In this document: positions 1 to 64,000 of the stretch, in pieces
Position numbering within the stretch: position 1 is the first letter of the stretch
How the letters are laid out: each line of letters begins with the position of its first letter
Source of the DNA: Candidatus Saccharimonadota bacterium
GTDB taxonomy: Bacteria; Patescibacteriota; Saccharimonadia; Saccharimonadales; Saccharimonadaceae
DNA: 64,000 nt
Direction of reading: 5' to 3'
Assembly: GCA_017509895.1 (NCBI GenBank)
Contig: JAFWOH010000001.1
Span: 1,454-65,453 of the forward strand
The notes under the pieces: model-generated
The model's input: only the letters and a program-made list of their open reading frames with translations
Databases searched by the model: none
What the model was told of the DNA's origin: nothing
Translations under genes and position numbers: made by a program

Positions 1-122
1 GCAAAATCACTAGCGGGAGTATTCTTTATGGGGGGATGATTTTGATGAAAAATAACTAGAAGATGTTTAATGATGAAGAGCGATACACCGAGACCAAGGG
101 TGATACCGGCGGCAAGCCACAT
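1..122 (-). CDS. 5' part of a gene running off the window edge, with an N-terminal hydrophobic anchor (MWLAAGITLGLGVSLFIIKHLL...)
   Basis: The ATG overlaps the upstream stop (TAATG coupling at 124-120); the frame stays open to base 1; hydrophobic N-terminus. Confidence 0.45.
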   Translation of the reverse strand, partial: MWLAAGITLGLGVSLFIIKHLLVIFHQNHPPIKNTPASDF

Positions 123-838
123 TACTCGACAAACTCCATGTTTGGATAGGCGCTCTTCATGCGATTATCCGGATAGACAGTATCAAGGAATTGGCCATAA
201 GGGGTGAGCGGAGGGTTGCCCTGATGACGGAAGTTCCAGCGTACGACGGCGGAGAAGCTGAGCAACATATCAATGACGAGAAAAATCATGATGATATTGA
301 GGGCTTTACTGCCGAATTCATAGGGGATGCGATCGGTCAGCTTGCAAATCAGCGGATAGATACATTTAATGAAGAAGACGGCGATAAAGCCCCAGAGGAA
401 GATGATGAACGGCGAGGACAGATTGTTGGCGAAACTGAGCCAGTGGTCGCTGTAATTCCAAGAGCTAGTGCCGGTGAACCAGATTTGGAGATAGCCGATG
501 ACGATTTCGGAGATGCCACAGATGAGGGCACCGCGGATAAAAAGTTGCCACCACTTTAAACCCCTCTCTGCGAGGCACTTGGCTAAAATGACTGCGCCGA
601 TGCCATATATTACAGAGAAGGGGCCATAGATAGTGGCGCTTCGGCGCTCAATAAAGATTTCGCCGCTGCCAATGAGATGGGTACAGAAGTTTAAGACAAC
701 TTCATAAACATCACCAAAGATACAACCGATGATAAAGATAGTACAAAGTTTTTGATAGCCGAGGCCGGCGGCAAATTTCTTAGGAGTCTCGGTCTCTGAT
801 GGGGAAGTTTCTTTGACGGCTGCTTTCTTAGTAACCAT
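122..838 (-). CDS. Putative ABC-transporter permease family membrane protein (CmpB/TMEM229-like)
   Basis: Several TM segments; family-like motifs GPFSVIYGIG, SWNYSD and P..G.FLD..YP; leaderless-type promoter. Confidence 0.7.
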   Translation of the reverse strand: MVTKKAAVKETSPSETETPKKFAAGLGYQKLCTIFIIGCIFGDVYEVVLNFCTHLIGSGEIFIERRSATIYGPFSVIYGIGAVILAKCLAERGLKWWQLFIRGALICGISEIVIGYLQIWFTGTSSWNYSDHWLSFANNLSSPFIIFLWGFIAVFFIKCIYPLICKLTDRIPYEFGSKALNIIMIFLVIDMLLSFSAVVRWNFRHQGNPPLTPYGQFLDTVYPDNRMKSAYPNMEFVE

Positions 839-840
839 AA

Positions 841-1569
841 TTAAATTATATCACTTTCTAAAAATTTGATAATTTCTTTAGCAGTTTCCTTGGGCTTTTC
901 ATAGTTCAAAAGGTGGCCGGTACCGGGGATGAAAGCGGTTTTTTGGCCTAGCTCCCTAGCTAGAGCCTCGGTGCGTTTTCTGGAAATGAGATGGTCTTTT
1001 GCGCCGGCAAGGAATAGTGCATTTTTATTAAAATTGAAACTAGAGATGGAGTGATTAATCGAGAAGATGCCGGCGAGATTAACATCTTTTTTACTGACAA
1101 ATTGTTTTGAGGCCTCGCGGGTGAGACGCATAGTCTTTTTGGCGGTTTTAAGGCCGTTTGGGACCATGTTAAAGGCTGTCGTGGTAACATCTACGACACT
1201 TCTGGGGAAGGCGGTAGCAAGGGGGTTGAGAATGGCAATCGGGCGGGGAGGTTTAGTGGAGATAGGGGCGAGGAAGACGAGCTTTTCACTTAATTTCTCG
1301 GGGTATTTTTCGGCGGTGGCGGCGGCAATAAGCGAGCCCATGGAATGACCGATAAGGACGGGATTTTTAATCTGGTTTTCATCGATATAGGCCGAGATAA
1401 AATCTGCATAGGAATCCCTAGTATATTCTTTTAAGGGGTCAGAATCGGCAAAAGGTGGAATGCTCGGGATAAAAACTCGGTGTCCGGCGCTCTCGAGGAC
1501 CTTGCCGATTTCGGCGAGCCCAGCGGGGCTACCGCGATAACCATGGATTAAGACGACATCTTCTTTCAT
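841..1569 (-). CDS. Alpha/beta-fold hydrolase
   Basis: LIHG oxyanion motif, GHSMG nucleophile elbow, D (GAKD) and H (GTGH) catalytic residues. Confidence 0.85.
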   Translation of the reverse strand: MKEDVVLIHGYRGSPAGLAEIGKVLESAGHRVFIPSIPPFADSDPLKEYTRDSYADFISAYIDENQIKNPVLIGHSMGSLIAAATAEKYPEKLSEKLVFLAPISTKPPRPIAILNPLATAFPRSVVDVTTTAFNMVPNGLKTAKKTMRLTREASKQFVSKKDVNLAGIFSINHSISSFNFNKNALFLAGAKDHLISRKRTEALARELGQKTAFIPGTGHLLNYEKPKETAKEIIKFLESDII

Positions 1570-2750
1570 AGTTTTTTGGCGGCTTCTAACTGAGGGTCTT
1601 TATTGCTATTAATATCGTCATAGGTGCGTTCAACTTTTTTATCTGGCTCGATACCGGAATCGCCGATGTTCTGGCCGTCAGGAGTGTACCAGTGAGCGGA
1701 AGTGACCTTTAAGATGCTATTCCCGGAGAGACTGAGCATACTCTGGACGACGCCTTTACCGTATGTCGTTTCTCCGACAAGCGTGGCTTTATGATAATCT
1801 TTTAATGCACCGGCGGTAATCTCCGAGGCGGAGGCGGTGCCACCATTGACAAGAACAATGGTCTTCATGTTTTTTAGAATGGCTTTGCCACGAGAGGTAT
1901 AGAGGACGGTATTGTCGCTCGCGATTTTGCTCTTTTGCTCAAAGGCCTTCTCGCCGTCTAGCCAGAGCGAGAGGAGATCGACTGCCGCAGAGGTATAGCC
2001 GCCACCGTTGTCACGAAGGTCTAAGATGACCTTTTTGATTCCCTTGCTTTCAAATTCCTTGGCGAACTTTTCGACCAATGTCCCAGTATCTTTGTCAAAA
2101 CGGGTGGTAAGGATGTAGGCCGTATCGCCGTCATAAGAGACATCGGCGGAGACATTATTAATCTCTTCACGAATGAGATCAAAACTTTTTTCGTCTTCGC
2201 CGCGGACGACGGTTAATTTTACTTTGGTGCCGGCCTCACCGCGAAGCTTTGAGACGATTTCGTCACTGTCTAGATTATAAACCGGCTCATCATCAATTTT
2301 ATAGATGATGTCTCCGGCGAGGACGCCAGCCTCTCTCGCAGGATTATCAGGGAGAGTGCGCATGACGCGGACATAATCATCTACCCTTCTAATAGAAACG
2401 CCGATGCCGGCGCCGACCTTACCGGAAAGGCTGTCTTTAAAATCGCTGGCGGTATCTGCGGGCATATAGACGGTCCAAGGGTCTTCAACGCCGGCGGCGA
2501 TGCCCTGCTTGGCCCATTCGATGATGTTTTTATCGTCAATGTCGCCGTCAAAATTCGCAACGAGAGCATCATAGACTTCATTTAGTGCGGACCAATCTTT
2601 AGCTTTTTCGGAGGTTCTGCCAAAGCCAATATAAGGAGAAATGTTAGTCCAATTAAGTCCAACAAAAAGGCCGAGTATTAAGGTGAAAGCGCCACCGATT
2701 ATGGCACTCGACAAATTAACCTTCGGATTTTTCCATTCCTTTTTGCTCAT
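1566..2750 (-). CDS. ctpA: C-terminal processing protease, S41 family, with PDZ domain
   Basis: GIG PDZ loop, LDLRDNGGG, TASASE catalytic Ser, TYGKG Lys; N-terminal TM. Confidence 0.9.
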   Translation of the reverse strand: MSKKEWKNPKVNLSSAIIGGAFTLILGLFVGLNWTNISPYIGFGRTSEKAKDWSALNEVYDALVANFDGDIDDKNIIEWAKQGIAAGVEDPWTVYMPADTASDFKDSLSGKVGAGIGVSIRRVDDYVRVMRTLPDNPAREAGVLAGDIIYKIDDEPVYNLDSDEIVSKLRGEAGTKVKLTVVRGEDEKSFDLIREEINNVSADVSYDGDTAYILTTRFDKDTGTLVEKFAKEFESKGIKKVILDLRDNGGGYTSAAVDLLSLWLDGEKAFEQKSKIASDNTVLYTSRGKAILKNMKTIVLVNGGTASASEITAGALKDYHKATLVGETTYGKGVVQSMLSLSGNSILKVTSAHWYTPDGQNIGDSGIEPDKKVERTYDDINSNKDPQLEAAKKL

Positions 2751-2768
2751 CTTTAATATTATATCACT

Positions 2769-4085
2769 TTAGTCAAAATAGATAAAGGAGAAGCCGGCAC
2801 TTTGGTATTCATAAGGTGCCCAATAATCTTCGCCATAATCACCGTACATGCCACTCGGGGCGGTGCCGAGATTATTATATTCGGAAATATAGATACCGCC
2901 ACTAGCATCAACGGACTCTACCCATTGGACATGGCCAACTCCACCGACTGGCCAGACGGCGACAGAATGTGCCACCGGAGTACTCGATACATGATAGCCA
3001 TAAGCGGCGGCGGACCAAGCCCATGAGATAGCATTACCCCACGCGACATTCCAAGGTGCATAAGCCTCTTTACCGCCAGAAATCCGGCCATGCCAATATT
3101 CATAAGCCTTATAACCAGCATAAGAGACACATTCACATATAAAGCCACCATAATAATTAGTGTAGCCGAATTGACCAAAGTAAGCACCCCAACCGAGATT
3201 ATTACCGTCATTCTGGGGGCAGTAATCACGATAAGCATAGGTATCATTAGCGGCGTTAGTATAAACGCCAACGGTAGGACCACTATAGAGGGCCTCTTCG
3301 ATAGTAGCGTATTCACCTCTTTCGACAGCGGCGCGAGCCTCTTCTTGGCGACGACGCTCGGCCTCGGCGGCGATGCGCTGGCGCTCGGCCTCCATGGCTT
3401 TTGCAACCTCTTCGGCCTGAATACGGCGGGCCTCCTCGGCCTCTGCGGCAAAGGCAGAAGCATCACTAGCGTATTTAGCCTGAAGATTAGCCTGTTCCTG
3501 ACGCATGGTGGCGATTTCGTTTCGTTCCCTTTCCTGACCCTGTTTTAAAACCTCTTGATCAGATTTTTGCTGCTCTAATTCCTTTTTGGTCTCTTCGATT
3601 TTTTCGGCGCTAGCGGCAATCTGGTCTTTAACGGCCTCTGCTCGAGCCTGTTTTTCGGTCAAGTCAGTAATATTTTTACTGCCGGCAATCTGAAGAATGA
3701 GCTCGGTGTCATTGTTATGGTTCATGTCATTAAGCACTTCGGCGAGAGCGGTCTTTTGTTCTGTCAAAGTTTTAATTTTTTCATCAATTTCTTTAGTTAA
3801 AGTGTTAATCTGATTAATGGAAGCCTGAATGACGGCCTCTTTCTGAGAGATTTCTCCGCTCAAGCGGTTTACCTCTTGTTCGTAAGTATAGGCAGTATTT
3901 GCGGCCTTTTCGGCGGCCTCATTTTTCTCGGCCTCATCTTTTTTAGCCTGTTTGCAGGCATCAGAAGTACAGTAATCGGTAGCACCAGCGGAGTTTGAAG
4001 TTAAGACAATACGGATAGCAGAGCCACTCATGAGGCAGAGGCTCGCAGTTATTAAAAGCAATGTACGCCGTATTTTAATCCACAT
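2769..4085 (-). CDS. Secreted coiled-coil + CHAP peptidoglycan hydrolase (PcsB/CwlO-like)
   Basis: Signal peptide, long coiled coil, CHAP residues ECVSYA, WGNA..W and GHVQWVE; directly downstream of ftsEX. Confidence 0.85.
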   Translation of the reverse strand: MWIKIRRTLLLITASLCLMSGSAIRIVLTSNSAGATDYCTSDACKQAKKDEAEKNEAAEKAANTAYTYEQEVNRLSGEISQKEAVIQASINQINTLTKEIDEKIKTLTEQKTALAEVLNDMNHNNDTELILQIAGSKNITDLTEKQARAEAVKDQIAASAEKIEETKKELEQQKSDQEVLKQGQERERNEIATMRQEQANLQAKYASDASAFAAEAEEARRIQAEEVAKAMEAERQRIAAEAERRRQEEARAAVERGEYATIEEALYSGPTVGVYTNAANDTYAYRDYCPQNDGNNLGWGAYFGQFGYTNYYGGFICECVSYAGYKAYEYWHGRISGGKEAYAPWNVAWGNAISWAWSAAAYGYHVSSTPVAHSVAVWPVGGVGHVQWVESVDASGGIYISEYNNLGTAPSGMYGDYGEDYWAPYEYQSAGFSFIYFD

Positions 4086-4120
4086 ACTTTTATTATAATA
4101 TGCTTATGCTAAAAATGCAA

Positions 4121-5182
4121 CTATTTTTTTGTTTTATTTAAATATTTTTTAATGGCAAGCTGCGCAGAGAGAGCGCCGATGAACATACCGACAAGACAAG
4201 CACAGAGGAAGACGAGGACGAGCTTTTGGCTCTCGACGATATCGGAAATTTTTGAGACATCAATACCATATTCTTTTAAGCTAGGGGCGATAGCGGTGTA
4301 GCCAAAATAGGCAGCGGTAGTGGCGATGAGGCCGGCGATAATGCCAGAGATTTGTGACTCGACAATGAAGGGGCCACGAATGAAAGATTTGTCTGCGCCG
4401 ACGAGACGCATCATATAAATCTCTTCGCGGCGGGAGAAGATGGCCATCCGGATGGTGTTGAAGATGACGAGCATAGAGATGATAATGAAGATAATAGAGA
4501 GAATCCAGCCGGTGCGATTGGCAATCTCAGCCCAAGTATTAATGGTGTCGATTTCCTTGCGATTAGTATCGTAGGTGGGGGGATACTCAGGATCGATGTT
4601 ATCAGCAAAAATCTTGTTTCCCTCGACGATTTTTTCAACACTTTCGGTGTTATCAAGGTTATAGACTTTAATGCGGAGTGTGGCCTGCATGGCGGAAATC
4701 ATGAGCTTTTTCATTTCTTCGTCGTTTAGGGTTTTCATTAGGACTTCATCATCCTTGTTTTCTTCGACGAATTTCGCGAAGACATCCTCGGAAGTGCTAG
4801 CGGCGACCTGACGGACATTTTTATCCTCCATGAGGATATTGGTCATTTCTTTCATGGTTTCAGATGAAGTACCCGGCTTTAAGAAAATGGTCACATCAAT
4901 TTTTTCACGCAAGGTCTCGGCGGTGCTAGAGAGAATGGCGGAGGCGATGAAAGTAGTTAAAATGATGAGGATGGTGATGGTCATGACGAGGGTCGAGGCG
5001 ATAGAAAGCCAAATATTCCTAGCAAAACCGATAGCGCCATATTTCATAATGCGGGCGCTTGAACGAGCCTTGTGGCTATGACCGTTTTTAGTCATCGTGC
5101 GAAGATTTTTCTTGGTAGTTTTGACCTGTTTCTTAGCACGATTCTCGGCGAGGCGTTCTTCGGAAGTTTCTGGTTTACTCAT
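4121..5182 (-). CDS. ftsX: Cell division permease FtsX
   Basis: Four-TM layout; IFNTIRMAIFSRREEIYMMRLVGA...IRGPFIVE signature; coupled to ftsE. Confidence 0.9.
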   Translation of the reverse strand: MSKPETSEERLAENRAKKQVKTTKKNLRTMTKNGHSHKARSSARIMKYGAIGFARNIWLSIASTLVMTITILIILTTFIASAILSSTAETLREKIDVTIFLKPGTSSETMKEMTNILMEDKNVRQVAASTSEDVFAKFVEENKDDEVLMKTLNDEEMKKLMISAMQATLRIKVYNLDNTESVEKIVEGNKIFADNIDPEYPPTYDTNRKEIDTINTWAEIANRTGWILSIIFIIISMLVIFNTIRMAIFSRREEIYMMRLVGADKSFIRGPFIVESQISGIIAGLIATTAAYFGYTAIAPSLKEYGIDVSKISDIVESQKLVLVFLCACLVGMFIGALSAQLAIKKYLNKTKK

Positions 5183-6228
5183 TAGATGACACTCCTGTTT
5201 GGTTTAATGGCTTTTACGGACTTTGTAGCGGGGCTAGAGGAGGCCTTGGGGGCCTTTTTAGAGACAACAGGGGCGGCAAAAGGGTCTCTAGAGGTCATAA
5301 CAGGGACAGGGGCCGGCTTTTTGGGCGTGGCTCTACGCATAGCGACAGGAGCTTTAACCGGCTTTCTGATAGAATAGAGCGGAGTCTCAGAGATAGGACG
5401 CTTCTCGGTCTTGACGGTACGGATGTGTTTTACGGGCTCTGGCTTTTCCGAGGCGAAAAGATTCTTATTCTCGGCTTGGCGTAGGCGAGCGGCAACACGC
5501 GCGGCGACCTCAGCGCGAGCAGCGGCCTCAGCGGAGGCGCGATCGAGACGATAAACCCCGCCGTCTTTTTGATCGGCGACGATACGGCCGTCTTTGATGG
5601 TAATAACTCGTTTTCTTAGGTTGTTAACGACATTTTCGTCATGGGTGGTGACAAGGACGGTGGTCCCGGAGTCGTTAATTCTTTGTAAGAGATTGATGAT
5701 TTCGGACTTAGTAAGGACATCGAGATTGGCCGTAGGCTCATCAGCGATGAGGATTTTAGGCTGCCTCGCGACAGCACGAGCGATGGCGACACGCTGAATC
5801 TCTCCACCAGAGAGAGCGGAGGGGAATTTTTTGGCCTTATCCTGTAATTCGACGATTTCGAGGACCTTTGGGACGGTGTTTTTGATTTCCTTAGAGGAAA
5901 AACCGGCAATCTCGAGGGCGAAGGCGACATTTTCAAAAACTGTACGACCCGGCAGAAGTTTAAAATCTTGGAAAACTACACCGAGGCGCCTTCTATAATG
6001 CGGAATATAACGCTTTTTAACATATTTTAAATCAATCCCGCCGACGGTAATATTACCAGAGGTCGGATTTTCTTCCTTGGTAATCATTTTAATGACAGTC
6101 GACTTCCCGGCGCCGGATTTACCGACCATAAAGGCAAATTCGCCCGGCTCAATATGCAAAGATACCTCGTCTAGCGCGGGCCGAGGATCCGAGGGGTAGA
6201 GCTTCGTCACATGATCGAGCAATATCAT
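5182..6228 (-). CDS. ftsE: Cell division ATP-binding protein FtsE with a ~120-aa C-terminal extension
   Basis: GKSGAGKST, GVVFQDFKLL, LSGGE, ADEPT; adjacent to ftsX. Confidence 0.92.
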   Translation of the reverse strand: MILLDHVTKLYPSDPRPALDEVSLHIEPGEFAFMVGKSGAGKSTVIKMITKEENPTSGNITVGGIDLKYVKKRYIPHYRRRLGVVFQDFKLLPGRTVFENVAFALEIAGFSSKEIKNTVPKVLEIVELQDKAKKFPSALSGGEIQRVAIARAVARQPKILIADEPTANLDVLTKSEIINLLQRINDSGTTVLVTTHDENVVNNLRKRVITIKDGRIVADQKDGGVYRLDRASAEAAARAEVAARVAARLRQAENKNLFASEKPEPVKHIRTVKTEKRPISETPLYSIRKPVKAPVAMRRATPKKPAPVPVMTSRDPFAAPVVSKKAPKASSSPATKSVKAIKPNRSVI

Positions 6229-6252
6229 ATAAATATGATAGCATAAGCTAGA

Positions 6253-7314
6253 TTACAATTCAAGAAAAGCATTAATAAAATTATCAATTTCGCCATTTAA
6301 GACGGCATCAGTATCGGTGGTTTCGTATTTAGTGCGGGTGTCCTTGACGAGCCGATAAGGTTGGAGTACATAATTTCTGATTTGTTGGCCCCAAGAGGCG
6401 GATTCGCCAGCCCTTAATTTGTCGATAGATTCGGCCTGTTGTTCTAATTGCATCTGGGCGAGTTTGCCACGGAGAATCTCCATGGCTTTTTCTTTGTTTT
6501 GGAGCTGAGAACGCTCGTTTTGGATAGCGACGACGGTGTTTGTGGGGAGGTGAGTGATGCGGACGGCGGAATTAGTAGTGTTGACAGATTGACCGCCATG
6601 ACCACCAGAGTGATAAACATCAATACGGAGGTCTTTTTCATCGATTTTAACTTCGGAATCATTCTCGATAATGGGGAGGATTTCGACGAGGGCAAAAGAA
6701 GTCTGCCGTAGATTGTCGGCGTTAAAGGGAGAGAGACGGACGAGACGGTGGACGCCATGTTCAGACTTGAGAAGTCCATAGACATTTGTACCGCTAAGCT
6801 CATAGACGGCGGTTTTAATACCGGCCTCTTCCCCGGCTTGGCGTTCGATGAGACTCATTTTTATATTGTGTCTTTCACAATATCTTTGATACATCCTTTC
6901 GAGCATCCCGGCCCAATCCATCGCCTCGGTCCCGCCGGCGCCGGAAGTAATACGAAGGACGGCATTGTTATGATCGTATGGGCCGGTAAAGCGAAGGGCC
7001 TTTTTTAGCTTTTGGAATTCTTTTTCAAGTGTCTCGATTAGAGACTCGATTTCGGGAACGAGATCGGGCTCATTTAAGTCAAGGAGCTCTTTTAAATCGG
7101 CGGTCTGAACCTTTAAAACTTCCCATGGCTCTACCTCCTCTCTGAGCCTAGCGTATTGCTCGTTTTTTAATTTAGCATCTTCGGGATTTTTCCAGAGGTC
7201 TGGAGCTGTGATTTCGACCCCGAGCTCTTTAATTTTAGCAAGCTTTTCGTCTAGGCTTAGTTTTTCCCAAGCCTTTTCAATTTCTTTTTGTAACTCTTTT
7301 AGACGCTTTTCCAT
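6253..7314 (-). CDS. prfB: Peptide chain release factor 2 (start reassigned to MEKR; no programmed frameshift)
   Basis: GGQ motif, SPF tripeptide (RLSPF), GGTEAMDW; TGGTATAAT 7 nt before the ATG at 7314. Confidence 0.95.
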   Translation of the reverse strand: MEKRLKELQKEIEKAWEKLSLDEKLAKIKELGVEITAPDLWKNPEDAKLKNEQYARLREEVEPWEVLKVQTADLKELLDLNEPDLVPEIESLIETLEKEFQKLKKALRFTGPYDHNNAVLRITSGAGGTEAMDWAGMLERMYQRYCERHNIKMSLIERQAGEEAGIKTAVYELSGTNVYGLLKSEHGVHRLVRLSPFNADNLRQTSFALVEILPIIENDSEVKIDEKDLRIDVYHSGGHGGQSVNTTNSAVRITHLPTNTVVAIQNERSQLQNKEKAMEILRGKLAQMQLEQQAESIDKLRAGESASWGQQIRNYVLQPYRLVKDTRTKYETTDTDAVLNGEIDNFINAFLEL

Positions 7315-7334
7315 TCTTTTTATTATACCATGAA

Positions 7335-7360
7335 AAAGGCCGCGATGTTCTGCGGCCTTT
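7335..7360. terminator. Intrinsic terminator hairpin
   Basis: AAAGGCCGC-N8-GCGGCCTTT with A/T tails. Confidence 0.75.
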
Positions 7361-7434
7361 AGATTTTGGATCATCTCCTTTCCGGCTTGAAATAGGTGTT
7401 TAAACACCAGCCTATGTATGAAAAACGAGATGAT

Positions 7435-7803
7435 TTAATGTGTGGCTCGGACTCTATTCTCAAGTTCTTCGAATTTTTTGGTCCAGTGCCCGGTTGCAAT
7501 AAACACAGATGAAACTGTGTTGTCTTTGCTCTCTGCGGTAAAGACAATGCCGCCGTTTTCGCCGCCGTCTTCGATAACATAGAGTTCGGTGATAGACTCG
7601 TTGTCGTCAACTATTGTTCGGACGGCAATTTGAATATCTCCTCCGTTATGAACTTTGCCGAGAGCATGATATGTATCGGCCTCGAAAAGCTCTGGTGCAA
7701 CTGCTAATAAATTATCGATGCGCTCGACAACATCTTCGGCAATTGCGAATCTGGCTATTTGCTTGTCTAGCTCAACTCCCTTATTAATGTTCATCTGTGC
7801 CAT
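7435..7803 (-). CDS. Hypothetical protein, stand-alone cassette
   Basis: Own promoter TTGTCA-N17-TATAAT, SD AAAGGGGGTG, downstream terminator. Confidence 0.7.
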   Translation of the reverse strand: MAQMNINKGVELDKQIARFAIAEDVVERIDNLLAVAPELFEADTYHALGKVHNGGDIQIAVRTIVDDNESITELYVIEDGGENGGIVFTAESKDNTVSSVFIATGHWTKKFEELENRVRATH

Positions 7804-7844
7804 AAACTGACACCCCCTTTCAGATTTTTTCTATTATAGCATAT

Positions 7845-9092
7845 TTAGAGAGATTTGACAATAGCTTTAAACTGATTGCCGCGGTCTTTATAAGATTTAA
7901 ACATGTCAAAGGAGGCGGAACAGGGGGAGAGGAGGACGACGGCATCTTTCCCGGCTGTCTCGGCGAGGTCCTTTGCGGCCATGATGGCTTTTTCAAAATC
8001 GGTTTTACAATCAAGATATTTTTCGGGATTTTCATTTTTCATAAACTCTTTGGCAGTCTCACCGATTAAAACGGCTTTGATGAGATTTTTATTGTCAAAG
8101 ATGGCACGCTTTGCTGGTTCTAAATCAGTTCCCTTGCTGCTGCCGCCGGCGATGAGGACGAGGGGTTGGCCCTCAAAAGATTTAAGAGCGGCATCAAGAG
8201 CTGGATAGACAGTACAGAAAGAATCGTCATAATATTTAACGCCGTTTAATTCCCTGACGAATTCGATATGATGAGGCAGAGGTTCGATTTTCTCGATGGC
8301 AGATTTAAACTCTTCAAAATGCTCGGCGAGGAAGACTTCAAGACTCGTGCGGTTCTTTTTTAAAACCGGCTTATAATAAGCGTAGGTAGCAAGGAGAGCT
8401 GCCTCGAGGTTTTCCTTGTTATGCTCGCCGACGAGGTGGAGAGAGTTTAAGAGCTTTTTTAGAATCTCTGGCTTTTTAACTAGGGGATAGGGGAATTTTT
8501 CGGCCATGGAAGTATCCGCAATCTTCTTTGAATCGGGGTTGTTTTTAAAATAAATAACTGATTCATAGGGGGCCTGATGTCTCGTGATATTAGCCTTGGC
8601 GGAGACATAATCGTCAAAATCTTTGTGAACATTGAGATGGTCTGGCTCAATGCGGAGGACGACAGCGACACTCGGTGACTTTTGGAGATCCCAAAGCTGG
8701 AAACTAGAAAGTTCATAGACGACGATGTCCTCTGGGGCGATTTTTTCTAAATAATTCAGGGAAGGCTCGCCGATATTACCGACGAGATGGACGGTCTTTC
8801 CGAGGCTCTCCAAGAGACTAATTATCATGGTACAGGTAGTGCCTTTCCCTTTGGTGCCGGTCACACCGATAATGGGAGCGGGGCAATGGTCAAAGAAATA
8901 TTTGGTGACGGAAGTCCAATTTGTTGGCTCGGGACTAGGAAACTTTACTGAAGGGGTTCTAAAGACGAGATCAAAATCTTTGGTGTCTGGTATTTGTTCA
9001 AAATCATTAAAAATTTTAACCTCGGCGGTGTCTTTAAAATATTGTTCGACGCTTTTTCCCTCTAATCCATATCCTAAAATTGCAATTTTCAT
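7845..9092 (-). CDS. murD: UDP-N-acetylmuramoyl-L-alanine:D-glutamate ligase
   Basis: GVTGTKGKGTT, GNIG, ELSSFQL, DHLNVH, LSPCSASFDMFKSYKDRG. Confidence 0.95.
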   Translation of the reverse strand: MKIAILGYGLEGKSVEQYFKDTAEVKIFNDFEQIPDTKDFDLVFRTPSVKFPSPEPTNWTSVTKYFFDHCPAPIIGVTGTKGKGTTCTMIISLLESLGKTVHLVGNIGEPSLNYLEKIAPEDIVVYELSSFQLWDLQKSPSVAVVLRIEPDHLNVHKDFDDYVSAKANITRHQAPYESVIYFKNNPDSKKIADTSMAEKFPYPLVKKPEILKKLLNSLHLVGEHNKENLEAALLATYAYYKPVLKKNRTSLEVFLAEHFEEFKSAIEKIEPLPHHIEFVRELNGVKYYDDSFCTVYPALDAALKSFEGQPLVLIAGGSSKGTDLEPAKRAIFDNKNLIKAVLIGETAKEFMKNENPEKYLDCKTDFEKAIMAAKDLAETAGKDAVVLLSPCSASFDMFKSYKDRGNQFKAIVKSL

Positions 9093-9105
9093 AGTTTCTC
9101 CTTTC

Positions 9106-10380
9106 TTAAATTTCTAAATGGGCGGCTAAATCGTTAATGATGGCTTTTTCACAGGAGCCGACGGCGGCGAAGCCCTTGATGCCGGAGCCGGCATATTCGC
9201 GGGCGAGGGTGACGATTTTTGACTTGTCGATAGAGCTGATGAGCCCGGGGATTTTATGGTATTCTTCAATGTCGCCACCGAGGAAGTAGGAATCGGAATA
9301 ATAATCAGAGATTTGAGAGACAGTCTGGGCGCTCATCTGATGGCGACCGAGAGCATAAGATTTGGCGGCCTCGATGTCCGATTCTTTAATTTCGCCGTTT
9401 AAAACCTTGTTTAATTCCCTCTGGATGAGGATAAAAAGCTCGTCGGCGGTTTCTAGATTGACTTCGCCGTCAAAATCCCAAGAAGAATTTTTAATGCTAT
9501 TAGTGAGCGAGGAGCCCATGCTATAGATGAGGCCGCGTTTTCTGGCCTGACCGAAAATGCGAGAGGAGGTAGTACCACTTAAGATGTGGTTTAGACAGTC
9601 CATAATCCTAGTTTCTTCAGAGGAGAGCTTTCTGGGGGTGACAAAAGAAAAGCCAAAGGTAATATTACTGGCGTCCTTTCGACGGATTAAGACCGGATTT
9701 CCGGAATGCAATTGGTCATCCGGAGCCTCGAGACGCTCGCCTTCTTTGAGATTCCAATTTTCGAGGTTCTTGATAATTTGGCGCTTGCGCCGGCGAGGGA
9801 GACGGCCGGTGATGACGAAACGCATGTTATTCGCGGTATGAGTACGGCGATAATGCTCTCTAATATCTTTTAATTCAATATTGCCGACGGTGTTTAGGCG
9901 TTCGCGGAGGGTGGGGACGGGCTCGCCGGTGGCGGACATTAGGCGGGGCCAAATCAGGCGGGCGTAATCATTTAGATAGCCAGTAAGCTCAGAGCGGACG
10001 GTGGACTTTTCGCTTTTTAGCTCCTCGTCATTAAAGCGGGGCTCGGTGATAGAGATGCGGTTTAATTCTAAAATGCGATCCCATTCAAAATCGGCACACT
10101 CGGCCTCATAACAGACAGAGAGATCAGAAGTCCATGCGTTGTGATAGGCACCGTTTTTAGTGAATTCAGATTCAAAAGCCTGCTCGTCTTTAAACCTAGC
10201 ATTGGCGCCGAAACTTAAGTGTTCAACGATATGGGCGATTTCATAAAGCTCTGGTTTTTTGGCATAGCGACAGCCGGCGCGAAATTGAATTTTAAAATTC
10301 ATCACGCTGGCGCCGGGGACATTGATAAGAAGGCCCTTCATACCATTTTTCAGGACAATTTCGTCAACAGAATGCCTCAT
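9106..10380 (-). CDS. M16 (pitrilysin-family) zinc peptidase
   Basis: HIVEH inverted zinc motif, NAWTS, SSRIF..AR. Confidence 0.88.
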   Translation of the reverse strand: MRHSVDEIVLKNGMKGLLINVPGASVMNFKIQFRAGCRYAKKPELYEIAHIVEHLSFGANARFKDEQAFESEFTKNGAYHNAWTSDLSVCYEAECADFEWDRILELNRISITEPRFNDEELKSEKSTVRSELTGYLNDYARLIWPRLMSATGEPVPTLRERLNTVGNIELKDIREHYRRTHTANNMRFVITGRLPRRRKRQIIKNLENWNLKEGERLEAPDDQLHSGNPVLIRRKDASNITFGFSFVTPRKLSSEETRIMDCLNHILSGTTSSRIFGQARKRGLIYSMGSSLTNSIKNSSWDFDGEVNLETADELFILIQRELNKVLNGEIKESDIEAAKSYALGRHQMSAQTVSQISDYYSDSYFLGGDIEEYHKIPGLISSIDKSKIVTLAREYAGSGIKGFAAVGSCEKAIINDLAAHLEI

Positions 10381-10386
10381 AGAGGG

Positions 10387-13119
10387 TTATTTTTTCCGTT
10401 TACTTTTCTTCTTTTTGGACTTTTTAGAGGATTTATTACGATTTACAACCGGCTTTTTTGCCTTGGTCTCTTTTTTAAATTCAGAGTCAAGATTTTTCTC
10501 ACCCTTTGAAATCTCATTGACGCCCTTTTCGGTGGCGCTATCGGCGAGCTTGGTGAGCTCAGAATCATATTCTTTGCCATCCATGACCTCGGACTCGGCG
10601 GCCTCTTGCTTGGTGAGATTAAGAAGGACCTTTAAGACTTCCTCGCGGAGATTTTTCTGGAGACCATCAAAGAGTTTTTGAGACTCGGAACGATATTCGA
10701 CGAGTGGATCGCGCTGGCCGACGGAGCGCCAATGGATACCCTCCCTTAAATGCTGCATATTCTCGAGATGCTGCATCCAGAGTGTATCAAGGACGCGGAG
10801 ATAAACCTCTCTTTCGATAGTGCGCATCTGTTCTTCGCCAAATTCATCTTCTTTCTTTAGATAGGCCTCTTTGATGGCGGTCTTAGCGAGTTTCTTACGG
10901 TCTTTCTCCTTGCGGAGCGAGCCGATAGTGCTGATTAAATCGTCATCAAAATTAGGAAAGACGGACTTAAATTCTTTGGCAAAGTTTTTATTGACTCTGG
11001 CGGAATCGAGTGTTAAATCCTCGGCACATTCATCGATGAGACGGTCGATTTCGCTATGAATGTTTTCGCCATCGAGAATCTTGCGGCGCATAGTATAAAC
11101 GACTTTACGATGACGGTTGATGACATTGTCGTATTGGACGACATTTTTTCTAGAATCGAAATTAAAACCTTCAATGCGTTTTTGAGCGGCTTCGAGAGTT
11201 TTCGAGACGGATTTAGTCTGAATTGGCGTGTCTTCATCGACGCCGAGGCGTTTCATGAGCATAGAGATGCGGTCGCCCTGAAAGATGCGCATCAAATCAT
11301 CTTCACAGGAGACAAAGAATTGTGTCGTGCCGGGATCGCCCTGACGGCCACCACGACCGCGGAGCTGATTGTCGACGCGCCTGGAATCATGTCTTTCGGA
11401 ACCAATGACGACGAGACCACCCAGCTTTTTAACCTCGTCGGTCAATTTAATATCGGTACCACGACCAGCCATGTTAGTAGCGAGAGTAATCGCACCTTTT
11501 TCACCGGCTTTTTCGATGATGGCGGCCTCTCTCTCGTTGTTTTTAGCGTTTAAGAGCTGATAGGGGAGGCCGGCCTCATCGAGATATTTGGCAATAAGCT
11601 CGTTTTTAACGATTGAAGCTGAGCCAATCAAGACCGGTTGGCCCTTTTCATGATACATTTTAACCTCGCGGACGATGGCGCGGAGCTTGCCGGCCTCGGT
11701 ACGATAGATTAAATCGTCTTTGTCGATACGGGCAAGAGGCTTGTTGGGCGGAATCTGAATGACATCGAGAGCATAAATTTGCTGGAACTCCTCTGCCTCA
11801 GTAAAGGCGGTACCGGTCATGCCGGAGAGTTTGCGATAGAGGCGGAAGAAATTCTGGAAAGAGATGGTCGCGAGGGTCATGGACTCTTGTTTGACCTGTA
11901 CGCCCTCTTTAGCCTCGATAGCCTGATGAAGACCTTCGTTATAGCGACGGCCCTGCATTAGACGGCCGGTATGCTCATCGACGATGATGACCTCACCAGA
12001 ATTAGTGACGACATAATCTTTATCGCGCTTAAAGACGACCTCGGCCCTTAAAGCCTGATCCATATGATAAACTAGGCGAGTATTCTCGGTAGAATAAAGA
12101 TTTTTAATACCAAGAATTTGCTCGACCTTATCGACACCTTTGTCAGTCAAGAGGACGGAGCGGTGTTTTTCATCATGGACATAATCATCCGGGCCAAGGG
12201 CGGCAGCAACTTTAGCAAACTGATAATAAGCCTCGGGATTATCGCCGGCCGGGGCGGAAATGATAAGCGGAGTCCTCGCCTCGTCGATTAAGATGGAGTC
12301 GACCTCGTCGACGATGGCATAGTTTAAGCTCCTTTGGCGAAGGAACTTTGGCTCGGAGACCATGTTATCTCTTAGATAGTCAAAGCCAAATTCATTGTTG
12401 GTGCCATAAGTAACATCGGCGGCATAAGCCTCTTTTCTAGTACAGGGCCTTAGATGGACGAGGCGCTCATCAGTATGATCGTCGTTTTCAAACTCTGGGT
12501 CATAGATAAAGCTCGCCTCATTGATGATGACGGCAACAGAGAGACCAAGGAAGTGATAGACGGGACCGTTCCAACCGGCGTCACGCTGGGCGAGATAATC
12601 GTTTACCGTGACGACATGAACGCCTTTTTTCGAGAGGCCATTGAGATAGGCCGGAAGCAAGGCGACGAGAGTCTTTCCTTCACCGGTCTTCATCTCGGCG
12701 ACATTTCCCTCGTGGAGTGCCATACCACCAATCAGTTGGACATCATAATGGCGCATCCCTAGGGTACGCTTTGTGGACTCGCGGACGACGGCAAAGGCAT
12801 CATTTAAGATTTCATCAAGAGCCTTTTCGAGCTTATCATCTTCTAGATCCTTAAGCTTTTCTTGGAAGATTTCTGTCTGATGTTTTAATTCTTCATCGGA
12901 CAGCTTTTCATATTTATCTTCGAGTTTATTGATTTCAAGGACGCGCTTATAATATCTTTTTAGAATCTTTTTCTGAGCATCGCCAAAAATCCCTTGAAGG
13001 AATTTAGTCATAGCAGTCTTATCGGCGAGCTTATCAGAGGGCGCCTTTTCTTTCTTGGTCTTTGGAGTTTTTACTGGTTTCTCGGTGCCCACAGCCGGTT
13101 TCTCTTCTTTTTCGGCCAT
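10387..13119 (-). CDS. secA: Preprotein translocase subunit SecA
   Basis: MKTGEGKT, VDEVDSILIDEARTPLIIS, ATNMAGRGTDI, QLRGRGGRQGDPG. Confidence 0.98.
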   Translation of the reverse strand: MAEKEEKPAVGTEKPVKTPKTKKEKAPSDKLADKTAMTKFLQGIFGDAQKKILKRYYKRVLEINKLEDKYEKLSDEELKHQTEIFQEKLKDLEDDKLEKALDEILNDAFAVVRESTKRTLGMRHYDVQLIGGMALHEGNVAEMKTGEGKTLVALLPAYLNGLSKKGVHVVTVNDYLAQRDAGWNGPVYHFLGLSVAVIINEASFIYDPEFENDDHTDERLVHLRPCTRKEAYAADVTYGTNNEFGFDYLRDNMVSEPKFLRQRSLNYAIVDEVDSILIDEARTPLIISAPAGDNPEAYYQFAKVAAALGPDDYVHDEKHRSVLLTDKGVDKVEQILGIKNLYSTENTRLVYHMDQALRAEVVFKRDKDYVVTNSGEVIIVDEHTGRLMQGRRYNEGLHQAIEAKEGVQVKQESMTLATISFQNFFRLYRKLSGMTGTAFTEAEEFQQIYALDVIQIPPNKPLARIDKDDLIYRTEAGKLRAIVREVKMYHEKGQPVLIGSASIVKNELIAKYLDEAGLPYQLLNAKNNEREAAIIEKAGEKGAITLATNMAGRGTDIKLTDEVKKLGGLVVIGSERHDSRRVDNQLRGRGGRQGDPGTTQFFVSCEDDLMRIFQGDRISMLMKRLGVDEDTPIQTKSVSKTLEAAQKRIEGFNFDSRKNVVQYDNVINRHRKVVYTMRRKILDGENIHSEIDRLIDECAEDLTLDSARVNKNFAKEFKSVFPNFDDDLISTIGSLRKEKDRKKLAKTAIKEAYLKKEDEFGEEQMRTIEREVYLRVLDTLWMQHLENMQHLREGIHWRSVGQRDPLVEYRSESQKLFDGLQKNLREEVLKVLLNLTKQEAAESEVMDGKEYDSELTKLADSATEKGVNEISKGEKNLDSEFKKETKAKKPVVNRNKSSKKSKKKKSKRKK

Positions 13120-13122
13120 ATT

Positions 13123-13482
13123 TTATCCTTTCTTAAATAAGCGTTTCAGAGGGTTTTTACGGAGATGAGGATTTTTCTCTAATTTATAACGACGAATCTG
13201 TCCCATTAGCTTTGCCTCAATAATGTCAATACCGGCAAAGACATTGCTCGACTCATCCTTGGCGGCAATAACCTTACCGCCGGGAATCTCCATGGCGGCG
13301 GAAATCTCATATTTATTACCATGAGCGCGGTCTACCTCGGTCACGACGATTTTAGCGACGACATCCTTCTTATTGCCCTTTGGGAGATAGCGATCTAATT
13401 TACCGATGCGTTTTTCGGCATATTTTTTAAAGCTCTCTGTGGGCTTATAATTACTACCTGTAATTTCTATTTTCTCAATCAT
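13123..13482 (-). CDS. hpf: Ribosome hibernation promoting factor (HPF/RaiA, short form)
   Basis: IEITG..YAEKRIGKLDRY...AGIDIIEAKL..QIRRYK fold; SD AAGGAG. Confidence 0.88.
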   Translation of the reverse strand: MIEKIEITGSNYKPTESFKKYAEKRIGKLDRYLPKGNKKDVVAKIVVTEVDRAHGNKYEISAAMEIPGGKVIAAKDESSNVFAGIDIIEAKLMGQIRRYKLEKNPHLRKNPLKRLFKKG

Positions 13483-13538
13483 AAAAACTCCTTTTCTCTA
13501 GTATAACACATTTTGGGGTCCAATTAAAGCGGTAAAAA

Positions 13539-14780
13539 TTACAATTCTTCTTTACCGCCGAGATAGGGCCTAAGCGCCTCAGGGATTTTTACCTTGCCAT
13601 CCTTAGTGGCATAATTTTCAAGGAAGGCGACGAGGGTGCGGGCAAGAGAGACTGCGGTGCCATTTAAGGTGTGGACGGTTTCAATCTCACCACTTTCGCG
13701 GCGAACGCGGATGTTCATGGCGCGAGCCTGAAAATCGGTACAGTTTGAACAGCTAGTTAGCTCTTGATATTTTTGGTTAACCGGAGACCAATACTCGAGG
13801 TCGTATTTTTTAGCGGCTGGAGCGCCGAGGTCGCCGGCGGCGATATTGATGACGTGATATGGGATATTGAGGCCTTGCCAGATTTCTTCCTCTATCTCAA
13901 GTAGCTTTTCGTGAATTTCTTTGGATTGCTCTGGAAGACAAAAGACATACATTTCGAGCTTGTTAAACTGATGAACGCGGAAAAGACCTCTTGTGTATTT
14001 ACCATAAGCACCGGCCTCTTTTCTAAAACAAGCGGAAAAACCAGCATACTTCAGAGGCAAATCCTTTTCATCCAGAATTTCATTCATATGATAGCCGGTG
14101 ATTGGCATCTCAGCGGTGGCAATCATCACGAGGTCTTCACCCTCAATATAATATTCATCAGATTGATCACTAGACTTTGGTGCAAAACCGGCGCCCTCGA
14201 GCACTTCGCTCTTAACCATATCGGGAACATCCATCGGAGTGAAACCGTGCTTTAAGACAATATTCAGCCCATACTGAAGAAGGGCGTTTTCAAGCAAGGC
14301 GAGGCCGTCTTTTAGATAATAAAATTTTGCGCCGGCGACCTTTGCGCCCCGCTCAAAGTCGAGCCAGCCGCGCGCTGTCGCATAGTCGAGATGGTCTACG
14401 CCGCTCTTTTTCGGCTCGCCCCATTTTTTAACCTCGACGCTCTTTTCTTCCCCGCCGAGAGGGACATCATCAAAAATAATATTTGGGACAGATTTTAGCT
14501 CTTCGTTTAATTCTTTTTCGATTAAGTCAAGATTAATGCCGGCAAGCTTTTCTTTTATCTCCTTGCCTTTTTTAATCAGCTCGGCAGACGGTTTGCCGTT
14601 TTTCATCTTGGCGGCAATATCGTTTCGCTCTTTTCTTAGTTTTTCTACATCTTGTAAAACGGCTTTTCTGCGGTCGTCTAGTTTTAAGATTTTTGCTATG
14701 TCTACTTTGTCATAGCCCTTTTCCTTCGCGCTCTTTTCAACAAGTTCGCGGTTTTCTCTAATGAAATTAACATCTAACAT
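13539..14780 (-). CDS. serS: Serine--tRNA ligase (start reassigned to MLDVNFIR)
   Basis: MLD..IR N-terminus, ATAE, FRKEAG, RVHQF.K.E, ELTSCSNCTDFQAR, HTLNG. Confidence 0.97.
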   Translation of the reverse strand: MLDVNFIRENRELVEKSAKEKGYDKVDIAKILKLDDRRKAVLQDVEKLRKERNDIAAKMKNGKPSAELIKKGKEIKEKLAGINLDLIEKELNEELKSVPNIIFDDVPLGGEEKSVEVKKWGEPKKSGVDHLDYATARGWLDFERGAKVAGAKFYYLKDGLALLENALLQYGLNIVLKHGFTPMDVPDMVKSEVLEGAGFAPKSSDQSDEYYIEGEDLVMIATAEMPITGYHMNEILDEKDLPLKYAGFSACFRKEAGAYGKYTRGLFRVHQFNKLEMYVFCLPEQSKEIHEKLLEIEEEIWQGLNIPYHVINIAAGDLGAPAAKKYDLEYWSPVNQKYQELTSCSNCTDFQARAMNIRVRRESGEIETVHTLNGTAVSLARTLVAFLENYATKDGKVKIPEALRPYLGGKEEL

Positions 14781-14821
14781 ACTTTTAATTATAGCATACA
14801 TTCACATGCTGTGGATAAAGT

Positions 14822-15019
14822 TGGTAAGAGTCTAGGGTAGGGGGGGTTCTTAAACGCTACTCGCCGCCTGCTACCGCCGAAAAATCACAATAAATAGCCC
14901 ATCCTCAGAGCTCTTATGCGGGAATCTAGGGGGAGCTCTTCGGATGGGTATTTATTGTCATTTTTGCGGGGCGAGTAACGCATTGTTTAAGAACCCCCCC
15001 CTACCCTAGGCTCTTACCA
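14822..15019. repeat. ~198-bp nested palindromic element (REP/MITE-like)
   Basis: ~34-bp near-perfect terminal inverted repeats plus a second internal IR; its 23-bp core recurs at 26151. Confidence 0.8.
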
Positions 15020-16894
15020 GCTACCACCTCCGCCGCCCCCGCCGCCCCCGCCGGAGAAACCACCGCCTCCGCCACCGGAAAAGCCGGAGGACGAGGAGGA
15101 GCTAGACCAGGAAGTGCTCGAGGAGATAGTGCTGGCGGTGTTACGCATCATGCTATAGAACATAGCGCGGTTAAAGGGGTCGCTACCGTAGTACCAGTCG
15201 GGGTTGTAGTTAAGGGCGTCGTAGTACTTTTGAATTTCATTAAGCCAGCTTTCTTCGAGGCCGAAGATAGAAGCGTAGGGGAGAAGTTTTTCATAAAGTT
15301 TAACTAAGCCTTTATCATCTTTCGGAGCATTTTTGGCGGACTGATTAAATTCGAGACGTTCCTTTTCGGCCATGCTGATATAGAGCTTTAGACCCTCAAG
15401 ATAGTTGGAAGCCTCAAGCCCCTTGTTGGTCCGAGCGACATATTTGGTGAAGTTGCGGTTAAAGGCAGCATAGATAATGAGCGTTAAGATAGCGATGCCG
15501 ACAATGACGAAGGGTAAGAAGTCGCGTCCGTAGATGCGACCGTAGCCGAGGAAAGCGCCATCGATCAGGAAATAAACTAGGACGGCGCTACCGATTAAGA
15601 GGACGGCTAGACAGAAACCGGCGAGGCCACCTTCTTTGCTCGTCTTGGCAAAACCAGTATCAATATTGACGTCGCCCTCAAAGTATTTTTTACGTTTTAA
15701 AAGCACGCGAGCGTCTCTTGTATAATCTTTGGCGAGCTGGGCTAGGCTGCTGGTCGCGGTTTGTTTTTTGATTTCGATGATTTCGTCTTTTTTCGGCATA
15801 GGGCCACCGTTTAAGATTCTGAGGACATCCTGTTCGGGGTTAGTCAAGTTATCAATTTCTAAGATTTTAATTTTCCAGACAGTTTTTTCGCGTTTCAAGA
15901 TGCCGCTCTCGGTTTTTTCATTGATGATTTGGATTTTATGGGAGGTAGCGAGTTCGAGAATGGTGGCAGTCTGGGAAGGTTCAGCATCTCCGAGGTAAAT
16001 TAAAGCAGCCTCGGCGACGGAGAGGTCTTTCATTGGAAGATATTGCGGAGCGACCAGGAGGTTCTTTGCGGAAAGGCGTTTTTCCTTAGCGTATTTGACG
16101 AATTTTCGGTAGCTGAAGAATACGGTCGCGAGACCGAGCAGGGCGGCGAGGGCAGTCATAAAGGCGAGGAAATAATTTTCGGATATTGGGACTTGAAAAG
16201 TCCCGGCCGGGAATTCGATATCGAAGGTCAGGTTTTCATAACGGCCAAGTTTTTTGGTGGTCTTAAAGGTGAAGCCATCTTTGGTTTTTTCTACGGTGCA
16301 ATTTTTTCCATTTGAATTTTGTGAGCCGGTGTAGCAATAGGCTGGAGTCTTGGCTGGATAATCGCCAGCAAAATGGACATTCGCTGTGACGGAATTAAAT
16401 TCATTAGGCCAGCCGGTACCATTAGTATCCCAATAGAGTTCTTGGCTGACGGCATTATCGGTGGTTAATTTGCCACTTTGGTCGTATTCGGTGATGACAT
16501 TTTTAAACTCATATTCGAGAACATAGGTTTGTCTGCCTTGAATAGTTCTGGAGGCAGAACCGATATTAACTTTATAATATCCGTCTGCCTTTTCAATTTT
16601 AGCGATAGGCTCGGCTTGGCCGTTCCTAGTAGCGGTAATTTTTAAATCATCGATAGTAATATTCTTACCCTCTTGGTTTGAAAAAGGAATCGTTCTAGTA
16701 GGGCCATGACTAGAGCTAGTCGCAGAAAAAACGGCTTCATAAGTCTCTTTCACTTTCATTTTTGTGCCGGTGTCGGTTTTTTCGAGATAATAGTCAAAAA
16801 CGGCGCTATCGAAATAGAGGTTTGGATCTGAAGCGGCAGAGGCTGGGGCCGCGCCTAGTAATAAAGTGATTAAAATTACGAGTAGCTTTTTCAT
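15014..16894 (-). CDS. DUF2207-type predicted membrane protein
   Basis: Signal peptide, ELYWD..G..W, YLEGLKLYI..AE, YEKLLPYA..FGLE..W, poly-Ser/Gly tail. Confidence 0.85.
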   Translation of the reverse strand: MKKLLVILITLLLGAAPASAASDPNLYFDSAVFDYYLEKTDTGTKMKVKETYEAVFSATSSSHGPTRTIPFSNQEGKNITIDDLKITATRNGQAEPIAKIEKADGYYKVNIGSASRTIQGRQTYVLEYEFKNVITEYDQSGKLTTDNAVSQELYWDTNGTGWPNEFNSVTANVHFAGDYPAKTPAYCYTGSQNSNGKNCTVEKTKDGFTFKTTKKLGRYENLTFDIEFPAGTFQVPISENYFLAFMTALAALLGLATVFFSYRKFVKYAKEKRLSAKNLLVAPQYLPMKDLSVAEAALIYLGDAEPSQTATILELATSHKIQIINEKTESGILKREKTVWKIKILEIDNLTNPEQDVLRILNGGPMPKKDEIIEIKKQTATSSLAQLAKDYTRDARVLLKRKKYFEGDVNIDTGFAKTSKEGGLAGFCLAVLLIGSAVLVYFLIDGAFLGYGRIYGRDFLPFVIVGIAILTLIIYAAFNRNFTKYVARTNKGLEASNYLEGLKLYISMAEKERLEFNQSAKNAPKDDKGLVKLYEKLLPYASIFGLEESWLNEIQKYYDALNYNPDWYYGSDPFNRAMFYSMMRNTASTISSSTSWSSSSSSSGFSGGGGGGFSGGGGGGGGGGSW

Positions 16895-16910
16895 AAGATA
16901 ATTATAGCAC

Positions 16911-16942
16911 AAAAAAACCTGCGGAGATTCCGCAGGTTTTTT
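16911..16942. terminator. Bidirectional intrinsic terminator
   Basis: AAAAAAACCTGCGGA-GAT-TCCGCAGGTTTTTT. Confidence 0.85.
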
Positions 16943-16944
16943 GA

Positions 16945-18933
16945 TTAGATTTTAATATACTTCTTGATTAGGGCGAGGACGCCGGCGGTGGCGACAGAGA
17001 CGAAGCCGAGGATCCAGAGTAGTGTCCCGGCGCGGGAGCTAGCCTCTTCGTCATAGCCGGTGTTTGGGACGGAAGGCTTGTCGGCGGTGTTTGGGACAGC
17101 CGGACTATCGTCATCATCAACAATAGTTTCGCTATCGTCTGGCTCTGGCTCTGGGGTTGGTTCTGGCTCTGGCTTAGGCTCTGGAGCGGGGTCGTTATAG
17201 GCGATGATACCATAAAGACTGAGGTGGGAGGTGGTATATTCTATCATCTCGCCATTGACAGTCGCTGCAAAGGTTTCGACGACTTGACCGTCTTCATTGA
17301 TATAGGCAATGGTGTAGTGGTCATAGCCACGATATTCTTCGGCGAGAGCGAGCTGAACGCGAATTTGATTGTTCTCGACCGGGATGACATTATCGACTTC
17401 ATCAACGACGAAGATGTCATAGGCGGCTTTGAGATTTTCAATATTGGCTTCAAGATTCTTTAGCTCCTCCTCTCCGGCGGGGATAATGACAAGTCTGGCA
17501 TCGCCAACGGTCTCAAGAGGATTTTTGAGGCTGATGTTGCCGAGGTCATTTTCATTAATAATAGAAGAGCTTGTTTCATGATTGCCGATGAAGTACCAAG
17601 TTTCTTCACCATCCTGATATTCGATGAGCTCTTTATCTGTCTCGGCGATGGCATTGCCGTTTGCGACGGCCTCGGTCAAGATTGCGGTTTGCTCTTCAGA
17701 GGTCTTAATGAATCTACCACCGAAGACATTGATAGTCCCGGAGAGTTTTCCTTTAACAGGAGTAAGCTCGCCATAGATATAGCCGTCGTAGATGTTGATA
17801 GTACCGTCATTAGTGGTCTGAATCATTTTTCCGGCTTTACCGACATGGCCACCATAGATATTAAGTGTACCATTAGCGGATTTAATGTAGCCGCCGCTGG
17901 TAGCGTCAACATTGATAACATTAAGCGTACCCTTATTGATACTGCTAAACTGGCCGACGGTGCTATCGCGAAGTATAACATTTACAGGGTCGCCGTTGTA
18001 GATAGAGAAGCCGCCGGACAAATTGAGGTTGTAGACTTCAATGTCCATGCCGGTTTTGCCGCTGTAGACGAATGAGCCGCCGGTGTAATCATGGGCTTCG
18101 ATGCCGGTGTATTTGACGGTGCTAGGGAGATTAATGCCGGTGATATAGCCACCGGTAAGGTGGATATCATGAGTAATTTCGGAATCGATAGACGAAGTGT
18201 CAAAAGCGATGGTGTAATTTAGCTGACCGCCCGAAACGCTAAGAGATTTTTCTTTGTCGACACCAAGAGTCTGAACGACAATGCGAGAGTTAAGCTCACC
18301 GCCGGTGATTTCGAGCGACTTGCCGCCATGAAGAATGGCAGCAGTCTGGTTGATTTCGGCTGGCTTCGTGTAGGAAGTATTGAAAGTTCCGCCGGAAACG
18401 TACATGATACCGTTTTCGTCGTTTTTAACGTTGTTGACTTTGCCATTAAATGTCCCGCCAGTGATGTACATTGTGGCATAATTAGCGGACTCAGCGGTCT
18501 TAGTAGATGGGTCATACCAACCGTTGGCGACAATACTGGCATTGTTAGCTGGAGCATTGAAAGTGCCACCGGAGATAGTAGCGGTATTTAAGTTTTGAAA
18601 GACATAGTTGTCCGAGCCGGTGAGGCTGCCTTCGCCGGTAATGGTAAGATTACCGAGATTTTTTAGGACTACACCGGTAGTACTGGTAAGGTTTTTCTGG
18701 TTAAGATTGAGGGTAGCGGTGATATTACTACCGACAATGAGATTTCCAGAGAAATCTTTGTTTAATGTACAATTCCCGGTGAGATAGGTGTCGTCGCCGC
18801 TGGCGATGGCAACATCTGCTCCTTCTATACAAAGTGGAATATTTTCTGCGTTACCGATTGGCATTTTTGCGATTAAACCGGTAAGTATGGTGCCGGTAAA
18901 GCCGGCGGCAAAGGCAATTTTGACCTTCTTCAT
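16945..18933 (-). CDS. Surface protein/adhesin with I-x-GG-x-F repeats, PE linker and VPNTG sorting-like C-terminus
   Basis: Signal peptide; repeated ISGGTFN/ITGGTFN/VSGGTFN; PEPEP linker; VPNTG + TM + KKYIKI tail. Confidence 0.75.
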   Translation of the reverse strand: MKKVKIAFAAGFTGTILTGLIAKMPIGNAENIPLCIEGADVAIASGDDTYLTGNCTLNKDFSGNLIVGSNITATLNLNQKNLTSTTGVVLKNLGNLTITGEGSLTGSDNYVFQNLNTATISGGTFNAPANNASIVANGWYDPSTKTAESANYATMYITGGTFNGKVNNVKNDENGIMYVSGGTFNTSYTKPAEINQTAAILHGGKSLEITGGELNSRIVVQTLGVDKEKSLSVSGGQLNYTIAFDTSSIDSEITHDIHLTGGYITGINLPSTVKYTGIEAHDYTGGSFVYSGKTGMDIEVYNLNLSGGFSIYNGDPVNVILRDSTVGQFSSINKGTLNVINVDATSGGYIKSANGTLNIYGGHVGKAGKMIQTTNDGTINIYDGYIYGELTPVKGKLSGTINVFGGRFIKTSEEQTAILTEAVANGNAIAETDKELIEYQDGEETWYFIGNHETSSSIINENDLGNISLKNPLETVGDARLVIIPAGEEELKNLEANIENLKAAYDIFVVDEVDNVIPVENNQIRVQLALAEEYRGYDHYTIAYINEDGQVVETFAATVNGEMIEYTTSHLSLYGIIAYNDPAPEPKPEPEPTPEPEPDDSETIVDDDDSPAVPNTADKPSVPNTGYDEEASSRAGTLLWILGFVSVATAGVLALIKKYIKI

Positions 18934-18995
18934 TTGTCCTCCATGACTCTATTAATTTATATCTATTATACTCCGCTTATGGTTATTATGTCAAT

Positions 18996-19025
18996 AAAAA
19001 AATCCCGAAATTTCGGGATTTTTTT
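18996..19025. terminator. Bidirectional intrinsic terminator
   Basis: AAAAAAATCCCGAAATTTCGGGATTTTTTT. Confidence 0.85.
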
Positions 19026-19031
19026 GGCGGA

Positions 19032-19742
19032 TTATTTAGCCTTGATGCTCTGGAAGAGTTTCTTCGTGAGTGAGACTGCAGTATCGTAGTCGGTACCGGA
19101 GCATTTGCTGTCTTTTGGTGCGACGTAGTAATAAGTGCCTTTTGAATCGCTATAGAGCTTTTCGCCGGTGGAGCCGCCAAGAATGACTTGCCCAAAGCCA
19201 GAGGCACAAGTTTCGGAATCATAGGTCTTATTGGCGGTGACGATGCCGGTGACAGAAATGGAATTGCCGGAAGGATAGACATAATTTAAGTTTTTAATAC
19301 CATTTGGCAGATAGAAGCGGACGCTCCAGTCGCTACCGGGGTCGACGGTGATGTCGCTATAACCCTCGCCGGCGGTTTCTTTCTTGGTATTATCATTTTT
19401 CTTGTCGTCACTCTTGTCGGTAGTTTTGTCGGTGGTTTTAGTGTCTGTATTTGTTGCGACTTTATCGTTGCTTGCAGTCTTGGTCTCAGTGGTAGTGACA
19501 ATGTTTGGCTTGATGCCGTTATCGAGAAGCTGGTCTTTTAGAGCCTCGACTTCAGCAACATGGATGTTGACACTTTGCTCAAGATTAGAAATCCGAGTGT
19601 TTAGACTATCCTTTTGGCTTTTTTGGATGAGCCCAAAGACAACCCCGGCAATGGCGATAATAATAGCGATTGCGCTGATGATGATTGGCGTCTTGCTTTT
19701 TTTGACTTCTTCTTCCCCGTCGATAATGGTAACTGTGTCCAT
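19032..19742 (-). CDS. Hypothetical single-TM protein with coiled coil and Thr/Asp/Lys-rich linker
   Basis: SD AGGAG; TM at residues ~20-38; two C-terminal Cys. Confidence 0.7.
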   Translation of the reverse strand: MDTVTIIDGEEEVKKSKTPIIISAIAIIIAIAGVVFGLIQKSQKDSLNTRISNLEQSVNIHVAEVEALKDQLLDNGIKPNIVTTTETKTASNDKVATNTDTKTTDKTTDKSDDKKNDNTKKETAGEGYSDITVDPGSDWSVRFYLPNGIKNLNYVYPSGNSISVTGIVTANKTYDSETCASGFGQVILGGSTGEKLYSDSKGTYYYVAPKDSKCSGTDYDTAVSLTKKLFQSIKAK

Positions 19743-19743
19743 A

Positions 19744-20652
19744 TTATTCTCCTATTTCATTAATAGCATTTTTTAGAGCGTTGATTGATTTTTGCATTTT
19801 TATTCCCTCTTCTTCGGTGAGATGGACGCCGATACGGCGGATGACTCCTTCTCTCCCGACGACGGCTGGGAAACCGTTATATACTCCCGCAAAATCGTCG
19901 TAACTCGAAACGGGGAGGACGCGTTTCTCGTCTCCTAAGATGCAATTGATTAATTTTGTAACGCAGGCGCCGACGCCATAATGAGTCGAACCCTTTTTCT
20001 CGATGATGTCATAAGCCTCGTTTCTGGCAAAATCTTCGATTTCATCCAGAGTGTTTTGGTCTAGTAATTCGACGATAGGCTGGCCCGCGACCGATGCGGT
20101 GGACCAGAGGGCAAATTCAGTATCGCCATGCTCGCCGACCTGAAAAGCGTGGACAGACTTTGGATGAATCCCGAGTCTTTCGGCGGTCTTAAAGCGGAGT
20201 CTGGCGGAATCTAGGATAGTGCCAGAGCCAATAACTCTCTCGGCTGGGAGACCGGAGTATTTTTTAGTAAGGTAAGTTAAGACATCCATAGGATTGCTGA
20301 CGACGATAAAGATACCATCAAAGCCATTATCCATGATTGTGCCAATCATGTCTTTAAAAATGGCGGCGTTTTTCTTTAGAAGATCCATGCGGGACTCGCC
20401 GGGCTTTTGAGGGATGCCGGCGGTGATGACGATAATATCGCAGCCCTTGACCTCGGTATAATCGCCAGATTTTATTTTCATATAAGATGGCGAAACGGCG
20501 AGCGTATCTCTTAAATCCATCGCTTCGCCTTCGGCATCCTCGGTGTTGATGTCGGTTAAAATTAATTCTGAAACCGCGGTGCGCTGGTTAATAAGGCAGT
20601 AAGCGATGCTAGCACCTACATTGCCAGTTCCCACAATCATTACTTTTGCCAC
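19744..20652 (-). CDS. ldh: L-lactate dehydrogenase
   Basis: GTGNVG, AGIPQKPGESRMDL, NPMD, GSGTILDSARLR, GEHGD; GTG start with SD AAGGAG. Confidence 0.93.
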   Translation of the reverse strand: MAKVMIVGTGNVGASIAYCLINQRTAVSELILTDINTEDAEGEAMDLRDTLAVSPSYMKIKSGDYTEVKGCDIIVITAGIPQKPGESRMDLLKKNAAIFKDMIGTIMDNGFDGIFIVVSNPMDVLTYLTKKYSGLPAERVIGSGTILDSARLRFKTAERLGIHPKSVHAFQVGEHGDTEFALWSTASVAGQPIVELLDQNTLDEIEDFARNEAYDIIEKKGSTHYGVGACVTKLINCILGDEKRVLPVSSYDDFAGVYNGFPAVVGREGVIRRIGVHLTEEEGIKMQKSINALKNAINEIGE

Positions 20653-20720
20653 AGTTAAAACTCCTTTTTTCTATTATAGCATAAGATTTTTGAAAGTTGG
20701 GAAGGATTTTATCAAAACTT

Positions 20721-22253
20721 TTATTTCTGTTTGATGATGGGGAAGGGGACGGCTTCGCGGCCGGAGACGCCTTCGAGGAGCCAGAAATTGCGCTCGCTAT
20801 TACCCCAACCGCAGGCAGGGGGCATACCGTATTCGAGCATCTCGACGAAATCTTCGTCGAGCATCTGGGCCTCGGTGTCGCCAGCATCGCGGAGAGCCTG
20901 TTGTTCCTTAAAGCGCTCGAGCTGATCGAGAGGGTCATTTAGCTCTGAATAGCCATTGCCCATCTCAGTACCGGCGATAATCGGATGGAATCTCTGTGTG
21001 ACGAGTGGATTTTCCTCGGAGGTTTTAGCAAGTGGGCTGAGACTTAAAGGCTCTTCAATCAGCCAATAAGGGCCGGCGGAAGTCTTTCTGATTAACTTCC
21101 AGATATGATCAATCAGGCGGGCATCGGAAGCGGTCTCTAAGGTATGTTCAAGAGATTTTCTGGCGGCCTTATCATTTCTATCGGCGGATTTTTCAAAATC
21201 GTCTCTTAAAATCTGCTCTAATTGTTTACGGTCTGGATTAAAAACATCAACATCATATTTTTCTTTTAAGAGGTCGGCATATTTAATGCGGGGCCATTTT
21301 TGATCGAGATTAACATGAAATTTTGGTGCGGCAACGCCGTCATCTGGATTTGGATCTGGGCCGAGGTCAAACTCTAATGTACCCCAAGTTTCCTTGGCGA
21401 CATATTTTATCATCTCTTCATAGAGCTCCATGCCGTCTTCATAATCATCATAGGCGGAATAAGACTCGAAAGCGATGTGCTCCGGAAGATGCTCATCATC
21501 GACACCTTCATTCCGGAAGCGGGGGCCGATATCATAGACTCTTTCAAAGCCGGCGCCGAGCAGGCGCTTTAAGGGAAGTTCTTGAGAAATACGGAGATAA
21601 AAATCTTCATCGAGCGCGTCCATGTGGGTCACAAAAGGAGTGGCATCAGCACCACCGGTGGTATGCTCAAGGACGGGGGTATTAATCTCAATAAAGCCAT
21701 GAGCGTTCATAAAATCACGCGTGGCCTGCCAGAATTTTGAACGGCGAACCATCCGCTCTCGCACCTCGAGATTGACATTCATATCGACATAGCGACGGCG
21801 GTAGCGTTCCTCTTTATTATTAAAGCCATCGCGACCGGGGAGAGGCCTGAGAGACTTTGTAAGCAGGCGGACGGAATTTGAGAATACGGAGATTTCGCCG
21901 GTCTGGCTTCTACCGACGAGGCCGGTAGTCTCGATAAAGTCACCACTATCTAAAAGCTTTATATCTTTAGTACCAAAAGTCTTTTCGGGGATGTCCTCAT
22001 CTTGTTTCATGAAAATCTGGACCTCGCCGGTGTAATCGCGAATTTTAACAAAGGCGAGTTTGCCAAAGCTCCGAATCGCAACGATGCGACCGGCAATAGT
22101 GACGGTCTGACCGTTTAGTTCATCAAAATTCTCGAGAATATTACCAATCCTAGTATCGCGACCAGATTTGGCCGGATAAGGATTGATTCCCCGTTTCTTT
22201 ATTTCGTCAAGTTTTCTTAATCTTTCATCTCGATAATCAGATAGCTGTACCAT
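20721..22253 (-). CDS. lysS: Lysine--tRNA ligase (class II)
   Basis: OB-fold N-terminus, GGADATPF, YLRISQELPLKRL, FRNEG, EMGNGYSELNDP, YGMPP. Confidence 0.97.
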   Translation of the reverse strand: MVQLSDYRDERLRKLDEIKKRGINPYPAKSGRDTRIGNILENFDELNGQTVTIAGRIVAIRSFGKLAFVKIRDYTGEVQIFMKQDEDIPEKTFGTKDIKLLDSGDFIETTGLVGRSQTGEISVFSNSVRLLTKSLRPLPGRDGFNNKEERYRRRYVDMNVNLEVRERMVRRSKFWQATRDFMNAHGFIEINTPVLEHTTGGADATPFVTHMDALDEDFYLRISQELPLKRLLGAGFERVYDIGPRFRNEGVDDEHLPEHIAFESYSAYDDYEDGMELYEEMIKYVAKETWGTLEFDLGPDPNPDDGVAAPKFHVNLDQKWPRIKYADLLKEKYDVDVFNPDRKQLEQILRDDFEKSADRNDKAARKSLEHTLETASDARLIDHIWKLIRKTSAGPYWLIEEPLSLSPLAKTSEENPLVTQRFHPIIAGTEMGNGYSELNDPLDQLERFKEQQALRDAGDTEAQMLDEDFVEMLEYGMPPACGWGNSERNFWLLEGVSGREAVPFPIIKQK

Positions 22254-22280
22254 GTGGGTATTATAACATTCTTCTCTGAT

Positions 22281-22724
22281 TTAATCAATTTTAATGATTT
22301 TGCAAGTCTTGCCATTCCAAGTAGCCTCTTCGCCTTCTTTTAGGCCGAGGAGAGCCTTGCCAATCGGGGAGGCATCGGAAATTTTACCATTTAAGGGGTC
22401 TGCCTCGACTGGACCGACAATGGAATAGGTTTTTTCTTTACCATCTATTTTGACCTTGACAGTAGCGCCGAGGACGACCTTTGAATGGGAGGCGGAACGG
22501 ATGACGGTGGCATTTTTTAGGATGTCTTCAATCTCTAGGATGCGGTTTTCGACGGTTTTTTGCTCACTTCTGGCGGAGCTGTACTCTTCATTTTCAGAGA
22601 GGTCACCAAAAGCCCGGGCGGTGGCGATTTTTTCGGCAATTTCGGGACGGCGAGCCTTTAAGGTCTTTAGTTCTTCTTCGAGCTCTTTTTTGCCCTCTTT
22701 AGTAAGGTTTACACTTTTTTTCAT
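22281..22724 (-). CDS. greA: Transcription elongation factor GreA
   Basis: AR.FGDLSENEEY, IVGPVEADP..GKIS..SPIGKALLG. Confidence 0.95.
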   Translation of the reverse strand: MKKSVNLTKEGKKELEEELKTLKARRPEIAEKIATARAFGDLSENEEYSSARSEQKTVENRILEIEDILKNATVIRSASHSKVVLGATVKVKIDGKEKTYSIVGPVEADPLNGKISDASPIGKALLGLKEGEEATWNGKTCKIIKID

Positions 22725-22801
22725 AATTCTTTCTCTGTTAAAACTTTAGTATAAAAATAGTCTAGGAGTATTTTACTACCTTGTGGATATAAATTCAAGT
22801 G

Positions 22802-24019
22802 TTAAATTTCTTCAATCGAGACAGGGGTAGTTTTACCAGTCTTGCGGTCTAAAACCTCGGCGGAATTGGTCTCTAGGGTCTTATCGGAGATGACGATGCG
22901 ACGGGGGAGGCCAATGAGCTCAGCATCTTTAAACTTTTCGCCGGGGCGAGCATCGCGGTCGTCGTAAAGAACGGCCTCGGGATTTTTAGACTCTATTTCT
23001 TTAGCGATTTTTTCAGCTTTTTCGCCGATGGCGATTAGATAAACCTGATATGGTGCGATATTCTCTGGCCAGACGAGGCCCTTTTCATCGGCGTATTTTT
23101 CGGCGATGACACCCATGACACGGGAAACACCAATGCCATAGCACCCCATAAAGACAGTCTTTCTTTTACCGTCTTTATCGGTGAATTCAAGGCTGAGAGG
23201 CTTTGAATACTTATCTTTTAAGGTAAAGATATTACCGACTTCGGCGGCATGGGCAGATTTTAGCTCCTCCTTTTTAACGCCGAGCTCATCAAGCACCTCG
23301 GGGAGGAGGACTTCCTCGTTTAATACTATGGATTTATCTTCATTGAAATAAATGGTATCTTCACCGACATCTAAAATAGTCTGGAATTCATGAGAGAATT
23401 TAGCAAAAATGCCGCCGGAGGCAAAAGTTTCGAAGGTACAGTCGCCGAGGCCGAGACGGTCATAAATCTTTTTATAGGCCTCTTCAACCTTATGATAGAA
23501 AATTTCGTGGCTTTCTTCGTCGCTTGAGAAGGAATAGAGGTCTTTCATCAAGAATTCACGCGTCCTTAGAATCCCGGATTTGGCGCGGAGCTCGTTTCTA
23601 AACTTGGTTTGGAATTGATAGGCATAAACCGGTAAATCTTTATAACTTTCAATATATGTCCGCATTAAATTTGTAATGGGCTCTTCATGAGTCGGGGCGA
23701 GACCGAGCTCTCCGCCGCTACTAAGCTCAGTTTTAAACCAGATGTCAACCTCCTGATCGTCAAAGCGATTGGTCTTTTGCCAAGGCTCTGGATTCTGGAG
23801 GGCGGTGAGCTGGACTTCCTCGCAGCCGATATTATTCAATTCTTCACGAATAATGGTCTTGATATTTTCAATTACGCGGAGGCCGAGGGGCAAAAAATCA
23901 TAAAGCCCCGCCATTTCTTTATGAACATAGCCGGCGCGAATAAGATACTGTGCGGAGCGGGCCGTTTCGTCCTTTGGTGCGGCACGCAAAGTTTTAACAA
24001 AAGATTTCGAAAGTTTCAT
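22802..24019 (-). CDS. proS: Proline--tRNA ligase (short form without editing insertion)
   Basis: LAPTHEE, FRNELR...G.LRTREFLMKDLYSF, EVGNIF, MGCYGIGVSR. Confidence 0.96.
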   Translation of the reverse strand: MKLSKSFVKTLRAAPKDETARSAQYLIRAGYVHKEMAGLYDFLPLGLRVIENIKTIIREELNNIGCEEVQLTALQNPEPWQKTNRFDDQEVDIWFKTELSSGGELGLAPTHEEPITNLMRTYIESYKDLPVYAYQFQTKFRNELRAKSGILRTREFLMKDLYSFSSDEESHEIFYHKVEEAYKKIYDRLGLGDCTFETFASGGIFAKFSHEFQTILDVGEDTIYFNEDKSIVLNEEVLLPEVLDELGVKKEELKSAHAAEVGNIFTLKDKYSKPLSLEFTDKDGKRKTVFMGCYGIGVSRVMGVIAEKYADEKGLVWPENIAPYQVYLIAIGEKAEKIAKEIESKNPEAVLYDDRDARPGEKFKDAELIGLPRRIVISDKTLETNSAEVLDRKTGKTTPVSIEEI

Positions 24020-24037
24020 AGAGGTATTATAGCATAC

Positions 24038-24817
24038 CTAGAGAGCGATGAAAAGGAGATAAAAGGCGACGGCGTTCTTAATAATATGGACAAGGATGCC
24101 GGCATAAATCGTACCGGTAATCTCGCGGAGGGAGCAGAGGACGATGGAAACAGCAAAGACATTTACCCCGACATTCCATTGTCCATGTAGAACAGCAAAA
24201 AGGAGTGAGACTAGGAGTATGGAGATGGGGAGATTTAGGCGCTTTCTGAGCTTGCCATAGAGATAACCGCGGAAGATAATTTCTTCGGCGATGGGGGCGA
24301 CGATGACGATGATGGAAAAAGCAATAATTTTATCACCGGTGCTATAAAGGTCCGAGAAGCCGACTTCCTGAGCCTCGGCGGCATTAAACCATGGGAAGAT
24401 TTTTGAAAAAAGCATGACGAGGGCGGCGGAAAAGACGAGCTGGATAATAAAACCGATAGGAGACAGCAGAATGTCGGTCCATGTAGGGAGACCTTTAAGA
24501 CCTAATTCCTCGCGAGAAGTTTTTTCAAGCAAAGGATGATTTTTGAATTTTTTGCGAAGGAGAGCCGGGATGCCGAGCATGATGACAAGGGCTAGAAGAT
24601 AGGTGATGCAGGAATATGAAGCCTGTAAAATGGTGCCAGCCTCGAGATGAAAAGTATTAGCGAGCCATTTGAAAATAAAATAGGAGAGGAGCTGGGCTAG
24701 ATAAATGCAGAGCCAGACCCATGCAAGGAGAGCGATGGCAATAAGTATATTATAGGTACGAGAAGATTTATTGTTAGCTTGAGCGGTTTTCTCTGGAGAT
24801 TCTTTGAGAGGTTTCAT
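24038..24817 (-). CDS. CPBP/Abi (CAAX-type) intramembrane protease
   Basis: PIAEEIIFRG, FAVLH, HIIKN motifs. Confidence 0.9.
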   Translation of the reverse strand: MKPLKESPEKTAQANNKSSRTYNILIAIALLAWVWLCIYLAQLLSYFIFKWLANTFHLEAGTILQASYSCITYLLALVIMLGIPALLRKKFKNHPLLEKTSREELGLKGLPTWTDILLSPIGFIIQLVFSAALVMLFSKIFPWFNAAEAQEVGFSDLYSTGDKIIAFSIIVIVAPIAEEIIFRGYLYGKLRKRLNLPISILLVSLLFAVLHGQWNVGVNVFAVSIVLCSLREITGTIYAGILVHIIKNAVAFYLLFIAL

Positions 24818-24822
24818 TCTAA

Positions 24823-26100
24823 TTAAAACAACCTGATAATATCAAGGACGGTGATAAGGGCGATAAGGACGAGAAGGACCATAAAGGCGCGCGAGACGAT
24901 TTTTTCTTCGGTTTCCTTGGTGAGTTCCTTTTTCCTGAGGCGATAAATTGCGATGAGGAGCCAGCGGCCACCATCAAGGGCCGGGATGGGCAGGACATTC
25001 ATACAGGCGAGAGAGATGGAGATAAGGGCGGCGAGGAAGAGGAGATTAGAAAGGCCGGTATCGACGAAGGCCGGAAAGAGAACGCCGAGGATGCCGACCG
25101 GACCAGAGACAGAATCTCCGGCGGCGCCGATGGCGGTCTTACCCTCTTCGCGGACGGCCTCGTCGCCACTAAATTGCTTAAAGATTCCAGAGAAGAGATT
25201 ATAAACGGCGGTGCCAAGACCCTTGTAGGTCTCTGCGGTCAGCTGGACGGTGGTCGCTGCGCCGACGATAGGCGCGGACCAGGTAGAGCGATAGAGGGCC
25301 TGATCCTTTTGAGCCATAGAGATACCAAGAGCATAAGTCGCGTCTTTATCCCCGAGTTTAACATCAATAGTCTCATCCTTGCCATCTCGTACAATTTGAT
25401 ATTTAACTTCTTTGCCACGATTTTCTTCGTTGATAGAGATTAATGTGCTAGTATCGCCGATTTCGGTGGTTTTATCATCTGCGGTAATACTCTTAATCTG
25501 GTCGTTTTCCTTTAGGCCGGCCTTGGCGGCGGGAGTGTCATCTAAAACTTTTGCGACGACGACTTGACCATTGGTAACATGGGTATCGCTATCAATCTGG
25601 AATTGATTTTCGACGAAATGAGGCATGCCGGTTAAACTCAAAATCGTGAGCAAGATAAAGGCGACGAGCCAGTTCATCGCGACACCGGCAAAGAGAATCT
25701 TAGTTTTTTGCCAGAAAGTCGCCTGACCAAAAGATGCGGGGCGCTTATCGTTATCCGATTCCCCTTTCATCGAGCAGAAGCCACCGATAGGTAAGAAATT
25801 GATTGAGAAAATCAAATCTTTCTGGGGCTTTCCCCATTGGTCTTTCGGGAGGGGGAGCCATTTTTTTGGACGCTTTTTATCAAATTTTTTGCCAGCCTTT
25901 TTCGCGGCTTTTTTCTCTTTTTGCCACTTGGTATACTCAGGATTTTTTAGCCAAGCTTTGGCTCTGGGCGGAAAGCCGATGCCAAATTCCTCGACCCAAA
26001 CGCCGTTTCGTCTGGCCGCGATAAAATGGCCAAATTCGTGGGCTACAACAAGCGCCATTAAGACAACTAAACCGATTATTACACCTAAAACAATATTCAT
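24823..26100 (-). CDS. rseP: Site-2 (M50) intramembrane zinc protease with PDZ
   Basis: HEFGH, PIGGFC, AGVAMN, NVLPIPALDGG. Confidence 0.92.
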   Translation of the reverse strand: MNIVLGVIIGLVVLMALVVAHEFGHFIAARRNGVWVEEFGIGFPPRAKAWLKNPEYTKWQKEKKAAKKAGKKFDKKRPKKWLPLPKDQWGKPQKDLIFSINFLPIGGFCSMKGESDNDKRPASFGQATFWQKTKILFAGVAMNWLVAFILLTILSLTGMPHFVENQFQIDSDTHVTNGQVVVAKVLDDTPAAKAGLKENDQIKSITADDKTTEIGDTSTLISINEENRGKEVKYQIVRDGKDETIDVKLGDKDATYALGISMAQKDQALYRSTWSAPIVGAATTVQLTAETYKGLGTAVYNLFSGIFKQFSGDEAVREEGKTAIGAAGDSVSGPVGILGVLFPAFVDTGLSNLLFLAALISISLACMNVLPIPALDGGRWLLIAIYRLRKKELTKETEEKIVSRAFMVLLVLIALITVLDIIRLF

Positions 26101-26150
26101 ATAATAATTATATCACACTTGTTCACAGAATAAGCAGCATACAGTTTTCG

Positions 26151-26205
26151 AACGCTACTCGCCGCCTGCTACCTTAGTGGGACTCTCTTTTAAAAAGAGA
26201 GTCCC
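26151..26205. repeat. Second copy of the 23-bp core AACGCTACTCGCCGCCTGCTACC followed by a perfect hairpin
   Basis: Identical to 14853-14875; GGGACTCTCTTTT-A-AAAAGAGAGTCCC at 26179-26205. Confidence 0.75.
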
Positions 26206-26273
26206 AACGAGAGAAACTAATTGTTAAAATTAAGCCGGGCAAAGCTCGGCTTAATTTTGGTTTACTATATTGC

Positions 26274-26864
26274 TTATTCTATAACACCGAGTTCAATGCG
26301 CTTGAATTGCTTAACGGTGATGTTTTCGCCGGTCTTCGCAATGGCGTCTTTGATGAATTCAGCAACGGTCTTGGTGTCGTCTAAGATATAAGGCTGGTCC
26401 ATGAGGACTTTATCGGAGAAGGCCTTTTTAATCTGGCCCCCGATGATTTGGTCTTTCATTTTTTCTGGGCCTTTGAAGTTTTCTTCAAGCTCTTTTTTCT
26501 TAGCGTTTAAAACATCTTCTGGGATGTCCTCGGTAGAGACATAAAGCGGGCTCATCGAGGCGACTTGCATAGCAATCTTATGAGCGAGATCTTTAAATTC
26601 ATCAGTCTTGGCGACGAAACTGGTCTCGCAGTTTACCTCGACGATGGCGCCGATGCGGCCGTCGTGGACATAAGCGTCGATGAGGCCTTCGCGAGTCTCG
26701 CGGTCACCGCGCTTTTCGGCCTTGGTCAGACCCTTTTTGCGCATGGCCTCGAGAGCTTTATCAAAATCGCCGCCCGCCTCGACGAGAGCCTGTTTTGCAT
26801 CAGTTAAGCCGACACCAGAGAGCTCTTTTAATTTTTTAATTTCTTCAATGGAAATGTTTGCCAT
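26274..26864 (-). CDS. tsf: Elongation factor Ts (short form)
   Basis: IKKLKELSGVGLTDAKQAL, EVNCETSFVA, IAMQVASM.P. Confidence 0.96.
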   Translation of the reverse strand: MANISIEEIKKLKELSGVGLTDAKQALVEAGGDFDKALEAMRKKGLTKAEKRGDRETREGLIDAYVHDGRIGAIVEVNCETSFVAKTDEFKDLAHKIAMQVASMSPLYVSTEDIPEDVLNAKKKELEENFKGPEKMKDQIIGGQIKKAFSDKVLMDQPYILDDTKTVAEFIKDAIAKTGENITVKQFKRIELGVIE

Positions 26865-26887
26865 TTTTCCTCCTTTTAGTTAATTAG

Positions 26888-27574
26888 TTATTTTTTAGCT
26901 TCCTTAATAGCTTCGGTGAAATAATTCAAATATAATTCAATCGCCTTGATGGAATTATCATTGCCCGGGATGACATAATCAATTCCCTCTGGATTGACAT
27001 TGGTATCGCAGATGGCGATAACTGGAATCTTAAGAGTGATAGCCTCTTTGATGGCATTCTTATCTTCCGCAGCATCGAGGACGATGAGAGCGGCCGGCTG
27101 TTCTGACATCTCTTTAATGCCACCGTAGCGATTATTGAGAAGATCGATTTCCTCTTGGAATCTCTGGACTTCAAGTTTATTATAGCGATTTTTAAGCTCG
27201 CCGGACTCCATGCGACGCTCTAAATCTTTTAGCTTTTTAATCTGGCGATTAACGGTCTCGACATTTGTAAGAGTACCGCCAACCCAACGCTCGGTAACAT
27301 AAGGCATATTGACCGATTCGGCGGCAGCCTTCGTTAAATCTTTAGACTGTTTTTGAGTATCGACAAAAAGCACCTTTTTACCGCTTTTGACTAGCTCGGT
27401 GATTTTTGGCAAGGCCTTTTCAAAACCCTCGACGGTTTTTTCAAGGTTAATAATATGGGCGCCGTTTTTACGGCTGTGGATGTATGGGGCCATCTTAGGG
27501 TGCCAACGGCTGGTCTTATGACCAAAGTGTGCGCCGGCTTCAAAGAGAGCCTTCATATCGACTTTAACTGTCAT
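26888..27574 (-). CDS. rpsB: 30S ribosomal protein S2 (start reassigned to MTVKVD)
   Basis: EAGAHFGH.TSRWHPKM, RWVGGTLTN, DTNVNP, PGNDNSI. Confidence 0.97.
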   Translation of the reverse strand: MTVKVDMKALFEAGAHFGHKTSRWHPKMAPYIHSRKNGAHIINLEKTVEGFEKALPKITELVKSGKKVLFVDTQKQSKDLTKAAAESVNMPYVTERWVGGTLTNVETVNRQIKKLKDLERRMESGELKNRYNKLEVQRFQEEIDLLNNRYGGIKEMSEQPAALIVLDAAEDKNAIKEAITLKIPVIAICDTNVNPEGIDYVIPGNDNSIKAIELYLNYFTEAIKEAKK

Positions 27575-27682
27575 AGTTTCCCTTTCTCTTTGACTACGGG
27601 CTGTTATCTCAGGAAAACTCCCGTAGCTGTTTGATTTAATTAATAACACTTTGATTATAGCATAGATTTTCCCTATTTACAA
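27575..27682 (-). promoter_or_regulatory. rpsB promoter and structured 5' leader
   Basis: TTGTAA-N17-TATAAT; CTACGGG...CCCGTAG stem at 27594-27626; -35 overlaps that of the divergent rpmE2 promoter. Confidence 0.6.
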
Positions 27683-27715
27683 GGGGGGTTTTGTTTGATA
27701 TAATAAGGGGCAATT

Positions 27716-28048
27716 ATGAGTAATAGTGAACTACATCCTAAAGATTATCGGCTTGTCGTGTTTTCTGACGAGGCCGCTCAATTTTCGTTTTTAACCCGTT
27801 CCACGGCGAAAAGTGAAGAGACTATCAAGTGGAAAGATGGTAATGAATATCCGCTCGTAAAGATACAGATTTCTTCCGCAAGTCACCCGTTCTTTACCGG
27901 TGAAGAGAAGATTATCGATACCGAGGGTCGGGTTGATCGCTTTAAGGCGCGGGCAGCAAAGGCTGCGGCTCTTAAGGCTTCGCTCGGCAATAAGGTTAAG
28001 AAGGCTGAGAAAGAAGCTGAGAAAAAAGCAAACAAGGCTGAGAAATAA
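27716..28048 (+). CDS. rpmE2: 50S ribosomal protein L31 type B (Zn-free)
   Basis: [30 protein letters not shown]; no Cys. Confidence 0.95.
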
Positions 28049-28065
28049 AAAATAGCCCCTTGGGG

Positions 28066-29085
28066 CTATTTTTTTGTGTTCTTAATTCTTACAATATTAA
28101 AGAATACTACGAAGAGTGTGACTAATACGAAGAGATAGAAAGTTACGCCGCGGTTTAGGAGCATGGCGGAGGGGAGGAGTTCTGCGCCGAAGGCGAGGCC
28201 AAAGAGGTTTAGGAAAACCGATTCACTAGCACCAATCGCACCCGGAAGCGGGAGGGCGCTGGTGGCCATAAAGAGAATGGCCTGAAGAGCAAAGATTTCA
28301 AAGAAGCTCATACCCTCTAGCCCAAAGGCGCGGTAGATACAATATGGTACGGAGAAATAAAAACAGAATTGGATAAAGACCCGGAAAATGGCCATCAGGA
28401 ACTCTTTTTTATGAGTCTTCATATATTTAGCGCCCTCAGCATATTGGTCTAAGCTTTGCCCGACTTTTTCTCGCTTGTTTTCAATCTTTTTAAAACCAAT
28501 GTGCTTTAGAAAACTCATAAAACCATTAACGAGATTACGAGTTAGTTTATTGTTGAAAATACAAACTAGTAATGCGGCTAAGGCAATGCCATTAATCACA
28601 AAGCCAAAGATAGAAAGCCAGAGTACCGGGCCGGTCAAAAGATTGGTATTTAAGACCATGCTAATTGTACCGAGGAGCATAGTGCTAATCTGAATACCAC
28701 AAACCTGCACGAGCAAAGCAAGCGCACCATGAGCGGCCGGGATTTTTTCTTTGGCCATATAATAAACTTCAAGTGGTTGGCCACCGGTGGCACTAGGGGT
28801 GATAGCCGCAAAAAAGAAACCTATCATCGTAAATTTATAGGATTTCCAGAAAGAAAGTTTTTCACCAAAGGATTTTAAAATGCTTTTGATATTAATGGCC
28901 TCCATGGCGAAATACATTAACATAAAGAAAACACCAAGCAACAAAAACCAAGGATTAGCGCTTTTTGCAACATCAAAGATTTGGCCGATGTCCTGATCCT
29001 TAAAAACAAACCAGAAAGTAGCGATAATAAGAACCGCAAAAATCAGCGCATTAAATACCATTCTCTTGGCGGTCTTTTTATTCAT
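28066..29085 (-). CDS. Lysylphosphatidylglycerol synthase TM-region/flippase-like membrane protein (start reassigned to MNKKTAK)
   Basis: ITPSATGGQP, P.PGAIGASE, LLNRGVTFY; multiple TMs. Confidence 0.85.
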   Translation of the reverse strand: MNKKTAKRMVFNALIFAVLIIATFWFVFKDQDIGQIFDVAKSANPWFLLLGVFFMLMYFAMEAINIKSILKSFGEKLSFWKSYKFTMIGFFFAAITPSATGGQPLEVYYMAKEKIPAAHGALALLVQVCGIQISTMLLGTISMVLNTNLLTGPVLWLSIFGFVINGIALAALLVCIFNNKLTRNLVNGFMSFLKHIGFKKIENKREKVGQSLDQYAEGAKYMKTHKKEFLMAIFRVFIQFCFYFSVPYCIYRAFGLEGMSFFEIFALQAILFMATSALPLPGAIGASESVFLNLFGLAFGAELLPSAMLLNRGVTFYLFVLVTLFVVFFNIVRIKNTKK

Positions 29086-29153
29086 ATATTTTATTATATT
29101 ATGACTTGGCGGGGTGGTCAAGGTAGTGTATAATATATACAAAAGGAGATAAT

Positions 29154-30239
29154 ATGGCGGAAAGCGAGATGAATAATACAAAAGCATGGGCAATCATTTC
29201 GGCGGTGGCGGCGACTTTGGCGGTGATGGTTGCAGGGACGATGTTTTTCTTAGGTTTGACAGTCGGTCAGAATGGGACTACGCGTGAAATCTTGGCGGAG
29301 CTCCCGGAGCCAGAGCTTTCTGATGGGCAGAGGGGCGAGCTGGGGATAGATAAAAATATCAATGAAAGTACGATTGATAAATATCTTAACCGGAGTGATG
29401 CAGTTTATTGGGATCTTCGGATGCTTGAAGACCCCGGGAATTATGAGAGTATCGGCGGGGACAGATATCTCTCTGGAATCGTCAAAGGTTTTCAGGTGGT
29501 CCCATATCCATATATTGCCACAGTTTCTGGCTTACCTTCCTCGGTCGGGGCGGGTTATACCGGGCCAACATTATTCTCTCTGCAGGAGGACGGTTCTTAC
29601 AAGGCTAATTATCAGGAGTCCTTACGGATAATAGAAGATTTATTCCCGAAGGACAAGGTGATTTTCCTAATGTGTGGTGGGGGTGGATATTCGGGGATGA
29701 TGAAGAAATTACTTGTCTCGCTCGGTTGGGATGAAAAGAAAATTTATGATGTCGGTGGTTATTGGTTCTACGAAGGTGAAAATAAGATAGAAATAAAAGA
29801 GACTGCGGCAGACGGAAAGACTTATTATGCTTTCTGGAAGATACCGTATCATGAGATTGATTTTAAGAAATTGACGCCAAAGACGGTCGGTGAGGCTCAG
29901 GTCGTGGACCTGAGCGTTGCCGATTATAACAAAATGCTCTCCGATAAAAAGTCGGGGCTTATTTTTGTTGACCAAGGAGGATGTGTAACGGCGGAGAGAA
30001 TGCGTGGGTTTATCGATGAAATTTCAGCCGAAAATAACGGAGCAAAGTTTTACAAAATGATGTGGAGCGAGGCAAAAGAGGTGATGCCGCATGAAAAGGT
30101 GCCGTATTATCCATCACTCGTAATTATAAAAGACGGAGAAATTATCGCATCTCTCAAGGCCGATTCTTTTGAAGACGGGCCGATTTATAACGATAAAAAG
30201 CTACTTGAAAACTGGATTTTGAAGTATACCGTGCTCTAA
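29154..30239 (+). CDS. Membrane-anchored rhodanese-like domain fused to a thioredoxin-like domain
   Basis: N-terminal TM; IFLMCGGGGYS rhodanese-type loop; C-terminal FVDQGGC...YYPSLVIIKDG Trx-like fold. Confidence 0.6.
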   Translation: MAESEMNNTKAWAIISAVAATLAVMVAGTMFFLGLTVGQNGTTREILAELPEPELSDGQRGELGIDKNINESTIDKYLNRSDAVYWDLRMLEDPGNYESIGGDRYLSGIVKGFQVVPYPYIATVSGLPSSVGAGYTGPTLFSLQEDGSYKANYQESLRIIEDLFPKDKVIFLMCGGGGYSGMMKKLLVSLGWDEKKIYDVGGYWFYEGENKIEIKETAADGKTYYAFWKIPYHEIDFKKLTPKTVGEAQVVDLSVADYNKMLSDKKSGLIFVDQGGCVTAERMRGFIDEISAENNGAKFYKMMWSEAKEVMPHEKVPYYPSLVIIKDGEIIASLKADSFEDGPIYNDKKLLENWILKYTVL

Positions 30240-30778
30240 ATCTTCATGATATCGGCTTCTTTAGCCTTGAAGGTAGCGTCGATTTTATCGGTGTATTCTT
30301 TGGTTAAATCATCAATTTCCTTCTCGGCGCGCTTTCTGGCATCCTCGGGGAGCTCGAGAGCCTTGATGTCTTTTCTGGCATCTTCGCGGACATTTCTAAT
30401 GGCGACTTTAGCCTCCTCGACTTTACTGCTCGCGGTCTTGACGATTTCTTTTCTGCGCTCCTCGGTGAGTGGTGGAATCGGGACGCGAATAATGCGGCCG
30501 TCGTCGGAAGGATTGAGCCCAAGGGTAGAATCAGCGCGGATGGCGCTAGAAATGCTTTCGACGTTGCTCGGGTCAAAAGGTGTGATGACGAGCATGGTGG
30601 CATCGCCGATAGTGACGTTGCCGACTTGATTTAGCGGCATCCATTGGCCATAGGCCTCGACCTTAACGCCGGCTAGCATATCTGGATGGGCGCGGCCGGT
30701 GCGAATCTTTTTCATTTCGCCATCAAAACGGGCGAGTACTTCATCCATTTTCTTTTGTTCTTCTTTGGTGTCAAACAT
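30236..30778 (-). CDS. frr: Ribosome recycling factor
   Basis: IRTGRAHP, LGLNPSDDG..IRVPIPPLTEERRKE, AKVAIRNVR. Confidence 0.97.
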   Translation of the reverse strand: MFDTKEEQKKMDEVLARFDGEMKKIRTGRAHPDMLAGVKVEAYGQWMPLNQVGNVTIGDATMLVITPFDPSNVESISSAIRADSTLGLNPSDDGRIIRVPIPPLTEERRKEIVKTASSKVEEAKVAIRNVREDARKDIKALELPEDARKRAEKEIDDLTKEYTDKIDATFKAKEADIMKI

Positions 30779-30846
30779 AGCTCTTGCTCCTTTAATTATT
30801 TTTATTATATCAAAAAATCGCTAGGGTGACTAGCGATTTTAATTAA

Positions 30847-31554
30847 TTAGTCCTTATCGGCTTGGTCGGTAATCTCGATGCCACCAAAGCAGCCGGAGGC
30901 ATCAATATAAATAGTATATTTCCCTTTTTCGGTAGCTTCTTTCCGGTCATCTGAAATACCGCCAAAGATGAAGCTGGAGCTGACCTTGATTTTAATATCG
31001 CTCGGGACTCTGATTTCGATGCCGCCGAAGGCACAGGTGGCCTTGATAGCGGTATCTTTTTCGAAGATGGCGTCTCTTAAATCTAGCTCTACGCCGCCAA
31101 AGGCTGCGGAGAGATTGCTGCCGGAGAAGACCTCCTTCTTATAAATGCGTTCGTTCCCAGAGAAAGCCGCCGATAGAGAGTCCATTTTATCGTTTTTTAA
31201 ATCTTCGGCCTTTTTCTTGATTTCTTCATTGTCTTTGCTGTGAAAGAAGTTTTTAAAGACGATGGAGAGGCCAATGGCGATAAGGATGAGTGCTAAAATG
31301 ACTTTCCATGCGACATCATAGGAAAAGACTTCTTGCGCGGCGAGGAGCAAGATGATACCGGCAGACATAAAGACAAGGCTGCCGAGCTTGCCGCTATCAG
31401 TAAGTAGGCTGATAAAGGCAGGGATGATGATAAAGAGTGTCCACCAGCCCTTAAAGAAAATGTTAATATCAAAGAGGCCGAGGGCGTTCCCGCCAAAGAT
31501 GACCCCGAGTGCGATAATCGCAATTCCCCAAATAATAGATCTAGCTTGTTTCAT
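30847..31554 (-). CDS. LiaF/DUF2154-like cell-envelope stress membrane protein
   Basis: Four N-terminal TMs, then AAFSG..FGGVELDLRDA..AFGGIEIRVP beta-repeat domain. Confidence 0.8.
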   Translation of the reverse strand: MKQARSIIWGIAIIALGVIFGGNALGLFDINIFFKGWWTLFIIIPAFISLLTDSGKLGSLVFMSAGIILLLAAQEVFSYDVAWKVILALILIAIGLSIVFKNFFHSKDNEEIKKKAEDLKNDKMDSLSAAFSGNERIYKKEVFSGSNLSAAFGGVELDLRDAIFEKDTAIKATCAFGGIEIRVPSDIKIKVSSSFIFGGISDDRKEATEKGKYTIYIDASGCFGGIEITDQADKD

Positions 31555-31646
31555 AAAACTCCTTGTTAGTTATTATAATTATACTACAAAAACTAATTAT
31601 GGAATCATAAGCATTTTGTGGTATAATAGGGAGTAGGAAAGGTCAT

Positions 31647-33512
31647 ATGAAAATGAAAAAACAGATAAATAAAATCTTGGCTATAGGTTTCATTGTAACA
31701 GGAGCAATTCTGTCGCAAGTGTTAGTGAGCGATACTTATGCAGCAGAAGCAAAGACTAAAACGGTTACTTATCCGTATTATGGATTCGTCGAGGACCCCG
31801 AACATCCTTGGCAGACGGTATTTGACGCATTGGATGAAACCGGTACTATTGAATATAGCGATGAATTCTTTTCCGAACCGTCTCCCGGTGACCATCCGGG
31901 TTTGCGTGCTATGTCTTATGCTTTAGCTCTGGCGGGGTATGAGAATAAAGCCGATGGCTATCCGTCGACTTCAGAGGTCCCAAATCCAAAATTGACTGAC
32001 CTTTTAGACCAGATGGGATTTTCCGATTATCAAAGTTGGGACATTTCTTCCGAGGAAGATGGTCATTCGATGGGTACGACGATTGGCCATAAAAAGCTTC
32101 CGAATGGTCAGGAGCTGATTGTAATCGCGCCGCGCAATTATAATTATATGACGGAGTGGTTGTCAAACTTTAATATTGGTACGGATGGGGATCATGCTGG
32201 TTTTACGGAATCGGCCAATCTCATTGTTAATAGATTTAACCAATATATAGCAAGCCGGGATTTCTCTGATTATAAGGTCTGGATTGTGGGTTATTCACGC
32301 GGGGGTGCAGTGGTTGATTTAGTGGCGAAGAATATCAATGCTAATATTGAGAATTATAAGATGGCGCCAGATGATTTTTATGTTTATACTTTTGGTGCGC
32401 CGCGGGCGAGTACTGTAGAAACCGGGTATTCGAATATCCATGATGTAAAAGACGGGAATGACCTGTTGCTGGGCTATGTTTTTCCAGAGCTCTGGGGATT
32501 TTATAATACTGGTGTATATGAAGAAATTCATCCGGCAGATTTAGAGATTAATACTTCTGTCGTGGATATTTCTGATTTGGCGGATAGTTCTAGGGCGATG
32601 AATATACTTTCGTCCAACGATGGCTTAACTAAGAAAGTTGGTATGATGAACGGTAGAGATTTTATGGATGCATGGATACAGTTTATCACCGAGAATGGTT
32701 TTACGCGTGAATATTTTGATTCTACCGTCAAGGAACCACTTTCGGCGGTGATGAAGGCTTATCAATTAAGGACCATAGATAAACAAAGCGAGTTTACGGG
32801 TTTTATTAAAGATACTGATAAGGGGCTAGCCGGCATGGTGGCGGCAAATGCCTTTATAGATTTAATGACTGGGGGTTATGGTACTACCATGGAAGAAGCT
32901 TTGGATAATTTTCCGCCCTATCTAGACCTTGTGAAGATTCTAAAGGGCACGGCGACGGAGGACGATGTGGATGATTTCTTAACTTATCTGACAAGGTATA
33001 TAGGTGAATACGGAGATTATGAAGAAAGGTTCGGTGAGACTTTGGTGGTGACAGAGGTGGAGTTTAACATTTTAAAGGAAAATCTTCCGAAATTAATAAA
33101 AGCCTTGGCGCCGATTATAATTGCGGATGCTAGATATACTCAGGAGACATTTGGTGATAATTATTCCCTGTTTTATACCTATACCTTGGTCGCGGGTGCC
33201 GAAAAATTAGTTATCGGCCACATTCCCGAAAGTATCATGCCAATTTTAAAGAGTTTAATTCCGGCCGATGAGGATGATGATGAGCCTGGTGAGGGTGAAG
33301 GTGAGGAAGGTGAGGATGATAGCAAGGAGGAAGAATCTAAAGATGATGATGCTAGCGATAGTATCGTAATTATAGATGATGACGAGGGCTCGAGCGTTCC
33401 AAACACCGGTGCTATGACCAAGCAGAATCAGCTATCGGCGATAAGTATCTCATCGGGGGTGGCGGTCGTCGTGTCGCTAACGGGATTAATGATTGTAAGA
33501 AAAAGGTTTTAA
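31647..33512 (+). CDS. Secreted class-3-type lipase with acidic linker and VPNTG sorting-like tail
   Basis: Signal peptide; DHAGF, WIVGYSRGG (GxSxG), YTFGAP; VPNTG + hydrophobic segment + RKRF. Confidence 0.75.
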   Translation: MKMKKQINKILAIGFIVTGAILSQVLVSDTYAAEAKTKTVTYPYYGFVEDPEHPWQTVFDALDETGTIEYSDEFFSEPSPGDHPGLRAMSYALALAGYENKADGYPSTSEVPNPKLTDLLDQMGFSDYQSWDISSEEDGHSMGTTIGHKKLPNGQELIVIAPRNYNYMTEWLSNFNIGTDGDHAGFTESANLIVNRFNQYIASRDFSDYKVWIVGYSRGGAVVDLVAKNINANIENYKMAPDDFYVYTFGAPRASTVETGYSNIHDVKDGNDLLLGYVFPELWGFYNTGVYEEIHPADLEINTSVVDISDLADSSRAMNILSSNDGLTKKVGMMNGRDFMDAWIQFITENGFTREYFDSTVKEPLSAVMKAYQLRTIDKQSEFTGFIKDTDKGLAGMVAANAFIDLMTGGYGTTMEEALDNFPPYLDLVKILKGTATEDDVDDFLTYLTRYIGEYGDYEERFGETLVVTEVEFNILKENLPKLIKALAPIIIADARYTQETFGDNYSLFYTYTLVAGAEKLVIGHIPESIMPILKSLIPADEDDDEPGEGEGEEGEDDSKEEESKDDDASDSIVIIDDDEGSSVPNTGAMTKQNQLSAISISSGVAVVVSLTGLMIVRKRF

Positions 33513-33557
33513 CTTACACTAAAAAATCGCTAGGTCTTAGCGATTTTTTAAAGAGCT

Positions 33558-33812
33558 TTACGCCGCGAGATACCACGCGAGCGTTTTAGAGTCGAATTCG
33601 AGGTGGCAATGCCTTTTCCCGACCATAACCTCAAAGATATGGATGGCAAAGCCCTTGCCAAAGCGGACCTGACTCCCGAGTAGCTCGGTGACTTCCTTCG
33701 GCTCTGACTCTCCGCGGCGCTTGAAAGATAACGGCTCGCAGGGGGTCATTTCATAGCCAAAGAGGGCCATGACTTCTACTCGCTCTTTAGTATTATTGTT
33801 AAAGTTTTTCAT
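33558..33812 (-). CDS. Small hypothetical protein with a long structured leader
   Basis: SD AGGAG; upstream TGGTATAAT at 33954-33962; terminator at 33521-33549. Confidence 0.65.
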   Translation of the reverse strand: MKNFNNNTKERVEVMALFGYEMTPCEPLSFKRRGESEPKEVTELLGSQVRFGKGFAIHIFEVMVGKRHCHLEFDSKTLAWYLAA

Positions 33813-33965
33813 AAGTAACTCCTAGATTAAATAATATAGAAGTCATTTATGCGAGCCTAATTTATTGGCTCTTGGCTGAGAGTATAAATGACGATACAGA
33901 CAGCTTGTAAACTTTTTTCATCGCCAGTGACCGAAGTATGGCGAGACAATATTATTATACCATGC

Positions 33966-34634
33966 TTATGCTTTTAGCGATACAATAAAACCATGAGTTT
34001 TTTGATGTTTGAGCCCTAAATCTTCGGCAAAGTCTATAAGAGTTTTTTGCTGGCAAGGGTCCATCTCTAGTAAGATTTTTGGATGCCAATTTCTAGTTTT
34101 AATTTCCATGAGCAGTTTTTTGATGAGGGCGAGGCCTTTATCTTCGGCATATAGGGCTATTTCTGGCTCTACATTCAAAGCCTCTTTATCGAGCCAGCTC
34201 CAATTTTTATCTACATAAGGGAGATTTGCCACGATTAAATCTGGCTCGTTTTTATGATAGTTTTCTAATAAATTGGAGTGGATAAAATTTACCTTGGCGT
34301 TTAAGAGTTTGGCATTTTCATGGGCGATTTTAAGTGCTTTTTCTGAAACATCAAGGCCGATAATTTCCGCTTCCGGGATTTCTAATTTTAAGGTGATTGC
34401 GATATTGCCAGAGCCGGTGCCGATGTCCAAAATTAGGGGATTTTCTGTTAGTGCTCTTTTGGGTGGTTTCATCCCCGGGAGATAGGCTCTGCCGGCTAAT
34501 AACAAGGCCTCGTCGATTAATTGCTCGGTCTCTGCGCGCGGGACGAGGACTGCTGGCGTGACCTTAAATTTTCGGCCGTAAAAATCTTGATAGCCCGCTT
34601 GATAAGCCCATGTGGAGAGATTATTGTTTGTCAC
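33966..34634 (-). CDS. prmC: Release factor glutamine methyltransferase (HemK/PrmC, N-terminally shortened)
   Basis: VLVPRAETE, DIGTGSG, ANLPYV, EPEIALYA; GTG directly after the prfA stop. Confidence 0.92.
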   Translation of the reverse strand: MTNNNLSTWAYQAGYQDFYGRKFKVTPAVLVPRAETEQLIDEALLLAGRAYLPGMKPPKRALTENPLILDIGTGSGNIAITLKLEIPEAEIIGLDVSEKALKIAHENAKLLNAKVNFIHSNLLENYHKNEPDLIVANLPYVDKNWSWLDKEALNVEPEIALYAEDKGLALIKKLLMEIKTRNWHPKILLEMDPCQQKTLIDFAEDLGLKHQKTHGFIVSLKA

Positions 34635-35684
34635 TTAAGATTCCTTGTCTGCCAAAAGTTCGCGCTCGTGTTTGGTGAGCTCGCTTATGATGTCTTCGAT
34701 GTCGCCATCCATGACGGCGCCGATATTTGAGCGTGAATAATGAATGCGGTGGTCTGTTACGCGGTCCTGTGGGAAATTGTAAGTGCGGATTTTCTCGCTC
34801 CTGTCTCCGGTGCCGATGAGAGATTTTCGTGCCGCCGAGGCGGATTTTTGCTCCTCTTCCTTTTGCTTTTCGAGTAGTCTCGAGCGCAAGATGTTCATCG
34901 CCTTGATGCGGTTTTGCTGTTGGCTACGCTCATCTTGCATTGCGACTACGATGCCGGTCGGGAGGTGGGTAATGCGGACGGCTGAATCGGTGGTGTTGAC
35001 GCCTTGCCCGCCATGGCCACCAGAACGATAGATATCGATTCTTAAATCTTCTGGTTTAATCTCTAGTTCTGATTCTTCTGCTTCTGGTAAGACCGCTACT
35101 GTCGCGGTGGAGGTATGGATTCTTCCCTGACTTTCAGTCACCGGGACACGTTGGACGCGGTGGACGCCGCCTTCGAATTTTAGTTGGCCATACGGTTTTT
35201 CGCCAGAGACTCGGAAAATTACTTCTTTCATGCCCCCGGCTTCGTTTTCATTCTGGGAAATTAACTCTGGCTTTAGATTGTGATTTTCGGCGTAATGGCA
35301 ATACATCCGATATAGCTCGCCAGCAAAGAGTGAGGCCTCGTCTCCACCCGCGCCGGCGCGGATTTCGATGATTACCGGCTTATCGTCCTGCGGGTCGCGT
35401 GGGATTAAAAGCTCTTCTAGTTTTTCTTCTAGCTTAGGTAGTTTGGTATTTAATTCTTCAAGGTCTGCTCTTGCGAGCTCGCCAAGCTCTGGGTCGTTTT
35501 CTAGCTCCTTTGCCTCACTAATTTTGTTTTTGGTTTCCTCGATTTCTTTTGCGGTGGTTAAAATTTCATCAAGCTCATTCAGTCTCCTTGATTTTGCCGC
35601 AAAATCTGGCTTAGAATACGCGTCTGGCTCCGCGAGAAACGATTCTATCTCTCTTTTCTCATCTTCAAATTTCTTTAAATCCAT
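34635..35684 (-). CDS. prfA: Peptide chain release factor 1 (start reassigned to MDLKK)
   Basis: [17 protein letters not shown] (PxT), [18 protein letters not shown]. Confidence 0.97.
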
Positions 35685-35707
35685 GTTACAATTATACCAC
35701 ATCACTT

Positions 35708-35784
35708 GGATCTTTAGCTCAGTTGGCTAGAGCGTACGATTCACATTCGTAAGGTCACTGGTTCGAGCCCAGTAAGATCCACCA
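35708..35784 (+). tRNA. tRNA-Val(CAC)
   Basis: GGATCTT/AAGATCC acceptor stem, D-arm AGCTCAGTTGG, anticodon loop TT-CAC-AT, GTTCGA T-loop, encoded CCA. Confidence 0.95.
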
Positions 35785-36004
35785 CAACGTATATAAATCG
35801 GCAAAATGGCCGATTTTTTAGTAGTAAATTTCTGTTAAGTACCTTGCGGCAACAGTATGTAATTTTGGAGCATTTTGCAGCAAAAAATTACCAAAAACGC
35901 GGTTTTCACCCCTGTTGAAATGTCTGTTAAATACCCTTCCATTCTGGTTATACCCCACTTCTCATTCTTAAAAAACCAGACATTTTCGTCTGGTTTGTTT
36001 GATA

Positions 36005-36490
36005 TTAGACGTTTCTAAGCATCTTTATTTCCAAAACTTTTGAATTTGGGATTCCTGGCACTGGCCTAACTTCGTCGGTCTCATAAAAGCCATGTCGTCT
36101 GTAAAATTCCTTTGCTCTTTCGTTCTCACATAGAACCCACAGCTCGCGACAGTCGAATGTATTTTTAACGAATTTGATTAGCTCTCCGCCAATACCTTTT
36201 CCTTCGAAAAACGGATCGACATATAATTCTTTAATCTCAGAGCCTTTAACGCGTATCATCCCCTGAACAAATTTATCACTATAGACGAAAATTGTATTAA
36301 GTAATTCTGGTTTTCTAACATATTCCTTCGCTAACGGATAAACTTGCAGCTCAACAAACGACCCAATATCGTTGTTAAAAATTTGACGATAATTTTTCCT
36401 CTTTGAAAAAACCAATATCTCAGCGATTCGCGATACATCGTCAATGGAAGCTTTCCTTATACTTTTGGAAACCTCAATGTCCTTGCTCAC
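36005..36490 (-). CDS. GNAT family N-acetyltransferase in an AT-rich islet
   Basis: LYVDPFFEGKGIGGEL acetyl-CoA motif, N.RAKEFYRRHGF; GTG start with SD GAGGAGG. Confidence 0.88.
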   Translation of the reverse strand: MSKDIEVSKSIRKASIDDVSRIAEILVFSKRKNYRQIFNNDIGSFVELQVYPLAKEYVRKPELLNTIFVYSDKFVQGMIRVKGSEIKELYVDPFFEGKGIGGELIKFVKNTFDCRELWVLCENERAKEFYRRHGFYETDEVRPVPGIPNSKVLEIKMLRNV

Positions 36491-36784
36491 GGTCACCACC
36501 TCCTCTATAAATGAGCACATTTTCATATTATACCATAAAATGGGGGGGGGTTGGCATAGGTGCTTCTTCTTTTGTGTTATCCTCATCGTAGCGCTGTTTT
36601 GGTAAACGCATTCAGTTTATTCTGGATATCCTCTTTATAGATTGTTAATGCCTGCCCAATTCGCCCCCACCACCGTAGAAGCTGAAGCAAGCAAAAAGCT
36701 TGCTTTTTTGCTTGATGTTCGCCCCTTGGGATGTGTGAGCGGAGCGAAGGCGCCGCCCAGTGGAAGACGCGCGAAGCGTGGCTA

Positions 36785-38065
36785 TCAGCGGCGGGTGGCG
36801 GTGCTGGGGTAGGCCTCGAGGGTGACATTGAGGTTTAATTCCCCGCCGTTTCGGAGGACGCGGAGCTGGATGGTGTCGCCGACGGAATATTCGCCGACGA
36901 GGGCGGTGATGGTGCCGGCCTTGCCGACTTCTACCCCGTTAACATGGGTGATGATGTCGCCGTCTTTAATGCCGGCTTTGTCGGCTGGAGAGCCGGAGAT
37001 GACTGCGGAAGTGCTGGAGCGGTCGCTATGAACATAGCCGCCGTTTTTAACAGAGAGATTATAGGTTTTTGCGACATCCGGAGTGATGGTGACATAATTT
37101 ACGCCGATGTAGGCTCGCTCTGCCTTGCCTTCGCTGATGACCTTTTTTAACATGCCCTTGACGGAGGAAATCGGGATGGCAAAGCCGATATTATCAGCGC
37201 TGGAGGTCGCGACATTGAGGCCGACGACTTGGCCGGCGGCATTGACGAGTGGACCGCCGGAATTACCGCTGTTAATGGCGGCGTCGGTCTGGATGAGGTC
37301 TGTCAAACTCTCATAAGCGGAGCCGGTAGAATCAGAGGCGGTGATAGAACGATTGAGGCCGGAGACAATACCTTCTGTTACGGTGTTCTGGAACTGTCCG
37401 AGGGCATTGCCGATGGCGATGACCTGCTGGCCGATATTCATGGTCTTTGAATCGCCGAGCGTGACGGCAGGGAGATTAGACACCCCATCAACCTTAATAA
37501 AGGCGACATCATTAGCCGGGTCGACACCGACGATTTTAACATTTTCATAGGTCGTGCCGTCATCCAAGATGACATTGACTTTATTCGCACCCTCGACGAC
37601 ATGCTTATTAGTTAAAATGTAGCCATCGCCGGAGACAATCATGCCGGTACCGGCGGCAGAGGAAGTGGAACTCTGGCCAAACCAACTGAGTGTCCGGGTT
37701 TCTGTCGTGATAGATACAACGCTAGGCGAGACCTTGCTTGCGACATCGGCGATAGAGCCATCGGTGAAATTAGCGGAATTGCCATCGACACCGCTTCCCC
37801 ATGTGACGCGGGAGCTGTTATTGTTATAATTATAAATTGAAAAGCCGAGAGCAAAGACGCTACAGACGGCGGTCACGCAGGCAATGGTGAGGACGATAAT
37901 ATGAAAATTATTATTTGGCGTAGTACTGCGCTTGCCGGAGGCGGTTTCGGTATGAGCCTCTTTTTTTGAGGTCTTTTTAGATTTTTTAGTTTCTTTGGCT
38001 TTTTCGGCCGGGGCGTCGACGACATCGACGGAAATAGGATTGTTTTCTTCGTTATTTACAATCAT
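36785..38065 (-). CDS. htrA: HtrA/DegP-like serine protease with PDZ
   Basis: TNKHVV, D.AFIKV, IQTDAAINSGNSGGPL; N-terminal TM. Confidence 0.93.
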   Translation of the reverse strand: MIVNNEENNPISVDVVDAPAEKAKETKKSKKTSKKEAHTETASGKRSTTPNNNFHIIVLTIACVTAVCSVFALGFSIYNYNNNSSRVTWGSGVDGNSANFTDGSIADVASKVSPSVVSITTETRTLSWFGQSSTSSAAGTGMIVSGDGYILTNKHVVEGANKVNVILDDGTTYENVKIVGVDPANDVAFIKVDGVSNLPAVTLGDSKTMNIGQQVIAIGNALGQFQNTVTEGIVSGLNRSITASDSTGSAYESLTDLIQTDAAINSGNSGGPLVNAAGQVVGLNVATSSADNIGFAIPISSVKGMLKKVISEGKAERAYIGVNYVTITPDVAKTYNLSVKNGGYVHSDRSSTSAVISGSPADKAGIKDGDIITHVNGVEVGKAGTITALVGEYSVGDTIQLRVLRNGGELNLNVTLEAYPSTATRR

Positions 38066-38080
38066 AATTAACTCCTTTCT

Positions 38081-38863
38081 TTATAAATGAAATTTTGGAT
38101 CGCTGAAAAATACTATCATTGTAATAATGATTAGTATACTAAAGGTGGTGGGGGCGAGAATCTCGGACTTTTTAAGCTCGCCATCGTTTTTAATTAGAGA
38201 ACGGTAAATACTAGCAAAGGCAAAGGCGAAAACTGTCAGGATAATGGAAAGCTGGGGGATGACGATGCCGGTCTCGCCAAAGCTATAGACTTTAAGCCAA
38301 GAGTGAAAAATCCAAGCGATTTCTGCACAGATGAGACCGCAAGAATAAGTGACGAGCTGGAAATTATTATCGTCCGACTGGACGAGGACATGACGGGTGG
38401 CGGCCCAGCCGATAAAGGCGGTGGCGAGGACGAGGAAGATAGAATCGTAAGTCGCGGTGAGAAGGACGGCCGCGGTGGTGCCGAAAAAGACTGCGGTGAG
38501 GCTCTGGGCGGCAAGGGCTTTGTCTGAGGAGCGGGGCTTTAAGACGATGAGCCAGAGGGTATAAAGGGCGGCGAGGATGTAATGGACCGGAAGGAAAGTT
38601 GTACCCGAGCAATAGGCGATTAAGATGAAGGAGAAACCAACAATTAAATCGACTAAGCTAGATTTAATATTGATGAGCCAATAACGCGGGCGAACAGCAA
38701 AAACGCGCCATTTCGAAACGAGCACTAATAAGAATCCGGGGATGAAAGAACCGGTAATCGTGGTTATAACGATGGAGCCTACGCCAAGCAAGATGTTTAA
38801 GACGATGTACAAAATCGTGCTTAAGACATTTCGAGATTTTCGGATTAATACATAATCAGCCAT
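38081..38863 (-). CDS. Conserved hypothetical multi-pass membrane protein
   Basis: About 8 hydrophobic segments; leaderless-type promoter. Confidence 0.7.
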   Translation of the reverse strand: MADYVLIRKSRNVLSTILYIVLNILLGVGSIVITTITGSFIPGFLLVLVSKWRVFAVRPRYWLINIKSSLVDLIVGFSFILIAYCSGTTFLPVHYILAALYTLWLIVLKPRSSDKALAAQSLTAVFFGTTAAVLLTATYDSIFLVLATAFIGWAATRHVLVQSDDNNFQLVTYSCGLICAEIAWIFHSWLKVYSFGETGIVIPQLSIILTVFAFAFASIYRSLIKNDGELKKSEILAPTTFSILIIITMIVFFSDPKFHL

Positions 38864-38904
38864 ATATATAATTATATCAGAGTCTGGCTTAAAACAACAT
38901 AAAA

Positions 38905-39555
38905 TTAGAAGAAACGCATATTGTTAAATGGGAAGAGGCGGAGGAGGACGGGGCCGATGATGCGGCAGAATGGGATGGTGCCGAGGCCATTCCGAGAATC
39001 ATAAGAATGAGAGCCCTCGCGATTATCGCCGGAGACGAACAATTCCCCCTCCGGGACGATGATGTCGACCTCGCCGGAGGTGTGTTCTTTTGGACCGTCT
39101 GTCTCAGAGACGCGGGTGTTATCATCGGGATGGAAGCCATCTGGATTTTCCTCATTGTAAACGGTGAGGACGCCATCTTTCACAGTTACGCGCTCTTTTG
39201 GAAAGGCGATGACACGCTTAATAATATATTGATCATCTACGCCACTCTGGACCTGACAAGTCAAGGGGCCATCCGCGGGGCCGTTCGCAAAGACGATAAT
39301 CTGGCCACGAGAGGGGATGTATTCATTGCCGAGGAAATGCTCCCATGTGACGGGGAGGCGATTAACGATAACACGATCGCTCTGATGGAGAGTGTTTTCC
39401 ATAGAAATTCCGACGACATTATAAGAGCGAAAGACATAAGCATTGAGACCGAGTGTGCCGACAATAACAGCGATAACAAAGAGAACAAGACTTAAAATAT
39501 CTTTTGCCAAGGGGTGCTTTTCAAGTAAATTGACACGAATGTGGTTATTATCCAT
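38905..39555 (-). CDS. lepB: Signal peptidase I
   Basis: G.SMENTL (Ser), IKRVIA (Lys), GDNR..S.DSR. Confidence 0.92.
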   Translation of the reverse strand: MDNNHIRVNLLEKHPLAKDILSLVLFVIAVIVGTLGLNAYVFRSYNVVGISMENTLHQSDRVIVNRLPVTWEHFLGNEYIPSRGQIIVFANGPADGPLTCQVQSGVDDQYIIKRVIAFPKERVTVKDGVLTVYNEENPDGFHPDDNTRVSETDGPKEHTSGEVDIIVPEGELFVSGDNREGSHSYDSRNGLGTIPFCRIIGPVLLRLFPFNNMRFF

Positions 39556-39560
39556 AACAA

Positions 39561-40508
39561 TTATTTTACCATAGTTTCGTAGTTTTGTGTTAAGATTTCG
39601 CGAAGCTCCGTAGTGGTTTTTCCGGCCATGAGTTTATTTCTGAGCTCGGCGGAGCCGGGAGTACCATGAAAATAGACCTTGAAAAAGTGTTTTAAAGTCT
39701 CAAAGGGCAGGCGACTTTCTTTATCAAAAAGGTCGAGATGATAGAGAAAGAGATTTTTAAGGTCTTCTATTGTCGGCTGATAATCCGTAAAACAATAGGG
39801 ATTTTCAAAAACACCGCGGCCAATCATAAAGCCGTCTACGCCCGGATACTCGAGCTTTAGTTGCTCGGCCATTTGGCGATTTTTAATATCGCCATTGATG
39901 ATGAGCTTAGTCTCGGGGGCGAGAGCATCTCTCAAATTGATAATTTCGGGGATTAATTCAAAATGGGCGGGGACTTTACTCATCTCTTTTCTGGTTCTTA
40001 GATGGACGGTGAGGGCGGCGAGATTTTGACTAAGGAGTGTCGGGAGCCAAGTTTGATATTCATCCGTAAAAGTAAAGCCGAGGCGGGTCTTGACGGAGAC
40101 GGGGAGGGAGGTGGCCGATTTAGCACTCTTGATACATTCGACGGCAAGTTCTGGGGTTTTAATCATGGCGGCGCCACCGCCGGCCTTATTGACATTTTTA
40201 TCGGGACAGCCCATGTTGATATCGAGGCCGTCAAAACCGAGACCCTCTAGCGCGCTAGCGGTCTCTTTGAAATGCTCGGGATTTTTACCCCAGATTTGGG
40301 CGACGATTGGATTCTCGCCGGGCGCGATTTTAAGGCGCTCTAAGGCATTTTCGCGACCCTTCTCAGAGGCATAACTTGAGACATTGGTAAACTCCGTAAA
40401 AAAGATGTCGGGGCGGCCGGCTTTTAAAATGATCTGACGAAAAACTAGGTCGGTCACACCTTCCATCGGAGCAAGAATCAAAAACGGTGAAGTTTGTTTA
40501 TTCCACAT
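39561..40508 (-). CDS. dus: tRNA-dihydrouridine synthase
   Basis: LAPMEGVT, DINMGCP, SVKTRLG, INGDI, MIGRG. Confidence 0.93.
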   Translation of the reverse strand: MWNKQTSPFLILAPMEGVTDLVFRQIILKAGRPDIFFTEFTNVSSYASEKGRENALERLKIAPGENPIVAQIWGKNPEHFKETASALEGLGFDGLDINMGCPDKNVNKAGGGAAMIKTPELAVECIKSAKSATSLPVSVKTRLGFTFTDEYQTWLPTLLSQNLAALTVHLRTRKEMSKVPAHFELIPEIINLRDALAPETKLIINGDIKNRQMAEQLKLEYPGVDGFMIGRGVFENPYCFTDYQPTIEDLKNLFLYHLDLFDKESRLPFETLKHFFKVYFHGTPGSAELRNKLMAGKTTTELREILTQNYETMVK

Positions 40509-40544
40509 CTAGTATATTATATCACGCGGTGGTATAATTTTTTT

Positions 40545-41345
40545 ATGAAAGTGAGTTTTTTAGGTGCGGGGCTTTATGGGGAAGCTCTAGGGAAATTAGC
40601 GGAATTAAATGAACATGAAGTAAAATATTATGATCCGTATCGATTCCCGGATATAAAATTAAAAGATGTTATCTCGGAGGCGGAGGCGATAGTCTATGTG
40701 GCGCCGGCGGAAGCCTATCAGGAGCTGCTTTCGGAATTGCCGGCTGAGATACCGCTAATTTTGGCGAGCAAGGGGTTTGTATCAATGAAGCCGTTTGCCC
40801 GTTTTCGTGATTTTTCAGCGCTAGGAGGGGCGGCTTTTGCAGAAGACATTATGGAGATGAAGCCAAAAAATGGTTTGCCGATTTTCTTGACGGCCTCTTC
40901 CCCGCTCGCGGCGGAACTTTTTACGACTGATTTTGTGACGATAGAATACACAAAAGACACCAAGGGGGTGATGCTGCTCGGGGCGCTAAAGAATGTCTAT
41001 GCGATAGGGGCGGGGATGATGATGGATAGTAAACGGCCGGAGGAATATCTTTCTCTGGCTTATCAAGAGATGCGGGAGATTTTGGAGGCGAATGGTGGGA
41101 ATGCAGAGACGGCGGGGCTGTCCTGCGGGGTGCCAGATTTGATTATTTCTTGTACTCCGGATGGGCGGAATTATCGGTTTGGCCTAGAGATTAGGAGACA
41201 TCCTAGGAGCCAGATTGAGCCGGTGGGGACGGTAGAGGGGGTGACGGTAATCTCGAGTCTTAAAAAGTTTCCTGATTTTAAGATTCCAGAGGGGCTAGAA
41301 TTGTTTGATAAGATTGTAAAGAAAGTAAAGAACGCGACAAGATAA
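40545..41345 (+). CDS. gpsA: NAD(P)H-dependent glycerol-3-phosphate dehydrogenase (compact form)
   Basis: GAGLYGEAL, ASKG, ALKNVYAIGAG, DLIISC..GRNYRFG, VEGV. Confidence 0.8.
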   Translation: MKVSFLGAGLYGEALGKLAELNEHEVKYYDPYRFPDIKLKDVISEAEAIVYVAPAEAYQELLSELPAEIPLILASKGFVSMKPFARFRDFSALGGAAFAEDIMEMKPKNGLPIFLTASSPLAAELFTTDFVTIEYTKDTKGVMLLGALKNVYAIGAGMMMDSKRPEEYLSLAYQEMREILEANGGNAETAGLSCGVPDLIISCTPDGRNYRFGLEIRRHPRSQIEPVGTVEGVTVISSLKKFPDFKIPEGLELFDKIVKKVKNATR

Positions 41346-41353
41346 GGAGTTTT

Positions 41354-44300
41354 ATGCCACCAAATAAGTTTCAAAAAGAAGCAATTGAATATCTAGAGGG
41401 GCCGCTGCTCGTAATTGCCGGGCCGGGGACGGGCAAGACGCAGCTACTCTCAAAAAAGGTGGAGTATATCTTAGAGAAGACGGATGCGAATCCGGAAAAT
41501 ATCTTGTGTCTGACTTTTACAGACTCAGGGGCGCAGAATATGCGCGACAGGCTGTTCTCGATGATTGGTCGGGCGGCGGCAAAGGTCTCGATTCATACTT
41601 ATCATTCTTTTGGTTCTGACATCCTTGCGGAATATCAGAAGTATGCGACGGAGTATCTAGGAGAATTTGATGAGCCGATAGATGCGATTTTACAATATAA
41701 AATGATTAAAGAAATTCAGGAGAATTTGCCCCCGCGAGATATCCTGAGGGGAGATAAAATTTCGGATATTATCGATACAATTGCCTCGGCAAAATCGGCG
41801 CGGCTTTCGCCGGATGATTTGGCAAAGATTGCTAAGATTAATATGGATATTTCCAAGAGGATGGGGCCGCGGCTGGCCGAGATTATTAATCGGCTGTCCA
41901 TGCGGAAGAGCTGGCGGTTCCCAATGGCAGTGAAGGAGGTCTATCGGCCCCTTTGCGAGGCGCTCGCGGAATATGTTTCGGACGAGCCGATTGTCCCCGG
42001 GATTTTTCGTGAGGCGAATGCTTATCTTTTAGAGCTTGACCAGATTATTTCTGATGAGGGGGATGAGGAAAGACCCTCGGTGAAACCGCTTTCTAGCTGG
42101 AAAGATAAACGGTTTGAAAAAGATGATGATGGAAATTATCGTTTGAAAAATGTGGTTTCAAATAAAAAATTACTGAGTCTTTCTGGTGTGATGCGAGAGT
42201 ATAATAGACGACTTTCAGAATCTGGGATGTTTGATTTTTCGGATATGATTGAGGAGGCGATTCGGATTTTAAATAAGGATGCGGGATTTAAGGCGACGCT
42301 TTCGGAGCGATATCAATATATATTATTAGATGAATTTCAGGATACAAATCCGTCTCAGGCGGAGCTAATATATCTTTTGACAGATTATGAAAAGCCACTC
42401 GTGATGGCGGTCGGGGATGATGATCAGGCGATTTTTGAATTTCAGGGAGCGACTTCTTCGAACTTTATTGATTATCAGGAACATTATGGGGCGAAGATTG
42501 TCACGCTTAAGGATAATTATCGGTCTACGGCGGAGATTTTAAAGTTTTCGCGCTGTATTGCGGACCAAGTCGAGAATAATTTTTCGAAGAAATATAACAT
42601 AGATAAAAATTTAATTTCGCACTCTAAAGAGAAAACTAAAGTGGAGCGGCATGAGTTTTTATCGGCCGATGGTGAATATTATTGGGTGGCGGAAAAGATT
42701 GCGGAGCTGGTGCGCTCGGGCGTACCGCAGAAAGAGATTGCGATTATCACGCCAAAGCATAAATATATCGCTCCGCTACTGCCGTATCTAAAGGCGCATG
42801 ATGGTATTTATATCAATTACGAAAAGCGGGATAATCTATTTCTTGATGAAAGGATTTCAGAGATTTTGACGCTCGCGGAGTTTATCCTAGGGGTGGCGGA
42901 AGATGAGCCGGTGGAGCACTTGGTCCTGCCGATTTTGTCGTTTCCCTGTTTTGAGGTTAGTCCGCTCGCGGCGATTCGGGCCTCTAGGCGGGATGCTAAA
43001 AAAGCGAGCTTAGATTATTTTACCGAGGCGGATGACGCCCGGGTTCGGTGGGTGGGGGAGCTCTTGGCGGCGCTAGTTCAGAAGTCTTTTGAAACTCCTT
43101 TGGAGCTGATGCTAGATTATATGATTGGGACGATGGAGGTTTCTCCGGGTCTTCGCTCGCCGCTTCTGGAATATTATGTGAAGACGGGCTCAGAATATGC
43201 GGAATTTAATTTGTATGAAAGTTTAAGTGTCTTGCGGGCGGCGCTTGCTAGTTACCTTAAGAAAGTGGAACAGCCAAAATTAAAAGATTTAGTGATGTTT
43301 GCTCGTGATGCGGAAGAGGCCTCTTTCCCGCTTGCGAATACGAGCCCGTATAGCGAGGCGGAAAGTGCGGTACAGATTATGACGGCGCACAAGTCAAAGG
43401 GGTTGGAGTTTAAATATGTGTTCTTGGTAGCGGTAGATAATCTGAGCTGGGGCTCGAGTGGCGGTAATAATAATCTTTTGGTATTACCGTTAAATTTAAT
43501 ACAGATTCGTCACACCGGGACGACGGATGATGAACATCTGCGTTTATTGTTCGTGGCGATTACGCGGGCGAAGACGAATTTGATCTTGACGAGCTCGATT
43601 ACGGATTTTGCGGGCAAGACGCCAAAGCGGCTGATGTATCTAGAGGAGCATGAGGAAGAGGGGCGGTTAATCTCGCCGTTTATCGGGGAAATGGAAACGC
43701 ATTATGCGGACCTTGAGGAGGCGAAAAAGCAGACGGACCTTCGGCTTTCTTGGATTTCGGCCTATAAAGAATTGACGCCAGATTTAAAGCCGATTTTACT
43801 AGAGCGACTATCAAGTTATGCTCTGACCTCTACGGACCTAACTTCCTTTATTGATGTTTGTTATAGCGGGCCGGCGGAATTTTATAAGACCAAGGTCTTG
43901 CTCGCTCCGAGGGAGCCACTTTCTGGCTCGCTGTTATTCGGGACTTTCGTGCATAAAGTATTTGAAAAGGTGACGCGGGAGGGGCTCTCAGATGAAAAGG
44001 CGATAGAGTTTTTTAGGGAGGAGGTTTCTAATTCTTCGCTACTTCCGGCGGAAAAGGAGGAGATGCTAGAGCGGGGGGCGGTGGCTATCGCCAAGAGTCT
44101 GGCGGAATTTGGGCCGATTTTGAGATATCCGGGGGCGGGAGCAGAGATTAATTTCTTCTCGGAGCATTTGGAGATTAATGGGGTGCCGATTACGGGGAAG
44201 ATTGACCATATTAACATCGACAAGTCTACAAAGACGATTGAGCTTTATGATTTTAAGACCTCGCATTATCATTCTGGAAAATGGGATTCTAACGATACGC

Positions 44301-44623
44301 TGTATAAATATAAATTACAGCTTGGGTTTTATAAATTGCTCTTGAATTTGTCGCCGGTCTATGCGAAGTATAAGGTCTCGCGGGCGCACATTCTATTTGT
44401 GGAGCCGGATAGTTATGACGAGGTGCATGATAAGGTTTATGAGTTTAATGAGAAGGATGAGAAAGAACTGCTTGCCTTGATTTCGGCGGTTTATCATAAG
44501 ATAAAGACGCTAGAGTTTGTCTCGGACTCGGAATTGTTTGTGGAGGCGGACAATAATAAGAAGTTGAAGGATATTAAAGAGTTTGTGAAACTATTGACTT
44601 CTAAGAATGGTGAGGCTTGTTAG
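41354..44623 (+). CDS. UvrD/PcrA-type ATP-dependent helicase fused to a C-terminal PD-(D/E)xK nuclease (AddA/AdnB-like)
   Basis: AGPGTGKT, DEFQDTN, VGDDDQAIFEFQGA, MTAHKSKGLEF, VAITRAK, GKID...DFKT. Confidence 0.92.
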   Translation: MPPNKFQKEAIEYLEGPLLVIAGPGTGKTQLLSKKVEYILEKTDANPENILCLTFTDSGAQNMRDRLFSMIGRAAAKVSIHTYHSFGSDILAEYQKYATEYLGEFDEPIDAILQYKMIKEIQENLPPRDILRGDKISDIIDTIASAKSARLSPDDLAKIAKINMDISKRMGPRLAEIINRLSMRKSWRFPMAVKEVYRPLCEALAEYVSDEPIVPGIFREANAYLLELDQIISDEGDEERPSVKPLSSWKDKRFEKDDDGNYRLKNVVSNKKLLSLSGVMREYNRRLSESGMFDFSDMIEEAIRILNKDAGFKATLSERYQYILLDEFQDTNPSQAELIYLLTDYEKPLVMAVGDDDQAIFEFQGATSSNFIDYQEHYGAKIVTLKDNYRSTAEILKFSRCIADQVENNFSKKYNIDKNLISHSKEKTKVERHEFLSADGEYYWVAEKIAELVRSGVPQKEIAIITPKHKYIAPLLPYLKAHDGIYINYEKRDNLFLDERISEILTLAEFILGVAEDEPVEHLVLPILSFPCFEVSPLAAIRASRRDAKKASLDYFTEADDARVRWVGELLAALVQKSFETPLELMLDYMIGTMEVSPGLRSPLLEYYVKTGSEYAEFNLYESLSVLRAALASYLKKVEQPKLKDLVMFARDAEEASFPLANTSPYSEAESAVQIMTAHKSKGLEFKYVFLVAVDNLSWGSSGGNNNLLVLPLNLIQIRHTGTTDDEHLRLLFVAITRAKTNLILTSSITDFAGKTPKRLMYLEEHEEEGRLISPFIGEMETHYADLEEAKKQTDLRLSWISAYKELTPDLKPILLERLSSYALTSTDLTSFIDVCYSGPAEFYKTKVLLAPREPLSGSLLFGTFVHKVFEKVTREGLSDEKAIEFFREEVSNSSLLPAEKEEMLERGAVAIAKSLAEFGPILRYPGAGAEINFFSEHLEINGVPITGKIDHINIDKSTKTIELYDFKTSHYHSGKWDSNDTLYKYKLQLGFYKLLLNLSPVYAKYKVSRAHILFVEPDSYDEVHDKVYEFNEKDEKELLALISAVYHKIKTLEFVSDSELFVEADNNKKLKDIKEFVKLLTSKNGEAC

Positions 44624-44711
44624 ATTTTTAGTTTGATTGTTTTATTGTTGACAGATTTATTTTATAGAGTTATAATAGTTGTATGTCATAGCCAGAAGGG
44701 GGTGATGATGA

Positions 44712-44891
44712 ATGGCGACATACAGATGTCCGAGATGCGGACGCCCTTATACAACTCCGGGAGAAGCCATGAAATGTGGTTGCGCGAAGCGCGTAAAATG
44801 TCCAACCTGTAATGGCACAGGGCTTCAATATGGGACAAAGATTCCTTGCAACCGATGTAACGGAGCTGGTACGGTGTACCTTACATATTAA
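44712..44891 (+). CDS. 59-aa Cys-rich zinc-finger protein (not in the ORF track)
   Basis: MATYRCPRCGRPYTTPGEAMKCGCAKRVKCPTCNGTGLQYGTKIPCNRCNGAGTVYLTY; perfect TTGACA-N17-TATAAT, SD AAGGGGGTG, terminator at ~44910-44934. Confidence 0.85.
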   Translation: MATYRCPRCGRPYTTPGEAMKCGCAKRVKCPTCNGTGLQYGTKIPCNRCNGAGTVYLTY

Positions 44892-44938
44892 TTGCTGTTC
44901 TTTAGATTAGACGGAGCAAGAGTTGCTCCGTCTTTTCG

Positions 44939-46114
44939 TTATTTGCGATTTAAGACGATGAGGTTTTCGAGATGCGGGGTTCTCGGGAAGAAATTGAAGG
45001 CTTGGAGTTTTGCAATTTGATATTTTTCGGATAGAAGTTTGATGTCGCGGGCCTGAGTGGCGGGGTTACAGGAGAGATAGATGATGGTTTCGGGTGTGGT
45101 CTCGAGAAGTTTTTCTATCAGTTTTTTATCGAGACCGGCGCGGGGAGGATCGACGATGACGGTTTGGCCCGGAGCGATTAGCTCTGTAATGTTTTCAGAT
45201 TTTTCGAGAATTGTTTTGTGATTCTTGGCATTTTCTTGGAGTTCTTTGAAGGCGGCTTTATTGACCTCGACAAGAGTGAGATTCTTGTCGCTTGCGACGG
45301 AGAGGCCGATGGTACCGACGCCGGCATAAAGGTCTAAAACATCTTCGGTCTTGATATACTGTTTGATTTCTTCTAAGGCCATTTCATAAATCGGAAGGTT
45401 GATTTGGAAAAAGCCATTCGGAGAATAAGAATAGGTTTTGCCGAGGATAGTGTCGGTTAGGTTATTAAAAATCGGATGGGGCTTATGATTTTCATAAAGC
45501 CCGCCCTCTACCTCGCCATTTTGGTTGCAGCGAAGAAGGAGGGATTGATATTTGCGACCGTCTGCGTGGGTTTTATTTAATTCATCGATGATTTTTTGGG
45601 CTTCTTTAAAAATTTCGGGACGCTCAATACTAGAGGTTTCGACTTTGATTTTCCTGTGGGTACCGCGTTGATGAAAGCCGAGATGTAGTTTCTCAGTTTC
45701 GTGGTCGAAATAGAGGGAGTATTCCATTTTGTTGCGGTAGAAAAAATCTTTATCATCTGTTTGGATTATAAATTTAGGAATATTAATATTTTCTTGTCTA
45801 AAGTTTTCTATTAGTAATTCAGCTTTTTGCTCGAGTTCGTAAGCATAATCCATGATTTGCCAAGGGGAGGTGGAGAGGTAGCAAGAGTCTTTTTCTGTGA
45901 TGCGGTGGGGCGACGGGCTTTCGATTTTGAGGGCGATGGCCTCAAAATAATGAGACTTCTTTTTGGTAATCTCATATTCTGTGACGGTTTCGCCGGGGAG
46001 GGCGTTCCAGAAAAAGCCCTTAATTCCCTCTTCAGTGGTGGCGAGGCCTTGTCCGCCGGGGACGAGTTTGTCGATTTTGACCGGTGCGTCTGTGATGAGC
46101 TGTGGAAGTTTCAT
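44939..46114 (-). CDS. RNA (uracil-5)-methyltransferase, TrmA/RlmD family
   Basis: TRAM-like N-terminus, GFFQIN, DLYAGVGTIG, VDPPRAGL, YLSCNPATQARD, FFPRTPHLE. Confidence 0.9.
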   Translation of the reverse strand: MKLPQLITDAPVKIDKLVPGGQGLATTEEGIKGFFWNALPGETVTEYEITKKKSHYFEAIALKIESPSPHRITEKDSCYLSTSPWQIMDYAYELEQKAELLIENFRQENINIPKFIIQTDDKDFFYRNKMEYSLYFDHETEKLHLGFHQRGTHRKIKVETSSIERPEIFKEAQKIIDELNKTHADGRKYQSLLLRCNQNGEVEGGLYENHKPHPIFNNLTDTILGKTYSYSPNGFFQINLPIYEMALEEIKQYIKTEDVLDLYAGVGTIGLSVASDKNLTLVEVNKAAFKELQENAKNHKTILEKSENITELIAPGQTVIVDPPRAGLDKKLIEKLLETTPETIIYLSCNPATQARDIKLLSEKYQIAKLQAFNFFPRTPHLENLIVLNRK

Positions 46115-46168
46115 AGAGGTATTATACAGAAAAATCGCCGCTTTCTCAAGCGACGATTTAGTTTTGGG

Positions 46169-46672
46169 CTACTTCTCGAAGTACAGCTTGTCTTCATTGG
46201 GGTCAGCCCATTGGTGCTTCCAAGTGTAAATACTCGGAAGCTGGGATTTGCCAAACACGTCTTTGACGTGTTGGTAGACTCCGAGTAGCTCTGAATCCTC
46301 TTCGCAGGCACTGAATAGAGTCTGTTTGTAGGCACTTGCGAGCTTTACGTCGGTTATGCACATCTGGGAAATAATTCCCAAAACTGTGTAAATGACCTTT
46401 CGGCTGTTTATGCCTCCGTCGCAGCCGAAGCTGCAGACGAAGCGGCCGTAGGTGGTATTTAAATACACTGCGGTCGCCAGCGTATTATCCAGCATGCCGT
46501 CGCCTATGTCGAACTCAATGATCGAGCCGATATTGGCGCGCTCTGCGCTACCGCTTAGTGCGAAGTGGCCGTTTCCAGCTTCCTCGATTTTGAGGTCGTC
46601 CCTCAGGACTTCGAGGATGACCTCGATTTCGAGCGGGTAAAATACCCCGCGCGTAATTTTTAAATTCTTCAT
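46169..46672 (-). CDS. Hypothetical protein, stand-alone cassette
   Basis: TAGACA-N17-TATAAT promoter; SD GGAAGGGGG. Confidence 0.65.
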   Translation of the reverse strand: MKNLKITRGVFYPLEIEVILEVLRDDLKIEEAGNGHFALSGSAERANIGSIIEFDIGDGMLDNTLATAVYLNTTYGRFVCSFGCDGGINSRKVIYTVLGIISQMCITDVKLASAYKQTLFSACEEDSELLGVYQHVKDVFGKSQLPSIYTWKHQWADPNEDKLYFEK

Positions 46673-46795
46673 TGAAATTCCCCCTTCCCTGAAGAAAATA
46701 TATTAATGTGCAAACTGTGTTAATTATATCACATTATTCCGCTTTTGTCTAGTTTATTTTTAATTTTAAGCTTGGTGTAGAGGACGAGTTAGTAT

Positions 46796-47365
46796 TTAGT
46801 ATTCATAGATTTTGATTTGGTCGTTGGGGTGGAGGAAGTTTGACATCTCCTCTTCATCTGTAATATTTTCGGTGATAATCCAGAGGCAGCGGGAGATGAA
46901 AGAGTGGGTGACGAGGAGGAGCTCGGCGCCGTCTTTATATTGATTTTTAATGTCGTCTAGGAAGCTTTGGACGCGGTTTAGGCCAGAAAGGAGAGTCTCG
47001 GCGCCGCTGCCCATGCGCTCGACTTCGAGTGAGTTCCAGAGGGGCTTTTGCCAGAGCTCGTCGATGTTATAATTTTTTAGCTCGCCGAGGTCGCGCTCGG
47101 CGAGGCGGTCGTCATAAATCGGGTCGTATTCTGGGGCGACGATTTGGACAGATTCAATGCAGCGTTTCATCGGGGAGGCGTAGACGGCTTTAAAAGATTG
47201 AAGGATTTTTGGCGCTCCTTGCATTTTTAACAAATCTTCGCGGACTTTTAGCATCTGTTCTCTGCCGTTTGCGGTTAAAATATCTTCAGAGCGACCGGTG
47301 ACGGTGCCAGATAGATTTGATGGAGTTTCGCCATGACGGACGACAATTAATTTAATCTTTCCCAT
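46796..47365 (-). CDS. Histidine phosphatase (phosphoglycerate mutase family)
   Basis: VRHGET, ASPMKRC, L.ERDLG, VTHS. Confidence 0.9.
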   Translation of the reverse strand: MGKIKLIVVRHGETPSNLSGTVTGRSEDILTANGREQMLKVREDLLKMQGAPKILQSFKAVYASPMKRCIESVQIVAPEYDPIYDDRLAERDLGELKNYNIDELWQKPLWNSLEVERMGSGAETLLSGLNRVQSFLDDIKNQYKDGAELLLVTHSFISRCLWIITENITDEEEMSNFLHPNDQIKIYEY

Positions 47366-47491
47366 AGGAATATTATAAGATAGGTTTTAATAAAATGGAA
47401 TATCTCTTTAGGCTTTAGCATGAGCGTTATTGACTTTTTTGATAAAGTGTTGTATAATTAAAGTAAGAAACTTGAAGGGGAGTTCATTAAA

Positions 47492-47821
47492 ATGCCCGGC
47501 GGGGCAAAACGCAGAGAGGGGGACAAAATGGGGACTTCGAAATTAATGTATTATGGCTTGGGAAACGGGCCAAGAGAAGTTAATTGCTACTATGCTGAGG
47601 AAGAAGAAATTCCTCAAGACGAAATTCAGATAGTGGCAAGTCCTCAAGTTGCTGGGGTTATGAAGAAGTTGTTAATTTATACGCTCATAATCTTAGCTGG
47701 TTTTATCGATTTAGCTTTAGGGCTTTTATTGCTCGTAAGAATAGGGGTTTGGCCGATATTTATTTGGGCCTTCTTTAATGCCTTAGAGTTTTATCTGATT
47801 ACCGAGGCGGCGCTCTTCTAG
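47492..47821 (+). CDS. Small membrane protein with two C-terminal TMs (alternative start at 47528)
   Basis: TTGACT-N17-TATAAT promoter; G-rich SDs before both ATGs. Confidence 0.6.
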   Translation: MPGGAKRREGDKMGTSKLMYYGLGNGPREVNCYYAEEEEIPQDEIQIVASPQVAGVMKKLLIYTLIILAGFIDLALGLLLLVRIGVWPIFIWAFFNALEFYLITEAALF

Positions 47822-47882
47822 CGCCGCTTTTTTAGTATGGCTTGTGTATTGACAAAAGCCGTAAAGTGTAATAGACTATATC

Positions 47883-47924
47883 TGAGGGCGACTTGGTGCT
47901 GAACTGTGCCAAGCCGAGCCCTCA
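47883..47924 (+). ncRNA. Candidate small hairpin RNA, copy 1
   Basis: TTGACA-N17-TAGACT directly upstream; 32/42 identical to copy 2 with covarying pairs; followed by TTTT. Confidence 0.65.
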
Positions 47925-47972
47925 TTTTGATGCAAATTAAAAAGAACCTTTGACGGTTATTTGTATTCGTGA

Positions 47973-48014
47973 TGGGGGGTTGGCCTCGCTCAGTTAAGAA
48001 CCAGGTCGCCCCCA
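47973..48014 (-). ncRNA. Candidate small hairpin RNA, copy 2
   Basis: TTGACG-N17-TAATAT promoter whose -35 lies in the last codons of the nuclease gene; homologous to copy 1. Confidence 0.65.
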
Positions 48015-48034
48015 TTATTGTAATATTACCATAT

Positions 48035-48448
48035 CTATTTCGTGACGTCAAGTAGCCGGCCGCTTTTTTCTATGATTAGCATTCGGCGGACTTGGCCACC
48101 GGTTTTGAACATATTTATAAGTTGTATTTCTACTTTGTCTGCATTATTTTTGATGAATCTTAGGTCGAAAATGATTTTAGAAGCTTGTCTAGAGGCTTCG
48201 CGGAAACGGTTTTTAATTGTGTTTCGATTTGCGCTAATTGGTGTTTTTACTTCCCATATTGATCCCATGATGAAGATATCTGGATTTTTAGCCTTTTTAA
48301 TACCAGTGGGCTTAATTAGCTCGATGTTCATACCAAAAAGCGTTAAGTAAGAAAAAGTTTCGTTCTCGTTAGCCTCGGACTTGACTCCGTTTTTATTTAT
48401 GTAGCCAATTTTGTTTTTCTTCGCTTTCGGTATTTCCCTTATTTGCAT
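48035..48448 (-). CDS. Stand-alone CdiA-CT-like PD-(D/E)xK nuclease (putative tRNase toxin domain)
   Basis: KNPD-x8-WEVKTP...NTI...ASRQA..IIFD pattern; no secretion domain and no adjacent immunity ORF. Confidence 0.7.
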   Translation of the reverse strand: MQIREIPKAKKNKIGYINKNGVKSEANENETFSYLTLFGMNIELIKPTGIKKAKNPDIFIMGSIWEVKTPISANRNTIKNRFREASRQASKIIFDLRFIKNNADKVEIQLINMFKTGGQVRRMLIIEKSGRLLDVTK

Positions 48449-48503
48449 GAGATTATTCTAACATAAAAAGAGTCTATTGTATAGACTGCTAAACGGTAGC
48501 TTA

Positions 48504-48688
48504 TTAGCATAAACAGTATTGACTTTTTGGGGTAAGCGTGGTATAATGTATGTGTAGTTTAAGTGAGGTGTTCACGAGACTAGTACCTTAAAAGCGATTA
48601 GAGAAGTTTCATATTCTCGCTTTTTGTGTGATGGCCTTGTGGCAATAATTTCTTCTGCCGGCGGGCATTATACGCAGAAGGAGGGTAT
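48504..48688 (+). promoter_or_regulatory. Promoter + conserved structured leader, copy A
   Basis: Homologous to 58958-59146 (minus strand) from upstream of the -35 to the ATG. Confidence 0.8.
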
Positions 48689-49102
48689 ATGAAGAATTTT
48701 GAAGTTAGTATAATCAGCTATGAAGTGAGTCCCAGTTTTGATCCGCGGTTTGCCCGGAACGGTGGAGGCTATGAGCAGCCTACTATAGAGGGTGAGATCA
48801 GCTGGGATGGCTGTGACGAGCCCATGGAGTTCGTGATAGACGATACTTCATGTGGGGAGTTTGGTAGCCGTTATTCAGTTTCAATCTTCGGTGGTCCGGC
48901 TGAGCTCTGCGGGCAATATTCTACCAACGGGATTGACTTTAATGGAGAGCTTCCAGATGAGTCAAGTTTCAAATGGAGTGAGGAGCTTGAAGAGCTTCGG
49001 GAAGTCTTTGAGAAGGCCACTCGGTTTTGGTTTTATACCGAGGAGGAGTTGAAAGAAGACGACGAGGATGATTTTGAAGAAGGGGGTGACGAAGAAAACT
49101 AA
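48689..49102 (+). CDS. Highly acidic hypothetical protein
   Basis: SD AAGGAGG; about 38 D/E against 9 K/R; terminator AAAAGCGG...CCGCTTTT follows. Confidence 0.7.
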   Translation: MKNFEVSIISYEVSPSFDPRFARNGGGYEQPTIEGEISWDGCDEPMEFVIDDTSCGEFGSRYSVSIFGGPAELCGQYSTNGIDFNGELPDESSFKWSEELEELREVFEKATRFWFYTEEELKEDDEDDFEEGGDEEN

Positions 49103-49155
49103 TCGCAAAAGCGGTGCTAAATGGCGCCGCTTTTTGATGTGGTATAATGGAAGAT

Positions 49156-49956
49156 ATGGGAAAAGTAATTGAAGCAAAAAATTTAGTAAAAGTTTATGGT
49201 AAAAAATCGGCGGCGTTTACGGCGCTGAAGGGGATAAATTTAGAGATTTATGAGGGGGAGAGTGTGGCGATTGTGGGGAAGTCGGGCTCGGGTAAGTCGA
49301 CTCTGATGCACCTTCTTGCGTTACTTGACTCTCCAACGAGTGGGACGATAAAAATTGATGGCGAGGATGCGACAAAACTGTCGAAAAGACAACTAAACAG
49401 GTTGCGAAATTCGCGGTTTGGATTTGTTTTCCAGCAGTTTTTCATGAATGCGAATGATACGGTGCTTGAGAATGTAATGTTGCCTTTAAAAATCGCCGGA
49501 GTTTCTGGGCGAAAGCGAAAAGAGATGGCAATGGAAGCTTTGAAGATTGTCGACCTTGAGAGCAAGGCGAAAAATAAAGCGACAGACCTCTCAGGTGGAC
49601 AGAAACAGCGGGTTTGTATTGCGCGAGCGATTGTGAATAATCCGAAAATTATTTTTGCGGACGAGCCGACGGGCAATCTAGACTCGGCGACTGGTGATAA
49701 AATTACCGATTTGCTATTTGAACTGAATAAGCGACGGGGAGTGACTTTAATTATCGTAACGCATGATGAAGACCTTGCGAAACTCTGTAAGAGAATTGTA
49801 CGGATTTCGGACGGAAAAATTATTTCCGATAGCGCGGTAAGAAAAGATGTCCAAGAAAAGGCTTCAGAGCGGCGCGAAAAAGAGGCGGCGAGGGTCAAAA
49901 AGGCAAATGAAAAGGAGACTGAGGAAAAGAAGACAAGCGAAAAGGAGATGAAATAA
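49156..49956 (+). CDS. ABC transporter ATP-binding protein (MacB/LolD-like)
   Basis: GKSGSGKST, LSGGQKQRV, ADEPTGNLD, VTHD. Confidence 0.92.
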   Translation: MGKVIEAKNLVKVYGKKSAAFTALKGINLEIYEGESVAIVGKSGSGKSTLMHLLALLDSPTSGTIKIDGEDATKLSKRQLNRLRNSRFGFVFQQFFMNANDTVLENVMLPLKIAGVSGRKRKEMAMEALKIVDLESKAKNKATDLSGGQKQRVCIARAIVNNPKIIFADEPTGNLDSATGDKITDLLFELNKRRGVTLIIVTHDEDLAKLCKRIVRISDGKIISDSAVRKDVQEKASERREKEAARVKKANEKETEEKKTSEKEMK

Positions 49957-51266
49957 TGAAAACTCTAGATATTATTAAATCGGCAAATTCAAATTTATTT
50001 AGAAATAAGACGCGGACATTCTTGACTATTCTGGCGGTATTTATTGGTTCATTCACGATTATCTTAAATTCGGCGATTAATTCTGGTGTAAACGATTTTA
50101 TCGACCGACAGGTAGAGAGCGCGGGTGGAGATGGATATCTTGAGATTATGACAAGCGAAGCGATAGATATGATGGCTGCTATGATGAATACTTCCGAGGT
50201 GCAGGAGTATAAAGAAAAGGATAATAGTGGCCAGAATAGATCTTATATTACTGACGAGCAAGTAAGAAAGGCGCGGGCAATACCTGGAGTAGAGTCAGTA
50301 GACCTAATTTATTATGCGACGCCGGAGTACATAAAACGAAAAGATTCCGACGAAAAATATGCGGTGACAAGTTTAAATTTGATGCCGAGAGGTAATGTTA
50401 ATCTCGATGTGACCGCTGGGCGCAAGCCAGATTCTAGCACCGATAAGACGGAGGTGGCGCTAACGGAGGCTTATGTCAAAGCGCTAGGATTTTCTAGCGA
50501 TGAAGATGCAATTGGTAAAGTGGTAACTTTTGCAGTACCGAACACAATTGGTTGTTATACGGCAGTAAAGAGAGAAGATTGTTTGAAATTTGTTGATGCG
50601 GAAGTGGTAGCAGTGCAGGCGCCAGGCGTAATGGCAACCGGCGGAATGCGTGCAAATTTGGCACTCAATGAGCAAATTTATAATCTTGCAACTGAGGGAA
50701 TGCCAGAAGAAACAAAACGTCATGCTTTTCAGGCGACAGCACAGGTAGATCCGGCGAGAGTGGATGAGATAAAAGAAGAAATGAAGAAGATTGGACTTGC
50801 AGCAGTGACGATTGATGATGAAGTTGGGATGATTAGAACATTCTTTGATGCGATTTTGGTTGTCTTTACGATTTTCGGAGCAATTGCTTTGGTTGCGGCC
50901 TCGATTGGAATTATTAACACCCTGTTTATGTCAGTGCAGGAGCGGACGCGCGAGATTGGTCTGATGAAGGCAATGGGGCTTTCGAGCGGACGAATTTTCT
51001 TCAGCTTTTCTTGCGAGGCGATTTTGCTCGGCTTTTGGGGGTCGGTGTTTGGGATTATTGTTTCGATGGTTATCGGTTTGATTGGTAATCAGATTGCGCA
51101 CCAGACATTCCTCGCCGATTTTCCGACGTTTGATCTCGTGAAGTTTAATCCGGTCAACATGGCGATTATTGTTTTGATTATTATGGCGATTGCTTTCCTG
51201 GCTGGGACTTTACCGGCGAGACGGGCGGCGAAGAAGAACCCGATTGATGCTCTAAGATACGAGTGA
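49956..51266 (+). CDS. ABC transporter permease (MacB/FtsX-like)
   Basis: RNKTRTFLT, large extracellular domain, NTLFMSVQERTREIGLMKAMG, PARRAAKKNPIDALRYE. Confidence 0.92.
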   Translation: MKTLDIIKSANSNLFRNKTRTFLTILAVFIGSFTIILNSAINSGVNDFIDRQVESAGGDGYLEIMTSEAIDMMAAMMNTSEVQEYKEKDNSGQNRSYITDEQVRKARAIPGVESVDLIYYATPEYIKRKDSDEKYAVTSLNLMPRGNVNLDVTAGRKPDSSTDKTEVALTEAYVKALGFSSDEDAIGKVVTFAVPNTIGCYTAVKREDCLKFVDAEVVAVQAPGVMATGGMRANLALNEQIYNLATEGMPEETKRHAFQATAQVDPARVDEIKEEMKKIGLAAVTIDDEVGMIRTFFDAILVVFTIFGAIALVAASIGIINTLFMSVQERTREIGLMKAMGLSSGRIFFSFSCEAILLGFWGSVFGIIVSMVIGLIGNQIAHQTFLADFPTFDLVKFNPVNMAIIVLIIMAIAFLAGTLPARRAAKKNPIDALRYE

Positions 51267-51432
51267 TATCGCGTAGCGGAGCGAATTACTTCCTCAGCGG
51301 ATGCGCTACGGTGATATTGCGTAGTAGGGCGAGCTGCTTCGTTAGGAGATGCGCTCCTCGCTCTCCGTACTTTAAGTACGGTTCGCTCCGGTGCTCCTCC
51401 TGCCTCGCATCTCATCCCTACTACGCAATATC
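51266..51432. repeat. Nested palindromic element (REP-like)
   Basis: 17-bp perfect IR (51313-51329/51416-51432), inner IRs GAGATGCG/CGCATCTC and CCGTAC/GTACGG, and an upstream hairpin. Confidence 0.75.
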
Positions 51433-51475
51433 TGGAACTAGCGAGAAAAGCACAAACGGTGTATAATATAAGCAT

Positions 51476-54418
51476 ATGCCGAAATATCAGACATATGGTC
51501 AGTATGACGCGAGAAAAGATGAATTTCCGGAAAGTGCGGAGAAGGTTTTGCGTGCTGGAGAAGAGGCGGCGAGTGGAGATTTTGAAAAAGATGCAGTTTC
51601 TAGTGAGAAACTAGAGAAAGATGAGCAACAAGGTTTTTATAATAGTACCGCGAGAGAGGCGAATAAGCGAGAGGGCTTGTATCAAGGTTCTGGGCTAGTA
51701 ACGGCTCTAAATGGGGCGCGCGGAAGGAGTAAGGGCGGGAGCTTTATGAAAAGGCGGGCGCCGCTGATTGCAATTATCGCCTTGATTGGCGGGATGGCGG
51801 TCGGGATTGGTTTTTCACAGGTCTTAATGCCCTTTCATGTGATTGAATCTTTGACAGAGGTGACAGACGGAGCATTTACGGCGAGAGCAGCACGGATGCC
51901 GAGCCTTGCAAAGTGGATTTTTAATATGGAGACACAAGATGTATTTACAGAAAGCACACCAAGAATTAAGAGCTTGTTGACTGGTGAGCATTATCGTTTT
52001 AGGAGCAATATTGAATCGAATAAGGTAAAAGCTAGATTGGCAGACGAAGGTATAGATGTCGACACAAGTAGCGGAAAAACAGTTTTAAACTATCATCAAG
52101 CGGATGGGTCGGTTCGTACGGTGACGGCGGATGACTATGCGGAACTTTGGCGGAGTGATGCGGACTTTCGGAATAAGATGAATCGGGGAGGCAGGAGTTT
52201 CCTCGGACGGATTGCGGCCCATATTGATTTAACTTTGGCAAATTTTTTGAGTAGTCATAATCTGACGAAGAATTTATTTAAGGGTTGGATAAATAAAGTT
52301 TATGAGGCGGAGGGGCAGACAGCAAGGCTTCATAGTGTGATCGAGGAGAGGAAATCTAGTACACTTGGAGATGTCGATGCTGGTACTGGTAAATCTAATA
52401 TTGATGAAGATGATAAAATAGGAAGTATTCAACAAATTGGGGATGAAGAGGGGCCAAAAAAGATAAATCCAAAAACCGATACTGATGCAGATCTCAAAGG
52501 TAAATATACCGATATGATAGCGAATGTCGCTAGTATTACTACGAGTGCGGTTTGTGGGGCGGCGGCGGTGGCCTCGGCGGTGACAGCGGCAAAATTAGTA
52601 ATAGCCTATTCTAATGCGCGCGGAACTTTTTCGGCGCAGGCAGAAGGAGTAGATAAGGTGAAGGCTGGGATGGGTAATACATCGCCAATTAATGCTATCG
52701 CTGACGAGATGATGGCGAAAGACGAAAATGGAAAGACAATGTTGCAGTCTGAGCAAATGAAATGGGCGATTTCTGGCGGGGCTTATACGCCGAATAAGAA
52801 TGCGGAGGATGTAGTGAGTAATAGTCAGGATGCGATGCTTCGAGGCACCGGAGGGATATTTGATGGGCTTTCTGGTTTTTGGAATAATCTTGGAACAATT
52901 GGGTCAAGTACAAAGTGGATTATTGGTTGTGCGGCGGCAAATGTAGCGACGGCAACGATTTCAATAATAGCGAATATTGCAACTGCTGGTATGTTTTCGT
53001 TTGGGAAATTTGCACTTACTGCGGTGGCGGGGATAGGTTTATCCGTAGGAGTAAGCAAGTTAGCTTCAATGTTGGTAGAAAATGCAAAATCTGATTTTTG
53101 TCTTGATAAAACTGGGGTAGCAAGAGGCGCCTGTGTTTATCTGGGGGCTTCAAATTATAATGGTCTGAATTTTCAAAATGGCGGGGGGACATTGGCAACG
53201 CGCGAAAAAGCGGAGGCTTTCTATGATTCATATAAGATAGCTTTGGCGGATGAGGCGGAGCTGATTCGGAGCGAGAAAAGTCCCTTTGATGCTTCGTCTT
53301 CACACACATTCTTAGGCTCAATTATTTCAAAATTCTCAGTCTTGGCAGTAGATATGCCAGACACAGCAAATATGCTGAGCAATCTCGCCAATGTGACGAT
53401 GTCTTCATTCAACAGTTTATTACCTTCAGCATCGGCGCTTGAAAAAACTAGTTTCTTAGATAACCAATTACGCAATGATTGCGAGAATTTAAATTTCGGC
53501 AGTTTTCAGGCGCTAGGAGATACAAATTGTGAGGCTTGGTATATTACGGACCAAAGCATGAATGATTCTAATCCGGAGGAGACTTTTAATTACTTAATGA
53601 ATTATCATCTAGCACATATCGGAGTCGAATCGATGTTCGAGATGAATGCGGATGGAAGTCTAAAAACAGACGAGAAAACTGGCGCAGAAATAATAAATCC
53701 GAAATCAGATTTAGCGAAATATATTTCTTATTGCGCTTATCGTAATTCCCCGTTTGGCCATGTTGACCAAAATATTATGGATGCCGAAACTTCGTTAATA
53801 AAGACAGGAAACGAGACGGCGAATAGTACAATAAATCAAATATTAGGCGTGATTCCTATTGTTGGCGATTTCATTCAGGCTGTTCAGGGGGTGAGCCAGA
53901 TTGCAACTTTAGGATGGAGTACGGGAGCGAATTGTGTGGCTAGAGGAACGGCAGTTGATACGCAAATTGACGGTATGACTGTGGATGATGTTTCTCAGGG
54001 TCCGCAGACGGCAGGCGCAGTAAGCTTAACTTCTTGGAATGAATTTATGAAATATGCACAAAGTTATGTAGCAGATGATAGGTATATGGAAACGGTAGAC
54101 AAGGATTATGTTTCACCGGTGCAAGAATATATGAAGGGCTATGGAGGGATGACATCGGATGACGAGTTGTCATTCGTGGAATATTTGGCGAAGTATTCGG
54201 GATATACGGTGGAAAATATGCAGATTGCCTTAAATGAAATTGAATATTGGACTTATATTGGGCAATATGACCCGGAGGGTAAGGGGCCGATGAAGTTTGC
54301 TACTGAGGCCGAGCCGACTTATGATTTTACCTCGCCGGAAGTGGTTCCGTCGGAGGTTTTGGCGATTTTGCCGCGGCGGGTGGTTTATCTCACGCGTGAG
54401 CAGTGGACGACGGCATAA
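51476..54418 (+). CDS. 980-aa hypothetical membrane protein with Cys-containing extracellular region
   Basis: Long uninterrupted ORF; TM near residue 100; Ala/Gly-rich hydrophobic hairpins in the middle. Confidence 0.75.
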   Translation: MPKYQTYGQYDARKDEFPESAEKVLRAGEEAASGDFEKDAVSSEKLEKDEQQGFYNSTAREANKREGLYQGSGLVTALNGARGRSKGGSFMKRRAPLIAIIALIGGMAVGIGFSQVLMPFHVIESLTEVTDGAFTARAARMPSLAKWIFNMETQDVFTESTPRIKSLLTGEHYRFRSNIESNKVKARLADEGIDVDTSSGKTVLNYHQADGSVRTVTADDYAELWRSDADFRNKMNRGGRSFLGRIAAHIDLTLANFLSSHNLTKNLFKGWINKVYEAEGQTARLHSVIEERKSSTLGDVDAGTGKSNIDEDDKIGSIQQIGDEEGPKKINPKTDTDADLKGKYTDMIANVASITTSAVCGAAAVASAVTAAKLVIAYSNARGTFSAQAEGVDKVKAGMGNTSPINAIADEMMAKDENGKTMLQSEQMKWAISGGAYTPNKNAEDVVSNSQDAMLRGTGGIFDGLSGFWNNLGTIGSSTKWIIGCAAANVATATISIIANIATAGMFSFGKFALTAVAGIGLSVGVSKLASMLVENAKSDFCLDKTGVARGACVYLGASNYNGLNFQNGGGTLATREKAEAFYDSYKIALADEAELIRSEKSPFDASSSHTFLGSIISKFSVLAVDMPDTANMLSNLANVTMSSFNSLLPSASALEKTSFLDNQLRNDCENLNFGSFQALGDTNCEAWYITDQSMNDSNPEETFNYLMNYHLAHIGVESMFEMNADGSLKTDEKTGAEIINPKSDLAKYISYCAYRNSPFGHVDQNIMDAETSLIKTGNETANSTINQILGVIPIVGDFIQAVQGVSQIATLGWSTGANCVARGTAVDTQIDGMTVDDVSQGPQTAGAVSLTSWNEFMKYAQSYVADDRYMETVDKDYVSPVQEYMKGYGGMTSDDELSFVEYLAKYSGYTVENMQIALNEIEYWTYIGQYDPEGKGPMKFATEAEPTYDFTSPEVVPSEVLAILPRRVVYLTREQWTTA

Positions 54419-54443
54419 AAAAGTGATATAATTGATACTAGAT

Positions 54444-54518
54444 TGAGCCGTCGCCAAGTGGTAAGGCACTGGGTTTTGGTCCCAGCATTCGCAGGTTCGA
54501 ATCCTGCCGGCTCAGCCA
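54444..54518 (+). tRNA. tRNA-Gln(TTG)
   Basis: TGAGCCG/CGGCTCA acceptor stem, CTGGG-TT-TTG-GT-CCCAG anticodon arm, GGTTCGAATCC, encoded CCA. Confidence 0.96.
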
Positions 54519-54580
54519 AAACGAAAATCGAGAGCTTGCTCTCGGATTTTTGTTTTGCGCGTGCCGGCTTTAGGATCCAC

Positions 54581-54600
54581 ATCCTGCCGGCTCAGCCAAA
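54581..54600 (+). repeat. Direct repeat of the tRNA-Gln 3' end (att-like scar)
   Basis: ATCCTGCCGGCTCAGCCAAA identical to 54501-54520. Confidence 0.85.
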
Positions 54601-54687
54601 TGCAATATTATGAATCGGTTTTGGCCGATTTTTTTGATGAAAAATCTTTGTATATCCTAAACGACTTTGTGCATTTTTCGACATAGA

Positions 54688-55243
54688 AAAAGCCGCTAGT
54701 GTACTAGCGGCTGGGAACCCTTTCGGGCAGTGAAAACAATATTTTATCTTTTTCCTATTTTTTTTCCAGATTGAGCAGTACTACTCTGCAAAGCTCTTTT
54801 GCAATCTGGATGATTGTATAGACAAGTATAAAACATCTTCGCATTTTCTTCTGATGATATGATCATAGTCATACGTTCTTCCAAAAATGTTTTCTCACTT
54901 AAAGTACTACTACCGACAAAGAATATGGCTAAAGCCACTAAAGATTCCTCTCATTTTGCCAAGCATTCCCGCTTAGACGACTTCTAATATTTCCCGCTAT
55001 GACGGGAGCAATAAGAAGTTGCACTCGTCTAACGAGCTACGGTTCAGCCTTAAGACTCGTTTTCTTCTCGACTACGGATAGATTTCAAGTTCCTATTCAG
55101 CTAAGCTGTATGTCCAACTGATAGCACCGCATCGAGTTTTAACAATCTGTGCATGATTGCCAGAAAACTTGTCTTACAAACAAACGTTTCAGAATCATTC
55201 TTTTAAGTTACGCGACTCTTCGTCTCCCATAACTCGGAGTATG
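54688..55243 (-). ncRNA. Candidate ~550-nt structured transcript (may include a 64-aa ORF at 54744-54938)
   Basis: TTGACA-N17-TATAAT at 55277-55249; many hairpins; terminator AGCCGCTAGT/ACTAGCGGCT + TTTT. Confidence 0.45.
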
Positions 55244-55388
55244 TTTATATTATAGCATACATTGTAAAAAATGTCAATATATTTTATGCTTTTCTGCTGA
55301 AATTATCAAATTGCATTCTTTGTACTCTGTTAATGTCAGTTTAATTTTGCTCAGCCATTTGACTTTACGCCTGAATATGGCGTATTTT

Positions 55389-55913
55389 TTACTCGATAGA
55401 AAGTATTTTGCCGTTTTTTAGGTGGAGGATGCGTTGATTGCGGGAGCCGCGGAATTTCAGAGTTAAATCACGCTCTGCGAGGACGAAGCGGCCGTCGATG
55501 AGGGCGTCGAGCTCGTTTAGGAAATCTAGGGTAGCCTGATTTTTCTTAGCCTGTTTTTCATCATCAGTCTTGGCTTTGCCATAATCGACAATTTCTTCGT
55601 AGGTAAAGCCGGAAAAGCTCCAGACATCCCAGCCGAGTTCTTTTTTGGCAAATCTTGCAAGCTCAAGGCAGGCCTCTGGCTGGACAAAAGGCTCGCCGCC
55701 GCAGAAGGTGAGGCCGGTCTGGCCCTTTAACTTCCGCAGCTCGTCCTTTACTTCTTCGACATCGATGAGAAATCCGCCGTTAAAATCCCAAGTTTCTGGA
55801 TTCTGACAGCCCTCGCAATGATTCGGGCAACCCTGCGTCCAAATGACGGCGCGGAGGCCCGGGCCATTGACGATGCTGTCACGCTCGATAGGACCTGATA
55901 GGCGGATTTTCAT
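55389..55913 (-). CDS. nrdG: Anaerobic ribonucleotide reductase activating protein
   Basis: GPGLRAVIWTQGCPNHCEGC radical-SAM motif, GGEP, DGRF...GSRNQR. Confidence 0.95.
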   Translation of the reverse strand: MKIRLSGPIERDSIVNGPGLRAVIWTQGCPNHCEGCQNPETWDFNGGFLIDVEEVKDELRKLKGQTGLTFCGGEPFVQPEACLELARFAKKELGWDVWSFSGFTYEEIVDYGKAKTDDEKQAKKNQATLDFLNELDALIDGRFVLAERDLTLKFRGSRNQRILHLKNGKILSIE

Positions 55914-55914
55914 A

Positions 55915-58278
55915 TTATTCCTTTCCTAACGCTTTCTTAGCGGTTTTCTTGGCCTTCTCGCGGGCGGACTTTTCGGAGACGGAATAGACGCCGTCTTTAT
56001 GGCAGGTCTCGCAGGCGACGGAGTGCTTGACGCGGGCGGCCTCCTCGGCCTTCTTGCCGTCATTCCAGCGCTCTAGGCTACCTACGAGATAGCCGGTGAT
56101 GCGACGGAGGCGCTCAAAGAGAACATCATCCTCGATGCGGCCGCAAGACGGGCAGCGATTCCCTTTGATGATACCAGAAAAGCCACAGACCGGATCGCGA
56201 TCGACAGGGTGATTGACCGAGCCATAGCCAATACCGGCATCTTTCATGTGGCGGATGACCGCTTCAAAAGCCTCGATATTATCGGAAGGATCACCGTCTA
56301 ATTCAATATAGCTAATATGGCCGGCATTACAGAGGGCGTGGAAGGGTGCCTCTTTGTCGATTTTATCAAAAGCGGAAATATTATAATAAACTGGGACATG
56401 GAAGGAATTGGTATAGAAATCGCGGTCGGTGACGCCTTCGATTTTACCATATTCTTTACGATCCATCTTAGTAAAGCGACCGGCAAGACCCTCGGCAGGA
56501 GTGGCGAGGAGCGAGAAATTGAGATGATATTTCTTGGTATATTCATCACATCTCTCGCGCATATGGGTGATGATGTCGAGACCGAGCTCCTCGGCCTCGT
56601 CTGACTCGCCATGATGCTGGCCAATCATCGCCTTTAAGGTCTCGGCGAGGCCGATAAAGCCGATAGAGAGAGTGCCATGCTTAATTACATCACCTAGCTT
56701 ATCATTAGGCTTTAATTTTTCAGAACCGAACCAGTTCCCTTGTCCCATGAGGAAGGGGAAGTTTCTAACGTGCTGATTGGCTTGAAAGTCATAGCGCTCA
56801 AGAAGCTCATCTTTAACTAAGTCCATCATCTTATCAAGGTCTTTATAAAAACCGGACCAGTCTGCTTCCTTTCTTTCGCCGAGGCAGATGCCATGCTTGA
56901 TGCCGAGGCGGACGAGATTAATCGTGGTGAAGGAGCAGTTGCCGCGACCGGTCACGATGCCATCTGACTCTTTAAAGCAAGAGCCAAAGACGCGGGTGCG
57001 GCAGCCCATGGTGGCAATCTCGGTATTGTAATCGCCGGGCTTATAATATTGGAGGTTAAACGGCGCATCGATGAAGGTGAAATTCGGGAAGAGCCTTTTT
57101 GCCGAGACTTCCATACTGCGCTTAAATAAGTCATAATTCGGGTCTTCAGGATTATAGTTAACTCCCTCTTTGACCTTGAAAATGGAAATCGGGAAAATCG
57201 GGGTCTCGCCATGACCGAGGCCGTTCATGGTAGCCTCGAGGAGATACTTCGAGACGAGGCGGCCAGAGGGGCTGGTGTCCGTACCGAAGTTAATACTCGT
57301 GAATGGCACCTGAGCGCCGGCACGGGAATGCATGGTGTTAAGATTATGGATAAAGCCCTCCATGGCTTGAAAAGTCTGTTTCTCGGTATCCTCGGTACTA
57401 GCCTTAATAACAGAGGCGGGGACTTTAAGCTTCTTTAATTTTTCATCTTCGCCAAATTTAATATCATCGGGGATTTCAATCTTAAGATGCTTATCGGCGA
57501 ATTCATTGTATTTTTCGAGATTAGATTTTAAGGCCTTTTTGAAAGTCTTGTCGACGCCGGGAGCCATGGCATAGTCGAAATTCGGAATGGACTGTCCACC
57601 ATGTTGCTCGTTTTGATTGGCTTGAAGGATGATGGCGGCGAGAGCGGCATAGGAACCAATCGAATTGGGGGTGCGGAGATGACCATGACCGGTATTAAAA
57701 CCACCGTTTGCAAAAAGTTTTAGAGGGTCTGTCTGACAACAAGTGAGGGTGCCGGTGGCATAGAAATCGAGATCATGAATATGGATGTCGCCATTATCAT
57801 GAGCATAGGCATGCTCCGGCTTTAATAATACAATTTTAGCAAAGGCCTTTGAACCCTCAGCGCCGAATTGGAGCATTTTGCCCATGGCGGAATTACCATC
57901 AACATTAGCGTTAGATCGCTTAATATCGGAATCTTCGGAAGCATCAGCGATAGAAATGGTCTTATAAGCCTCCATGAGATTTGACTTGGCATCGCGGACC
58001 TTGTTTCTTTCCTGACGATAAGTAATGTATTCCTTAGCGGTACGCTTAAAGCTGGACTCCATCAAGACGCGCTCGACGATGTCCTGAATCTGTTCTACCT
58101 TCGGAGTGCGCTCTGTGATTTCCTCTTCAGCGACTTTTAGTACCTTTTCGGTCAGCTGTTTGGCGCGGTCATATTTAAATTCTTCGGTCGCTGCTCCGGC
58201 CGCAGCGATAGCGTCGGTGATTTTTTCGGGATTGAAACTGACGATTTTTCCATCTCGTTTCTGAATTTTCTTGAACAT
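55915..58278 (-). CDS. nrdD: Anaerobic (class III) ribonucleoside-triphosphate reductase with ATP cone
   Basis: N-terminal ATP cone, HIHDLD, TCCQ, MGCRT, TPAEG, RRITGYL glycyl-radical motif. Confidence 0.97.
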   Translation of the reverse strand: MFKKIQKRDGKIVSFNPEKITDAIAAAGAATEEFKYDRAKQLTEKVLKVAEEEITERTPKVEQIQDIVERVLMESSFKRTAKEYITYRQERNKVRDAKSNLMEAYKTISIADASEDSDIKRSNANVDGNSAMGKMLQFGAEGSKAFAKIVLLKPEHAYAHDNGDIHIHDLDFYATGTLTCCQTDPLKLFANGGFNTGHGHLRTPNSIGSYAALAAIILQANQNEQHGGQSIPNFDYAMAPGVDKTFKKALKSNLEKYNEFADKHLKIEIPDDIKFGEDEKLKKLKVPASVIKASTEDTEKQTFQAMEGFIHNLNTMHSRAGAQVPFTSINFGTDTSPSGRLVSKYLLEATMNGLGHGETPIFPISIFKVKEGVNYNPEDPNYDLFKRSMEVSAKRLFPNFTFIDAPFNLQYYKPGDYNTEIATMGCRTRVFGSCFKESDGIVTGRGNCSFTTINLVRLGIKHGICLGERKEADWSGFYKDLDKMMDLVKDELLERYDFQANQHVRNFPFLMGQGNWFGSEKLKPNDKLGDVIKHGTLSIGFIGLAETLKAMIGQHHGESDEAEELGLDIITHMRERCDEYTKKYHLNFSLLATPAEGLAGRFTKMDRKEYGKIEGVTDRDFYTNSFHVPVYYNISAFDKIDKEAPFHALCNAGHISYIELDGDPSDNIEAFEAVIRHMKDAGIGYGSVNHPVDRDPVCGFSGIIKGNRCPSCGRIEDDVLFERLRRITGYLVGSLERWNDGKKAEEAARVKHSVACETCHKDGVYSVSEKSAREKAKKTAKKALGKE

Positions 58279-58330
58279 AAAAACTATTACCTCACTTGAT
58301 ATTATTATTATTATTTTGTTTTTGGTTTAG

Positions 58331-58378
58331 ACCCCATATTTAGTGTCTGGAACTATTATAGAACACTATATGTAGTGT
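58331..58378. promoter_or_regulatory. Tandem NrdR boxes flanking the nrdD -10 element
   Basis: ACCCCATATTTAGTGT (58331-58346) and ACACTATATGTAGTGT (58363-58378), 32 bp apart; TTGCAA-N17-TATAAT. Confidence 0.85.
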
Positions 58379-58504
58379 TGCAATAGTTTTTTAGCATAAT
58401 TTTTATGAATTTTTTGGGAGTTTTCCACAAACGAAAGGTAGGGTACTTACTGATTTTATTTTTGATATAAAAAAGCGATGCATTTTACTGCATCGCTTTT
58501 GCGA

Positions 58505-58957
58505 TTAGAAACCGATTTCTTCTTTGAGGATATTGTTCATGTCGGCAGTGTTTGATTCTGCATTACCAACCCCTTCTTCATTCTGAACCTCTAGTTCTGA
58601 CACATTTTCGAATCTAATTGTGCCGTAGGTTGTATCATACTCAAAACACTCTATGTAATCTGGCAAAACAATAGCATTGTCGATGTATACCATCTCGCCA
58701 TTTTGAGTTTCCATAAGATAGCTATATGAATGTTCGCTATCACCTACGGGCCTCTTTTCCACTTCAAGTATTTTATCACCTTTGTGAAAATCTCCTTTGA
58801 TTCCTAGAAAGCGTTCAGCTAGTTCGTCGGCGTCGGTATTTTGCCCCCCTATTGGTATATAATTTGATGGTTCATATTCATGAGCGGCATCGTTTGAACC
58901 ACATCCTGTTAAAATAAGTGCTAAAAGTGAAACCGCTAAAATCATTCCTTTTGTCAT
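58505..58957 (-). CDS. Hypothetical lipoprotein-like protein
   Basis: Signal peptide with lipobox-like LTGC; under leader copy B; terminator at ~58470-58500. Confidence 0.7.
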   Translation of the reverse strand: MTKGMILAVSLLALILTGCGSNDAAHEYEPSNYIPIGGQNTDADELAERFLGIKGDFHKGDKILEVEKRPVGDSEHSYSYLMETQNGEMVYIDNAIVLPDYIECFEYDTTYGTIRFENVSELEVQNEEGVGNAESNTADMNNILKEEIGF

Positions 58958-59146
58958 ATACCCACCTTTCTGCGTTTATTGCCCGCCGGCAAAAGAAAAT
59001 ATTTTGCCACAAGGCTACCACATAAAAAGCGAGAATATGAAATCTCTCTAATCGCTTTTAATGTGCTAGCCTCGTGAAATCTCACTTAAACTTTACACTT
59101 GTATTATATCACACTTTCTCTTTAAAGTCAATACTGTTTATGCTAA
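58958..59146 (-). promoter_or_regulatory. Promoter + conserved structured leader, copy B
   Basis: Homologous to 48504-48688. Confidence 0.8.
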
Positions 59147-59276
59147 AAAACTCATTTAGTCAAATTGACAGTATTCCCTCTGTAGCCAGACGAAGGCTTA
59201 GGTGGGCATTGGTTATCTATAAGAGGAGTTTCTGCTGGTTGCTCAGGCTAGAAACTAGTGCTATAATTATCGGGAA

Positions 59277-59498
59277 ATGCAGTATAGAGAATTTGAACCG
59301 AAGAAATGCTGGGTTGGCGAGAGCCAGAAGATTTGTTATCCGACGCGAGAGGAGGCCGAGGTGGCGGCGCGGGTGGCGGAGCATGACCATGGGGCGCCGC
59401 GGCTGTCAGTCTACCATTGTGAATTTTGCAATGAATGGCATCTATCAAGTTTGGGCCCTTTTCTTGGAAGAAAAGGTCCCAACGCCAAAAGAACCTAG
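59277..59498 (+). CDS. Small putative Zn-binding protein (C...Y.C..C..WHL)
   Basis: TGCTATAAT upstream; Cys/His ligand pattern. Confidence 0.65.
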   Translation: MQYREFEPKKCWVGESQKICYPTREEAEVAARVAEHDHGAPRLSVYHCEFCNEWHLSSLGPFLGRKGPNAKRT

Positions 59499-59539
59499 GA
59501 TGATTCTAAAGTCAGGCACATGTCCTGACTTTAGAATTG

Positions 59540-61558
59540 TTATAGCCTACCACTATTCGGAATCTTAGGCAGATTATTTTTAGTTTTAAAAATTTTTATT
59601 GTATTTTTGCCGCGGAGACCGGTTTTTGAGACTGGTGCTAGAGTCAAGGTGTGGCTGCCGGGAGTTAAATCCGTAAGAGTGAATTCTGTCCCTTCGGTGA
59701 GACAGAGAGCGTAATCATCGAGGAAGATGACGGTCTTTTCGGCATCAGTCTTGAAGGACACTTTAGCGGTGGTTTCAGATGGATTAATCTCTAGGTTTTC
59801 GATGGTGGGGGTGGAGCCAAGGTCTTCGCCATTTGTGACGGTGAGATAGGCGGAGGCCGAAGAAGATAGGCCGGACTTTGTCACGACTTTAGATTGAATG
59901 AAGCCGGAGGTGGGTGCCGTATAAAGCGAGCTGATATTAGGTGAGGAAGTGATGAGCTCGAAAGCCCCGTCCATATCTAAATCCCATTCAAAATGATCGA
60001 TGTCACTAGACTTGGTATCGACAAGGAAGGTGGCGATTTTATCGGTTGTGACAGAATAAGTTTCAAATTGGAAGTTAAGAGCAGGGCGGTTTAAGAGGGT
60101 TTCGCCAGAGAGGGCGATATCTTTACTAGAGAGGCTAAAGACTTTACCATTGGTCCCCGAGGCGAGAGCGTTATAGTTAGAAGTGATGCTCGCCGGGGCA
60201 ATGATGTAAAAATTGACCGGGTCGATTTCGAGACTGCGTTTTACGACATCAGAGAGAGTAGTGCCATCAAAATCGGCATCGTGATAGGTGGCGTCGGTGA
60301 GGAGTACGATAGATTTAGTCGCACCCTTTTGCCATTTTAGCTCGTTCATCACGCCGAGCGAGGCGGAGAGAACAGATTCGGGAGTGTCGCCGCCGCCAGA
60401 GACGGTGATTTTATTGATTTTTTCGGAAAACTCTTCGTAAGTACAGGAGAAATCACATAATTTCCTAGGGACGAGGTCTTTACCATCGGCTCTTAAATCA
60501 CGATATTCATAGAGGGCGATGCGGCCGCCATTTTCGACCGTAGTTTTGGCAATCTTAAGGGCCTCGGCTTTATAACTATTGATGACGCCAGACATTGAGC
60601 CGGTGGTGTCAATTAAAATCGCGGTGTCGCGAGCGGCGGAGTGGACAGCCTCTTTTGAAAGCCCTATTTTAGCTGGGAAAATTTGGGCAAGCCTTTGACG
60701 GACGAGGATGGCAGCCTGTTTATAGGGATAGGGTTCTTTTGAGGCGTAATTTAGATGGTCATCTAAAAGATGCGAAAGATTAAAGATGTCAAAATAATTA
60801 CTACACATGACATCTTTCTGAGTACACCAGAGACCGGTGTTTTTAAGATGATTTTCTGGAAAATAATCGGGCTGTTCGGCACCGAGGATGCCAGAATGAG
60901 CATGGCAATTAGGGGCATAGACGCGATAATTTGAAAAATCTTCATTACGGCAAGCGGGCGGATTAATTCCCTCGCCTTCCTTGAGATATAATTTTGGATC
61001 GCCAAATGTTGCGATATAGACAACATTTTCGGGTGTAAGGCCGATGGTGGCTGCATCTTCTTTAAAGAATTGATGTAGGATATAAGCGCCCTCAGAATAG
61101 CCACCAAAGACAAATTTGGTCTCTTTACAAGCTTTCATGGTCTCTTCTAGATGACTTTTTAATTCTGCTATGCCGTTTTTGACACTATTTTGAAATTCGC
61201 CAGATTTTCCGCTAGAGAGAAAGGCGCCTAAAGTAGTTTTAACTTCTTTGAGCGAGCCAAGGCCGATATCGGCTCCGACATAACGATGGCCGGAATATTC
61301 CTTTTCGCCAAGAGAGTAATAGCTAATTTTTAAATCGCTATGCTCTTTCATCTGGGCCTCGAAAGCGGTTTTCCATGCCGCGACATCAGGGCTGTCCGCT
61401 ACATCTGAATCGGCGCCATGAGCAAAGATGATTTCGACATCCTGACAAGTGTCTTTGGCGCTTGCGGGCTTTTGATAACCAATAAGAGCTGCCGCGATGA
61501 TGAGCGGGACAGACAGATATTTGATTTTTAATTTTCGCTTTTGCTTTGTTTTTGACAT
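59540..61558 (-). CDS. Secreted cutinase-family esterase + vWA + PKD-like domain protein
   Basis: C.DV.IIFA.G, GYSEGA, C..KD.MC, HLNY triad; DTTGSMS MIDAS motif; WDLDMDG; ends IPNSGRL. Confidence 0.8.
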   Translation of the reverse strand: MSKTKQKRKLKIKYLSVPLIIAAALIGYQKPASAKDTCQDVEIIFAHGADSDVADSPDVAAWKTAFEAQMKEHSDLKISYYSLGEKEYSGHRYVGADIGLGSLKEVKTTLGAFLSSGKSGEFQNSVKNGIAELKSHLEETMKACKETKFVFGGYSEGAYILHQFFKEDAATIGLTPENVVYIATFGDPKLYLKEGEGINPPACRNEDFSNYRVYAPNCHAHSGILGAEQPDYFPENHLKNTGLWCTQKDVMCSNYFDIFNLSHLLDDHLNYASKEPYPYKQAAILVRQRLAQIFPAKIGLSKEAVHSAARDTAILIDTTGSMSGVINSYKAEALKIAKTTVENGGRIALYEYRDLRADGKDLVPRKLCDFSCTYEEFSEKINKITVSGGGDTPESVLSASLGVMNELKWQKGATKSIVLLTDATYHDADFDGTTLSDVVKRSLEIDPVNFYIIAPASITSNYNALASGTNGKVFSLSSKDIALSGETLLNRPALNFQFETYSVTTDKIATFLVDTKSSDIDHFEWDLDMDGAFELITSSPNISSLYTAPTSGFIQSKVVTKSGLSSSASAYLTVTNGEDLGSTPTIENLEINPSETTAKVSFKTDAEKTVIFLDDYALCLTEGTEFTLTDLTPGSHTLTLAPVSKTGLRGKNTIKIFKTKNNLPKIPNSGRL

Positions 61559-61708
61559 ATTGTCCTCCGTTTAATTGTTAATGACTCGAGGATATATTAG
61601 GTCGAAAATTTCTGCAAGCATAACCTTGATAGCATAAAAAGTTTCGCCCCAAGAAAATCGTTGACTATATTACAAATTTATAGTGGTTTTAGCATAGGCT
61701 GTTTAGCC

Positions 61709-63142
61709 CTATTTAGCCCATTTGGCGAGGCGAGAGAGAAAGGCTTTGGCATCTTTTTCGCTCATTTTAGTGGTTTGGAAAGATTCATCATAGACTGTCG
61801 GGGTGATTTCGGTCTGGAGGAGTTTATTATTCCAGAAATAATGAGTTAAGATGAGCGAGCGCTCTGTACCGGGCCAATAGGTCTGGTCGAAGAAGAGATT
61901 GCCGAGGCCATAGTAAATCGGCTTGTCATTATAAAGCTCAAAAGTTTGGGGTTGATGAGCCTGTGTGCCGACGACCATGTCCGCACCGAGATCGATTAGA
62001 TGTTTAAAGAAAGCTTCTTGCTCCGGCCAATCGGACTCGCCGGCGTTTATCGGATAGTCGCAGGTTTCATGCTCGACAAAGCCATCTGGATAGCAATAAC
62101 ATTCGTAATATTGGACATCGACGATGACGAAATCACCCCTTTCTTTAGCCTCTTTGATTTGCTTTTTGGCGGTTATTTCATCATAGATATTGGCACCGGG
62201 AAGTGTGTCGGTGGCGCCGCCACCGCCGGGCTTTGTCGTGGAAAGATTAAAGCCGAGCCAAGTAATTTTGGTATTTTTTTGATTAATTTCTAAAGGCTTT
62301 TTGGCATCCTCGGCATTTTCGCCGCCGCCAAAAGTTTTGAGATTGTTATCATGATAGAGTTTTAAAGTGTCTATGGCCGCGGCCTTGCCGACATCGACAT
62401 TGTGATTGCCGGTTAGCTCGACAATGTCGGTACCGATAGCCTTGATGGTGTCGAAAACCCGGTTATCGGCGCAGAGGACGGTAGAGCTAGAATCGGTCTT
62501 GCAATCATCGGCGAAGGAGACCTCATTAGAGATGTGGGTAAGATCTGATGAGCTGAGAAGGTCTTTAATATTCTCGGCAAAATAAGCGCCGTCTCCGACC
62601 TGATTTAACTTTGTCTGGATGCCACGAGCGAGAGCGGTGACGCCGGTCTGGTTTAGGCTTAAGACTTCGGATTTGTCAGTCGGGAAATTTGGTAGGCGGG
62701 CCTTGATTTTTTCGGCAATGGTATTTTGCTCCTCTTGATTTCCGCTTTTGATTTTAATGATTTTGAATTTTGCGCCAGATTTAAAATCGTCTAGATAATT
62801 TTTGCCGTCTTGCTCGGTGATGCGGACGGAACTGTCTAATTCCTCAAACGGGATGTATTTAGTTTCGCCATGATAGTAGAAATCTACTACGGGGACCTCG
62901 ATACCTGAAATTAATTCTGAGCCATCTATGCTTGTGACGGTCTCGCTAGAGAGGGTTAGGTCATTTTTTAGTTTTTCATCTTTTAGAATCTCCGCAAGGA
63001 GGGATTTTTCTTCGCTCCCTAGGCTGTCGTCATAAATGACTTTTCCGCGAGGGAGATTAATAAAATACATAATTCCGCAGACGGCGGCGAGGACGATAAT
63101 AAAAGTGATGATGATCCCAAAAGAATGGCGTTTTCTATTCAT
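61709..63142 (-). CDS. CapA-family (PGA_cap) metallophosphatase-fold protein with N-terminal TM
   Basis: TGNHNVD.G, GADMVVGTQAHQPQ, IYYGLGNLFFDQ. Confidence 0.85.
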   Translation of the reverse strand: MNRKRHSFGIIITFIIVLAAVCGIMYFINLPRGKVIYDDSLGSEEKSLLAEILKDEKLKNDLTLSSETVTSIDGSELISGIEVPVVDFYYHGETKYIPFEELDSSVRITEQDGKNYLDDFKSGAKFKIIKIKSGNQEEQNTIAEKIKARLPNFPTDKSEVLSLNQTGVTALARGIQTKLNQVGDGAYFAENIKDLLSSSDLTHISNEVSFADDCKTDSSSTVLCADNRVFDTIKAIGTDIVELTGNHNVDVGKAAAIDTLKLYHDNNLKTFGGGENAEDAKKPLEINQKNTKITWLGFNLSTTKPGGGGATDTLPGANIYDEITAKKQIKEAKERGDFVIVDVQYYECYCYPDGFVEHETCDYPINAGESDWPEQEAFFKHLIDLGADMVVGTQAHQPQTFELYNDKPIYYGLGNLFFDQTYWPGTERSLILTHYFWNNKLLQTEITPTVYDESFQTTKMSEKDAKAFLSRLAKWAK

Positions 63143-63187
63143 AGGCTAATTATAGCACAGAGATTTTTTGAATGAAAGCACGGATAG

Positions 63188-63313
63188 TTTAGATTTTAGC
63201 ATAGGAATTTTAGAATTTAGCATAGGCAGTTTAGATTCTAGCATAAGAATCTTTAGATTTAGCATAAGAGGTTTAAATTTTAATATAAGAATCTTAAGAT
63301 TTAGCTTAAGGAT
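63188..63313. repeat. Six tandem degenerate 21-bp repeats (consensus TTTAGATTTTAGCATARGAAT)
   Basis: Exact 21-bp period starting at 63188, 63209, 63230, 63251, 63272 and 63293; ends at the -10 of the GH97 gene. Confidence 0.9.
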
Positions 63314-63330
63314 TGTAGTATAATATAGAT

Positions 63331-64000
63331 ATGGGACTATTTTCGTGGCTGTTTAGAAAACCGGTTCTAGAATATGATAAGACTTTTGCGAGCCCGAATG
63401 GGCGAATAGTTTTGAAGGTGCAATTAAAACTCGGCCAGCTTTTATATTCGGTCTATCGGGATGGAAAAATCATTATACGAGAGTCTCATCTCGGGATGAG
63501 GCTACGCGGGGATGACCCGCTTTTAAATGGGCTAATGATAGTCCGGGTGGTAGAGAAGACTTTTGATGACACTTATGAATTACCATGGGGAGAACAGAGA
63601 GTGGTGCGAAATAATTTTCGGGAGGTAGCACTATATCTCTCGGAGACCGGCGGGAAGAAGCGTTTGTTTACGATGCGGTTTAGAGTGTTTGATGACGGGG
63701 TGGCATTTCGCTATGAAATCCCGCCTCAGCCAGAGTTTCAGAATATCGTGATTTCAGAAGAATTGACAGAATTTAATGTGGACCTTAATTCCCTAGCTTG
63801 GCATATCCCGGCCTATCAGCCGGATAGGTATGAATATAATTATGAGCGGAATGCACTTTCGGAGATTGATCATTCTGTACATACGCCACTCACCATGCAG
63901 GTGCCGACAGGCTATTATATTTCGATTCACGAAGCGGCGCTCTATAATTATGGTTCGATGACTTTAAAACAAAATCGAGACCAGATTTTAGCGGCGGATA
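63331..64000 (+). CDS. Glycoside hydrolase family 97 (SusB-like alpha-glucosidase), 5' part, truncated by the window
   Basis: SPNG..., S.LG, PWGE...VRNNF.E, FRVFDDGVAFRYEIP, RYEY.Y, TPLT, IHEAAL. Confidence 0.85.
   Translation, partial: MGLFSWLFRKPVLEYDKTFASPNGRIVLKVQLKLGQLLYSVYRDGKIIIRESHLGMRLRGDDPLLNGLMIVRVVEKTFDDTYELPWGEQRVVRNNFREVALYLSETGGKKRLFTMRFRVFDDGVAFRYEIPPQPEFQNIVISEELTEFNVDLNSLAWHIPAYQPDRYEYNYERNALSEIDHSVHTPLTMQVPTGYYISIHEAALYNYGSMTLKQNRDQILAAD

What the first reader, a model, noticed from the sequence alone, without database searches (positions are those of the whole stretch)
47849..48448. Orphan CdiA-CT-like nuclease followed by two convergent, separately promoted, covarying 42-nt hairpin RNAs: candidate RNA-antitoxin or decoy system
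Seen: copy 1 (+, 47883-47924) is TGAGGGCGACTTGGTGCTGAACTGTGCCAAGCCGAGCCCTCA and copy 2 (-, 48014-47973) is TGGGGGCGACCTGGTTCTTAACTGAGCGAGGCCAACCCCCCA. They are 32/42 identical, and six of the ten differences form three covarying pairs (3:40 A-U/G-C, 11:30 U-A/C-G, 16:25 G-U/U-A). Each sits just behind its own sigma70 promoter (TTGACA-N17-TAGACT; TTGACG-N17-TAATAT), and the second -35 lies in the last codons of the nuclease gene. The hexaloops differ at one base (UGAACU vs UUAACU). The nuclease has no delivery domain and no immunity ORF. Known: CdiA-CT PD-(D/E)xK domains of this type cut tRNA and normally need an immunity protein; type III TA systems use RNA antitoxins; DUF3800 RNA motifs are gene-associated small RNAs. 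Inference: the hairpins may neutralise the nuclease as tRNA-like decoys, with copy 1 acting as an orphan or second-specificity antitoxin.
Basis: partly seen in the sequence, partly recalled or inferred. Interest (0 to 1): 0.85.

Follow-up and report, generated by a model that had tools for sequence, protein, structure and literature searches.

The report
Small nuclease gene with cognate hairpin RNA
A free-standing toxin-type nuclease gene in a gut Saccharibacteria genome is always followed by its own separately promoted ~45-nt structured RNA, a pairing that recurs in several bacterial phyla and most likely represents an undescribed toxin/RNA-antitoxin module.

Summary

Comparative data go well beyond the finding. 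All 37 stand-alone CdiA_C homologues tabulated have the same layout. They come from Saccharibacteria, Atopobiaceae, an Elusimicrobia genome and a Lachnospiraceae MAG. In that layout an extended -10 promoter sits 6-8 nt before the ATG, implying a leaderless mRNA. A second promoter starts at a fixed offset before the stop codon. A bipartite hairpin with an asymmetric internal loop follows, usually with a U-run.

The hairpin covaries strongly (10 of 14 pairs compensatory). Its type follows the protein clade, and one genome carries two different protein/RNA pairs. There is no conserved protein partner. No intact nuclease gene lacks the RNA, whereas RNAs occur beside frameshifted, truncated or vanished nuclease genes.

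Window copy 2 is the cognate RNA of the gene. Copy 1 is the leftover RNA of a different nuclease clade that still sits there in a syntenic relative.

The best reading is an RNA antitoxin that acts on the protein (type III-like). This is unproven. tRNA mimicry and antisense action found no support. Nothing matches in Rfam, and no paper on the pairing was found.

The parts
48035..48448 (-). Gene for a 137-aa stand-alone CdiA_C-type PD-(D/E)xK nuclease (candidate toxin). Invariant residues E28, D57, E66, K68, Q88, D95; pI 10.3.
   Evidence: ORF. Pfam PF18451 E 4.6e-13. PDB sequence match 4g6v_A. AF2 model pLDDT 91.4, Foldseek top hit 4g6v_A with E 6e-6 and TM 0.66-0.68. Invariant residues. pI.
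48455..48483 (-). Promoter of the nuclease gene: TATACA-N17-TAGAAT with TG extension. The -10 ends 6 nt before the ATG, so the mRNA is predicted to be leaderless.
   Evidence: Promoter scan. The same -10-to-ATG spacing of 6-8 nt is seen in about 18 homologous loci.
48023..48051 (-). Promoter of hairpin RNA copy 2: TTGACG-N17-TAATAT, TG-extended. The -35 is embedded in the codons for the C-terminal L-D of the nuclease.
   Evidence: A -35-like hexamer starts exactly 17 nt before the end of the stop codon in 22 of the 37 tabulated modules, and 23 nt before it in six more: five type-B modules and L059.
47973..48014 (-). Hairpin RNA copy 2, the cognate RNA of the adjacent nuclease clade. It has a 6-7 bp outer stem, a 5'-GA / 3'-CCAA internal loop, an 8-bp inner stem with a G.G mismatch, and a UUAACU loop.
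   Evidence: Fold. CM R1 68.6 bits. Covariation. The same inner-stem type occurs with the same protein clade.
47934..47958 (-). Weak terminator-like hairpin AACCGUCAAAGGUU followed by CUUUUU. It is the probable 3' end of the copy 2 / nuclease transcripts, because copy 2 itself has no U-run.
   Evidence: Read from the sequence. Other loci whose hairpin lacks a U-run also carry a second terminator.
47849..47877 (+). Promoter of hairpin RNA copy 1: TTGACA-N17-TAGACT.
   Evidence: It lies within the 170-nt segment (copy 1 and its flanks) that is 97% identical in L003.
47883..47928 (+). Hairpin RNA copy 1 plus UUUU. It is an orphan RNA whose cognate nuclease (clade 6) is present, convergent, in the syntenic locus L003 but absent here.
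   Evidence: Fold. CM R1 58.4 bits. L003 comparison.
47415..47458 (+). First copy of a 44-nt promoter-containing direct repeat (D1) that bounds the variable island.
   Evidence: A metagenome contig joins 47467 to 48573.
48504..48547 (+). Second copy of D1 (77% identical), at the other edge of the island.

Best explanation
The locus is a two-gene toxin/RNA-antitoxin module. The toxin is a stand-alone, basic, 137-aa PD-(D/E)xK nuclease of the CdiA-CT(Bp1026b) tRNase family, made from a leaderless mRNA. The second gene starts from a strong promoter built into the last codons of the first and yields a ~45-80-nt RNA that is essentially one bipartite hairpin. I propose that this RNA binds the nuclease directly and keeps it inactive, as in type III toxin-antitoxin systems. 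The asymmetric internal loop (5'-GA / 3'-CCAA) and the adjoining helices are the most conserved part, so they are the likely recognition element. The RNA would thereby take the place of the CdiI immunity protein that such nucleases normally need. Copy 2 serves the resident nuclease. Copy 1 is the surviving RNA of a different nuclease clade that was replaced at this hypervariable site. Shown: the fold and family of the protein, the structure and covariation of the RNA, the fixed promoter geometry, the obligate and clade-specific linkage, and the decay series. Inferred: transcription of the RNAs, toxicity of the protein, its RNA (tRNA) target, and direct RNA-protein inhibition.
For: (1) Protein: Pfam CdiA_C. 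The only significant structural neighbour is 4g6v_A. The D...ExK residues are invariant. PF18451 members Bp1026b and SitA3 are tRNases that need immunity proteins (PMC9990079, PMC9086364).
(2) No conserved neighbouring ORF was found in 21 loci.
(3) RNA: 26 distinct type-A sequences are 90.7% paired, with 10 of 14 pairs compensatory and 0/500 shuffles reaching this. G-U pairs and the promoter/U-run fix the strand.
(4) Linkage: every protein-first locus has the promoter-plus-hairpin directly after the stop. In the 37-module table the -35 sits at a fixed offset and the spacer is 17 nt.
(5) Specificity: hairpin subtype follows protein clade. A paralogous clade with ~27% identity has a different hairpin in the same layout. 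One genome carries both pairs 0.8 kb apart (L042/L061).
(6) Adjacency survives inversion of the RNA gene within one clade: L033, L042 and L054 are co-directional, L034 and L046 convergent.
(7) Asymmetry: no intact nuclease gene lacks the RNA. Intact RNAs occur with a frameshifted gene (L023), an internally deleted gene (L047), an N-truncated gene (L034), remnant genes (L039, L040) or no nuclease gene at all (L007, L030, L037, L041, L044).
(8) Dosage: the RNA promoter in most loci has both a -35 and an extended -10, and the Elusimicrobia locus has three tandem RNA copies. The toxin mRNA is leaderless.
(9) Proteins are basic, pI 9.7-11.3.
Against: There is no experimental datum of any kind. Transcription is supported only by a few read-length contigs in metatranscriptomes that may contain DNA. 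None of the structural hallmarks of known type III systems is present: there is no ToxN-like toxin and no repeat array upstream of the toxin. Correlation of RNA type with protein clade is also expected from simple co-inheritance. Each genome showed one exact-pattern match, and several RNAs stand alone with intact promoters, which would also fit an RNA with a function of its own. The hairpin plus U-run is also what an ordinary terminator looks like.
Confidence: 0.5

Rival explanations
1. The RNA is not an inhibitor but a partner or substrate of the nuclease. Either the two form a ribonucleoprotein in which the hairpin is a cofactor or scaffold needed for activity or stability, or the nuclease's job is to process this RNA.
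For: There is obligate, clade-specific linkage and a fixed gene geometry. The proteins are basic. The conserved internal loop looks like a protein-binding site.
Against: The hairpin has no variable guide-like segment; all variation is compensatory. A cofactor should decay once the protein is lost, yet intact, promoter-bearing RNAs persist next to dead or absent nuclease genes. The protein family is otherwise known only as toxins.
Confidence: 0.15
2. The hairpin acts mainly on expression of the nuclease gene rather than on the protein. It would be a shared terminator/3'-UTR element plus a 3'-end-derived sRNA. That sRNA could act as an antisense RNA where it is convergent (type I-like, as in txpA/RatA or par of pAD1), or by titrating an RNase or RNA-binding factor where it is co-directional.
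For: In L003, L034 and L046 the RNA gene is convergent and its U-run abuts or overlaps the nuclease stop codon, so the transcripts would be complementary. Most hairpins are followed by a U-run. Promoters inside the upstream coding region are known for 3'-UTR sRNAs (own knowledge: DapZ, MicL).
Against: In the co-directional majority the RNA has no complementarity to the nuclease mRNA beyond chance: the longest runs are 8-12 nt, within the shuffled range. The same RNA subtype is used in both orientations, which argues for a trans-acting, structure-based role. The conservation of the GA/CCAA loop while the inner stem is completely replaced is more than a terminator needs.
Confidence: 0.15
3. The hairpin RNA is an independent, single-copy small RNA with its own cellular role. 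The nuclease gene would then be a selfish or hitch-hiking gene that repeatedly lands beside it.
For: Each of 29 Saccharibacteria genomes gave exactly one exact-pattern match. Some copies lie between housekeeping genes without any nuclease: tig-rpsL in L037, next to pgk in L039, upstream of secY in L044.
Against: Different nuclease clades carry different RNAs in the same geometry, in several phyla. Two different pairs occur in one genome. The RNA promoter is written into the nuclease's last codons at a fixed offset over divergence down to ~25% identity, which means long co-evolution as one unit. L039 still shows a nuclease remnant. The window itself has two RNA copies.
Confidence: 0.1
4. It is a DNA-level feature: an inverted-repeat mobile element (MITE), a recombination site, or merely a pair of terminators between convergent genes.
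For: The two copies form a 43-nt inverted repeat 46 nt apart. They lie in an island that is missing in a related strain.
Against: Only two copies exist in 64 kb, and other loci have a single copy, so the inverted-repeat arrangement is peculiar to this window. G-U pairs are tolerated on one strand only. A promoter precedes each copy at conserved spacing. The upstream + strand gene already has its own terminator at 47804-47830.
Confidence: 0.03

Closest known systems
Type III toxin-antitoxin systems (ToxIN, CptIN, TenpIN)
   Same: A protein toxin is paired with a small structured non-coding RNA instead of a protein antitoxin. The two are tightly linked genetically. The RNA is made in excess. One homologous locus (Elusimicrobia, L070) even has three tandem RNA units.
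   Different: The toxin fold is PD-(D/E)xK, not ToxN/AbiQ-like. The RNA is normally a single hairpin, not a repeat array. It lies downstream of the toxin gene with its own promoter, instead of upstream separated by a terminator. There is no evidence that the toxin processes the RNA. Neither Pfam nor PADLOC assigns the protein to a ToxN-type toxin: the only Pfam hit is CdiA_C, and the only PADLOC hit is a weak PD-T4-9_C match at E 0.019.
CdiA-CT(II) Bp1026b / CdiI and other PF18451 polymorphic toxins (e.g. SitA3)
   Same: The nuclease domain is the same by HMM and by predicted fold, with acidic and lysine catalytic residues conserved.
   Different: Here the domain is a complete free-standing protein with no delivery region. 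At least ~140 clusters of such 125-140-aa proteins exist. There is no CdiB or secretion partner and no CdiI-like immunity gene. A structured RNA occupies the position where an immunity gene would be expected.
Convergent type I systems that share a terminator (par/Fst RNAI-RNAII of pAD1; txpA/RatA) - from my own knowledge
   Same: In a minority of loci (L003, L034, L046) the RNA gene is convergent with the toxin gene and overlaps its 3' end.
   Different: The toxin is a nuclease, not a small membrane peptide. Most loci are co-directional and show no antisense complementarity.
3'-UTR-derived sRNAs with a promoter inside the upstream coding region (DapZ, MicL) - from my own knowledge
   Same: The layout matches: the promoter lies in the last codons of the upstream gene, and the sRNA shares or constitutes the terminator.
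   Different: Those sRNAs carry single-stranded seed regions and act by base pairing with Hfq. This RNA is almost entirely helical, with a conserved internal loop, and co-evolves with the protein encoded upstream.

Membership tests
Pfam CdiA_C (PF18451), PD-(D/E)xK tRNase toxins of the Bp1026b type | Profile match above the curated cut-off | tested here: met
   49.6 bits against a cut-off of 26.6, E 4.6e-13. All homologues are pre-annotated PF18451.
Pfam CdiA_C (PF18451), PD-(D/E)xK tRNase toxins of the Bp1026b type | Fold like the solved CdiA-CT Bp1026b structure | tested here: met
   AF2 model pLDDT 91.4. Foldseek top hit 4g6v_A, E 6.3e-6, TM 0.66/0.68, the only hit with E <= 0.001.
Pfam CdiA_C (PF18451), PD-(D/E)xK tRNase toxins of the Bp1026b type | Conserved acidic/lysine catalytic residues | tested here: met
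   E28, D57, E66 and K68 are invariant in A1, A3 and A5. The Bp1026b catalytic set is E187, D214, D223, K242 (PMC9086364).
Pfam CdiA_C (PF18451), PD-(D/E)xK tRNase toxins of the Bp1026b type | tRNA cleavage activity and growth inhibition | not testable with these tools
   Needs expression and an in vitro assay.
CDI / polymorphic toxin system | Toxin domain at the C-terminus of a large delivered protein, with a secretion partner | tested here: not met
   The ORF is 137 aa. The best 150 relatives are almost all 125-140 aa. Only rare MuF-type phage fusions were seen.
CDI / polymorphic toxin system | Cognate immunity protein gene immediately downstream | tested here: not met
   No conserved neighbouring ORF in 21 loci. 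The downstream space is filled by the promoter and hairpin.
Type III toxin-antitoxin | ToxN/AbiQ/CptN/TenpN-type endoribonuclease toxin | tested here: not met
   Only CdiA_C is found by Pfam. The only PADLOC hit is a weak PD-T4-9_C match, E 0.019, 13.3 bits.
Type III toxin-antitoxin | Antitoxin is an array of direct RNA repeats upstream of the toxin gene, separated from it by a terminator | tested here: not met
   There is a single hairpin downstream with its own promoter. The exception is three tandem units, still downstream, in L070.
Type III toxin-antitoxin | RNA binds the toxin protein and inhibits it | not testable with these tools
   Inferred only from linkage, specificity and the decay asymmetry.
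Type I toxin-antitoxin | Antisense complementarity of the RNA to the toxin mRNA | tested here: not met
   In 11 co-directional loci the longest complementary runs are 8-12 nt, within the range of shuffled RNAs. Only the convergent loci L003, L034 and L046 would overlap.
Any Rfam family (including DUF3800 motifs, tRNA, known sRNAs) | Covariance-model match | tested here: not met
   At gathering threshold the window shows only two tRNAs elsewhere. An E<=10 scan of 47700-48700 gave only chance hits. Seven related loci gave nothing at the hairpins.
tRNA-like element / tRNA mimic | Recognisable tRNA architecture or sequence similarity to cellular tRNAs | tested here: not met
   ARAGORN finds nothing there. 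The Rfam tRNA model gives no hit. The best local alignments to 17 tRNAs are no better than for shuffled hairpins. Three-dimensional mimicry was not tested.
Plain intrinsic terminator | GC-rich stem directly followed by a U-run, with nothing else conserved | tested here: inconclusive
   Most family members have the U-run. Copy 1 has only UUUU and copy 2 has none. A dedicated promoter and a conserved internal loop go beyond a terminator.
MITE / inverted-repeat DNA element | Terminal inverted repeats present as a unit in many copies, strand-symmetric | tested here: not met
   There are two hairpins only in 64 kb and single hairpins in all other loci. G-U pairs are strand-specific.

The most novel reading that the evidence does not exclude
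Stand-alone CdiA_C-type PD-(D/E)xK (t)RNases and their downstream hairpin RNAs form a new, phylogenetically widespread class of toxin-antitoxin system. It is found in Saccharibacteria, Atopobiaceae, Elusimicrobia and probably Lachnospiraceae, and spans hundreds of protein clusters. A ~45-nt structured RNA acts as a pseudo-substrate or active-site plug, replacing the protein immunity factor of polymorphic toxins. RNA specificity co-evolves with the toxin, and orphan RNAs act as anti-addiction or cross-immunity elements.
Probability: 0.45. Interest if true: 0.9.

Novelty: new variant of a known kind. Interest (0 to 1): 0.8.

Why it matters
RNA antitoxins that act on the toxin protein are known from only three related families, all with ToxN-like toxins and repeat arrays. 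A second, structurally unrelated solution would show that RNA-based neutralisation of protein toxins evolved more than once: a restriction-endonuclease-fold nuclease held in check by a single small hairpin.

It would also give a function to a large set of 'hypothetical' 125-140-aa proteins. The profile search found 1234 clusters at 50% identity with E <= 1e-3.

It would add a new structured RNA family to the very sparsely annotated Saccharibacteria/CPR genomes.

It would provide a compact protein-RNA recognition pair with natural orthogonal variants.

The occurrence of the module in both gut Saccharibacteria and Atopobiaceae also hints at gene exchange within that community. That Atopobiaceae are hosts of these epibionts is my conjecture.

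Tried and rejected
- **Rfam.** A gathering scan of the whole window, an E<=10 scan of the region and an E<=1 scan of seven related loci found no family for any hairpin.
- **tRNA/tmRNA detection and tRNA similarity.** Nothing was found. A resemblance of the clade-3 loop (GGUUAAGUCC) to a T-arm lacking one base is not above chance.
- **Antisense (type I) pairing with the nuclease mRNA.** It is not above shuffled controls. A first attempt with duplexfold timed out.
- **A protein immunity partner.** Clustering of all ORFs within 1.5 kb of the nuclease in 21 loci gave no conserved small neighbour. The acidic 137-aa ORF at 48689-49102 (pI 4.05) looked like a candidate, but it has no Pfam, NCBIfam or PADLOC hit and is not conserved beside homologues.
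- **PADLOC and NCBIfam.** No defence or TA family matches the nuclease.
- **K-turn reading of the GA/CCAA loop.** I rejected this by inspection. The critical G.A at the 1b.1n position would be A.A in most members.
- **Small ORF in the RNA.** An AUG at the 5' end is not conserved and the reading frame varies (sequences).
- **SRP-RNA idea.** This was prompted by 'one per genome'. The domain IV motifs are absent, and I dropped it once different RNA types were seen with different protein clades.
- **Expression evidence.** The runs holding the Atopobiaceae locus (type not on record) gave only flat contig depth. Metatranscriptomes give only a few 105-185-nt contigs.
- **Plasmid, phage and viral collections.** The plasmid and phage collections were searched by tblastn with one distant stand-alone homologue, P0246. 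There was no plasmid hit, and the phage hits were MuF or minor-capsid fusions plus one unannotated hypothetical protein. The viral-contig scan with A3 gave only one short 21-residue match.
- **Literature.** No paper describing this pairing was found.
Full report
**What is in the window.** Copy 1 (+ 47883-47924) and copy 2 (- 48014-47973) are 32/42 identical. Six of the ten differences form three compensatory pairs. Both fold into the same bipartite hairpin: a 6-7-bp outer stem, a 5'-GA / 3'-CC(A/G)A internal loop, an 8-bp inner stem and a hexaloop. Energies are -23.7 and -21.0 kcal/mol (z -5.1 and -3.0). The complementary strands fold worse because several pairs are G-U. A degenerate 24-nt core matches only these two places in 64 kb, with 0 expected. 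Each copy is preceded by a promoter-like site: TTGACA-N17-TAGACT at 47849-47877 on the + strand, and TTGACG-N17-TAATAT with a TG extension at 48051-48023 on the - strand. The latter's -35 lies inside the last codons of the ORF 48035-48448.

**The protein.** The ORF is a 137-aa protein that matches Pfam CdiA_C (PF18451) at E 4.6e-13. Its best PDB sequence match is 4g6v_A. An AlphaFold2 model with pLDDT 91.4 has 4g6v_A as its only significant structural neighbour, with E 6e-6 and TM 0.66-0.68. 4G6V is the CdiA-CT(II)/CdiI complex of Burkholderia pseudomallei 1026b. PF18451 is the family of that Mg2+-dependent tRNase and of the Myxococcus toxin SitA3 (PMC9086364 and PMC9990079). E28, D57, E66, K68, Q88 and D95 are invariant among homologues, so the enzyme looks active. 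The protein is basic, with pI 10.3. The organism is a gut/rumen Candidatus Saccharibacteria, Nanosyncoccus-like.

**The hairpin is a real RNA family.** A pattern scan of one genome per species found the copy 2-type core in 29 Saccharibacteria genomes, once in each. Twenty-six distinct sequences align without difficulty. On the two-helix structure, 90.7% of cells are paired and 10 of 14 pairs show changes on both sides. No shuffle in 500 reaches any of the five measures, and sliding the partners destroys the signal. A covariance model built from this alignment finds exactly one strong hit per locus and two in the window. Rfam has no family for it, at gathering or at permissive thresholds.

**The RNA is tied to the nuclease gene.** I then started from the protein instead. 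Every homologue retrieved from genomes and metagenomes has the hairpin 11-24 nt after its stop codon, on the same strand. The promoter geometry is strikingly constant. A -35-like hexamer (usually TTGAC-N) begins exactly 17 nt before the end of the stop codon, so it is encoded by the C-terminal (L/I)-D of the protein. The spacer is 17 nt and the -10 is usually TG-extended. More distant homologues at 36-37% identity keep the arrangement with variant hairpins.

A paralogous clade (type B) at about 27% identity carries a different hairpin. It has an 11-bp outer stem, a one-base 5' bulge, a 7-bp inner stem with a GUA loop and a 3' AGC bulge. The layout is otherwise the same, with the -35 at -23. 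Type B is 96.8% paired with four compensatory pairs in seven sequences. One genome (L042 = L061) carries a type-A pair and a type-B pair 0.8 kb apart, each protein with its own RNA type.

Homologues in other groups again have a promoter in or just after the last codons, followed by a bipartite hairpin with an asymmetric internal loop. These are the cultured actinobacteria Olsenella sp. kh2p3 and Tractidigestivibacter scatoligenes SK9K4, 'Ca. Ruminimicrobiellum ovillum' (Elusimicrobia), a Lachnospiraceae MAG and further unnamed contigs. The Elusimicrobia locus has three such hairpins in tandem. In L072, L075 and L076 the outer stem and the GA/CCAA loop of type A are kept while the inner stem and loop are entirely different. 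This points to the internal loop region as the conserved functional core.

A profile search of 1.84 billion representative proteins finds 1234 clusters with E <= 1e-3. The best 150 are almost all 125-140 aa, so the free-standing form is a large family. Only rare fusions to phage MuF-type head proteins were seen.

**Other regularities.**
- The nuclease genes look leaderless. In about 18 loci an extended -10 box ends 6-8 nt before the ATG. In the window it is TAGAAT, ending at 48455, with the ATG at 48448.
- No neighbouring ORF is conserved, so there is no candidate immunity protein.
- Hairpin subtype follows protein clade. Within clade 3 the RNA gene is co-directional in some genomes (L033, L042, L054) and convergent in others (L034, L046), with its U-run abutting the stop codon. 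Adjacency has therefore been kept through an inversion.
- There is a decay series. Intact gene plus RNA is the commonest state (16 of the 30 type-A Saccharibacteria loci, by my tally). Others show a frameshifted gene (L023), an internally deleted gene (L047), an N-terminally truncated gene (L034), short remnants (L039, L040), and finally RNA genes with an intact promoter and no trace of the nuclease (L007, L030, L037, L041, L044). The converse, an intact nuclease gene without the RNA, was not seen in any of the 37 modules tabulated.

**The two copies in this window.** L003 is syntenic with the window up to 47415 and again over copy 1 and its promoter, where identity is 97% over 170 nt. There, copy 1 is followed immediately by a convergent nuclease gene of another clade (39% identity), and copy 2 is absent. 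So copy 2 is the cognate RNA of the resident gene, and copy 1 is what remains of a different pair. The whole segment is variable. It is bounded by a 44-nt promoter-containing direct repeat (47415-47458 and 48504-48547, 77% identical). One metagenome contig joins 47467 to 48573, skipping 1105 nt.

**Mechanism.** The pattern is what is expected if the RNA protects the cell from the protein: obligate and clade-specific linkage, no protein partner for a member of a toxin family that otherwise needs one, a strong promoter for the RNA against a leaderless mRNA for the protein, multiplied RNA units in one lineage, and loss of the protein tolerated but never loss of the RNA.

Base pairing with the nuclease mRNA is not the mode of action in the co-directional majority, because complementarity is within the range of shuffled controls. 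The RNA is almost completely helical, with a conserved internal loop, which suits protein recognition. I therefore favour direct binding and inhibition of the nuclease, functionally a type III toxin-antitoxin system (confidence 0.5).

The module nevertheless fails the structural definitions of the known type III families. The toxin fold differs, the RNA is not a repeat array, and its position is different. It would be a new family rather than a member.

Three-dimensional mimicry remains open.

The rivals are set out with their tests in the Rival explanations section: an RNP or cofactor role, regulation through the shared 3' end (antisense in convergent loci), an independent sRNA with a hitch-hiking nuclease gene, and a DNA-level element.

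**Limits.** Nothing here shows that the RNAs are made. The only hints are read-length contigs in runs labelled as transcriptomic that cover the nuclease gene, the inter-hairpin region, and in one case a hairpin variant. Toxicity, substrate and RNA binding are all inferred. The correlation of RNA type with protein clade is partly what co-inheritance alone would give. The count of 'one RNA per genome' rests on an exact pattern, so it misses divergent copies.

**Novelty.** I found no Rfam family and no paper describing the pairing.

Noticed in passing
window 47415-47458 and 48504-48547; junction 47467/48573: A 44-nt direct repeat (77% identical), each copy holding a near-consensus promoter (TTGACT-N17-TATAAT), brackets the segment with the 109-aa ORF, both hairpins and the nuclease gene. 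A contig in run X16 joins 47467 to 48573 with 15 unrelated bases between, so the ~1.1-kb segment is absent in a related strain. Whether this is an insertion or a deletion was not resolved.
   Followed up: partly
window 48468-48484: A perfect palindrome AGTCTAT-tgt-ATAGACT overlaps the -35 region of the nuclease promoter. The half-site ATAGACT also forms the -10 region of the copy 1 promoter (47870-47877). It may be an operator for an unknown repressor, or chance.
   Followed up: no
window 47492-47821 (+); L003 2880-2960: A 109-aa predicted membrane protein (weak holin-like Pfam hit, E 0.07) has a strong promoter and RBS. In L003 most of it is deleted, leaving a 25-aa hydrophobic ORF (MEYLFRFIWIFFNALEFYLITEAALF) with the same C-terminus and terminator. 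Its function and any relation to the module are unknown.
   Followed up: partly
window 48548-48688 and 48689-49102 (+): A ~140-nt leader follows the second D1 promoter and precedes a very acidic 137-aa ORF (pI 4.05) with no family match. It is not conserved next to the nuclease in other genomes. L003 has a lipoprotein-like gene behind the same promoter and leader.
   Followed up: partly
about 18 homologous loci, e.g. L017 986, L021 4001, L055 2501: The nuclease genes have an extended -10 box 6-8 nt before the ATG and no Shine-Dalgarno sequence, so they are predicted to be leaderless. Neighbouring genes in the window do have SD sequences.
   Followed up: partly
L070 1905-2200 (Elusimicrobia, 'Ca. 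Ruminimicrobiellum ovillum'): Three tandem, diverged copies of the hairpin RNA follow one nuclease gene. This is the only array seen. The next genes include an LPD3-domain protein and a putative AbiC, suggesting a defence island.
   Followed up: no
L067 / L068 2483-2960 (Olsenella sp. kh2p3, Tractidigestivibacter scatoligenes SK9K4): Cultured Atopobiaceae carry a type-B-like nuclease (41% identity to the Saccharibacteria type B) with a hairpin + U-run, next to a tRNA-Gly gene. These are possible material for experiments and possible evidence of gene transfer within the gut community. That Atopobiaceae host these Saccharibacteria is my conjecture.
   Followed up: partly
L018 961-1014: Directly after the cognate hairpin lies a second, degenerate hairpin with the same architecture (AGGGC-AA-CCUAGC...GCUAG-AUUAA-GCCCU + U-run; CM 21.8 bits). 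It may be a decayed duplicate now serving as the terminator.
   Followed up: no
L030 (oriented sub-region): hairpin followed by a 226-aa ORF: An orphan type-A hairpin is followed, after a new promoter, by a gene that from its sequence motifs looks to me like an NYN/LabA-type (PIN-like) nuclease; no family search was run on it. This may be coincidence, or an RNA reused with another nuclease.
   Followed up: no
L048 5845-6402: The nuclease gene has lost its normal stop and reads on into the hairpin, adding 13 residues. The RNA promoter and hairpin are intact.
   Followed up: no
several loci, nuclease mRNA positions ~107-114 (codons of the conserved LFGF motif): In 4 of 11 loci the longest complementary run to the RNA's conserved CGAGGCCAA falls on the same spot of the mRNA (UUGGUUUCG, with G-U pairs). 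It is not above shuffled controls, so probably chance, but it recurs.
   Followed up: partly
P0208, P0245; phage hits H1-H4: A minority of CdiA_C domains are fused to the C-terminus of MuF-like phage head proteins (Mycobacterium and Streptococcus phages). My reading is that these are phage-delivered polymorphic toxins, a different deployment of the same nuclease.
   Followed up: no

Follow-up and report, generated by a model that had tools for sequence, protein, structure and literature searches.

The window analysed here, a stretch of 64,000 nucleotides from a Candidatus Saccharimonadota bacterium, carries nearly the same promoter and structured 5′ leader in front of two genes with unrelated products. 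What is repeated may be a regulatory RNA, a recombination site, the leftover of a duplication, an inserted element or the beginning of a larger unit. The last reading is favoured, with a probability of about 0.6: the repeats would be the 5′ ends of moron-like, self-contained expression cassettes with exchangeable payloads.

The repeat unit

Copies A (48504-48691, plus strand) and B (59146-58955, minus strand) are inverted repeats lying 10.4 kb apart. They share 84.5% identity over 194 columns (blastn, E = 1.8e-29), where a first-pass annotation had put the likeness before two unrelated genes at ∼80%, and their mean column identity in the MAFFT alignment is 85%. The 23-mer TTAGCATAAACAGTATTGACTTT, common to both, occurs exactly twice versus 0 expected occurrences. 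Likeness breaks off at the ATG and comes back with the final codon and stop, and the downstream proteins have no relation to each other (blastp). A simple segmental duplication does not account for the two loci. The repeat unit is larger than first noted: a promoter close to consensus is followed by a structured leader, an ORF that varies and a common intrinsic terminator running from the stop codon (Table 1). The first-pass annotation recognized the leader duplication but overlooked the common terminators and a third, short family member, cassette S (47415-47833), 1 kb upstream of A. In all, eight cassette types are distinguished: A, B and S in the window, and C to G in relatives.

The S promoter is 77% identical to the copy A promoter. 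The S leader gives a weak CM match (E = 0.15), and a core-block regex matches only the known cassettes, S and its ortholog in relative L009. As the ATG chosen by the ORF finder (47492) falls within P4 of S, the true start is likely at 47528. The A leader, delineated by alignment, RNAalifold and pair counts, and the B leader, with a fold z-score of -3.9, each score 164 bits (CM R1). In a metagenome (103x) that contains the same strain, the contig depth fits only two long-leader copies per genome, and the element is therefore not a dispersed repeat.

Table 1. Parts of cassettes S, A and B in the window
Feature	Position	Strand	Details
Cassette S promoter	47415..47458	+	TTAGCATGAGC element; TTGACT 47430-47435; 17-nt spacer; TATAAT 47453-47458; promoter scan 11/12
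Cassette S short leader	47459..47527	+	Purine-loop small hairpin 47469-47484; P4 UGCCC-GGCG-GGGCA 47493-47506; SD block ACGCAGAGAGGGGG 47509-47522; direct reading
Payload S	47528..47821	+	∼97 aa; hydrophobic, two-helix-like C-terminal half; ends ...TTC TAG
Cassette S terminator	47806..47833	+	Overlaps stop codon; GCGCCGCTTTTT in common with copy A terminator; terminator scan
Cassette A promoter	48504..48547	+	TTAGCATAAAC 48504-48514; TTGACT 48519-48524; 17-nt spacer; extended -10 TGGTATAAT 48539-48547; promoter scan 11/12 with TG
Cassette A structured leader	48548..48688	+	P1 48563-48575; P2 core 48576-48638 (extended 48572-48642); P3 48641-48659; P4 48656-48667; SD block ACGCAGAAGGAGGG 48672-48685
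U-run after P2, A	48621-48625	+	
Payload A	48689..49102	+	137-aa acidic orphan without signal peptide
Cassette A 3′ module	49100..49135	+	TAA, then directly common intrinsic terminator (stem-loop and T-run 49107-49135)
Whole segment holding cassette B	58415..59251	-	Boundaries by blastn versus L011 and L012
Cassette B 3′ module	58469..58507	-	TAA, then directly common terminator 58500-58469
Payload B	58505..58957	-	150-aa orphan lipoprotein, LTGC lipobox
Cassette B structured leader	58958..59102	-	P1 59085-59074; P2 core 59073-59011 (extended 59077-59007); P3 59008-58988; P4 58991-58980; SD block 58975-58961
U-run after P2, B	59028-59024	-	
Cassette B promoter	59103..59146	-	TTAGCATAAAC 59146-59136; TTGACT 59131-59126; 17-nt spacer; extended -10 TGATATAAT 59111-59103; promoter scan 11/12 with TG

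Folding of the leader RNA

The leader folds as RNA. Overall, 93.1% of cells are paired, versus 38-51% when the partners are slid. Five pairs are compensated, copies E and G not being independent witnesses for covariation, and the covariation score is reached by only 1 of 500 shuffles. The compensatory changes are located in P1, the P2 core and P4. In long leaders, the MFE is -42 to -54 kcal/mol in the sense orientation and -21 to -40 kcal/mol in antisense. The four helices P1, P2, P3 and P4, each at least 90% paired, form two mutually exclusive sets, namely P1 with P3 versus extended P2 with P4. The GTGA/TCAC hairpin (P1), the long hairpin AAAAGCGA/TCGCTTTT (P2) and the GGCA/TGCC stem (P3), described beforehand from A and B, are backed by the further copies.

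The GGCG loop is invariant over a covarying stem (UGCC/GGCA, GCU/AGC, UGCCC/GGGCA) and the GAUUAGAGA bulge region is invariant in all long copies; every copy comes from one narrow clade, and this conservation may partly reflect recent common descent. The common terminator, present in A, B, C, E and F, is 100% paired and has two compensated pairs. The 5′-proximal hairpin displays an SD-like purine stretch, which reads UAAGUGAGGUG in A-D and F, GUGGAGGAAG in E and UGAAGGGGAG in S.

Payloads and distribution

The payloads of the eight types are mutually unrelated, save for an N-terminus common to C and F. Most of the ORFs encode lipoproteins or membrane-anchored orphans; apart from these, there are an acidic orphan of the cytoplasm and a Tad4-like product. 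Payload A (AlphaFold2 pLDDT 50) has a sole match among 5.8 billion proteins, a 99%-identical copy, and the only homolog of payload B is 93% identical. No Pfam, PHROG or PADLOC match exists for payloads A and S, and no function common to the payloads was found. The exact apical block of the leader has one occurrence in 185,579 species-representative genomes and is absent from JGI metagenomes and IMG/VR. It does not extend beyond a single narrow clade of animal-gut Saccharibacteria.

A regulatory switch?

The folded leader could be a true cis-regulatory RNA (riboswitch-like, a protein- or sRNA-controlled switch, or an attenuator) that would toggle between the P1/P3 and extended P2/P4 sets. The compensatory changes, the mutually exclusive helices and the invariant loop and bulge speak for such a role, as does the Rfam scan, in which the leader matches no known family. 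The first-pass annotation had offered the same view as one of two alternatives, proposing an attenuator combined with SD occlusion, but three of the details it invoked are not conserved. D lacks the U-run following P2, which in the L022 allele of B is interrupted, and the anti-SD stretch TTCTTYTGC is missing in D, E and F, where the SD is predicted to be open after P2 formation. Among the copies, the SD is predicted to pair with differing partners, its accessibility lying between 0.01 and 0.62. The supposed swap of palindromes, ACTAGT to GCTAGC, does not hold either (GCTAGT in E, ACTAGA in D), CTAG alone being invariant. D has only a shortened P1-P3 module and S none at all, the main hairpin module being dispensable in these two members, and neither a multi-stem junction nor an aptamer-like core is evident in the leader. 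The unrelated orphan payloads and the single genomic occurrence of the apical block argue in the same direction. The duplicated leader is probably not a metabolite-sensing switch, and the wider cis-regulatory reading is doubtful as the main explanation, a regulatory role of the folded RNA being possible.

Exchange of payloads between strains

Comparison between strains reveals a kept frame (promoter, leader, terminator) with a different ORF at two chromosomal sites. At site A, the window and L009 are 99.5-100% identical to mid-leader, identity collapses over the ORF and is 99% again past the terminator; relative L017 has a third payload at this site. At a nrdG-tRNA site, the ORFs of L020 and L024 are unrelated, but the leaders before them are 94% identical and the terminators after them the same. 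Breakpoints lie within the leader and at the terminator, their positions vary between strains, and other runs contain mosaic leader alleles (e.g. a C-type middle joined to an A-type 3′ end and ORF A).

Each of the two cassette sites is found empty in relatives, and closely related strains differ by the gain or loss of entire cassettes. The B segment is absent in L011-L021 and L024, including L017 with its 98%-identical NrdD, where a cutinase/VWA gene is directly followed by nrdD. Apart from strains near-identical to the window's own, no relative examined (NrdD 88-98%) has cassette B. Between the window and L022, two 96%-identical strains, differences number 1/145 in the leader, 0/38 in the terminator and 14/453 in ORF B; codon differences are 10 nonsynonymous and 3 synonymous in payload B and 1 and 84, respectively, in nrdD. 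Payload B evolves fast, and conservation is far higher in the frame than in the payload.

These comparisons bear on the idea that the A/B likeness is a neutral leftover from an old duplication of a gene with its flanks, now functionless, the ORFs having diverged or been overwritten. The presence of only two or three closely related copies per genome, all in one narrow clade, would suit it, but against differences of 3-4% in the enclosed ORF and the genes nearby, the frame shows 99-100% conservation, and substitutions in stems are compensated or give wobble pairs. Likeness that stops exactly at the ATG and resumes at the last codon and stop, and different ORFs within the same frame at one site, also make this reading improbable.

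Even less credible is a DNA site for a site-specific recombinase (vpma/vsp-, shufflon- or attC-like), at which the inverted A and B would invert or swap genes. Their inverted orientation and the 70-nt imperfect palindrome of P2 recall such sites, as do the conserved 5′ UTRs of unrelated lipoprotein genes in Mycoplasma agalactiae, which are Xer1 sites (PMC2268961). However, no recombinase family appears in the Pfam annotation of the gene lists within ±10 kb of any cassette, and no joints or inversions were seen among contigs aligned to the leader. Every copy has its own promoter, so that inversion would not switch expression; breakpoints vary by strain and yield mosaic alleles; and the many G-U pairs, G-T mismatches in DNA, leave the hairpin far weaker on the opposite strand. 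Least probable of all is a MITE-like miniature inverted-repeat element, landed by chance in two leaders: P2 has terminal inverted arms of ∼24 bp and weaker reverse-strand self-matches (nhmmer, CM), but its depth in the same metagenome corresponds to exactly two copies, both in leader context, the CM finds no further P2-like match in 245 kb of the clade, no target-site duplication is present, and its position is fixed relative to the promoter and SD.

How the cassettes may work

In the favoured reading, that of expression cassettes with exchangeable payloads, the unit opens with a TAGCATAA element, which is followed by a sigma-70-type promoter close to consensus. It continues with an RNA-folding leader made of a small hairpin P1, a long bulged P2, P3/P4 with the GGCG-loop hairpin and an extended SD block ACGCAGAAGGAGG, followed by a variable small ORF and a conserved intrinsic terminator starting at the stop codon. 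The frame may have two jobs. The first would be to supply ready-made transcription, translation start and termination to any enclosed ORF, the folded leader acting as a constitutive mRNA-stabilizing or translation-initiation module rather than as a ligand sensor; the start site, the stability effect and constitutive expression are predictions from sequence. For a simple stabilizer, the invariant GGCG loop, the invariant GAUUAGAGA and the two exclusive helix sets look over-elaborate.

The second job would be carried by the conserved ends, which may be homology arms through which a naturally competent organism would exchange payloads by ordinary homologous recombination. Saccharibacteria display natural competence and integrate linear DNA by homologous recombination (PMC10633639). 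The terminator arm, only ∼40 bp, is short for RecA-driven exchange. The longer core genes on either side could serve recombination just as well; conservation of the frame would then reflect the expression function alone. The first-pass alternative of a mobile, gene-capturing cassette holds up for the most part: the swappable ORF in a kept frame and the presence or absence of cassettes agree with it. Signs of an autonomous mobility mechanism were not found: there was neither a recombinase nor a target-site duplication, and breakpoints vary. 'Exchangeable by homologous recombination' therefore fits better than 'mobile'.

Comparison with known systems

Phage morons, a concept from lambdoid phage comparative genomics, are autonomous promoter-ORF-terminator units between genes that are adjacent in related genomes. 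Likewise, each cassette has its own strong promoter and intrinsic terminator, lies between genes adjacent in relatives and carries a small accessory payload without obvious housekeeping role, one of them with a Tad4-like phage anti-defence domain. Unlike morons, the cassettes reside in a bacterial chromosome, with no phage genes in their flanks and no IMG/VR match. Classical morons have no common frame, whereas here one promoter, leader and terminator serve different payloads that are replaced in place.

Leaders that stabilize mRNA or promote translation initiation include the Escherichia coli ompA 5′ UTR, the Bacillus subtilis aprE leader, the cryIIIA STAB-SD and the phage SP82 stabilizer. 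By sequence alone, the cassette leader resembles them in its SD-like purine hairpin, long double-stranded hairpin of a size that RNase III cuts, strong extended SD and apparent portability to unrelated ORFs. With riboswitches and attenuators it shares a structured, covarying 5′ leader with alternative helices upstream of the SD; it differs in lacking an Rfam match, a conserved terminator tail or SD sequestration and a coherent downstream function, in its very narrow distribution and in the dispensability of its main hairpin.

Integron cassettes, too, are exchangeable units of ORF size, with a structured element, conserved and imperfectly palindromic, at their boundary. Their attC sites lie 3′ of a promoterless ORF, are recombined by IntI as folded single-stranded DNA and form arrays next to the integrase gene. 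Here, in contrast, a promoter precedes the hairpin and the ORF follows it, G-U pairs give it an RNA-like stabilization, and the cassettes are solitary with no nearby integrase.

Highly conserved 5′ UTRs before otherwise non-homologous coding sequences are known in the vpma genes of M. agalactiae and the vsp genes of M. bovis (PMC2268961). Common traits are a majority of lipoproteins, reduced genomes of host-attached organisms and recombination at the conserved 5′ region (PMC2268961). The Mycoplasma genes, however, form a cluster served by a single promoter, have a signal peptide conserved among them and are reshuffled inside the cell by a neighbouring Xer-type recombinase. The present cassettes are dispersed, with their own promoters and terminators and no nearby recombinase; their signal peptides differ, being common to C and F only, and variation occurs between strains, not within a clone.

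Implications

Were the cis-regulatory reading true, strain-variable surface or accessory proteins would be under one post-transcriptional signal. In the preferred reading, a gut Saccharibacteria lineage would place swapped, small, fast-evolving orphan genes within the same strong promoter, leader and terminator, the leader being one piece of a reusable expression cassette.

A repeated expression frame around unrelated genes

The promoter and leader of cassette A (copy A) and those of cassette B (copy B) are 84.5% identical over 194 alignment columns (blastn E = 1.8e-29; MAFFT aligns them too), from TTAGCATAAACAGTATTGACTTT through TATAAT to the ATG. The 23-mer at their 5' end has exactly two occurrences in the window, with 0 expected by chance. 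Likeness stops at the start codon; cassette A encodes an acidic protein of 137 aa without a signal (payload A), cassette B an unrelated lipoprotein of 150 aa (payload B). This confirms and extends the first-pass annotation, which had described a promoter and leader duplicated in front of two unrelated genes. In the promoter scan, both promoters (TTGACT-17 nt-TATAAT with a TG extension) have 11 of 12 consensus matches, and the cassettes appear to carry their own near-consensus promoter. They also appear to carry their own factor-independent terminator, TCGCAAAAGCGGTGC...GCACCGCTTTTT, common to A and B and placed directly 3' of each TAA; its stem of 11 bp, followed by a T-run, is 100% paired in five cassettes, with two compensated pairs. 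Since the same terminator follows each ORF, the repeated unit consists of promoter, leader, ORF (the payload) and terminator, a larger repeat than first described; the frame is this unit minus its payload. The organism, a Saccharibacterium, comes from animal gut metagenomes. A swap between the palindromes ACTAGT and GCTAGC, listed earlier as a conserved element, was dropped as a feature, further copies reading GCTAGT and ACTAGA. A leader peptide was likewise rejected: no conserved short ORF is seen by eye, and the ATG-TAT-GTG-TAG of copy A is missing from copy B.

Positions of the cassettes and of other features (window coordinates unless another locus is named)
Feature	Locus	Position	Strand	Description
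Cassette A	window	48504-49135	+	
Copy A	window	48504-48691	+	promoter and leader
Terminator of A	window	49107-49135	+	
Cassette B	window	59146-58469	-	
Copy B	window	59146-58955	-	promoter and leader
Terminator of B	window	58500-58469	-	
Segment holding cassette B	window	59251-58415		~840 bp
Cassette S	window	47415-47833	+	
Promoter of S	window	47415-47458	+	
Cassette C	L009	site A		same promoter, variant leader, different ORF (178-aa lipoprotein), same terminator
Cassette D	L012			leader much shorter
Cassette E	L020	between nrdG and tRNA gene		leader type and terminator as in G, unrelated ORF
Cassette F	L017	site A		payload is a third lipoprotein
Cassette G	L024	between nrdG and tRNA gene		leader type and terminator as in E, unrelated ORF
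Payload G	L024	13086-13619	-	177 aa, Tad4 domain then hydrophobic helices
CdiA_C-domain gene	window	48035-48448	-	137 aa, divergent from cassette A
Start region of ABC ATPase gene	window	49138-49158	+	extended -10 at 49138-49148
ABC ATPase-permease pair	window	49147-51266		
nrdG-tRNA interval	window	55275-54690	-	
NrdR-box-like palindromes	window	58378-58363; 58346-58331	-	nrdD promoter
Tandem 21-bp units	window	63188-63318	+	six units
Inverted repeat	window	14819-14846 / 14995-15022		28 nt
Direct repeat	window	6496-6660 and 34911-35075		165 nt

Immediately past the terminator of cassette A, the ABC transporter operon has a -10 box of its own, so the leader is not obviously its driver. The ATG given to the ABC ATPase gene by the ORF finder (49147) falls within the TATAAT of the extended -10 (TGTGGTATAAT); the next ATG (49156) comes ~7 nt after the box, which suggests a leaderless ABC ATPase mRNA. 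The TATAAT-N7-ATG arrangement is also kept in L009 and L017, two loci of relatives.

Other promoter-proximal elements were observed. The motif TAGCATAAR is enriched across the window, with 8 matches where 1.15 are expected. In cassettes A and B it immediately precedes the -35 box, it makes up the six tandem units (TTTAGATTTTAGCATAAGAAT) directly upstream of a promoter near 63306-63316, and its reverse-complement form TTATGCTAA immediately precedes the -35 box of nrdD. The motif is a candidate UP-like element or promoter-proximal site for a binding protein. The palindromes ACACTACATATAGTGT and ACACTAAATATGGGGT of the nrdD promoter flank the -10 box, the standard arrangement for NrdR control. 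Elsewhere, the window holds an inverted repeat (93% complementary, with a G7/C7 run and arms 148 nt apart) and a direct repeat of 70% identity, its copies 28 kb apart, which may be paralogous coding sequence.

Further members of the family

A strict pattern, the invariant apical block of helix P2 of the leader, was run on 185,579 species-representative genomes (GTDB) and gave one true match, a Saccharibacteria MAG locus (L009) that is 91-94% identical to the window and carries cassette C. In JGI metagenomes it gave no true match and one chance match, in a high-GC contig (L010), and two other leader patterns had no match in IMG/VR. Such patterns may miss divergent relatives; the apical block is too strict, because cassettes D, E, F and G differ in it. 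These four were found by fetching ±10 kb around nrdD in graded relatives, followed by nhmmer and covariance model searches. Cassette S is a third, short member within the window: its short leader has the GGCG-loop hairpin and ACGCAGA-purine Shine-Dalgarno (SD) block of the family, and its terminator has GCGCCGCTTTTT in common with that of cassette A. The coding sequence of S finishes with ...TTC TAG. Payload S more likely starts at 47528 than at the ATG of the ORF finder (47492), which falls within the hairpin.

Promoter, P4 hairpin and extended SD form the core common to all eight types; the P1-P2-P3 block belongs to the long leaders, is shortened in D and is missing in S. In a 103x run of the same strain, the contig depth over P2 and the long leader corresponds to just two copies, so this is not a dispersed repeat. 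A MITE or dispersed palindromic repeat was downgraded on this count and also because 245 kb of this clade gave no other match and the insert ends carry no duplication. The element seems confined to a narrow clade.

The leader as a structured RNA

RNAalifold and a covariance model (R1) give the leader four helices, 5' to 3': P1, a hairpin of 4 bp; P2, a much longer one of ~23 bp that contains a GAUUA bulge; P3, a helix that competes with P4; and P4, a hairpin of 4-5 bp with an invariant GGCG loop. Across eight leaders, which are related sequences (E and G of common ancestry) in an alignment fitted to the model, 93.1% of cells are paired, against 38-51% with the partners slid; five pairs changed on both sides, and the covariation score was reached by 1 of 500 shuffles. 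Compensation is seen in P1 (GUGA/UCAC versus GUGG/CCAC), in inner P2 (CACAU/AUGUG versus UACGU/GCGUA) and in P4 (UGCC/GGCA versus GCU/AGC versus UGCCC/GGGCA). The leaders of A and B fold better than shuffled controls (z = -2.7 and -3.9). Many G-U pairs give the sense strand an advantage of 8-25 kcal/mol in folding over the antisense strand, a bias that points to RNA and not to a DNA palindrome. Collectively, the leader is predicted to be a structured RNA element, its pairs kept by compensatory or wobble changes on the transcribed strand. P1, a candidate counterpart of the 5'-proximal hairpin or SD-like sequence of 5' mRNA stabilisers (STAB-SD or 5' hairpin type), lies ~10-16 nt from the predicted start (placed from the -10 box); each member has GAGGUG, GGAGGA or GGGGAG there.

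An Rfam scan, proposed in the first-pass annotation, matched no family at gathering or permissive thresholds: release 15 gave only two tRNAs over the whole window at gathering thresholds, and permissive scans of both leaders gave chance-level matches (E >= 0.1) to miRNA and sRNA models. This is an undescribed structured RNA leader in a phylum with very few known RNA elements. RNA runs searched with cassette B and with the 10 kb between the cassettes yielded no matching run.

Regulatory readings of the leader

P1 is in competition with the base of P2, as is P3 with P4, while all four helices are at least 90% paired; a two-state relay of the modelled helices is thus possible. A fuller form of this idea, which we consider unlikely, makes the leader a switch between P1+P3 and an extended P2+P4, so that any ORF inserted would join a single post-transcriptional regulon and the conserved ends would let strains swap payloads through recombination. 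The switch might be read by a protein, an sRNA or a ribosome-binding event at the SD-like 5' hairpin or the invariant GGCG loop. If true, the family would be a natural plug-and-play regulon of surface and anti-defence proteins in an ultrasmall epibiont.

Attenuation by a hairpin and T-run had been read from copies A and B in the first-pass annotation. The U-run UCGCUUUUU follows P2 in A, B, E and F; at its position C reads UUUUG, D reads CCCCUUUAG and the allele of B in strain L022 reads UCGCUCUUU. An intrinsic-terminator attenuator was downgraded, as the U-run is missing in D and interrupted in the L022 allele; in the full P2 it is paired to an A-run, and the terminator scan does not flag the hairpin and U-run of the leader. 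Occlusion of the SD by an anti-SD stem meets a similar fate: the anti-SD UUCUUYUGC is missing from D, E and F, and the predicted accessibility of the SD is inconsistent, P(unpaired) ranging from 0.01 to 0.62 with differing partners; with P2 formed, D, E and F leave the SD open. A translational switch was thus downgraded for want of a conserved SD-sequestering helix. A riboswitch in general is not supported, because the payloads are unrelated orphans that form no coherent gene set and the strict pattern scans reveal no wide spread. Together, the unconserved U-run and anti-SD, the payloads without common function and the narrow clade leave a ligand riboswitch or classical attenuator, one half of the earlier proposal, an unsupported, less likely reading.

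Payload exchange, gain and loss

The other half, a mobile expression cassette, stands in modified form: what is seen is a shared frame within which payloads have been replaced at two sites, cassettes present in some strains and absent from others, and much stronger conservation of the frame than of the payloads. At site A, the chromosomal position of cassette A, the window and L009 are 99.5-100% identical from 47801 to mid-leader; identity collapses over the ORF and is back to 99% just past the terminator. At the nrdG-tRNA site, L020 and L024 have a 94%-identical leader and the downstream DNA in common, not the ORF. In other runs, one allele of copy A has three substitutions that repair P2 mismatches, and a second allele joins a C-type middle to an A-type 3' end and ORF A. 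The mosaic alleles indicate that breakpoints vary, as would be expected of homologous recombination and not of a fixed crossover site.

Gain or loss is seen at two places. The segment with cassette B is missing from every examined relative outside the near-identical strains of the window, even from one with 98% NrdD identity; the cutinase/VWA gene and nrdD are adjacent without it in L011-L021 and L024, and its ends show no target-site duplication. In L012 and L018-L020, the ABC ATPase gene abuts the His_Phos gene, with S, the CdiA_C-domain gene and cassette A all missing. Pfam gene lists of all flanks (±10 kb) contain no recombinase family. Site-specific recombination and neutral duplication were both considered as explanations and downgraded.

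The surroundings vary in other ways. Over 42216-50082, comparison with L009 gives an identity mosaic of 78% to 100% in 200-bp bins, which argues for frequent homologous recombination among strains of the clade, independent of the cassettes. With respect to the neighbouring gene for a ~980-aa membrane protein, the ABC ATPase-permease pair of L011 and L013-L016 has the opposite orientation to that of the window, L012 and L017-L020; the region around the cassettes is thus rearrangement-prone. The window's nrdG-tRNA interval, which holds cassettes E and G in relatives, has a strong promoter (TTGACA-17-TGCTATAAT) driving ~550 nt of little coding potential (largest ORF 42-64 aa) that end at the terminator CCAGCCGCTAGTACACTAGCGGCTTTTTC. 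This region has no Rfam match at E <= 1 and is a candidate for a long leader or for an unannotated non-coding RNA.

Constraint on frame and payload

Compared with L022, a strain ~96% identical overall, the window differs at 1 of 145 leader positions, at 0 of 38 terminator positions and at 14 of 453 positions of ORF B, with 10 nonsynonymous to 3 synonymous codons; for the neighbouring gene nrdD the codon counts are 1 nonsynonymous and 84 synonymous. A conserved frame here encloses a fast-evolving payload, on which selection is either relaxed or diversifying.

The payloads and a neighbouring CdiA_C protein

The payloads are mutually unrelated, except for the N-terminal ~50 residues common to C and F. 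Hydrophobic secretion or membrane segments occur in six of the eight: B, C and F are lipoproteins, D and E have N-terminal anchors, and S has a hydrophobic C-terminal half. A search of 5.8 billion proteins leaves payloads A and B as orphans, so the frame cannot be traced through payload homologs; the AlphaFold2 model of A (pLDDT 50) is uninformative. Payload G matches Pfam Tad4 above the curated cut-off, has a phage PHROG match and ends in a hydrophobic tail; in PADLOC and PHROG screens of the payloads, only G matches a phage family. Tad4 is a type I Thoeris inhibitor, a phage anti-defence family, and a protein with this domain is unusual in a bacterial chromosome outside a prophage.

The protein encoded divergently from cassette A matches Pfam CdiA_C (49.6 bits, cut-off 26.6), the C-terminal domain of contact-dependent inhibition toxins. 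It has a PD...E-x-K-like motif, stands alone without a delivery domain and also matches a PHROG annotated as head maturation protease (E = 1.4e-8). Its L009 counterpart is 100% identical, while nearby core genes differ by 6-8%. A toxin-immunity pair with the acidic payload A is unlikely, because L009 and L017 keep an identical CdiA_C gene and have lipoproteins replacing payload A.

Proposed mechanism and comparison with known systems

With the frame around it, any ORF would be strongly transcribed and cleanly terminated, and its mRNA would be stabilised and efficient in translation initiation; this role is suggested by the 5'-proximal hairpin with its SD-like purine stretch, the long hairpin and the extended SD. 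Payloads may also be exchanged through the homology of the conserved frame ends. Natural competence and the integration of linear DNA by homologous recombination are known in Saccharibacteria (PMC10633639).

Several known systems share part of this organization. Phage morons have the same autonomous promoter-ORF-terminator logic and, like the cassettes, are inserted between genes that are adjacent in relatives (here cutinase/VWA-nrdD and ABC ATPase-His_Phos); unlike morons, the cassettes have a chromosomal setting and a frame common to different payloads. Their flanks (±10 kb) hold chromosomal genes (nrdDG, ABC transporter, tRNA, cutinase-like) and no phage structural genes. The vpma/vsp genes of Mycoplasma resemble the cassettes in placing a conserved 5' UTR before otherwise unrelated coding sequences, in their case for lipoproteins, and these UTRs act as recombination sites (PMC2268961). 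They differ in having a single promoter, clustered genes, a conserved signal peptide and an adjacent dedicated tyrosine recombinase, whereas cassette signal peptides differ except in C and F and the copies are dispersed, each with a promoter. Integron cassettes are arrayed beside intI, each a promoterless ORF with attC on its 3' side; in the cassettes described here, the structured element lies between a promoter and the ORF, and the cassettes are solitary, with no integrase in their flanks.

Saccharibacteria are ultrasmall epibionts in which surface and accessory proteins are thought to decide host range. To our knowledge, almost nothing is known of how they express or diversify such genes. 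The locus offers a standardised natural expression frame, with one promoter, a folded leader and a terminator, for strain-variable, fast-evolving orphans that are exchanged in place and include lipoproteins, membrane proteins and a Tad4-like protein. The cassettes also offer promoter, leader and terminator parts for new Saccharibacteria genetic systems. They provide a testable example of how a reduced genome may keep its accessory repertoire small yet quickly renewable, with no dedicated machinery of mobile elements.

Follow-up and report, generated by a model that had tools for sequence, protein, structure and literature searches.

What is encoded between nrdG and tRNA-Gln(UUG) in a small Candidatus Saccharimonadota genome, and why does it lie beside a tRNA gene? 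The window, a 64,000-nt stretch of contig C3 of this genome (0.72 Mb in 41 contigs, 92% complete), contains at this locus a promoter, an intrinsic terminator and a single short open reading frame (ORF), from which a preliminary description proposed either a large non-coding RNA (ncRNA) or a tightly repressed small-protein mRNA. We propose that it is very probably a stand-alone structured ncRNA gene of ~555 nt that is new to Rfam, and that this gene is the sole cargo of an integrase-less cassette residing at a tRNA 3' end. 

The signals that delimit the transcription unit were described correctly: the promoter at 55277-55249 is on the minus strand and has an extended -10 in addition to the two canonical hexamers, the terminator placed at ~54688-54712 was found at 54712-54691, and the adjacent tRNA-Gln is indeed present, convergent with the RNA gene (Table 1). 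Beyond the tRNA, a gene for a 980-aa membrane protein ends at 54418. A conserved AAAGCATAAAA box lies upstream of the promoter, at 55282-55293. In the homologues described below, the promoter reads TTGAC(A/T/G)-17-TG(T/C)GCTATAAT, with TAAAAT in one copy, and both promoter and terminator are kept, including in copies that are 75% identical. The terminator hairpin, H20, shows compensatory changes among copies in all five counted pairs. In the search of the genus, homology starts just upstream of the promoter and stops just past the terminator. We take the unit to be 558 nt long, with a 5' end predicted from the position of the promoter. The RNA would be transcribed from its own consensus promoter, constitutively and at a high level, and stopped at its own terminator.

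Table 1. Features of the RNA locus and of a second cassette, in window coordinates.
Feature	Position	Strand	Remarks
nrdD	55915-58278	-	Upstream of nrdG in minus-strand order
nrdG	55389-55913	-	Followed downstream by the structured RNA gene
Left direct repeat	55349-55357	-	TGGCTGAGC; reverse complement of the last 9 nt of tRNA-Gln, CCA included
Left-end motif	55317-55339	-	Degenerate type-A CTGACATTAACAGAGTACAAAGA; family consensus CAGGNNTTAACANNNTATARRGR; from left-end alignment
Sigma-70-type promoter	55249-55277	-	TTGACA-17-TATAAT, 12/12 consensus; extended -10 TGCTATAAT (TG before the -10)
Predicted structured ncRNA, 558 nt	54686-55243	-	Start predicted ~7 nt after the -10; end at the terminator T-run
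H7 hairpin	55140-55162	-	Conserved; loop AUGCACA
Variable domain	55065-55139	-	Closed by H5/H6; follows the conserved H7 hairpin
Near-invariant core	54943-55064	-	Helices H9-H13, with stacked H10/H11/H12 and loops; column identity 91-97%
64-aa GTG ORF	54744-54938	-	Judged non-functional as coding sequence
Inner 42-aa ATG ORF	start 54872	-	Within the 64-aa ORF; 38 aa in close copies
3' domain	54738-54887	-	Hairpin H14/H15; long-range H16 closes the H17-H19 junction
Intrinsic terminator hairpin H20	54691-54712	-	9 pairs, then T-run
Cassette right end	54599-54685	-	Truncated type-A; hairpin AATCGGCCAAAACCGATT; compared with ~170-nt right ends of 13 cassettes
Partial tRNA-Gln copy, last 18 nt + 2 nt	54581-54600	+	20/20 match to the tRNA end
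Gene-less mini-insert, 60 nt	54521-54580	+	Includes tRNA terminator hairpin; between real tRNA-Gln end and partial copy
tRNA-Gln(UUG)	54444-54518	+	Putative integration target; convergent with RNA gene; Rfam match
Second cassette, GNAT gene	35785 to ~36672		At tRNA-Val(CAC); own promoter and terminator

Our first search, of 60 relatives, returned promoter-only matches that proved to be other consensus promoters rather than homologues of the RNA. Copies of the RNA are present in nine other species of Candidatus Nanosyncoccus, at 75-93% identity; the relatives' genomes are classified as Candidatus Saccharibacteria or Candidatus Nanosyncoccus and come from sheep ileum and similar sources. Most copies are full-length and 86-93% identical; of the others, one has 75% identity and one is truncated at the end of its contig. 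Since only 10 of the 369 species genomes of the genus carry the RNA, we regard it as accessory. An exact 19-mer from its core, searched against 185,579 species genomes, recovered the same genomes again, together with seven metagenome contigs, two of them ~76% identical; a second exact pattern revealed no further carriers in the same collection. A covariance model of the 123-nt core had no match in 150 genomes representing ~120 further genera of the order, and the phage and plasmid collections that we searched yielded no match, with pattern scans of IMG/VR giving only three chance 19-mer matches that lacked wider similarity. Within its own genome the RNA has no paralogues, the only matches being promoter-like. 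By these sequence searches, the predicted RNA family is real but narrow, being confined to one genus.

The family is absent from Rfam and was previously uncatalogued. A scan of the whole window with the 4227 families of Rfam 15 (cmscan) at gathering scores, a check that the preliminary description had proposed, recovered only tRNAs, and there was nothing beyond tRNA at E≤10 on positions 54400-55450 or at E≤1 on six homologous loci. Membership of the ROOL, GOLLD, OLE, raiA and HEARO families was rejected for want of any Rfam covariance-model match. RNase P RNA (226.7 bits) and tmRNA (73.4 bits), neither of which the preliminary description recognised at this locus, are both encoded on contig C25, and the accessory distribution of the present RNA is not that of a one-per-genome essential RNA. 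A model search for 6S RNA had no match anywhere in the genome.

Several lines of evidence indicate that the interval folds into a conserved structure. The minimum free energy (MFE) of the 558-nt interval is -162.5 kcal/mol, compared with -133.2 ± 6.1 kcal/mol for 100 shuffled sequences, none of which was as good (z = -4.78). We aligned 17 copies with MAFFT, by sequence only, and derived a consensus with RNAalifold; this comprises 125 pairs in 20 helices, long-range helices included, with 97.6% of cells paired. Both sides had changed in 29 of these pairs, in an alignment that is shallow in independent lineages, compared with 7.9 ± 2.1 pairs in 500 shuffles, none of which reached 29, and with 3-9 pairs when the structure was slid by 1-3 columns. 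RNAalifold itself uses covariation, so we repeated the count on the single-sequence MFE structure of the window copy. This structure has 187 pairs, 91.1% of them paired across the alignment, and 46 were compensated; shuffles gave 16.4 ± 2.8 and slid controls 11-18. Because most copies are so similar, a few lineages and three divergent copies supply much of the covariation. The analysis is one of secondary structure. This sequence-only alignment supports a multi-domain structure, and the search for homologues and covariation, which the preliminary description had put forward as the check on its ncRNA reading, came out in favour of that reading.

Individual helices bear this out. H3 is among those with the clearest switches; H7 switches among UA, CG and UG in seven, five and three sequences, respectively, three pairs of H16 switch among AU, UA and GC forms in five to six sequences each, and H17 passes from AU to GU to GC. 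The H7 hairpin of L093 was misplaced by MAFFT, but by eye it is kept, with a CC/GG compensation. The hairpins named in the preliminary description all exist as possible pairings: TCCCG/CGGGA is H12, which is invariant across the 17 copies, and TCCAGATT/AATCTGGA is H17, which covaries and encloses H18 (GCAAA/TTTGC). The local CTCGT-TAG-ACGAG hairpin, however, loses to an alternative: covariation favours H10, a long-range pairing of TTAGACGA with TCGTCTAA. In L092, A285 and U330 have both changed, such that the H10 pairing is kept and the local CTCGT/ACGAG hairpin is broken, which backs the earlier suggestion of alternative pairings in this RNA. At the 5' end, the hairpin H1 and a competing long-range alternative are both conserved.

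Taken together, the helices suggest an RNA in two parts. The 5' domain would be closed by long-range helices and would combine a near-invariant core of ~120 nt with a replaceable variable arm; in the 3' domain, a three-way junction and a covarying long-range helix would form the framework. L092 and L093 lack part of the variable arm, and in L064 that part is replaced. We envisage that the RNA acts in trans, as RNA, through the invariant core.

The only ORF in the interval sits within the RNA 3' domain, and could mean that the transcript is instead an mRNA whose long, folded leader represses synthesis of a small protein (38-64 aa), such as a type I toxin. As the preliminary description stated, the ORF at 54744-54938 is open in the window from a GTG, but it is not conserved. 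The 64-aa frame is intact in only four copies, with 1-nt indels breaking it in the remainder. The inner ATG version fares better, being open in 12 close copies; it encodes 38 aa in these, and a single additional A lengthens it to 42 aa in the window. In L092, ACG stands in place of both ATGs and an A-to-G change compensates, so that hairpin H15 is kept; the downstream frame is different in L064, L092 and L093. Variable columns fall at codon positions 1, 2 and 3 in the numbers 6, 12 and 9 in the close set, and 19, 18 and 21 in all copies, such that there is no third-position excess, and two non-synonymous differences, ATG to TCG (M to S) and TAT to TGT (Y to C), coincide with compensating changes on the opposite, 3' strand of H16. 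The GAGAGGA run upstream of the GTG does resemble a Shine-Dalgarno sequence; contrary to its earlier assignment as one, the putative site, GAGAGGAATC, is paired, as the 3' strand of the long-range helix H3. The encoded peptide is not hydrophobic, and a search of every stop-to-stop frame against Pfam and PHROG gave no match. With the ORF broken, the start codon lost, no third-position bias and no Rfam, Pfam or PHROG match, we favour an ncRNA over a small-protein mRNA, the latter being very unlikely.

A related possibility is that the region is a decayed protein gene or neutral spacer, its copies alike only through recent horizontal spread. The high identity of most copies would fit such spread, as would the observation that the whole cassette is more similar between species than are the flanking genes, and recent transfer does contribute to the conservation. 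Nonetheless, conservation is patterned, with RNA positions 181-300 being 91-97% identical as against 71-79% for positions 91-180, which include the variable arm; compensatory changes far exceed those in the controls; and promoter and terminator are retained in copies with a quarter of their positions changed. We also looked for the remains of a syntenic gene by using all ORFs downstream of nrdG in 29 relatives as tblastn queries, and obtained only noise. Decay or neutrality is thus extremely unlikely to explain the locus, and the decayed coding fragment that the preliminary description had allowed for left no trace. On the sequence evidence, the region is neither a live nor a dead protein gene.

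If the locus is an ncRNA gene, its position beside tRNA-Gln calls for explanation, and one is provided by the sequences that flank it. Homology between genomes extends ~63 nt upstream of the promoter and ~180 nt beyond the terminator, and is then lost; these flanks are conserved left (~60 nt) and right (~170 nt) ends of a cassette of ~0.75-0.86 kb. In the window, the 9-mer TGGCTGAGC of the left repeat, which marks the outer boundary of the cassette beside the nrdG terminator, recurs at 54590-54598 and at the real tRNA end, 54510-54518. The partial tRNA-Gln copy forms the inner direct repeat, bounding the cassette on the tRNA side. The mini-insert that separates this copy from the real tRNA is probably a later, separate insertion; L106 has an analogous insert between its cassette and tRNA-Val. 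Other copies start at TGGTGG (plus 2-5 nt), the reverse complement of the ...CCACCA of a tRNA, and end at the TGGTGG of the real tRNA, so that their boundaries carry the direct repeats of a tRNA 3' end that mark tRNA-targeting elements. The 750-nt cassette has no integrase of its own and no ORF longer than 64 aa. It lies at the CCA end of tRNA genes, with a short repeat of the tRNA 3' end as its boundary, and we suppose that it is mobilised in trans by a site-specific recombinase. The preliminary description, which remarked on the tRNA neighbour, missed the cassette.

The other RNA copies are consistent with this arrangement. All seven with homologous ends abut a tRNA, of differing identity, as do 8 of the 13 for which we have the downstream flank, either immediately or with a mini-insert in between; L058 has a second cassette between its RNA cassette and tRNA-Met. 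The targets are Ala-GGC, Val-CAC (five, counting the contig-cut L059), Val-UAC (two), Leu-CAA and, in the window, Gln-UUG. The flanking genes differ as well, and include those for TrpRS/TyrRS, a release factor, sortase, deformylase, DUF362, L31, RidA, a pseudouridine synthase, a lipase and nrdG. The cassettes of L060 and L061 are 93.9% identical, as compared with 71.5% for the adjacent release-factor gene, a difference that points to recent exchange between species. By contrast, the divergent copies L064, L092 and L095 have neither a tRNA nor recognisable cassette ends in the flanks that we examined. The link to the cassette is therefore not universal among copies of the RNA; the RNA gene can exist without it, and the tRNA is not a functional partner. 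We conclude that the RNA probably owes its place next to tRNA-Gln to a cassette that targets tRNA 3' ends and carries it as sole cargo, the adjacency being an integration footprint rather than a sign of functional partnership.

The RNA unit is always convergent with the tRNA in the cassette copies, and this, together with its consensus promoter, raises the possibility of a purely transcriptional role, in which a very strong convergent promoter and a terminator would act on the adjacent tRNA gene, or on the boundary of the cassette, as an insulator or modulator. Such a role would have no need of 555 nt of conserved, covarying structure, the protein-cargo cassettes that we sampled share the same orientation, and the divergent copies have no tRNA nearby. 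We consider this explanation scarcely tenable, and retain that of an ncRNA carried as cargo.

The ends of the RNA cassette belong to a wider family. The left-end motif CAGGNNTTAACANNNTATARRGR has 109 matches in 79 of the 369 genomes of the genus, compared with none for the reversed control pattern. Matches are often in tandem, spaced at 0.6-2.5 kb, the motif is always preceded by TGGTGG(G/T)G... (30 loci) and, where a tRNA is within reach, it points at the tRNA 3' end (Val, Phe, Met, Ile, Leu or Ala). The right ends, of ~170 nt, are homologous regardless of cargo and fall into two subtypes, each with two TTAACAG-type repeats. Sampled cargos comprise NUDIX hydrolases (four), GNAT acetyltransferases (two), an SDR, an HD-domain protein, a SAM methyltransferase, a class V aminotransferase and several unknowns, with no recombinase among them. 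In L060 and L061, the RNA cassette occupies the release-factor/tRNA-Val site that in the window holds the GNAT cassette. The RNA cassette of the window has type-A ends (the right end being cut to ~85 nt), whereas the other RNA cassettes have type-B ends, implying that cargo modules and ends have recombined.

Which enzyme might move these cassettes? The genome encodes two recombinases, one Xer-type tyrosine recombinase (314 aa) and one large serine recombinase (534 aa, on contig C15), neither of which could be linked firmly to the cassettes. The former is a core-type gene; a prepilin peptidase gene follows it. The serine recombinase gene ends within the 3' end of tRNA-Leu(GAG), in an element of ~9.5 kb that has a 14-nt repeat of the tRNA end at its borders, and the genes of all 11 orthologues examined also terminate within a tRNA 3' end, whether of Leu-GAG, of one of three Arg types or of Ala-GGC. 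This constant association makes it a candidate helper. Its presence tracks the cassette motif weakly, in 37 of 79 motif-bearing genomes and 108 of 290 others, by a hand count in which related genomes are not independent. Neither the genus nor IMG/VR nor any other source searched yielded an autonomous element with matching ends, and a generic dif consensus, used as the query, gave no convincing Xer/dif (IMEX-like) site.

RNA-guided recombinases and transposases exist, and with this precedent the RNA itself could be part of the mobility machinery, either as a guide or bridge-type RNA for a recombinase acting at tRNA 3' ends or as an RNA for excision; its location in a recombinase-less element that targets tRNA ends would suit such a role. 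However, in the cassettes sampled that share these ends, the cargo is protein genes and no such RNA is present, and the three divergent copies lie outside recognisable cassettes. By eye, the variable arm does not track tRNA identity and has no complementarity to the target tRNA ends (in the Val, Ala, Leu and Gln copies); a non-exhaustive search found no IS110-, TnpB- or IscB-type match. A part in mobility therefore seems very unlikely, and we prefer to see the RNA as a passenger.

In behaviour, ROOL and GOLLD are the closest analogues of this passenger. These RNAs are frequently located close to tRNAs and within prophages (Weinberg et al., 2017; PMC5737381), and cryo-EM has shown that they form RNA-only assemblies (PMC12286853). 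The present RNA exceeds 500 nt, like them, and is in the same size class as ROOL (558 nt compared with an average of 581 nt); it resembles both in its multi-domain, multi-junction fold with covarying long-range helices, in having no associated protein gene, in its rumen or gut sources, and in lying beside tRNA genes on mobile DNA. The differences are that it matches no Rfam model in sequence or structure, that it is found in one genus of Saccharibacteria (CPR), and that its carrier is a sub-kilobase integrase-less cassette rather than a prophage. Hence, the parallel with ROOL and GOLLD made in the preliminary description is apt as an analogy for tRNA proximity and fails as a family assignment. 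By extension of the analogy, our best guess at its mode of action, though one more likely wrong than right, is that the RNA is a self-sufficient machine in the manner of ROOL and GOLLD; the core would serve as a surface for binding or assembly, and the carrier would gain a selectable accessory trait from it. Similarly speculative is the suggestion that it is an RNA-only accessory gene, either a ribozyme or a self-assembling particle like those of ROOL and GOLLD, that species of the ultra-small, epibiotic Saccharibacteria exchange as the single cargo of a recombinase-less cassette. Under this RNA-only reading, the RNA alone would confer the selectable trait, for instance resistance to phage or an influence on the bacterial host.

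The cassette, for its part, invites comparison with other mobile units. Like tycheposons (10.1101/2020.12.28.424599) and CIMEs, it is inserted at a tRNA 3' end and bounded by partial tRNA repeats; units stack in tandem at one tRNA, the cargo at the same tRNA differs between strains, and the cargo is accessory within a streamlined genome. As with CIMEs, the cassette is att-flanked and lacks recombination genes. It differs in that units are of 0.6-2.5 kb, with one cargo gene that has its own promoter and terminator and with no integrase. The repeat is a short one of 6-9 nt, at times reaching 20 nt, the targets are many different tRNAs with a CCACCA ending, and we found no parent element that combines the same ends with a recombinase. 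Integron cassettes are likewise single-gene mobile units without their own recombinase, arranged in tandem arrays at a fixed site; their recombination ends are conserved and their cargo is highly varied. We nonetheless rejected membership of that class, since there is no IntI integrase or attI platform here, the only tyrosine recombinase being of Xer type, and since the cargo has its own promoter (in the RNA cassettes and in the GNAT cassette of the window, which were the ones examined), whereas integron units are promoterless ORF-attC modules. In addition, the site is a tRNA 3' end, and the ends, of ~60 and ~170 nt with TTAACAG-type repeats, are not attC hairpins.

To our knowledge, few bacterial ncRNAs of more than 500 nt have been described, and their functions are largely open. 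The literature that we searched contains no report of an ncRNA of this size in Saccharibacteria or Patescibacteria, and nothing relevant on tRNA cassettes in Saccharibacteria. The present RNA would be an ncRNA of more than 500 nt packaged as a minimal mobile unit with nothing else aboard, a situation for which we found no earlier report. It offers a tractable case, having a defined promoter and terminator, an invariant core of ~120 nt, natural deletions of the variable arm, and natural carriers and non-carriers among sister species. It also provides, for one family, a concrete reason for large RNAs to adjoin tRNA genes; were the RNA-only reading true, it would suggest that large, ornate RNAs are found near tRNA genes because they ride on mobile DNA that targets tRNAs. 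Lastly, the locus reveals a class of single-gene, integrase-less cassettes at tRNA 3' ends. About one fifth of Nanosyncoccus species have cassettes with the end motif. Such cassettes appear to rank among the main routes by which genes move through these 0.7-Mb genomes.

The window contains a second cassette of the family to which the RNA cassette beside tRNA-Gln belongs, lying behind tRNA-Val(CAC). Besides its left end (TGGTGGGGGCGAATTGGGCAGGCATTAACA...) and a type-A right end of ~170 nt, it carries a GNAT acetyltransferase gene with its own promoter and terminator. Behind tRNA-Val(CAC) in other species there is the RNA cassette or NUDIX cassettes; two of the fetched loci (L060 and L061) carry the RNA cassette at the same RF/tRNA-Val site that the GNAT cassette occupies in the window.

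The tRNA-Gln site can be compared with that of the closest relative (L026, on contig C96 of genome G020), whose NrdG is 90% identical to that of the window. The two regions (L026 1260-1627 and window 54419-55400) have the same flanking genes, nrdG and a homologue of the 980-aa protein, and in L026 the site between these genes is without a cassette. Since tRNA-Gln and its promoter are reversed in orientation in L026 while the flanking genes are the same, it follows that the whole tRNA-Gln unit has undergone inversion either in the lineage of the window or in that of L026.

Within the RNA, three copies (L106 3555-3615, L095 2440-2490 and L092 1165-1195) have insertions of 30-50 nt in place of the small GNRA-capped hairpin preceding the terminator; this position is a second tolerated expansion site of the RNA. 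Upstream of the promoter, a AAAGCATAAAA box is retained in most copies of the RNA gene, and may serve as an UP element or as the site of a regulator. The Rfam model for 6S RNA had no match anywhere in the genome containing the window (G000), which is 92% complete.

Coordinates of features in the window, in G000 and in other fetched loci
Feature	Location	Strand	Remarks
GNAT cassette, same family as RNA cassette	window 35785-36672	minus-strand layout	behind tRNA-Val(CAC)
GNAT acetyltransferase ORF of this cassette	window 36005-36586	-	
GNRA-capped small hairpin, GCCC-GAAA-GGGU	window ~54715-54730		immediately before terminator
AAAGCATAAAA box	window 55282-55293	-	4-8 nt upstream of -35
Mini-insert sites	window 54501-54600; G000 C26, C22, C31; L106 3800-3905		C26, tRNA-Gly UCC and His; C22, tRNA-Met at 37938; C31, tRNA-Val GAC
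Large serine recombinase loci	G000 C15:2196-11920 (L111, L144)		orthologues L145-L155

Several tRNA genes are directly followed by short inserts of ~60-90 nt without genes. Each of these mini-inserts terminates in a duplicate of the last 12-24 nt of the tRNA, and some have in common the segment ...ATCGAGCG(C)GAAGCG(C)GAGATCC....

In all 12 fetched members of one large serine recombinase family, the last codons of the gene overlap a tRNA gene at its 3' end, the tRNAs being Leu-GAG, Arg-CCG/UCG/GCG and Ala-GGC. The G000 element is ~9.5 kb long, and a 14-nt repeat of the end of tRNA-Leu marks its boundaries; extra copies of 9-11 nt occur close by, three of which lie at 63-nt intervals (11779, 11842 and 11905 on contig C15).

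Follow-up and report, generated by a model that had tools for sequence, protein, structure and literature searches.

What is the function of an array of 21-bp repeats that occupies the space between two divergently transcribed genes in a Saccharibacteria genome, and how did it arise? The array lies between a capA-like gene and a GH97 gene in the window, i.e., in the whole stretch of 64,000 nucleotides that was analysed. A previous sequence-only reading of this DNA offered three explanations: an iteron-like operator array for cooperative protein binding, a stack of tandem promoters or RNA polymerase decoys, and a copy-number-variable expression dial. Here, we compare the array with the promoters of the same genome and with the corresponding loci of related strains and lineages. 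As judged from the sequence, the array is best described as a minisatellite built of promoters rather than as a protein-binding iteron array, and it probably tunes expression.

Results

The Array Fills the Control Region between Two Genes That Look Leaderless

TRF found a period of 21 bp at 63188–63318 (6.2 copies, 72% matches, 6% indels, score 125) and described the same stretch also as a 42-bp period (3.0 copies, 84% matches, score 153). A repeat search gave six copies, with a start-to-start distance of 21 bp five times in succession, and a decayed seventh copy at 63166–63187. The array is thus a set of six to seven tandem direct repeats of the 17–22-bp class spaced by 21 bp; in units 4 and 6, the register is kept only via compensating 1-bp shifts within the unit. 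Together with the Pfam assignments of the flanking genes (Table 1), these searches confirmed the initial description of six 21-bp units between divergent capA-like and GH97 genes, and its coordinates were correct. The array was also said to abut the GH97 −10 box, and this was borne out, its end lying 0–5 bp before the TATAAT. It fills the 164 bp separating the capA and GH97 −10 boxes, that is, the control region of a gene. The neighbourhood, which comprises capA, GH97, a cutinase-VWA gene, nrdD, and YhhN and YgjP-like genes, shows conserved chromosomal synteny. The consensus 21-mer (up to three mismatches allowed) occurs three times in the window, each time within the array, vs. 0.01 occurrences expected from shuffles, and TRF detected no second array of such kind in about 265 kb of related Saccharibacteria loci, so that the proposed search for the same array elsewhere gave nothing within this DNA. 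An Rfam search of 62000–64000 (E ≤ 1) returned no hits.

Table 1. Features of the capA/GH97 intergenic region and examples of the leaderless layout in the window. Bits are scores against the promoter matrix; percentiles refer to all positions.
Feature	Position	Strand	Description
capA-like gene	61709..63142	−	PGA_cap PF09587, E = 9e-39, 477 aa; predicted leaderless, no Shine-Dalgarno before ATG
Real capA core promoter TGTGCTATAAT (extended −10)	63149..63159	−	Ends 6 nt before ATG; predicted TSS, A at 63142; 14.1 bits
u0, decayed CGTGCTTTCATTCAAAA	63166..63187	−	23 bp upstream of the real box; 71% copy in register; 4.7 bits
u1, TCCTATGCTAAAAT, promoter-grade extended −10	63188..63208, hexamer 63198..63193	−	11.1 bits, 99.97th percentile
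u2, weak box TATGCTAAATT	63209..63229	−	4.9 bits
u3, TCTTATGCTAGAAT, promoter-grade extended −10	63230..63250, hexamer 63240..63235	−	11.8 bits, 99.97th percentile
u4, TATGCTAAATC, no T at −7	63251..63271	−	<4 bits
Two-unit segment absent in ~95%-identical strains	63265..63306		42 bp; joint 63264->63307 in X10, X11, X19 (three studies)
u5, TATATTAAAAT, TG lost, hexamer intact	63272..63292	−	8.1 bits
u6, decayed TTAAGCTAAATC	63293..63313	−	<4 bits; opposite strand is spacer and −35 region of the GH97 promoter
GH97 −10 box TATAAT	63319..63324	+	6 nt before ATG; predicted leaderless TSS 63331; 12.5 bits
GH97 gene, N-terminal part	63331..64000	+	GH97_N, E = 1.5e-51; truncated at window end; 675 aa in L001
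Leaderless-layout examples	40533(+), 49143(+), 38876(−), 26112(−), 24031(−), 16906(−), 14793(−), 7327(−), 2763(−), 850(−)		TGnTATAAT-N6/7-ATG

Both flanking genes share the same layout: a −10 box, six bases, and ATG. The capA gene reads TGTGCTATAAT-TAGCCT-ATG on the minus strand (hexamer 63154..63149), and GH97 reads TATAAT-ATAGAT-ATG; both genes look leaderless. This layout is widespread in the window, where extended −10 boxes (TGnTAnAAT) are frequent and very often stand 6–7 nt ahead of the ATG of a long ORF. A stricter screen, for TGnTATAAT followed after 6–7 nt by the ATG of a long ORF, gave at least 23 other genes. Leadered genes are a minority and carry GGAGG-type ribosome-binding sites, as does the cutinase-VWA gene; capA has no such site. 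Leaderless mRNAs thus seem to be the default in this genome. Targeted literature searches gave no paper that deals with transcription starts or leaderless mRNAs in Saccharibacteria.

The Units Are Copies of the capA Extended −10 Promoter

On the capA strand, every unit reproduces the extended −10 promoter of capA, TrTGCTAwAAT. The unit on this strand is ATTCTTATGCTAAAATCTAAA, and its core TATGCTAAAAT is one position off TATGCTATAAT, the commonest extended −10 of the genome. The TGCT recurs every 21 bp through the clean units, then after a further 21 bp in the decayed u0, and then after 23 bp in the real capA promoter, which is therefore the last member of the array. When u1 and the real promoter are aligned through to the start codon, 15 of the 21 positions agree, as read from the sequence. 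What was once the hexamer of u0 now stands where the capA promoter would have its −35 box. The 21-bp period is a consequence of the length of the duplicated unit.

To score the units, we used a matrix of 14 positions built from the 23 other leaderless promoters of the window, most of which score 11–16.6 bits, with three weaker sites at 5–7.5 bits. The minus-strand boxes listed in the sequence-only reading are all present (TGCTAAAAT at 63201–63193, TGCTAAATT at 63222–63214 and TGCTAGAAT at 63243–63235), and the first and the last of them, which belong to u1 (11.1 bits) and u3 (11.8 bits), fall inside the range of most training promoters. Including the real promoter (14.1 bits), the region thus holds several sites of the same orientation that match the genome's own promoter consensus. 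Four units out of six have lost one of two elements, the TG or the −7 T. The whole window contains 51 positions reaching 10 bits or more, and apart from the trio of the real promoter, u1 and u3 there is one other same-strand pair within 70 bp, so that three such boxes on one strand within 90 bp are rare in 64 kb. Towards GH97, only the real box attains at least 10 bits, and the array is therefore directional. Among the three explanations proposed earlier, tandem promoters or polymerase decoys are the best supported by these data, as the units copy the capA extended −10 and two of them score like promoters. In the two RNA runs (X25, X26), the only contigs found were of depth 2 and 151 nt long, and they lay inside capA.

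Two further candidates were set aside. A structured RNA was dropped, since the predicted fold of the putative 119-nt leader does not surpass that of shuffled sequences (z = 0.23) and there is no Rfam match. Each strand of the array has one open frame, giving a 51-aa ORF on the plus strand and in-frame ATGs on the minus strand, but a peptide-coding role was rejected, as the copy number varies freely and some relatives have no array.

The ATGs within the TATGCT of u1–u4 share one frame, the period of 21 bp being equal to seven codons. This frame (63143–63268 on the minus strand; 1130–1233 in L003) is open down to a stop 3 nt before the capA ATG, which is TAG in the window and TGA in L003. Any mRNA begun at one of the upstream units would thus include a small ORF that terminates at the capA start; this could allow re-initiation, and it may also be due to chance.

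TATGCT boxes also occur at 61600–61700 on the minus strand, between the capA stop and the cutinase-VWA gene: CCTATGCTAAAA, which is the same 12-mer as in u1, and TTATGCTATCAA and TTATGCTTGCAG, which are 14 bp apart upstream of this leadered gene with its GGAGG site. A metagenome scan for three TATGCT boxes at 21-bp spacing gave at least 120 loci, and among the matches listed almost all were unrelated minisatellites or coding repeats. Two of the loci bear intergenic 21-bp arrays, with 14 copies of TATGCTAAGAACTAAAAAATG (L038, 5447–5744) and four copies of TATGCTATAAnCAAAAAnnAT (L146, 7332–7415). They are unrelated look-alikes on contigs of Bacteroidota type, as indicated by a Por_Secre_tail domain (L038) and a TAnnTTTG promoter (L146); the likeness may be a coincidence or reflect a general tendency of AT-rich boxes to amplify.

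The Number of Modules Varies from One to Eight among Related Lineages

The divergent GH97/capA pair is conserved in relatives with 60–100% CapA identity, which are Saccharibacteria MAGs from the gut of sheep, goat, roe deer, yak and buffalo. Counting the real capA promoter as a copy, we found one copy in L004, L011 and L154 (−10 boxes 17–18 bp apart), two copies in L005, L007, L008, L009, L153 and L158 (36–38 bp), five copies in L003 and L006 (101 bp), six copies in X10, X11 and X19 (122 bp), and eight copies in the window, L001, L002, X1 and X4 (164 bp), L001 and L002 being identical base for base. The repeat-number variation anticipated for related strains was thus found. With 10.5 bp to the turn, the centre-to-centre distances of 23, 44, 107, 128 and 170 bp all exceed complete turns by 0.19; as every step is 21 bp, the rotational setting of the two promoters stays constant.

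The promoters themselves persist throughout this series. The arrangement TGnTATAAT-N6-ATG for capA is kept in every lineage compared, and in all ten of the relative loci scored the capA box reaches 10.4–16.1 bits at the same distance to the ATG. The GH97 arrangement, CAT-N6-ATTATA, is conserved in all relatives keeping GH97. In the one-module loci, each −10 box occupies the −35 position of the opposing promoter, and the distal box of lineages with two modules never reaches 4 bits.

In the CapA tree, the window falls into one clade with L003/L006 (support 100/99), and five or more copies are confined to this clade. The u0 sequence GTGCTTTCATTCA is identical in L003/L006, and the u1 box ATGCTAAAAT is also identical in the L003/L006 ortholog (10.9 bits) at 88% CapA identity, with diverged flanks. 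The window and L003/L006 share u0, u1 and the real promoter as orthologs, which dates the array to before the two diverged.

In L157, which at 60% CapA identity is the most remote of the relatives with this gene pair, the spacer at 1396–1500 is 105 bp long and contains irregular GCTTA(A/G) boxes at distances of 28 and 34 bp; this may be a much older, decayed expansion. In two relatives (L005, 3001; L158, 1501), the capA start was miscalled on the ATG of the distal TATGCT unit, adding 13 residues, while the conserved -10-N6-ATG start lies 39 bp downstream; such repeat-unit ATGs are a warning for gene callers.

Close Strains Differ by a Two-Unit Deletion and by Point Changes

We compared close strains using the assembled contigs of public runs only. 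Strains identical across the locus, from several samples and studies, all have eight copies; in X1 (103x) and X4 (83x), 8-kb contigs cross the array without a difference. In contrast, strains about 95% identical to the window in three studies have lost 42 bp (Table 1), a size that matches the higher-order 42-bp repeat seen by TRF (84% matches vs. 72% for 21 bp). In other strains of about 95% identity (X27, X18, X16, X14), the window spacing is kept over the parts covered. The earlier idea of a copy-number dial was therefore half supported: the number ranges from 1 to 8 between lineages (1, 2, 5 and 8 between those of species level), and a 42-bp deletion allele exists among strains of about 95% identity; a change in expression with copy number is putative.

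Point changes hit both the good and the poor boxes. In X20, 63193 A>G destroys the T at −7 of u1; in X12 and X16, 63238 C>T turns the u3 hexamer into TAAAAT, which is still box-like; 63221 C>T in X27 and 63263 C>T in X18 remove the TG of u2 and u4, respectively. The u1 and u3 boxes are unchanged in four strains, which is not significant, with about 1.5 hits expected by our own estimate, and other strains change both. The evidence for selection on the extra boxes is thus mixed, and any effect on fitness is putative.

Contigs of four low-depth runs (X6, X7, X8, X27) end inside the array at 63272 and 63291–63293, and those of high-depth runs span it; either sparse coverage or concealed differences in length could account for these ends. 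In X4, X11 and X13, contigs of single-module relatives (CAT-N6-ATTATAGCATAAGATTTT) were found alongside eight- or six-module strains, with loose ends at 63313. As single-module contigs come from the same samples, a single gut community harbours lineages that differ in the state of the array.

Discussion

How the Array May Have Arisen and What It May Do

Our results show where the units come from, which way they point, that they resemble promoters, and that their number varies, so that an origin by amplification of the capA promoter, with a variable number of copies, is very probable. The 21-bp module holding the capA extended −10 would have been repeatedly duplicated in tandem by slippage or unequal exchange. 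In the presumed ancestral state, seen in relatives, the leaderless capA and GH97 promoters stand back to back with their −10 boxes 17–18 or about 37 bp apart, and at 17–18 bp two polymerases would be unable to occupy them together. In the lineage of the window, the capA module would have been amplified to eight copies, later as 42-bp double units.

As to function, we lean towards copy-variable promoter modules that add starts towards capA and separate the overlapping divergent promoters. At least u1 and u3 are predicted to load polymerase and to start transcription 44 and 86 nt upstream of the capA ATG. The longer transcripts would probably be poorly translated, because capA looks leaderless and has no Shine-Dalgarno sequence, and genes of this organism have a leaderless start or else a GGAGG site. 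During their synthesis, polymerases would run across the real promoter and interfere with it. At the same time, the divergent promoters would have been moved 164 bp apart in exact steps of two helical turns, and so would be uncoupled with their rotational setting unchanged. As a net result, expression of capA, and possibly also of GH97, would be set by the number of copies, more copies either raising or lowering it.

A bolder version of this, which we consider doubtful, is a contingency-type dial in a CPR episymbiont: the extra copies would act as competing starts yielding untranslated leadered transcripts, and their number, changing by 21 or 42 bp at a time, would set both the amount of polymerase that reaches the one productive promoter of capA, a surface-polymer gene, and the competition with the divergent GH97 promoter. 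If true, this would be a way of tuning leaderless genes not described before.

Alternative Explanations

The main rival is that the array is a neutral product of slippage, which we regard as possible rather than probable. It assumes the same origin by duplication, the extra units being decaying relics tolerated because 21-bp steps disturb neither of the real promoters. Several observations are consistent with this: u0, u2, u4 and u6 score 5 bits or less, the distal units in all two-copy lineages stay below 4 bits, u1 is disabled in one strain (X20), all strains with an exact match to the window at the locus have one and the same copy number, and about 265 kb of related DNA hold no other such array. 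What neutrality explains less readily is that two of the units equal many real promoters of the genome in score, so that polymerase binding would be hard to avoid, and that the u1 box has stayed identical across 88% CapA identity between diverged flanks. Moreover, from general knowledge of polymerase footprints, widening the gap between overlapping promoters from 17 to 164 bp should alter their interference.

Plasmid iterons, e.g., the 19–22-bp repeats bound by Rep initiators, resemble the array in being direct repeats of about 21 bp with two-turn spacing, and by analogy each unit might be a site for a protein (regulator, nucleoid protein or replication initiator) that binds cooperatively along a single helix face. 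The exact 21-bp period fits this idea, as does the TATGCT, which in two-copy relatives has survived better in the distal units than the hexamer has. Three cassette promoters (47415, 48504 and 59140) also have a core TTAGCATA, always equally far upstream of their −35 box, with no usable −10 on either strand; these promoters are copies of one another and therefore count as one observation. At these sites (47415(+), 48504(+) and 59140(−)), we observed TTAGCATrA 7–8 bp upstream of a TTGAC −35 in the promoter orientation of three related strong promoters; the opposite strand reads TGCTAA, with no T at −7, so there is no obvious divergent promoter. An operator or iteron-like array is nevertheless improbable, and the iteron-like claim of the sequence-only reading was not supported: unlike iterons, the array has no rep gene or origin context and lies at a chromosomal locus conserved without it in relatives, no regulator or initiator gene stands beside the locus in any relative, in close relatives this gene pair has no more than one or two units between its members, the window holds no complete 21-mer outside the array, and TATGCTATAAT is simply the commonest extended −10 variant of the genome. 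Still less probable, to the point of being hardly credible, is a phased, curved DNA or UP-like element in which a two-turn period would sum small bends and activate the GH97 and/or capA promoters. The period does equal 2.0 helical turns, and the units are AT-rich with short A-tracts, but these tracts are 7 bp apart within a unit rather than 10–11 bp. In an exploratory test with a wedge model, the end-to-end/contour ratio was 0.965, straighter than 61% of the window tiles of the same length (mean 0.948); shuffles behaved similarly, and the positive controls, phased A-tracts, gave 0.26–0.38 as expected. Thus, of the helical phasing proposed earlier, the 21-bp period is real, and the model predicts no intrinsic curvature.

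Comparison with Known Systems

It is chiefly in pathogens that variable promoter-region repeats are known, mostly as tracts of 1–7 bp, and in hifA/hifB, TA repeats lie between divergent promoters. In E. coli, single genes may have tandem promoters, such as rrn P1/P2 and gal P1/P2. Like these, capA is preceded by several consensus-grade −10 boxes of one orientation; unlike these, its boxes stem from recent serial duplication, their number is strain-variable, and capA is leaderless, so that a normal mRNA would come from the proximal promoter only. Closest to the capA array, together with hif, are the 7-bp promoter-region repeats of Haemophilus influenzae hmw1A/hmw2A (PMC12721329) and the T-tract rheostat of Helicobacter pylori sabA (PMC4081817). 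The capA array shares with the hmw, sabA and hif dials a tandem repeat in the control region of a surface-related gene and a copy number that changes by slippage and differs between strains, and with hif also the involvement of two divergent promoters. It differs in that the unit is a 21-bp core-promoter minisatellite and not a 1–7-bp spacer or 5′-UTR repeat, and in that its host is a CPR episymbiont; as the units have diverged (72% matches), switching is probably slow, unlike in those systems. The intergenic VNTR/MIRU-type minisatellites of Mycobacterium tuberculosis (PMC12817950) likewise have a strain-variable copy number and may affect neighbour genes, but their units are longer and form dispersed families at many loci, whereas the capA array is a promoter amplification at a single locus.

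What is unusual in the capA array is that a leaderless gene's core promoter serves as the repeat unit. Even a neutral array would document the duplication and decay of promoter modules. If the tuning is true, the alleles with 1, 2, 5, 6 and 8 copies would form a natural series for the study of promoter interference and leaderless translation. The host lineage, Saccharibacteria, consists of ultrasmall episymbionts of the ruminant gut with few regulators, and if the copy number tunes capA/GH97, it would provide such reduced genomes with a cheap, regulator-free adjustment of surface-related genes.
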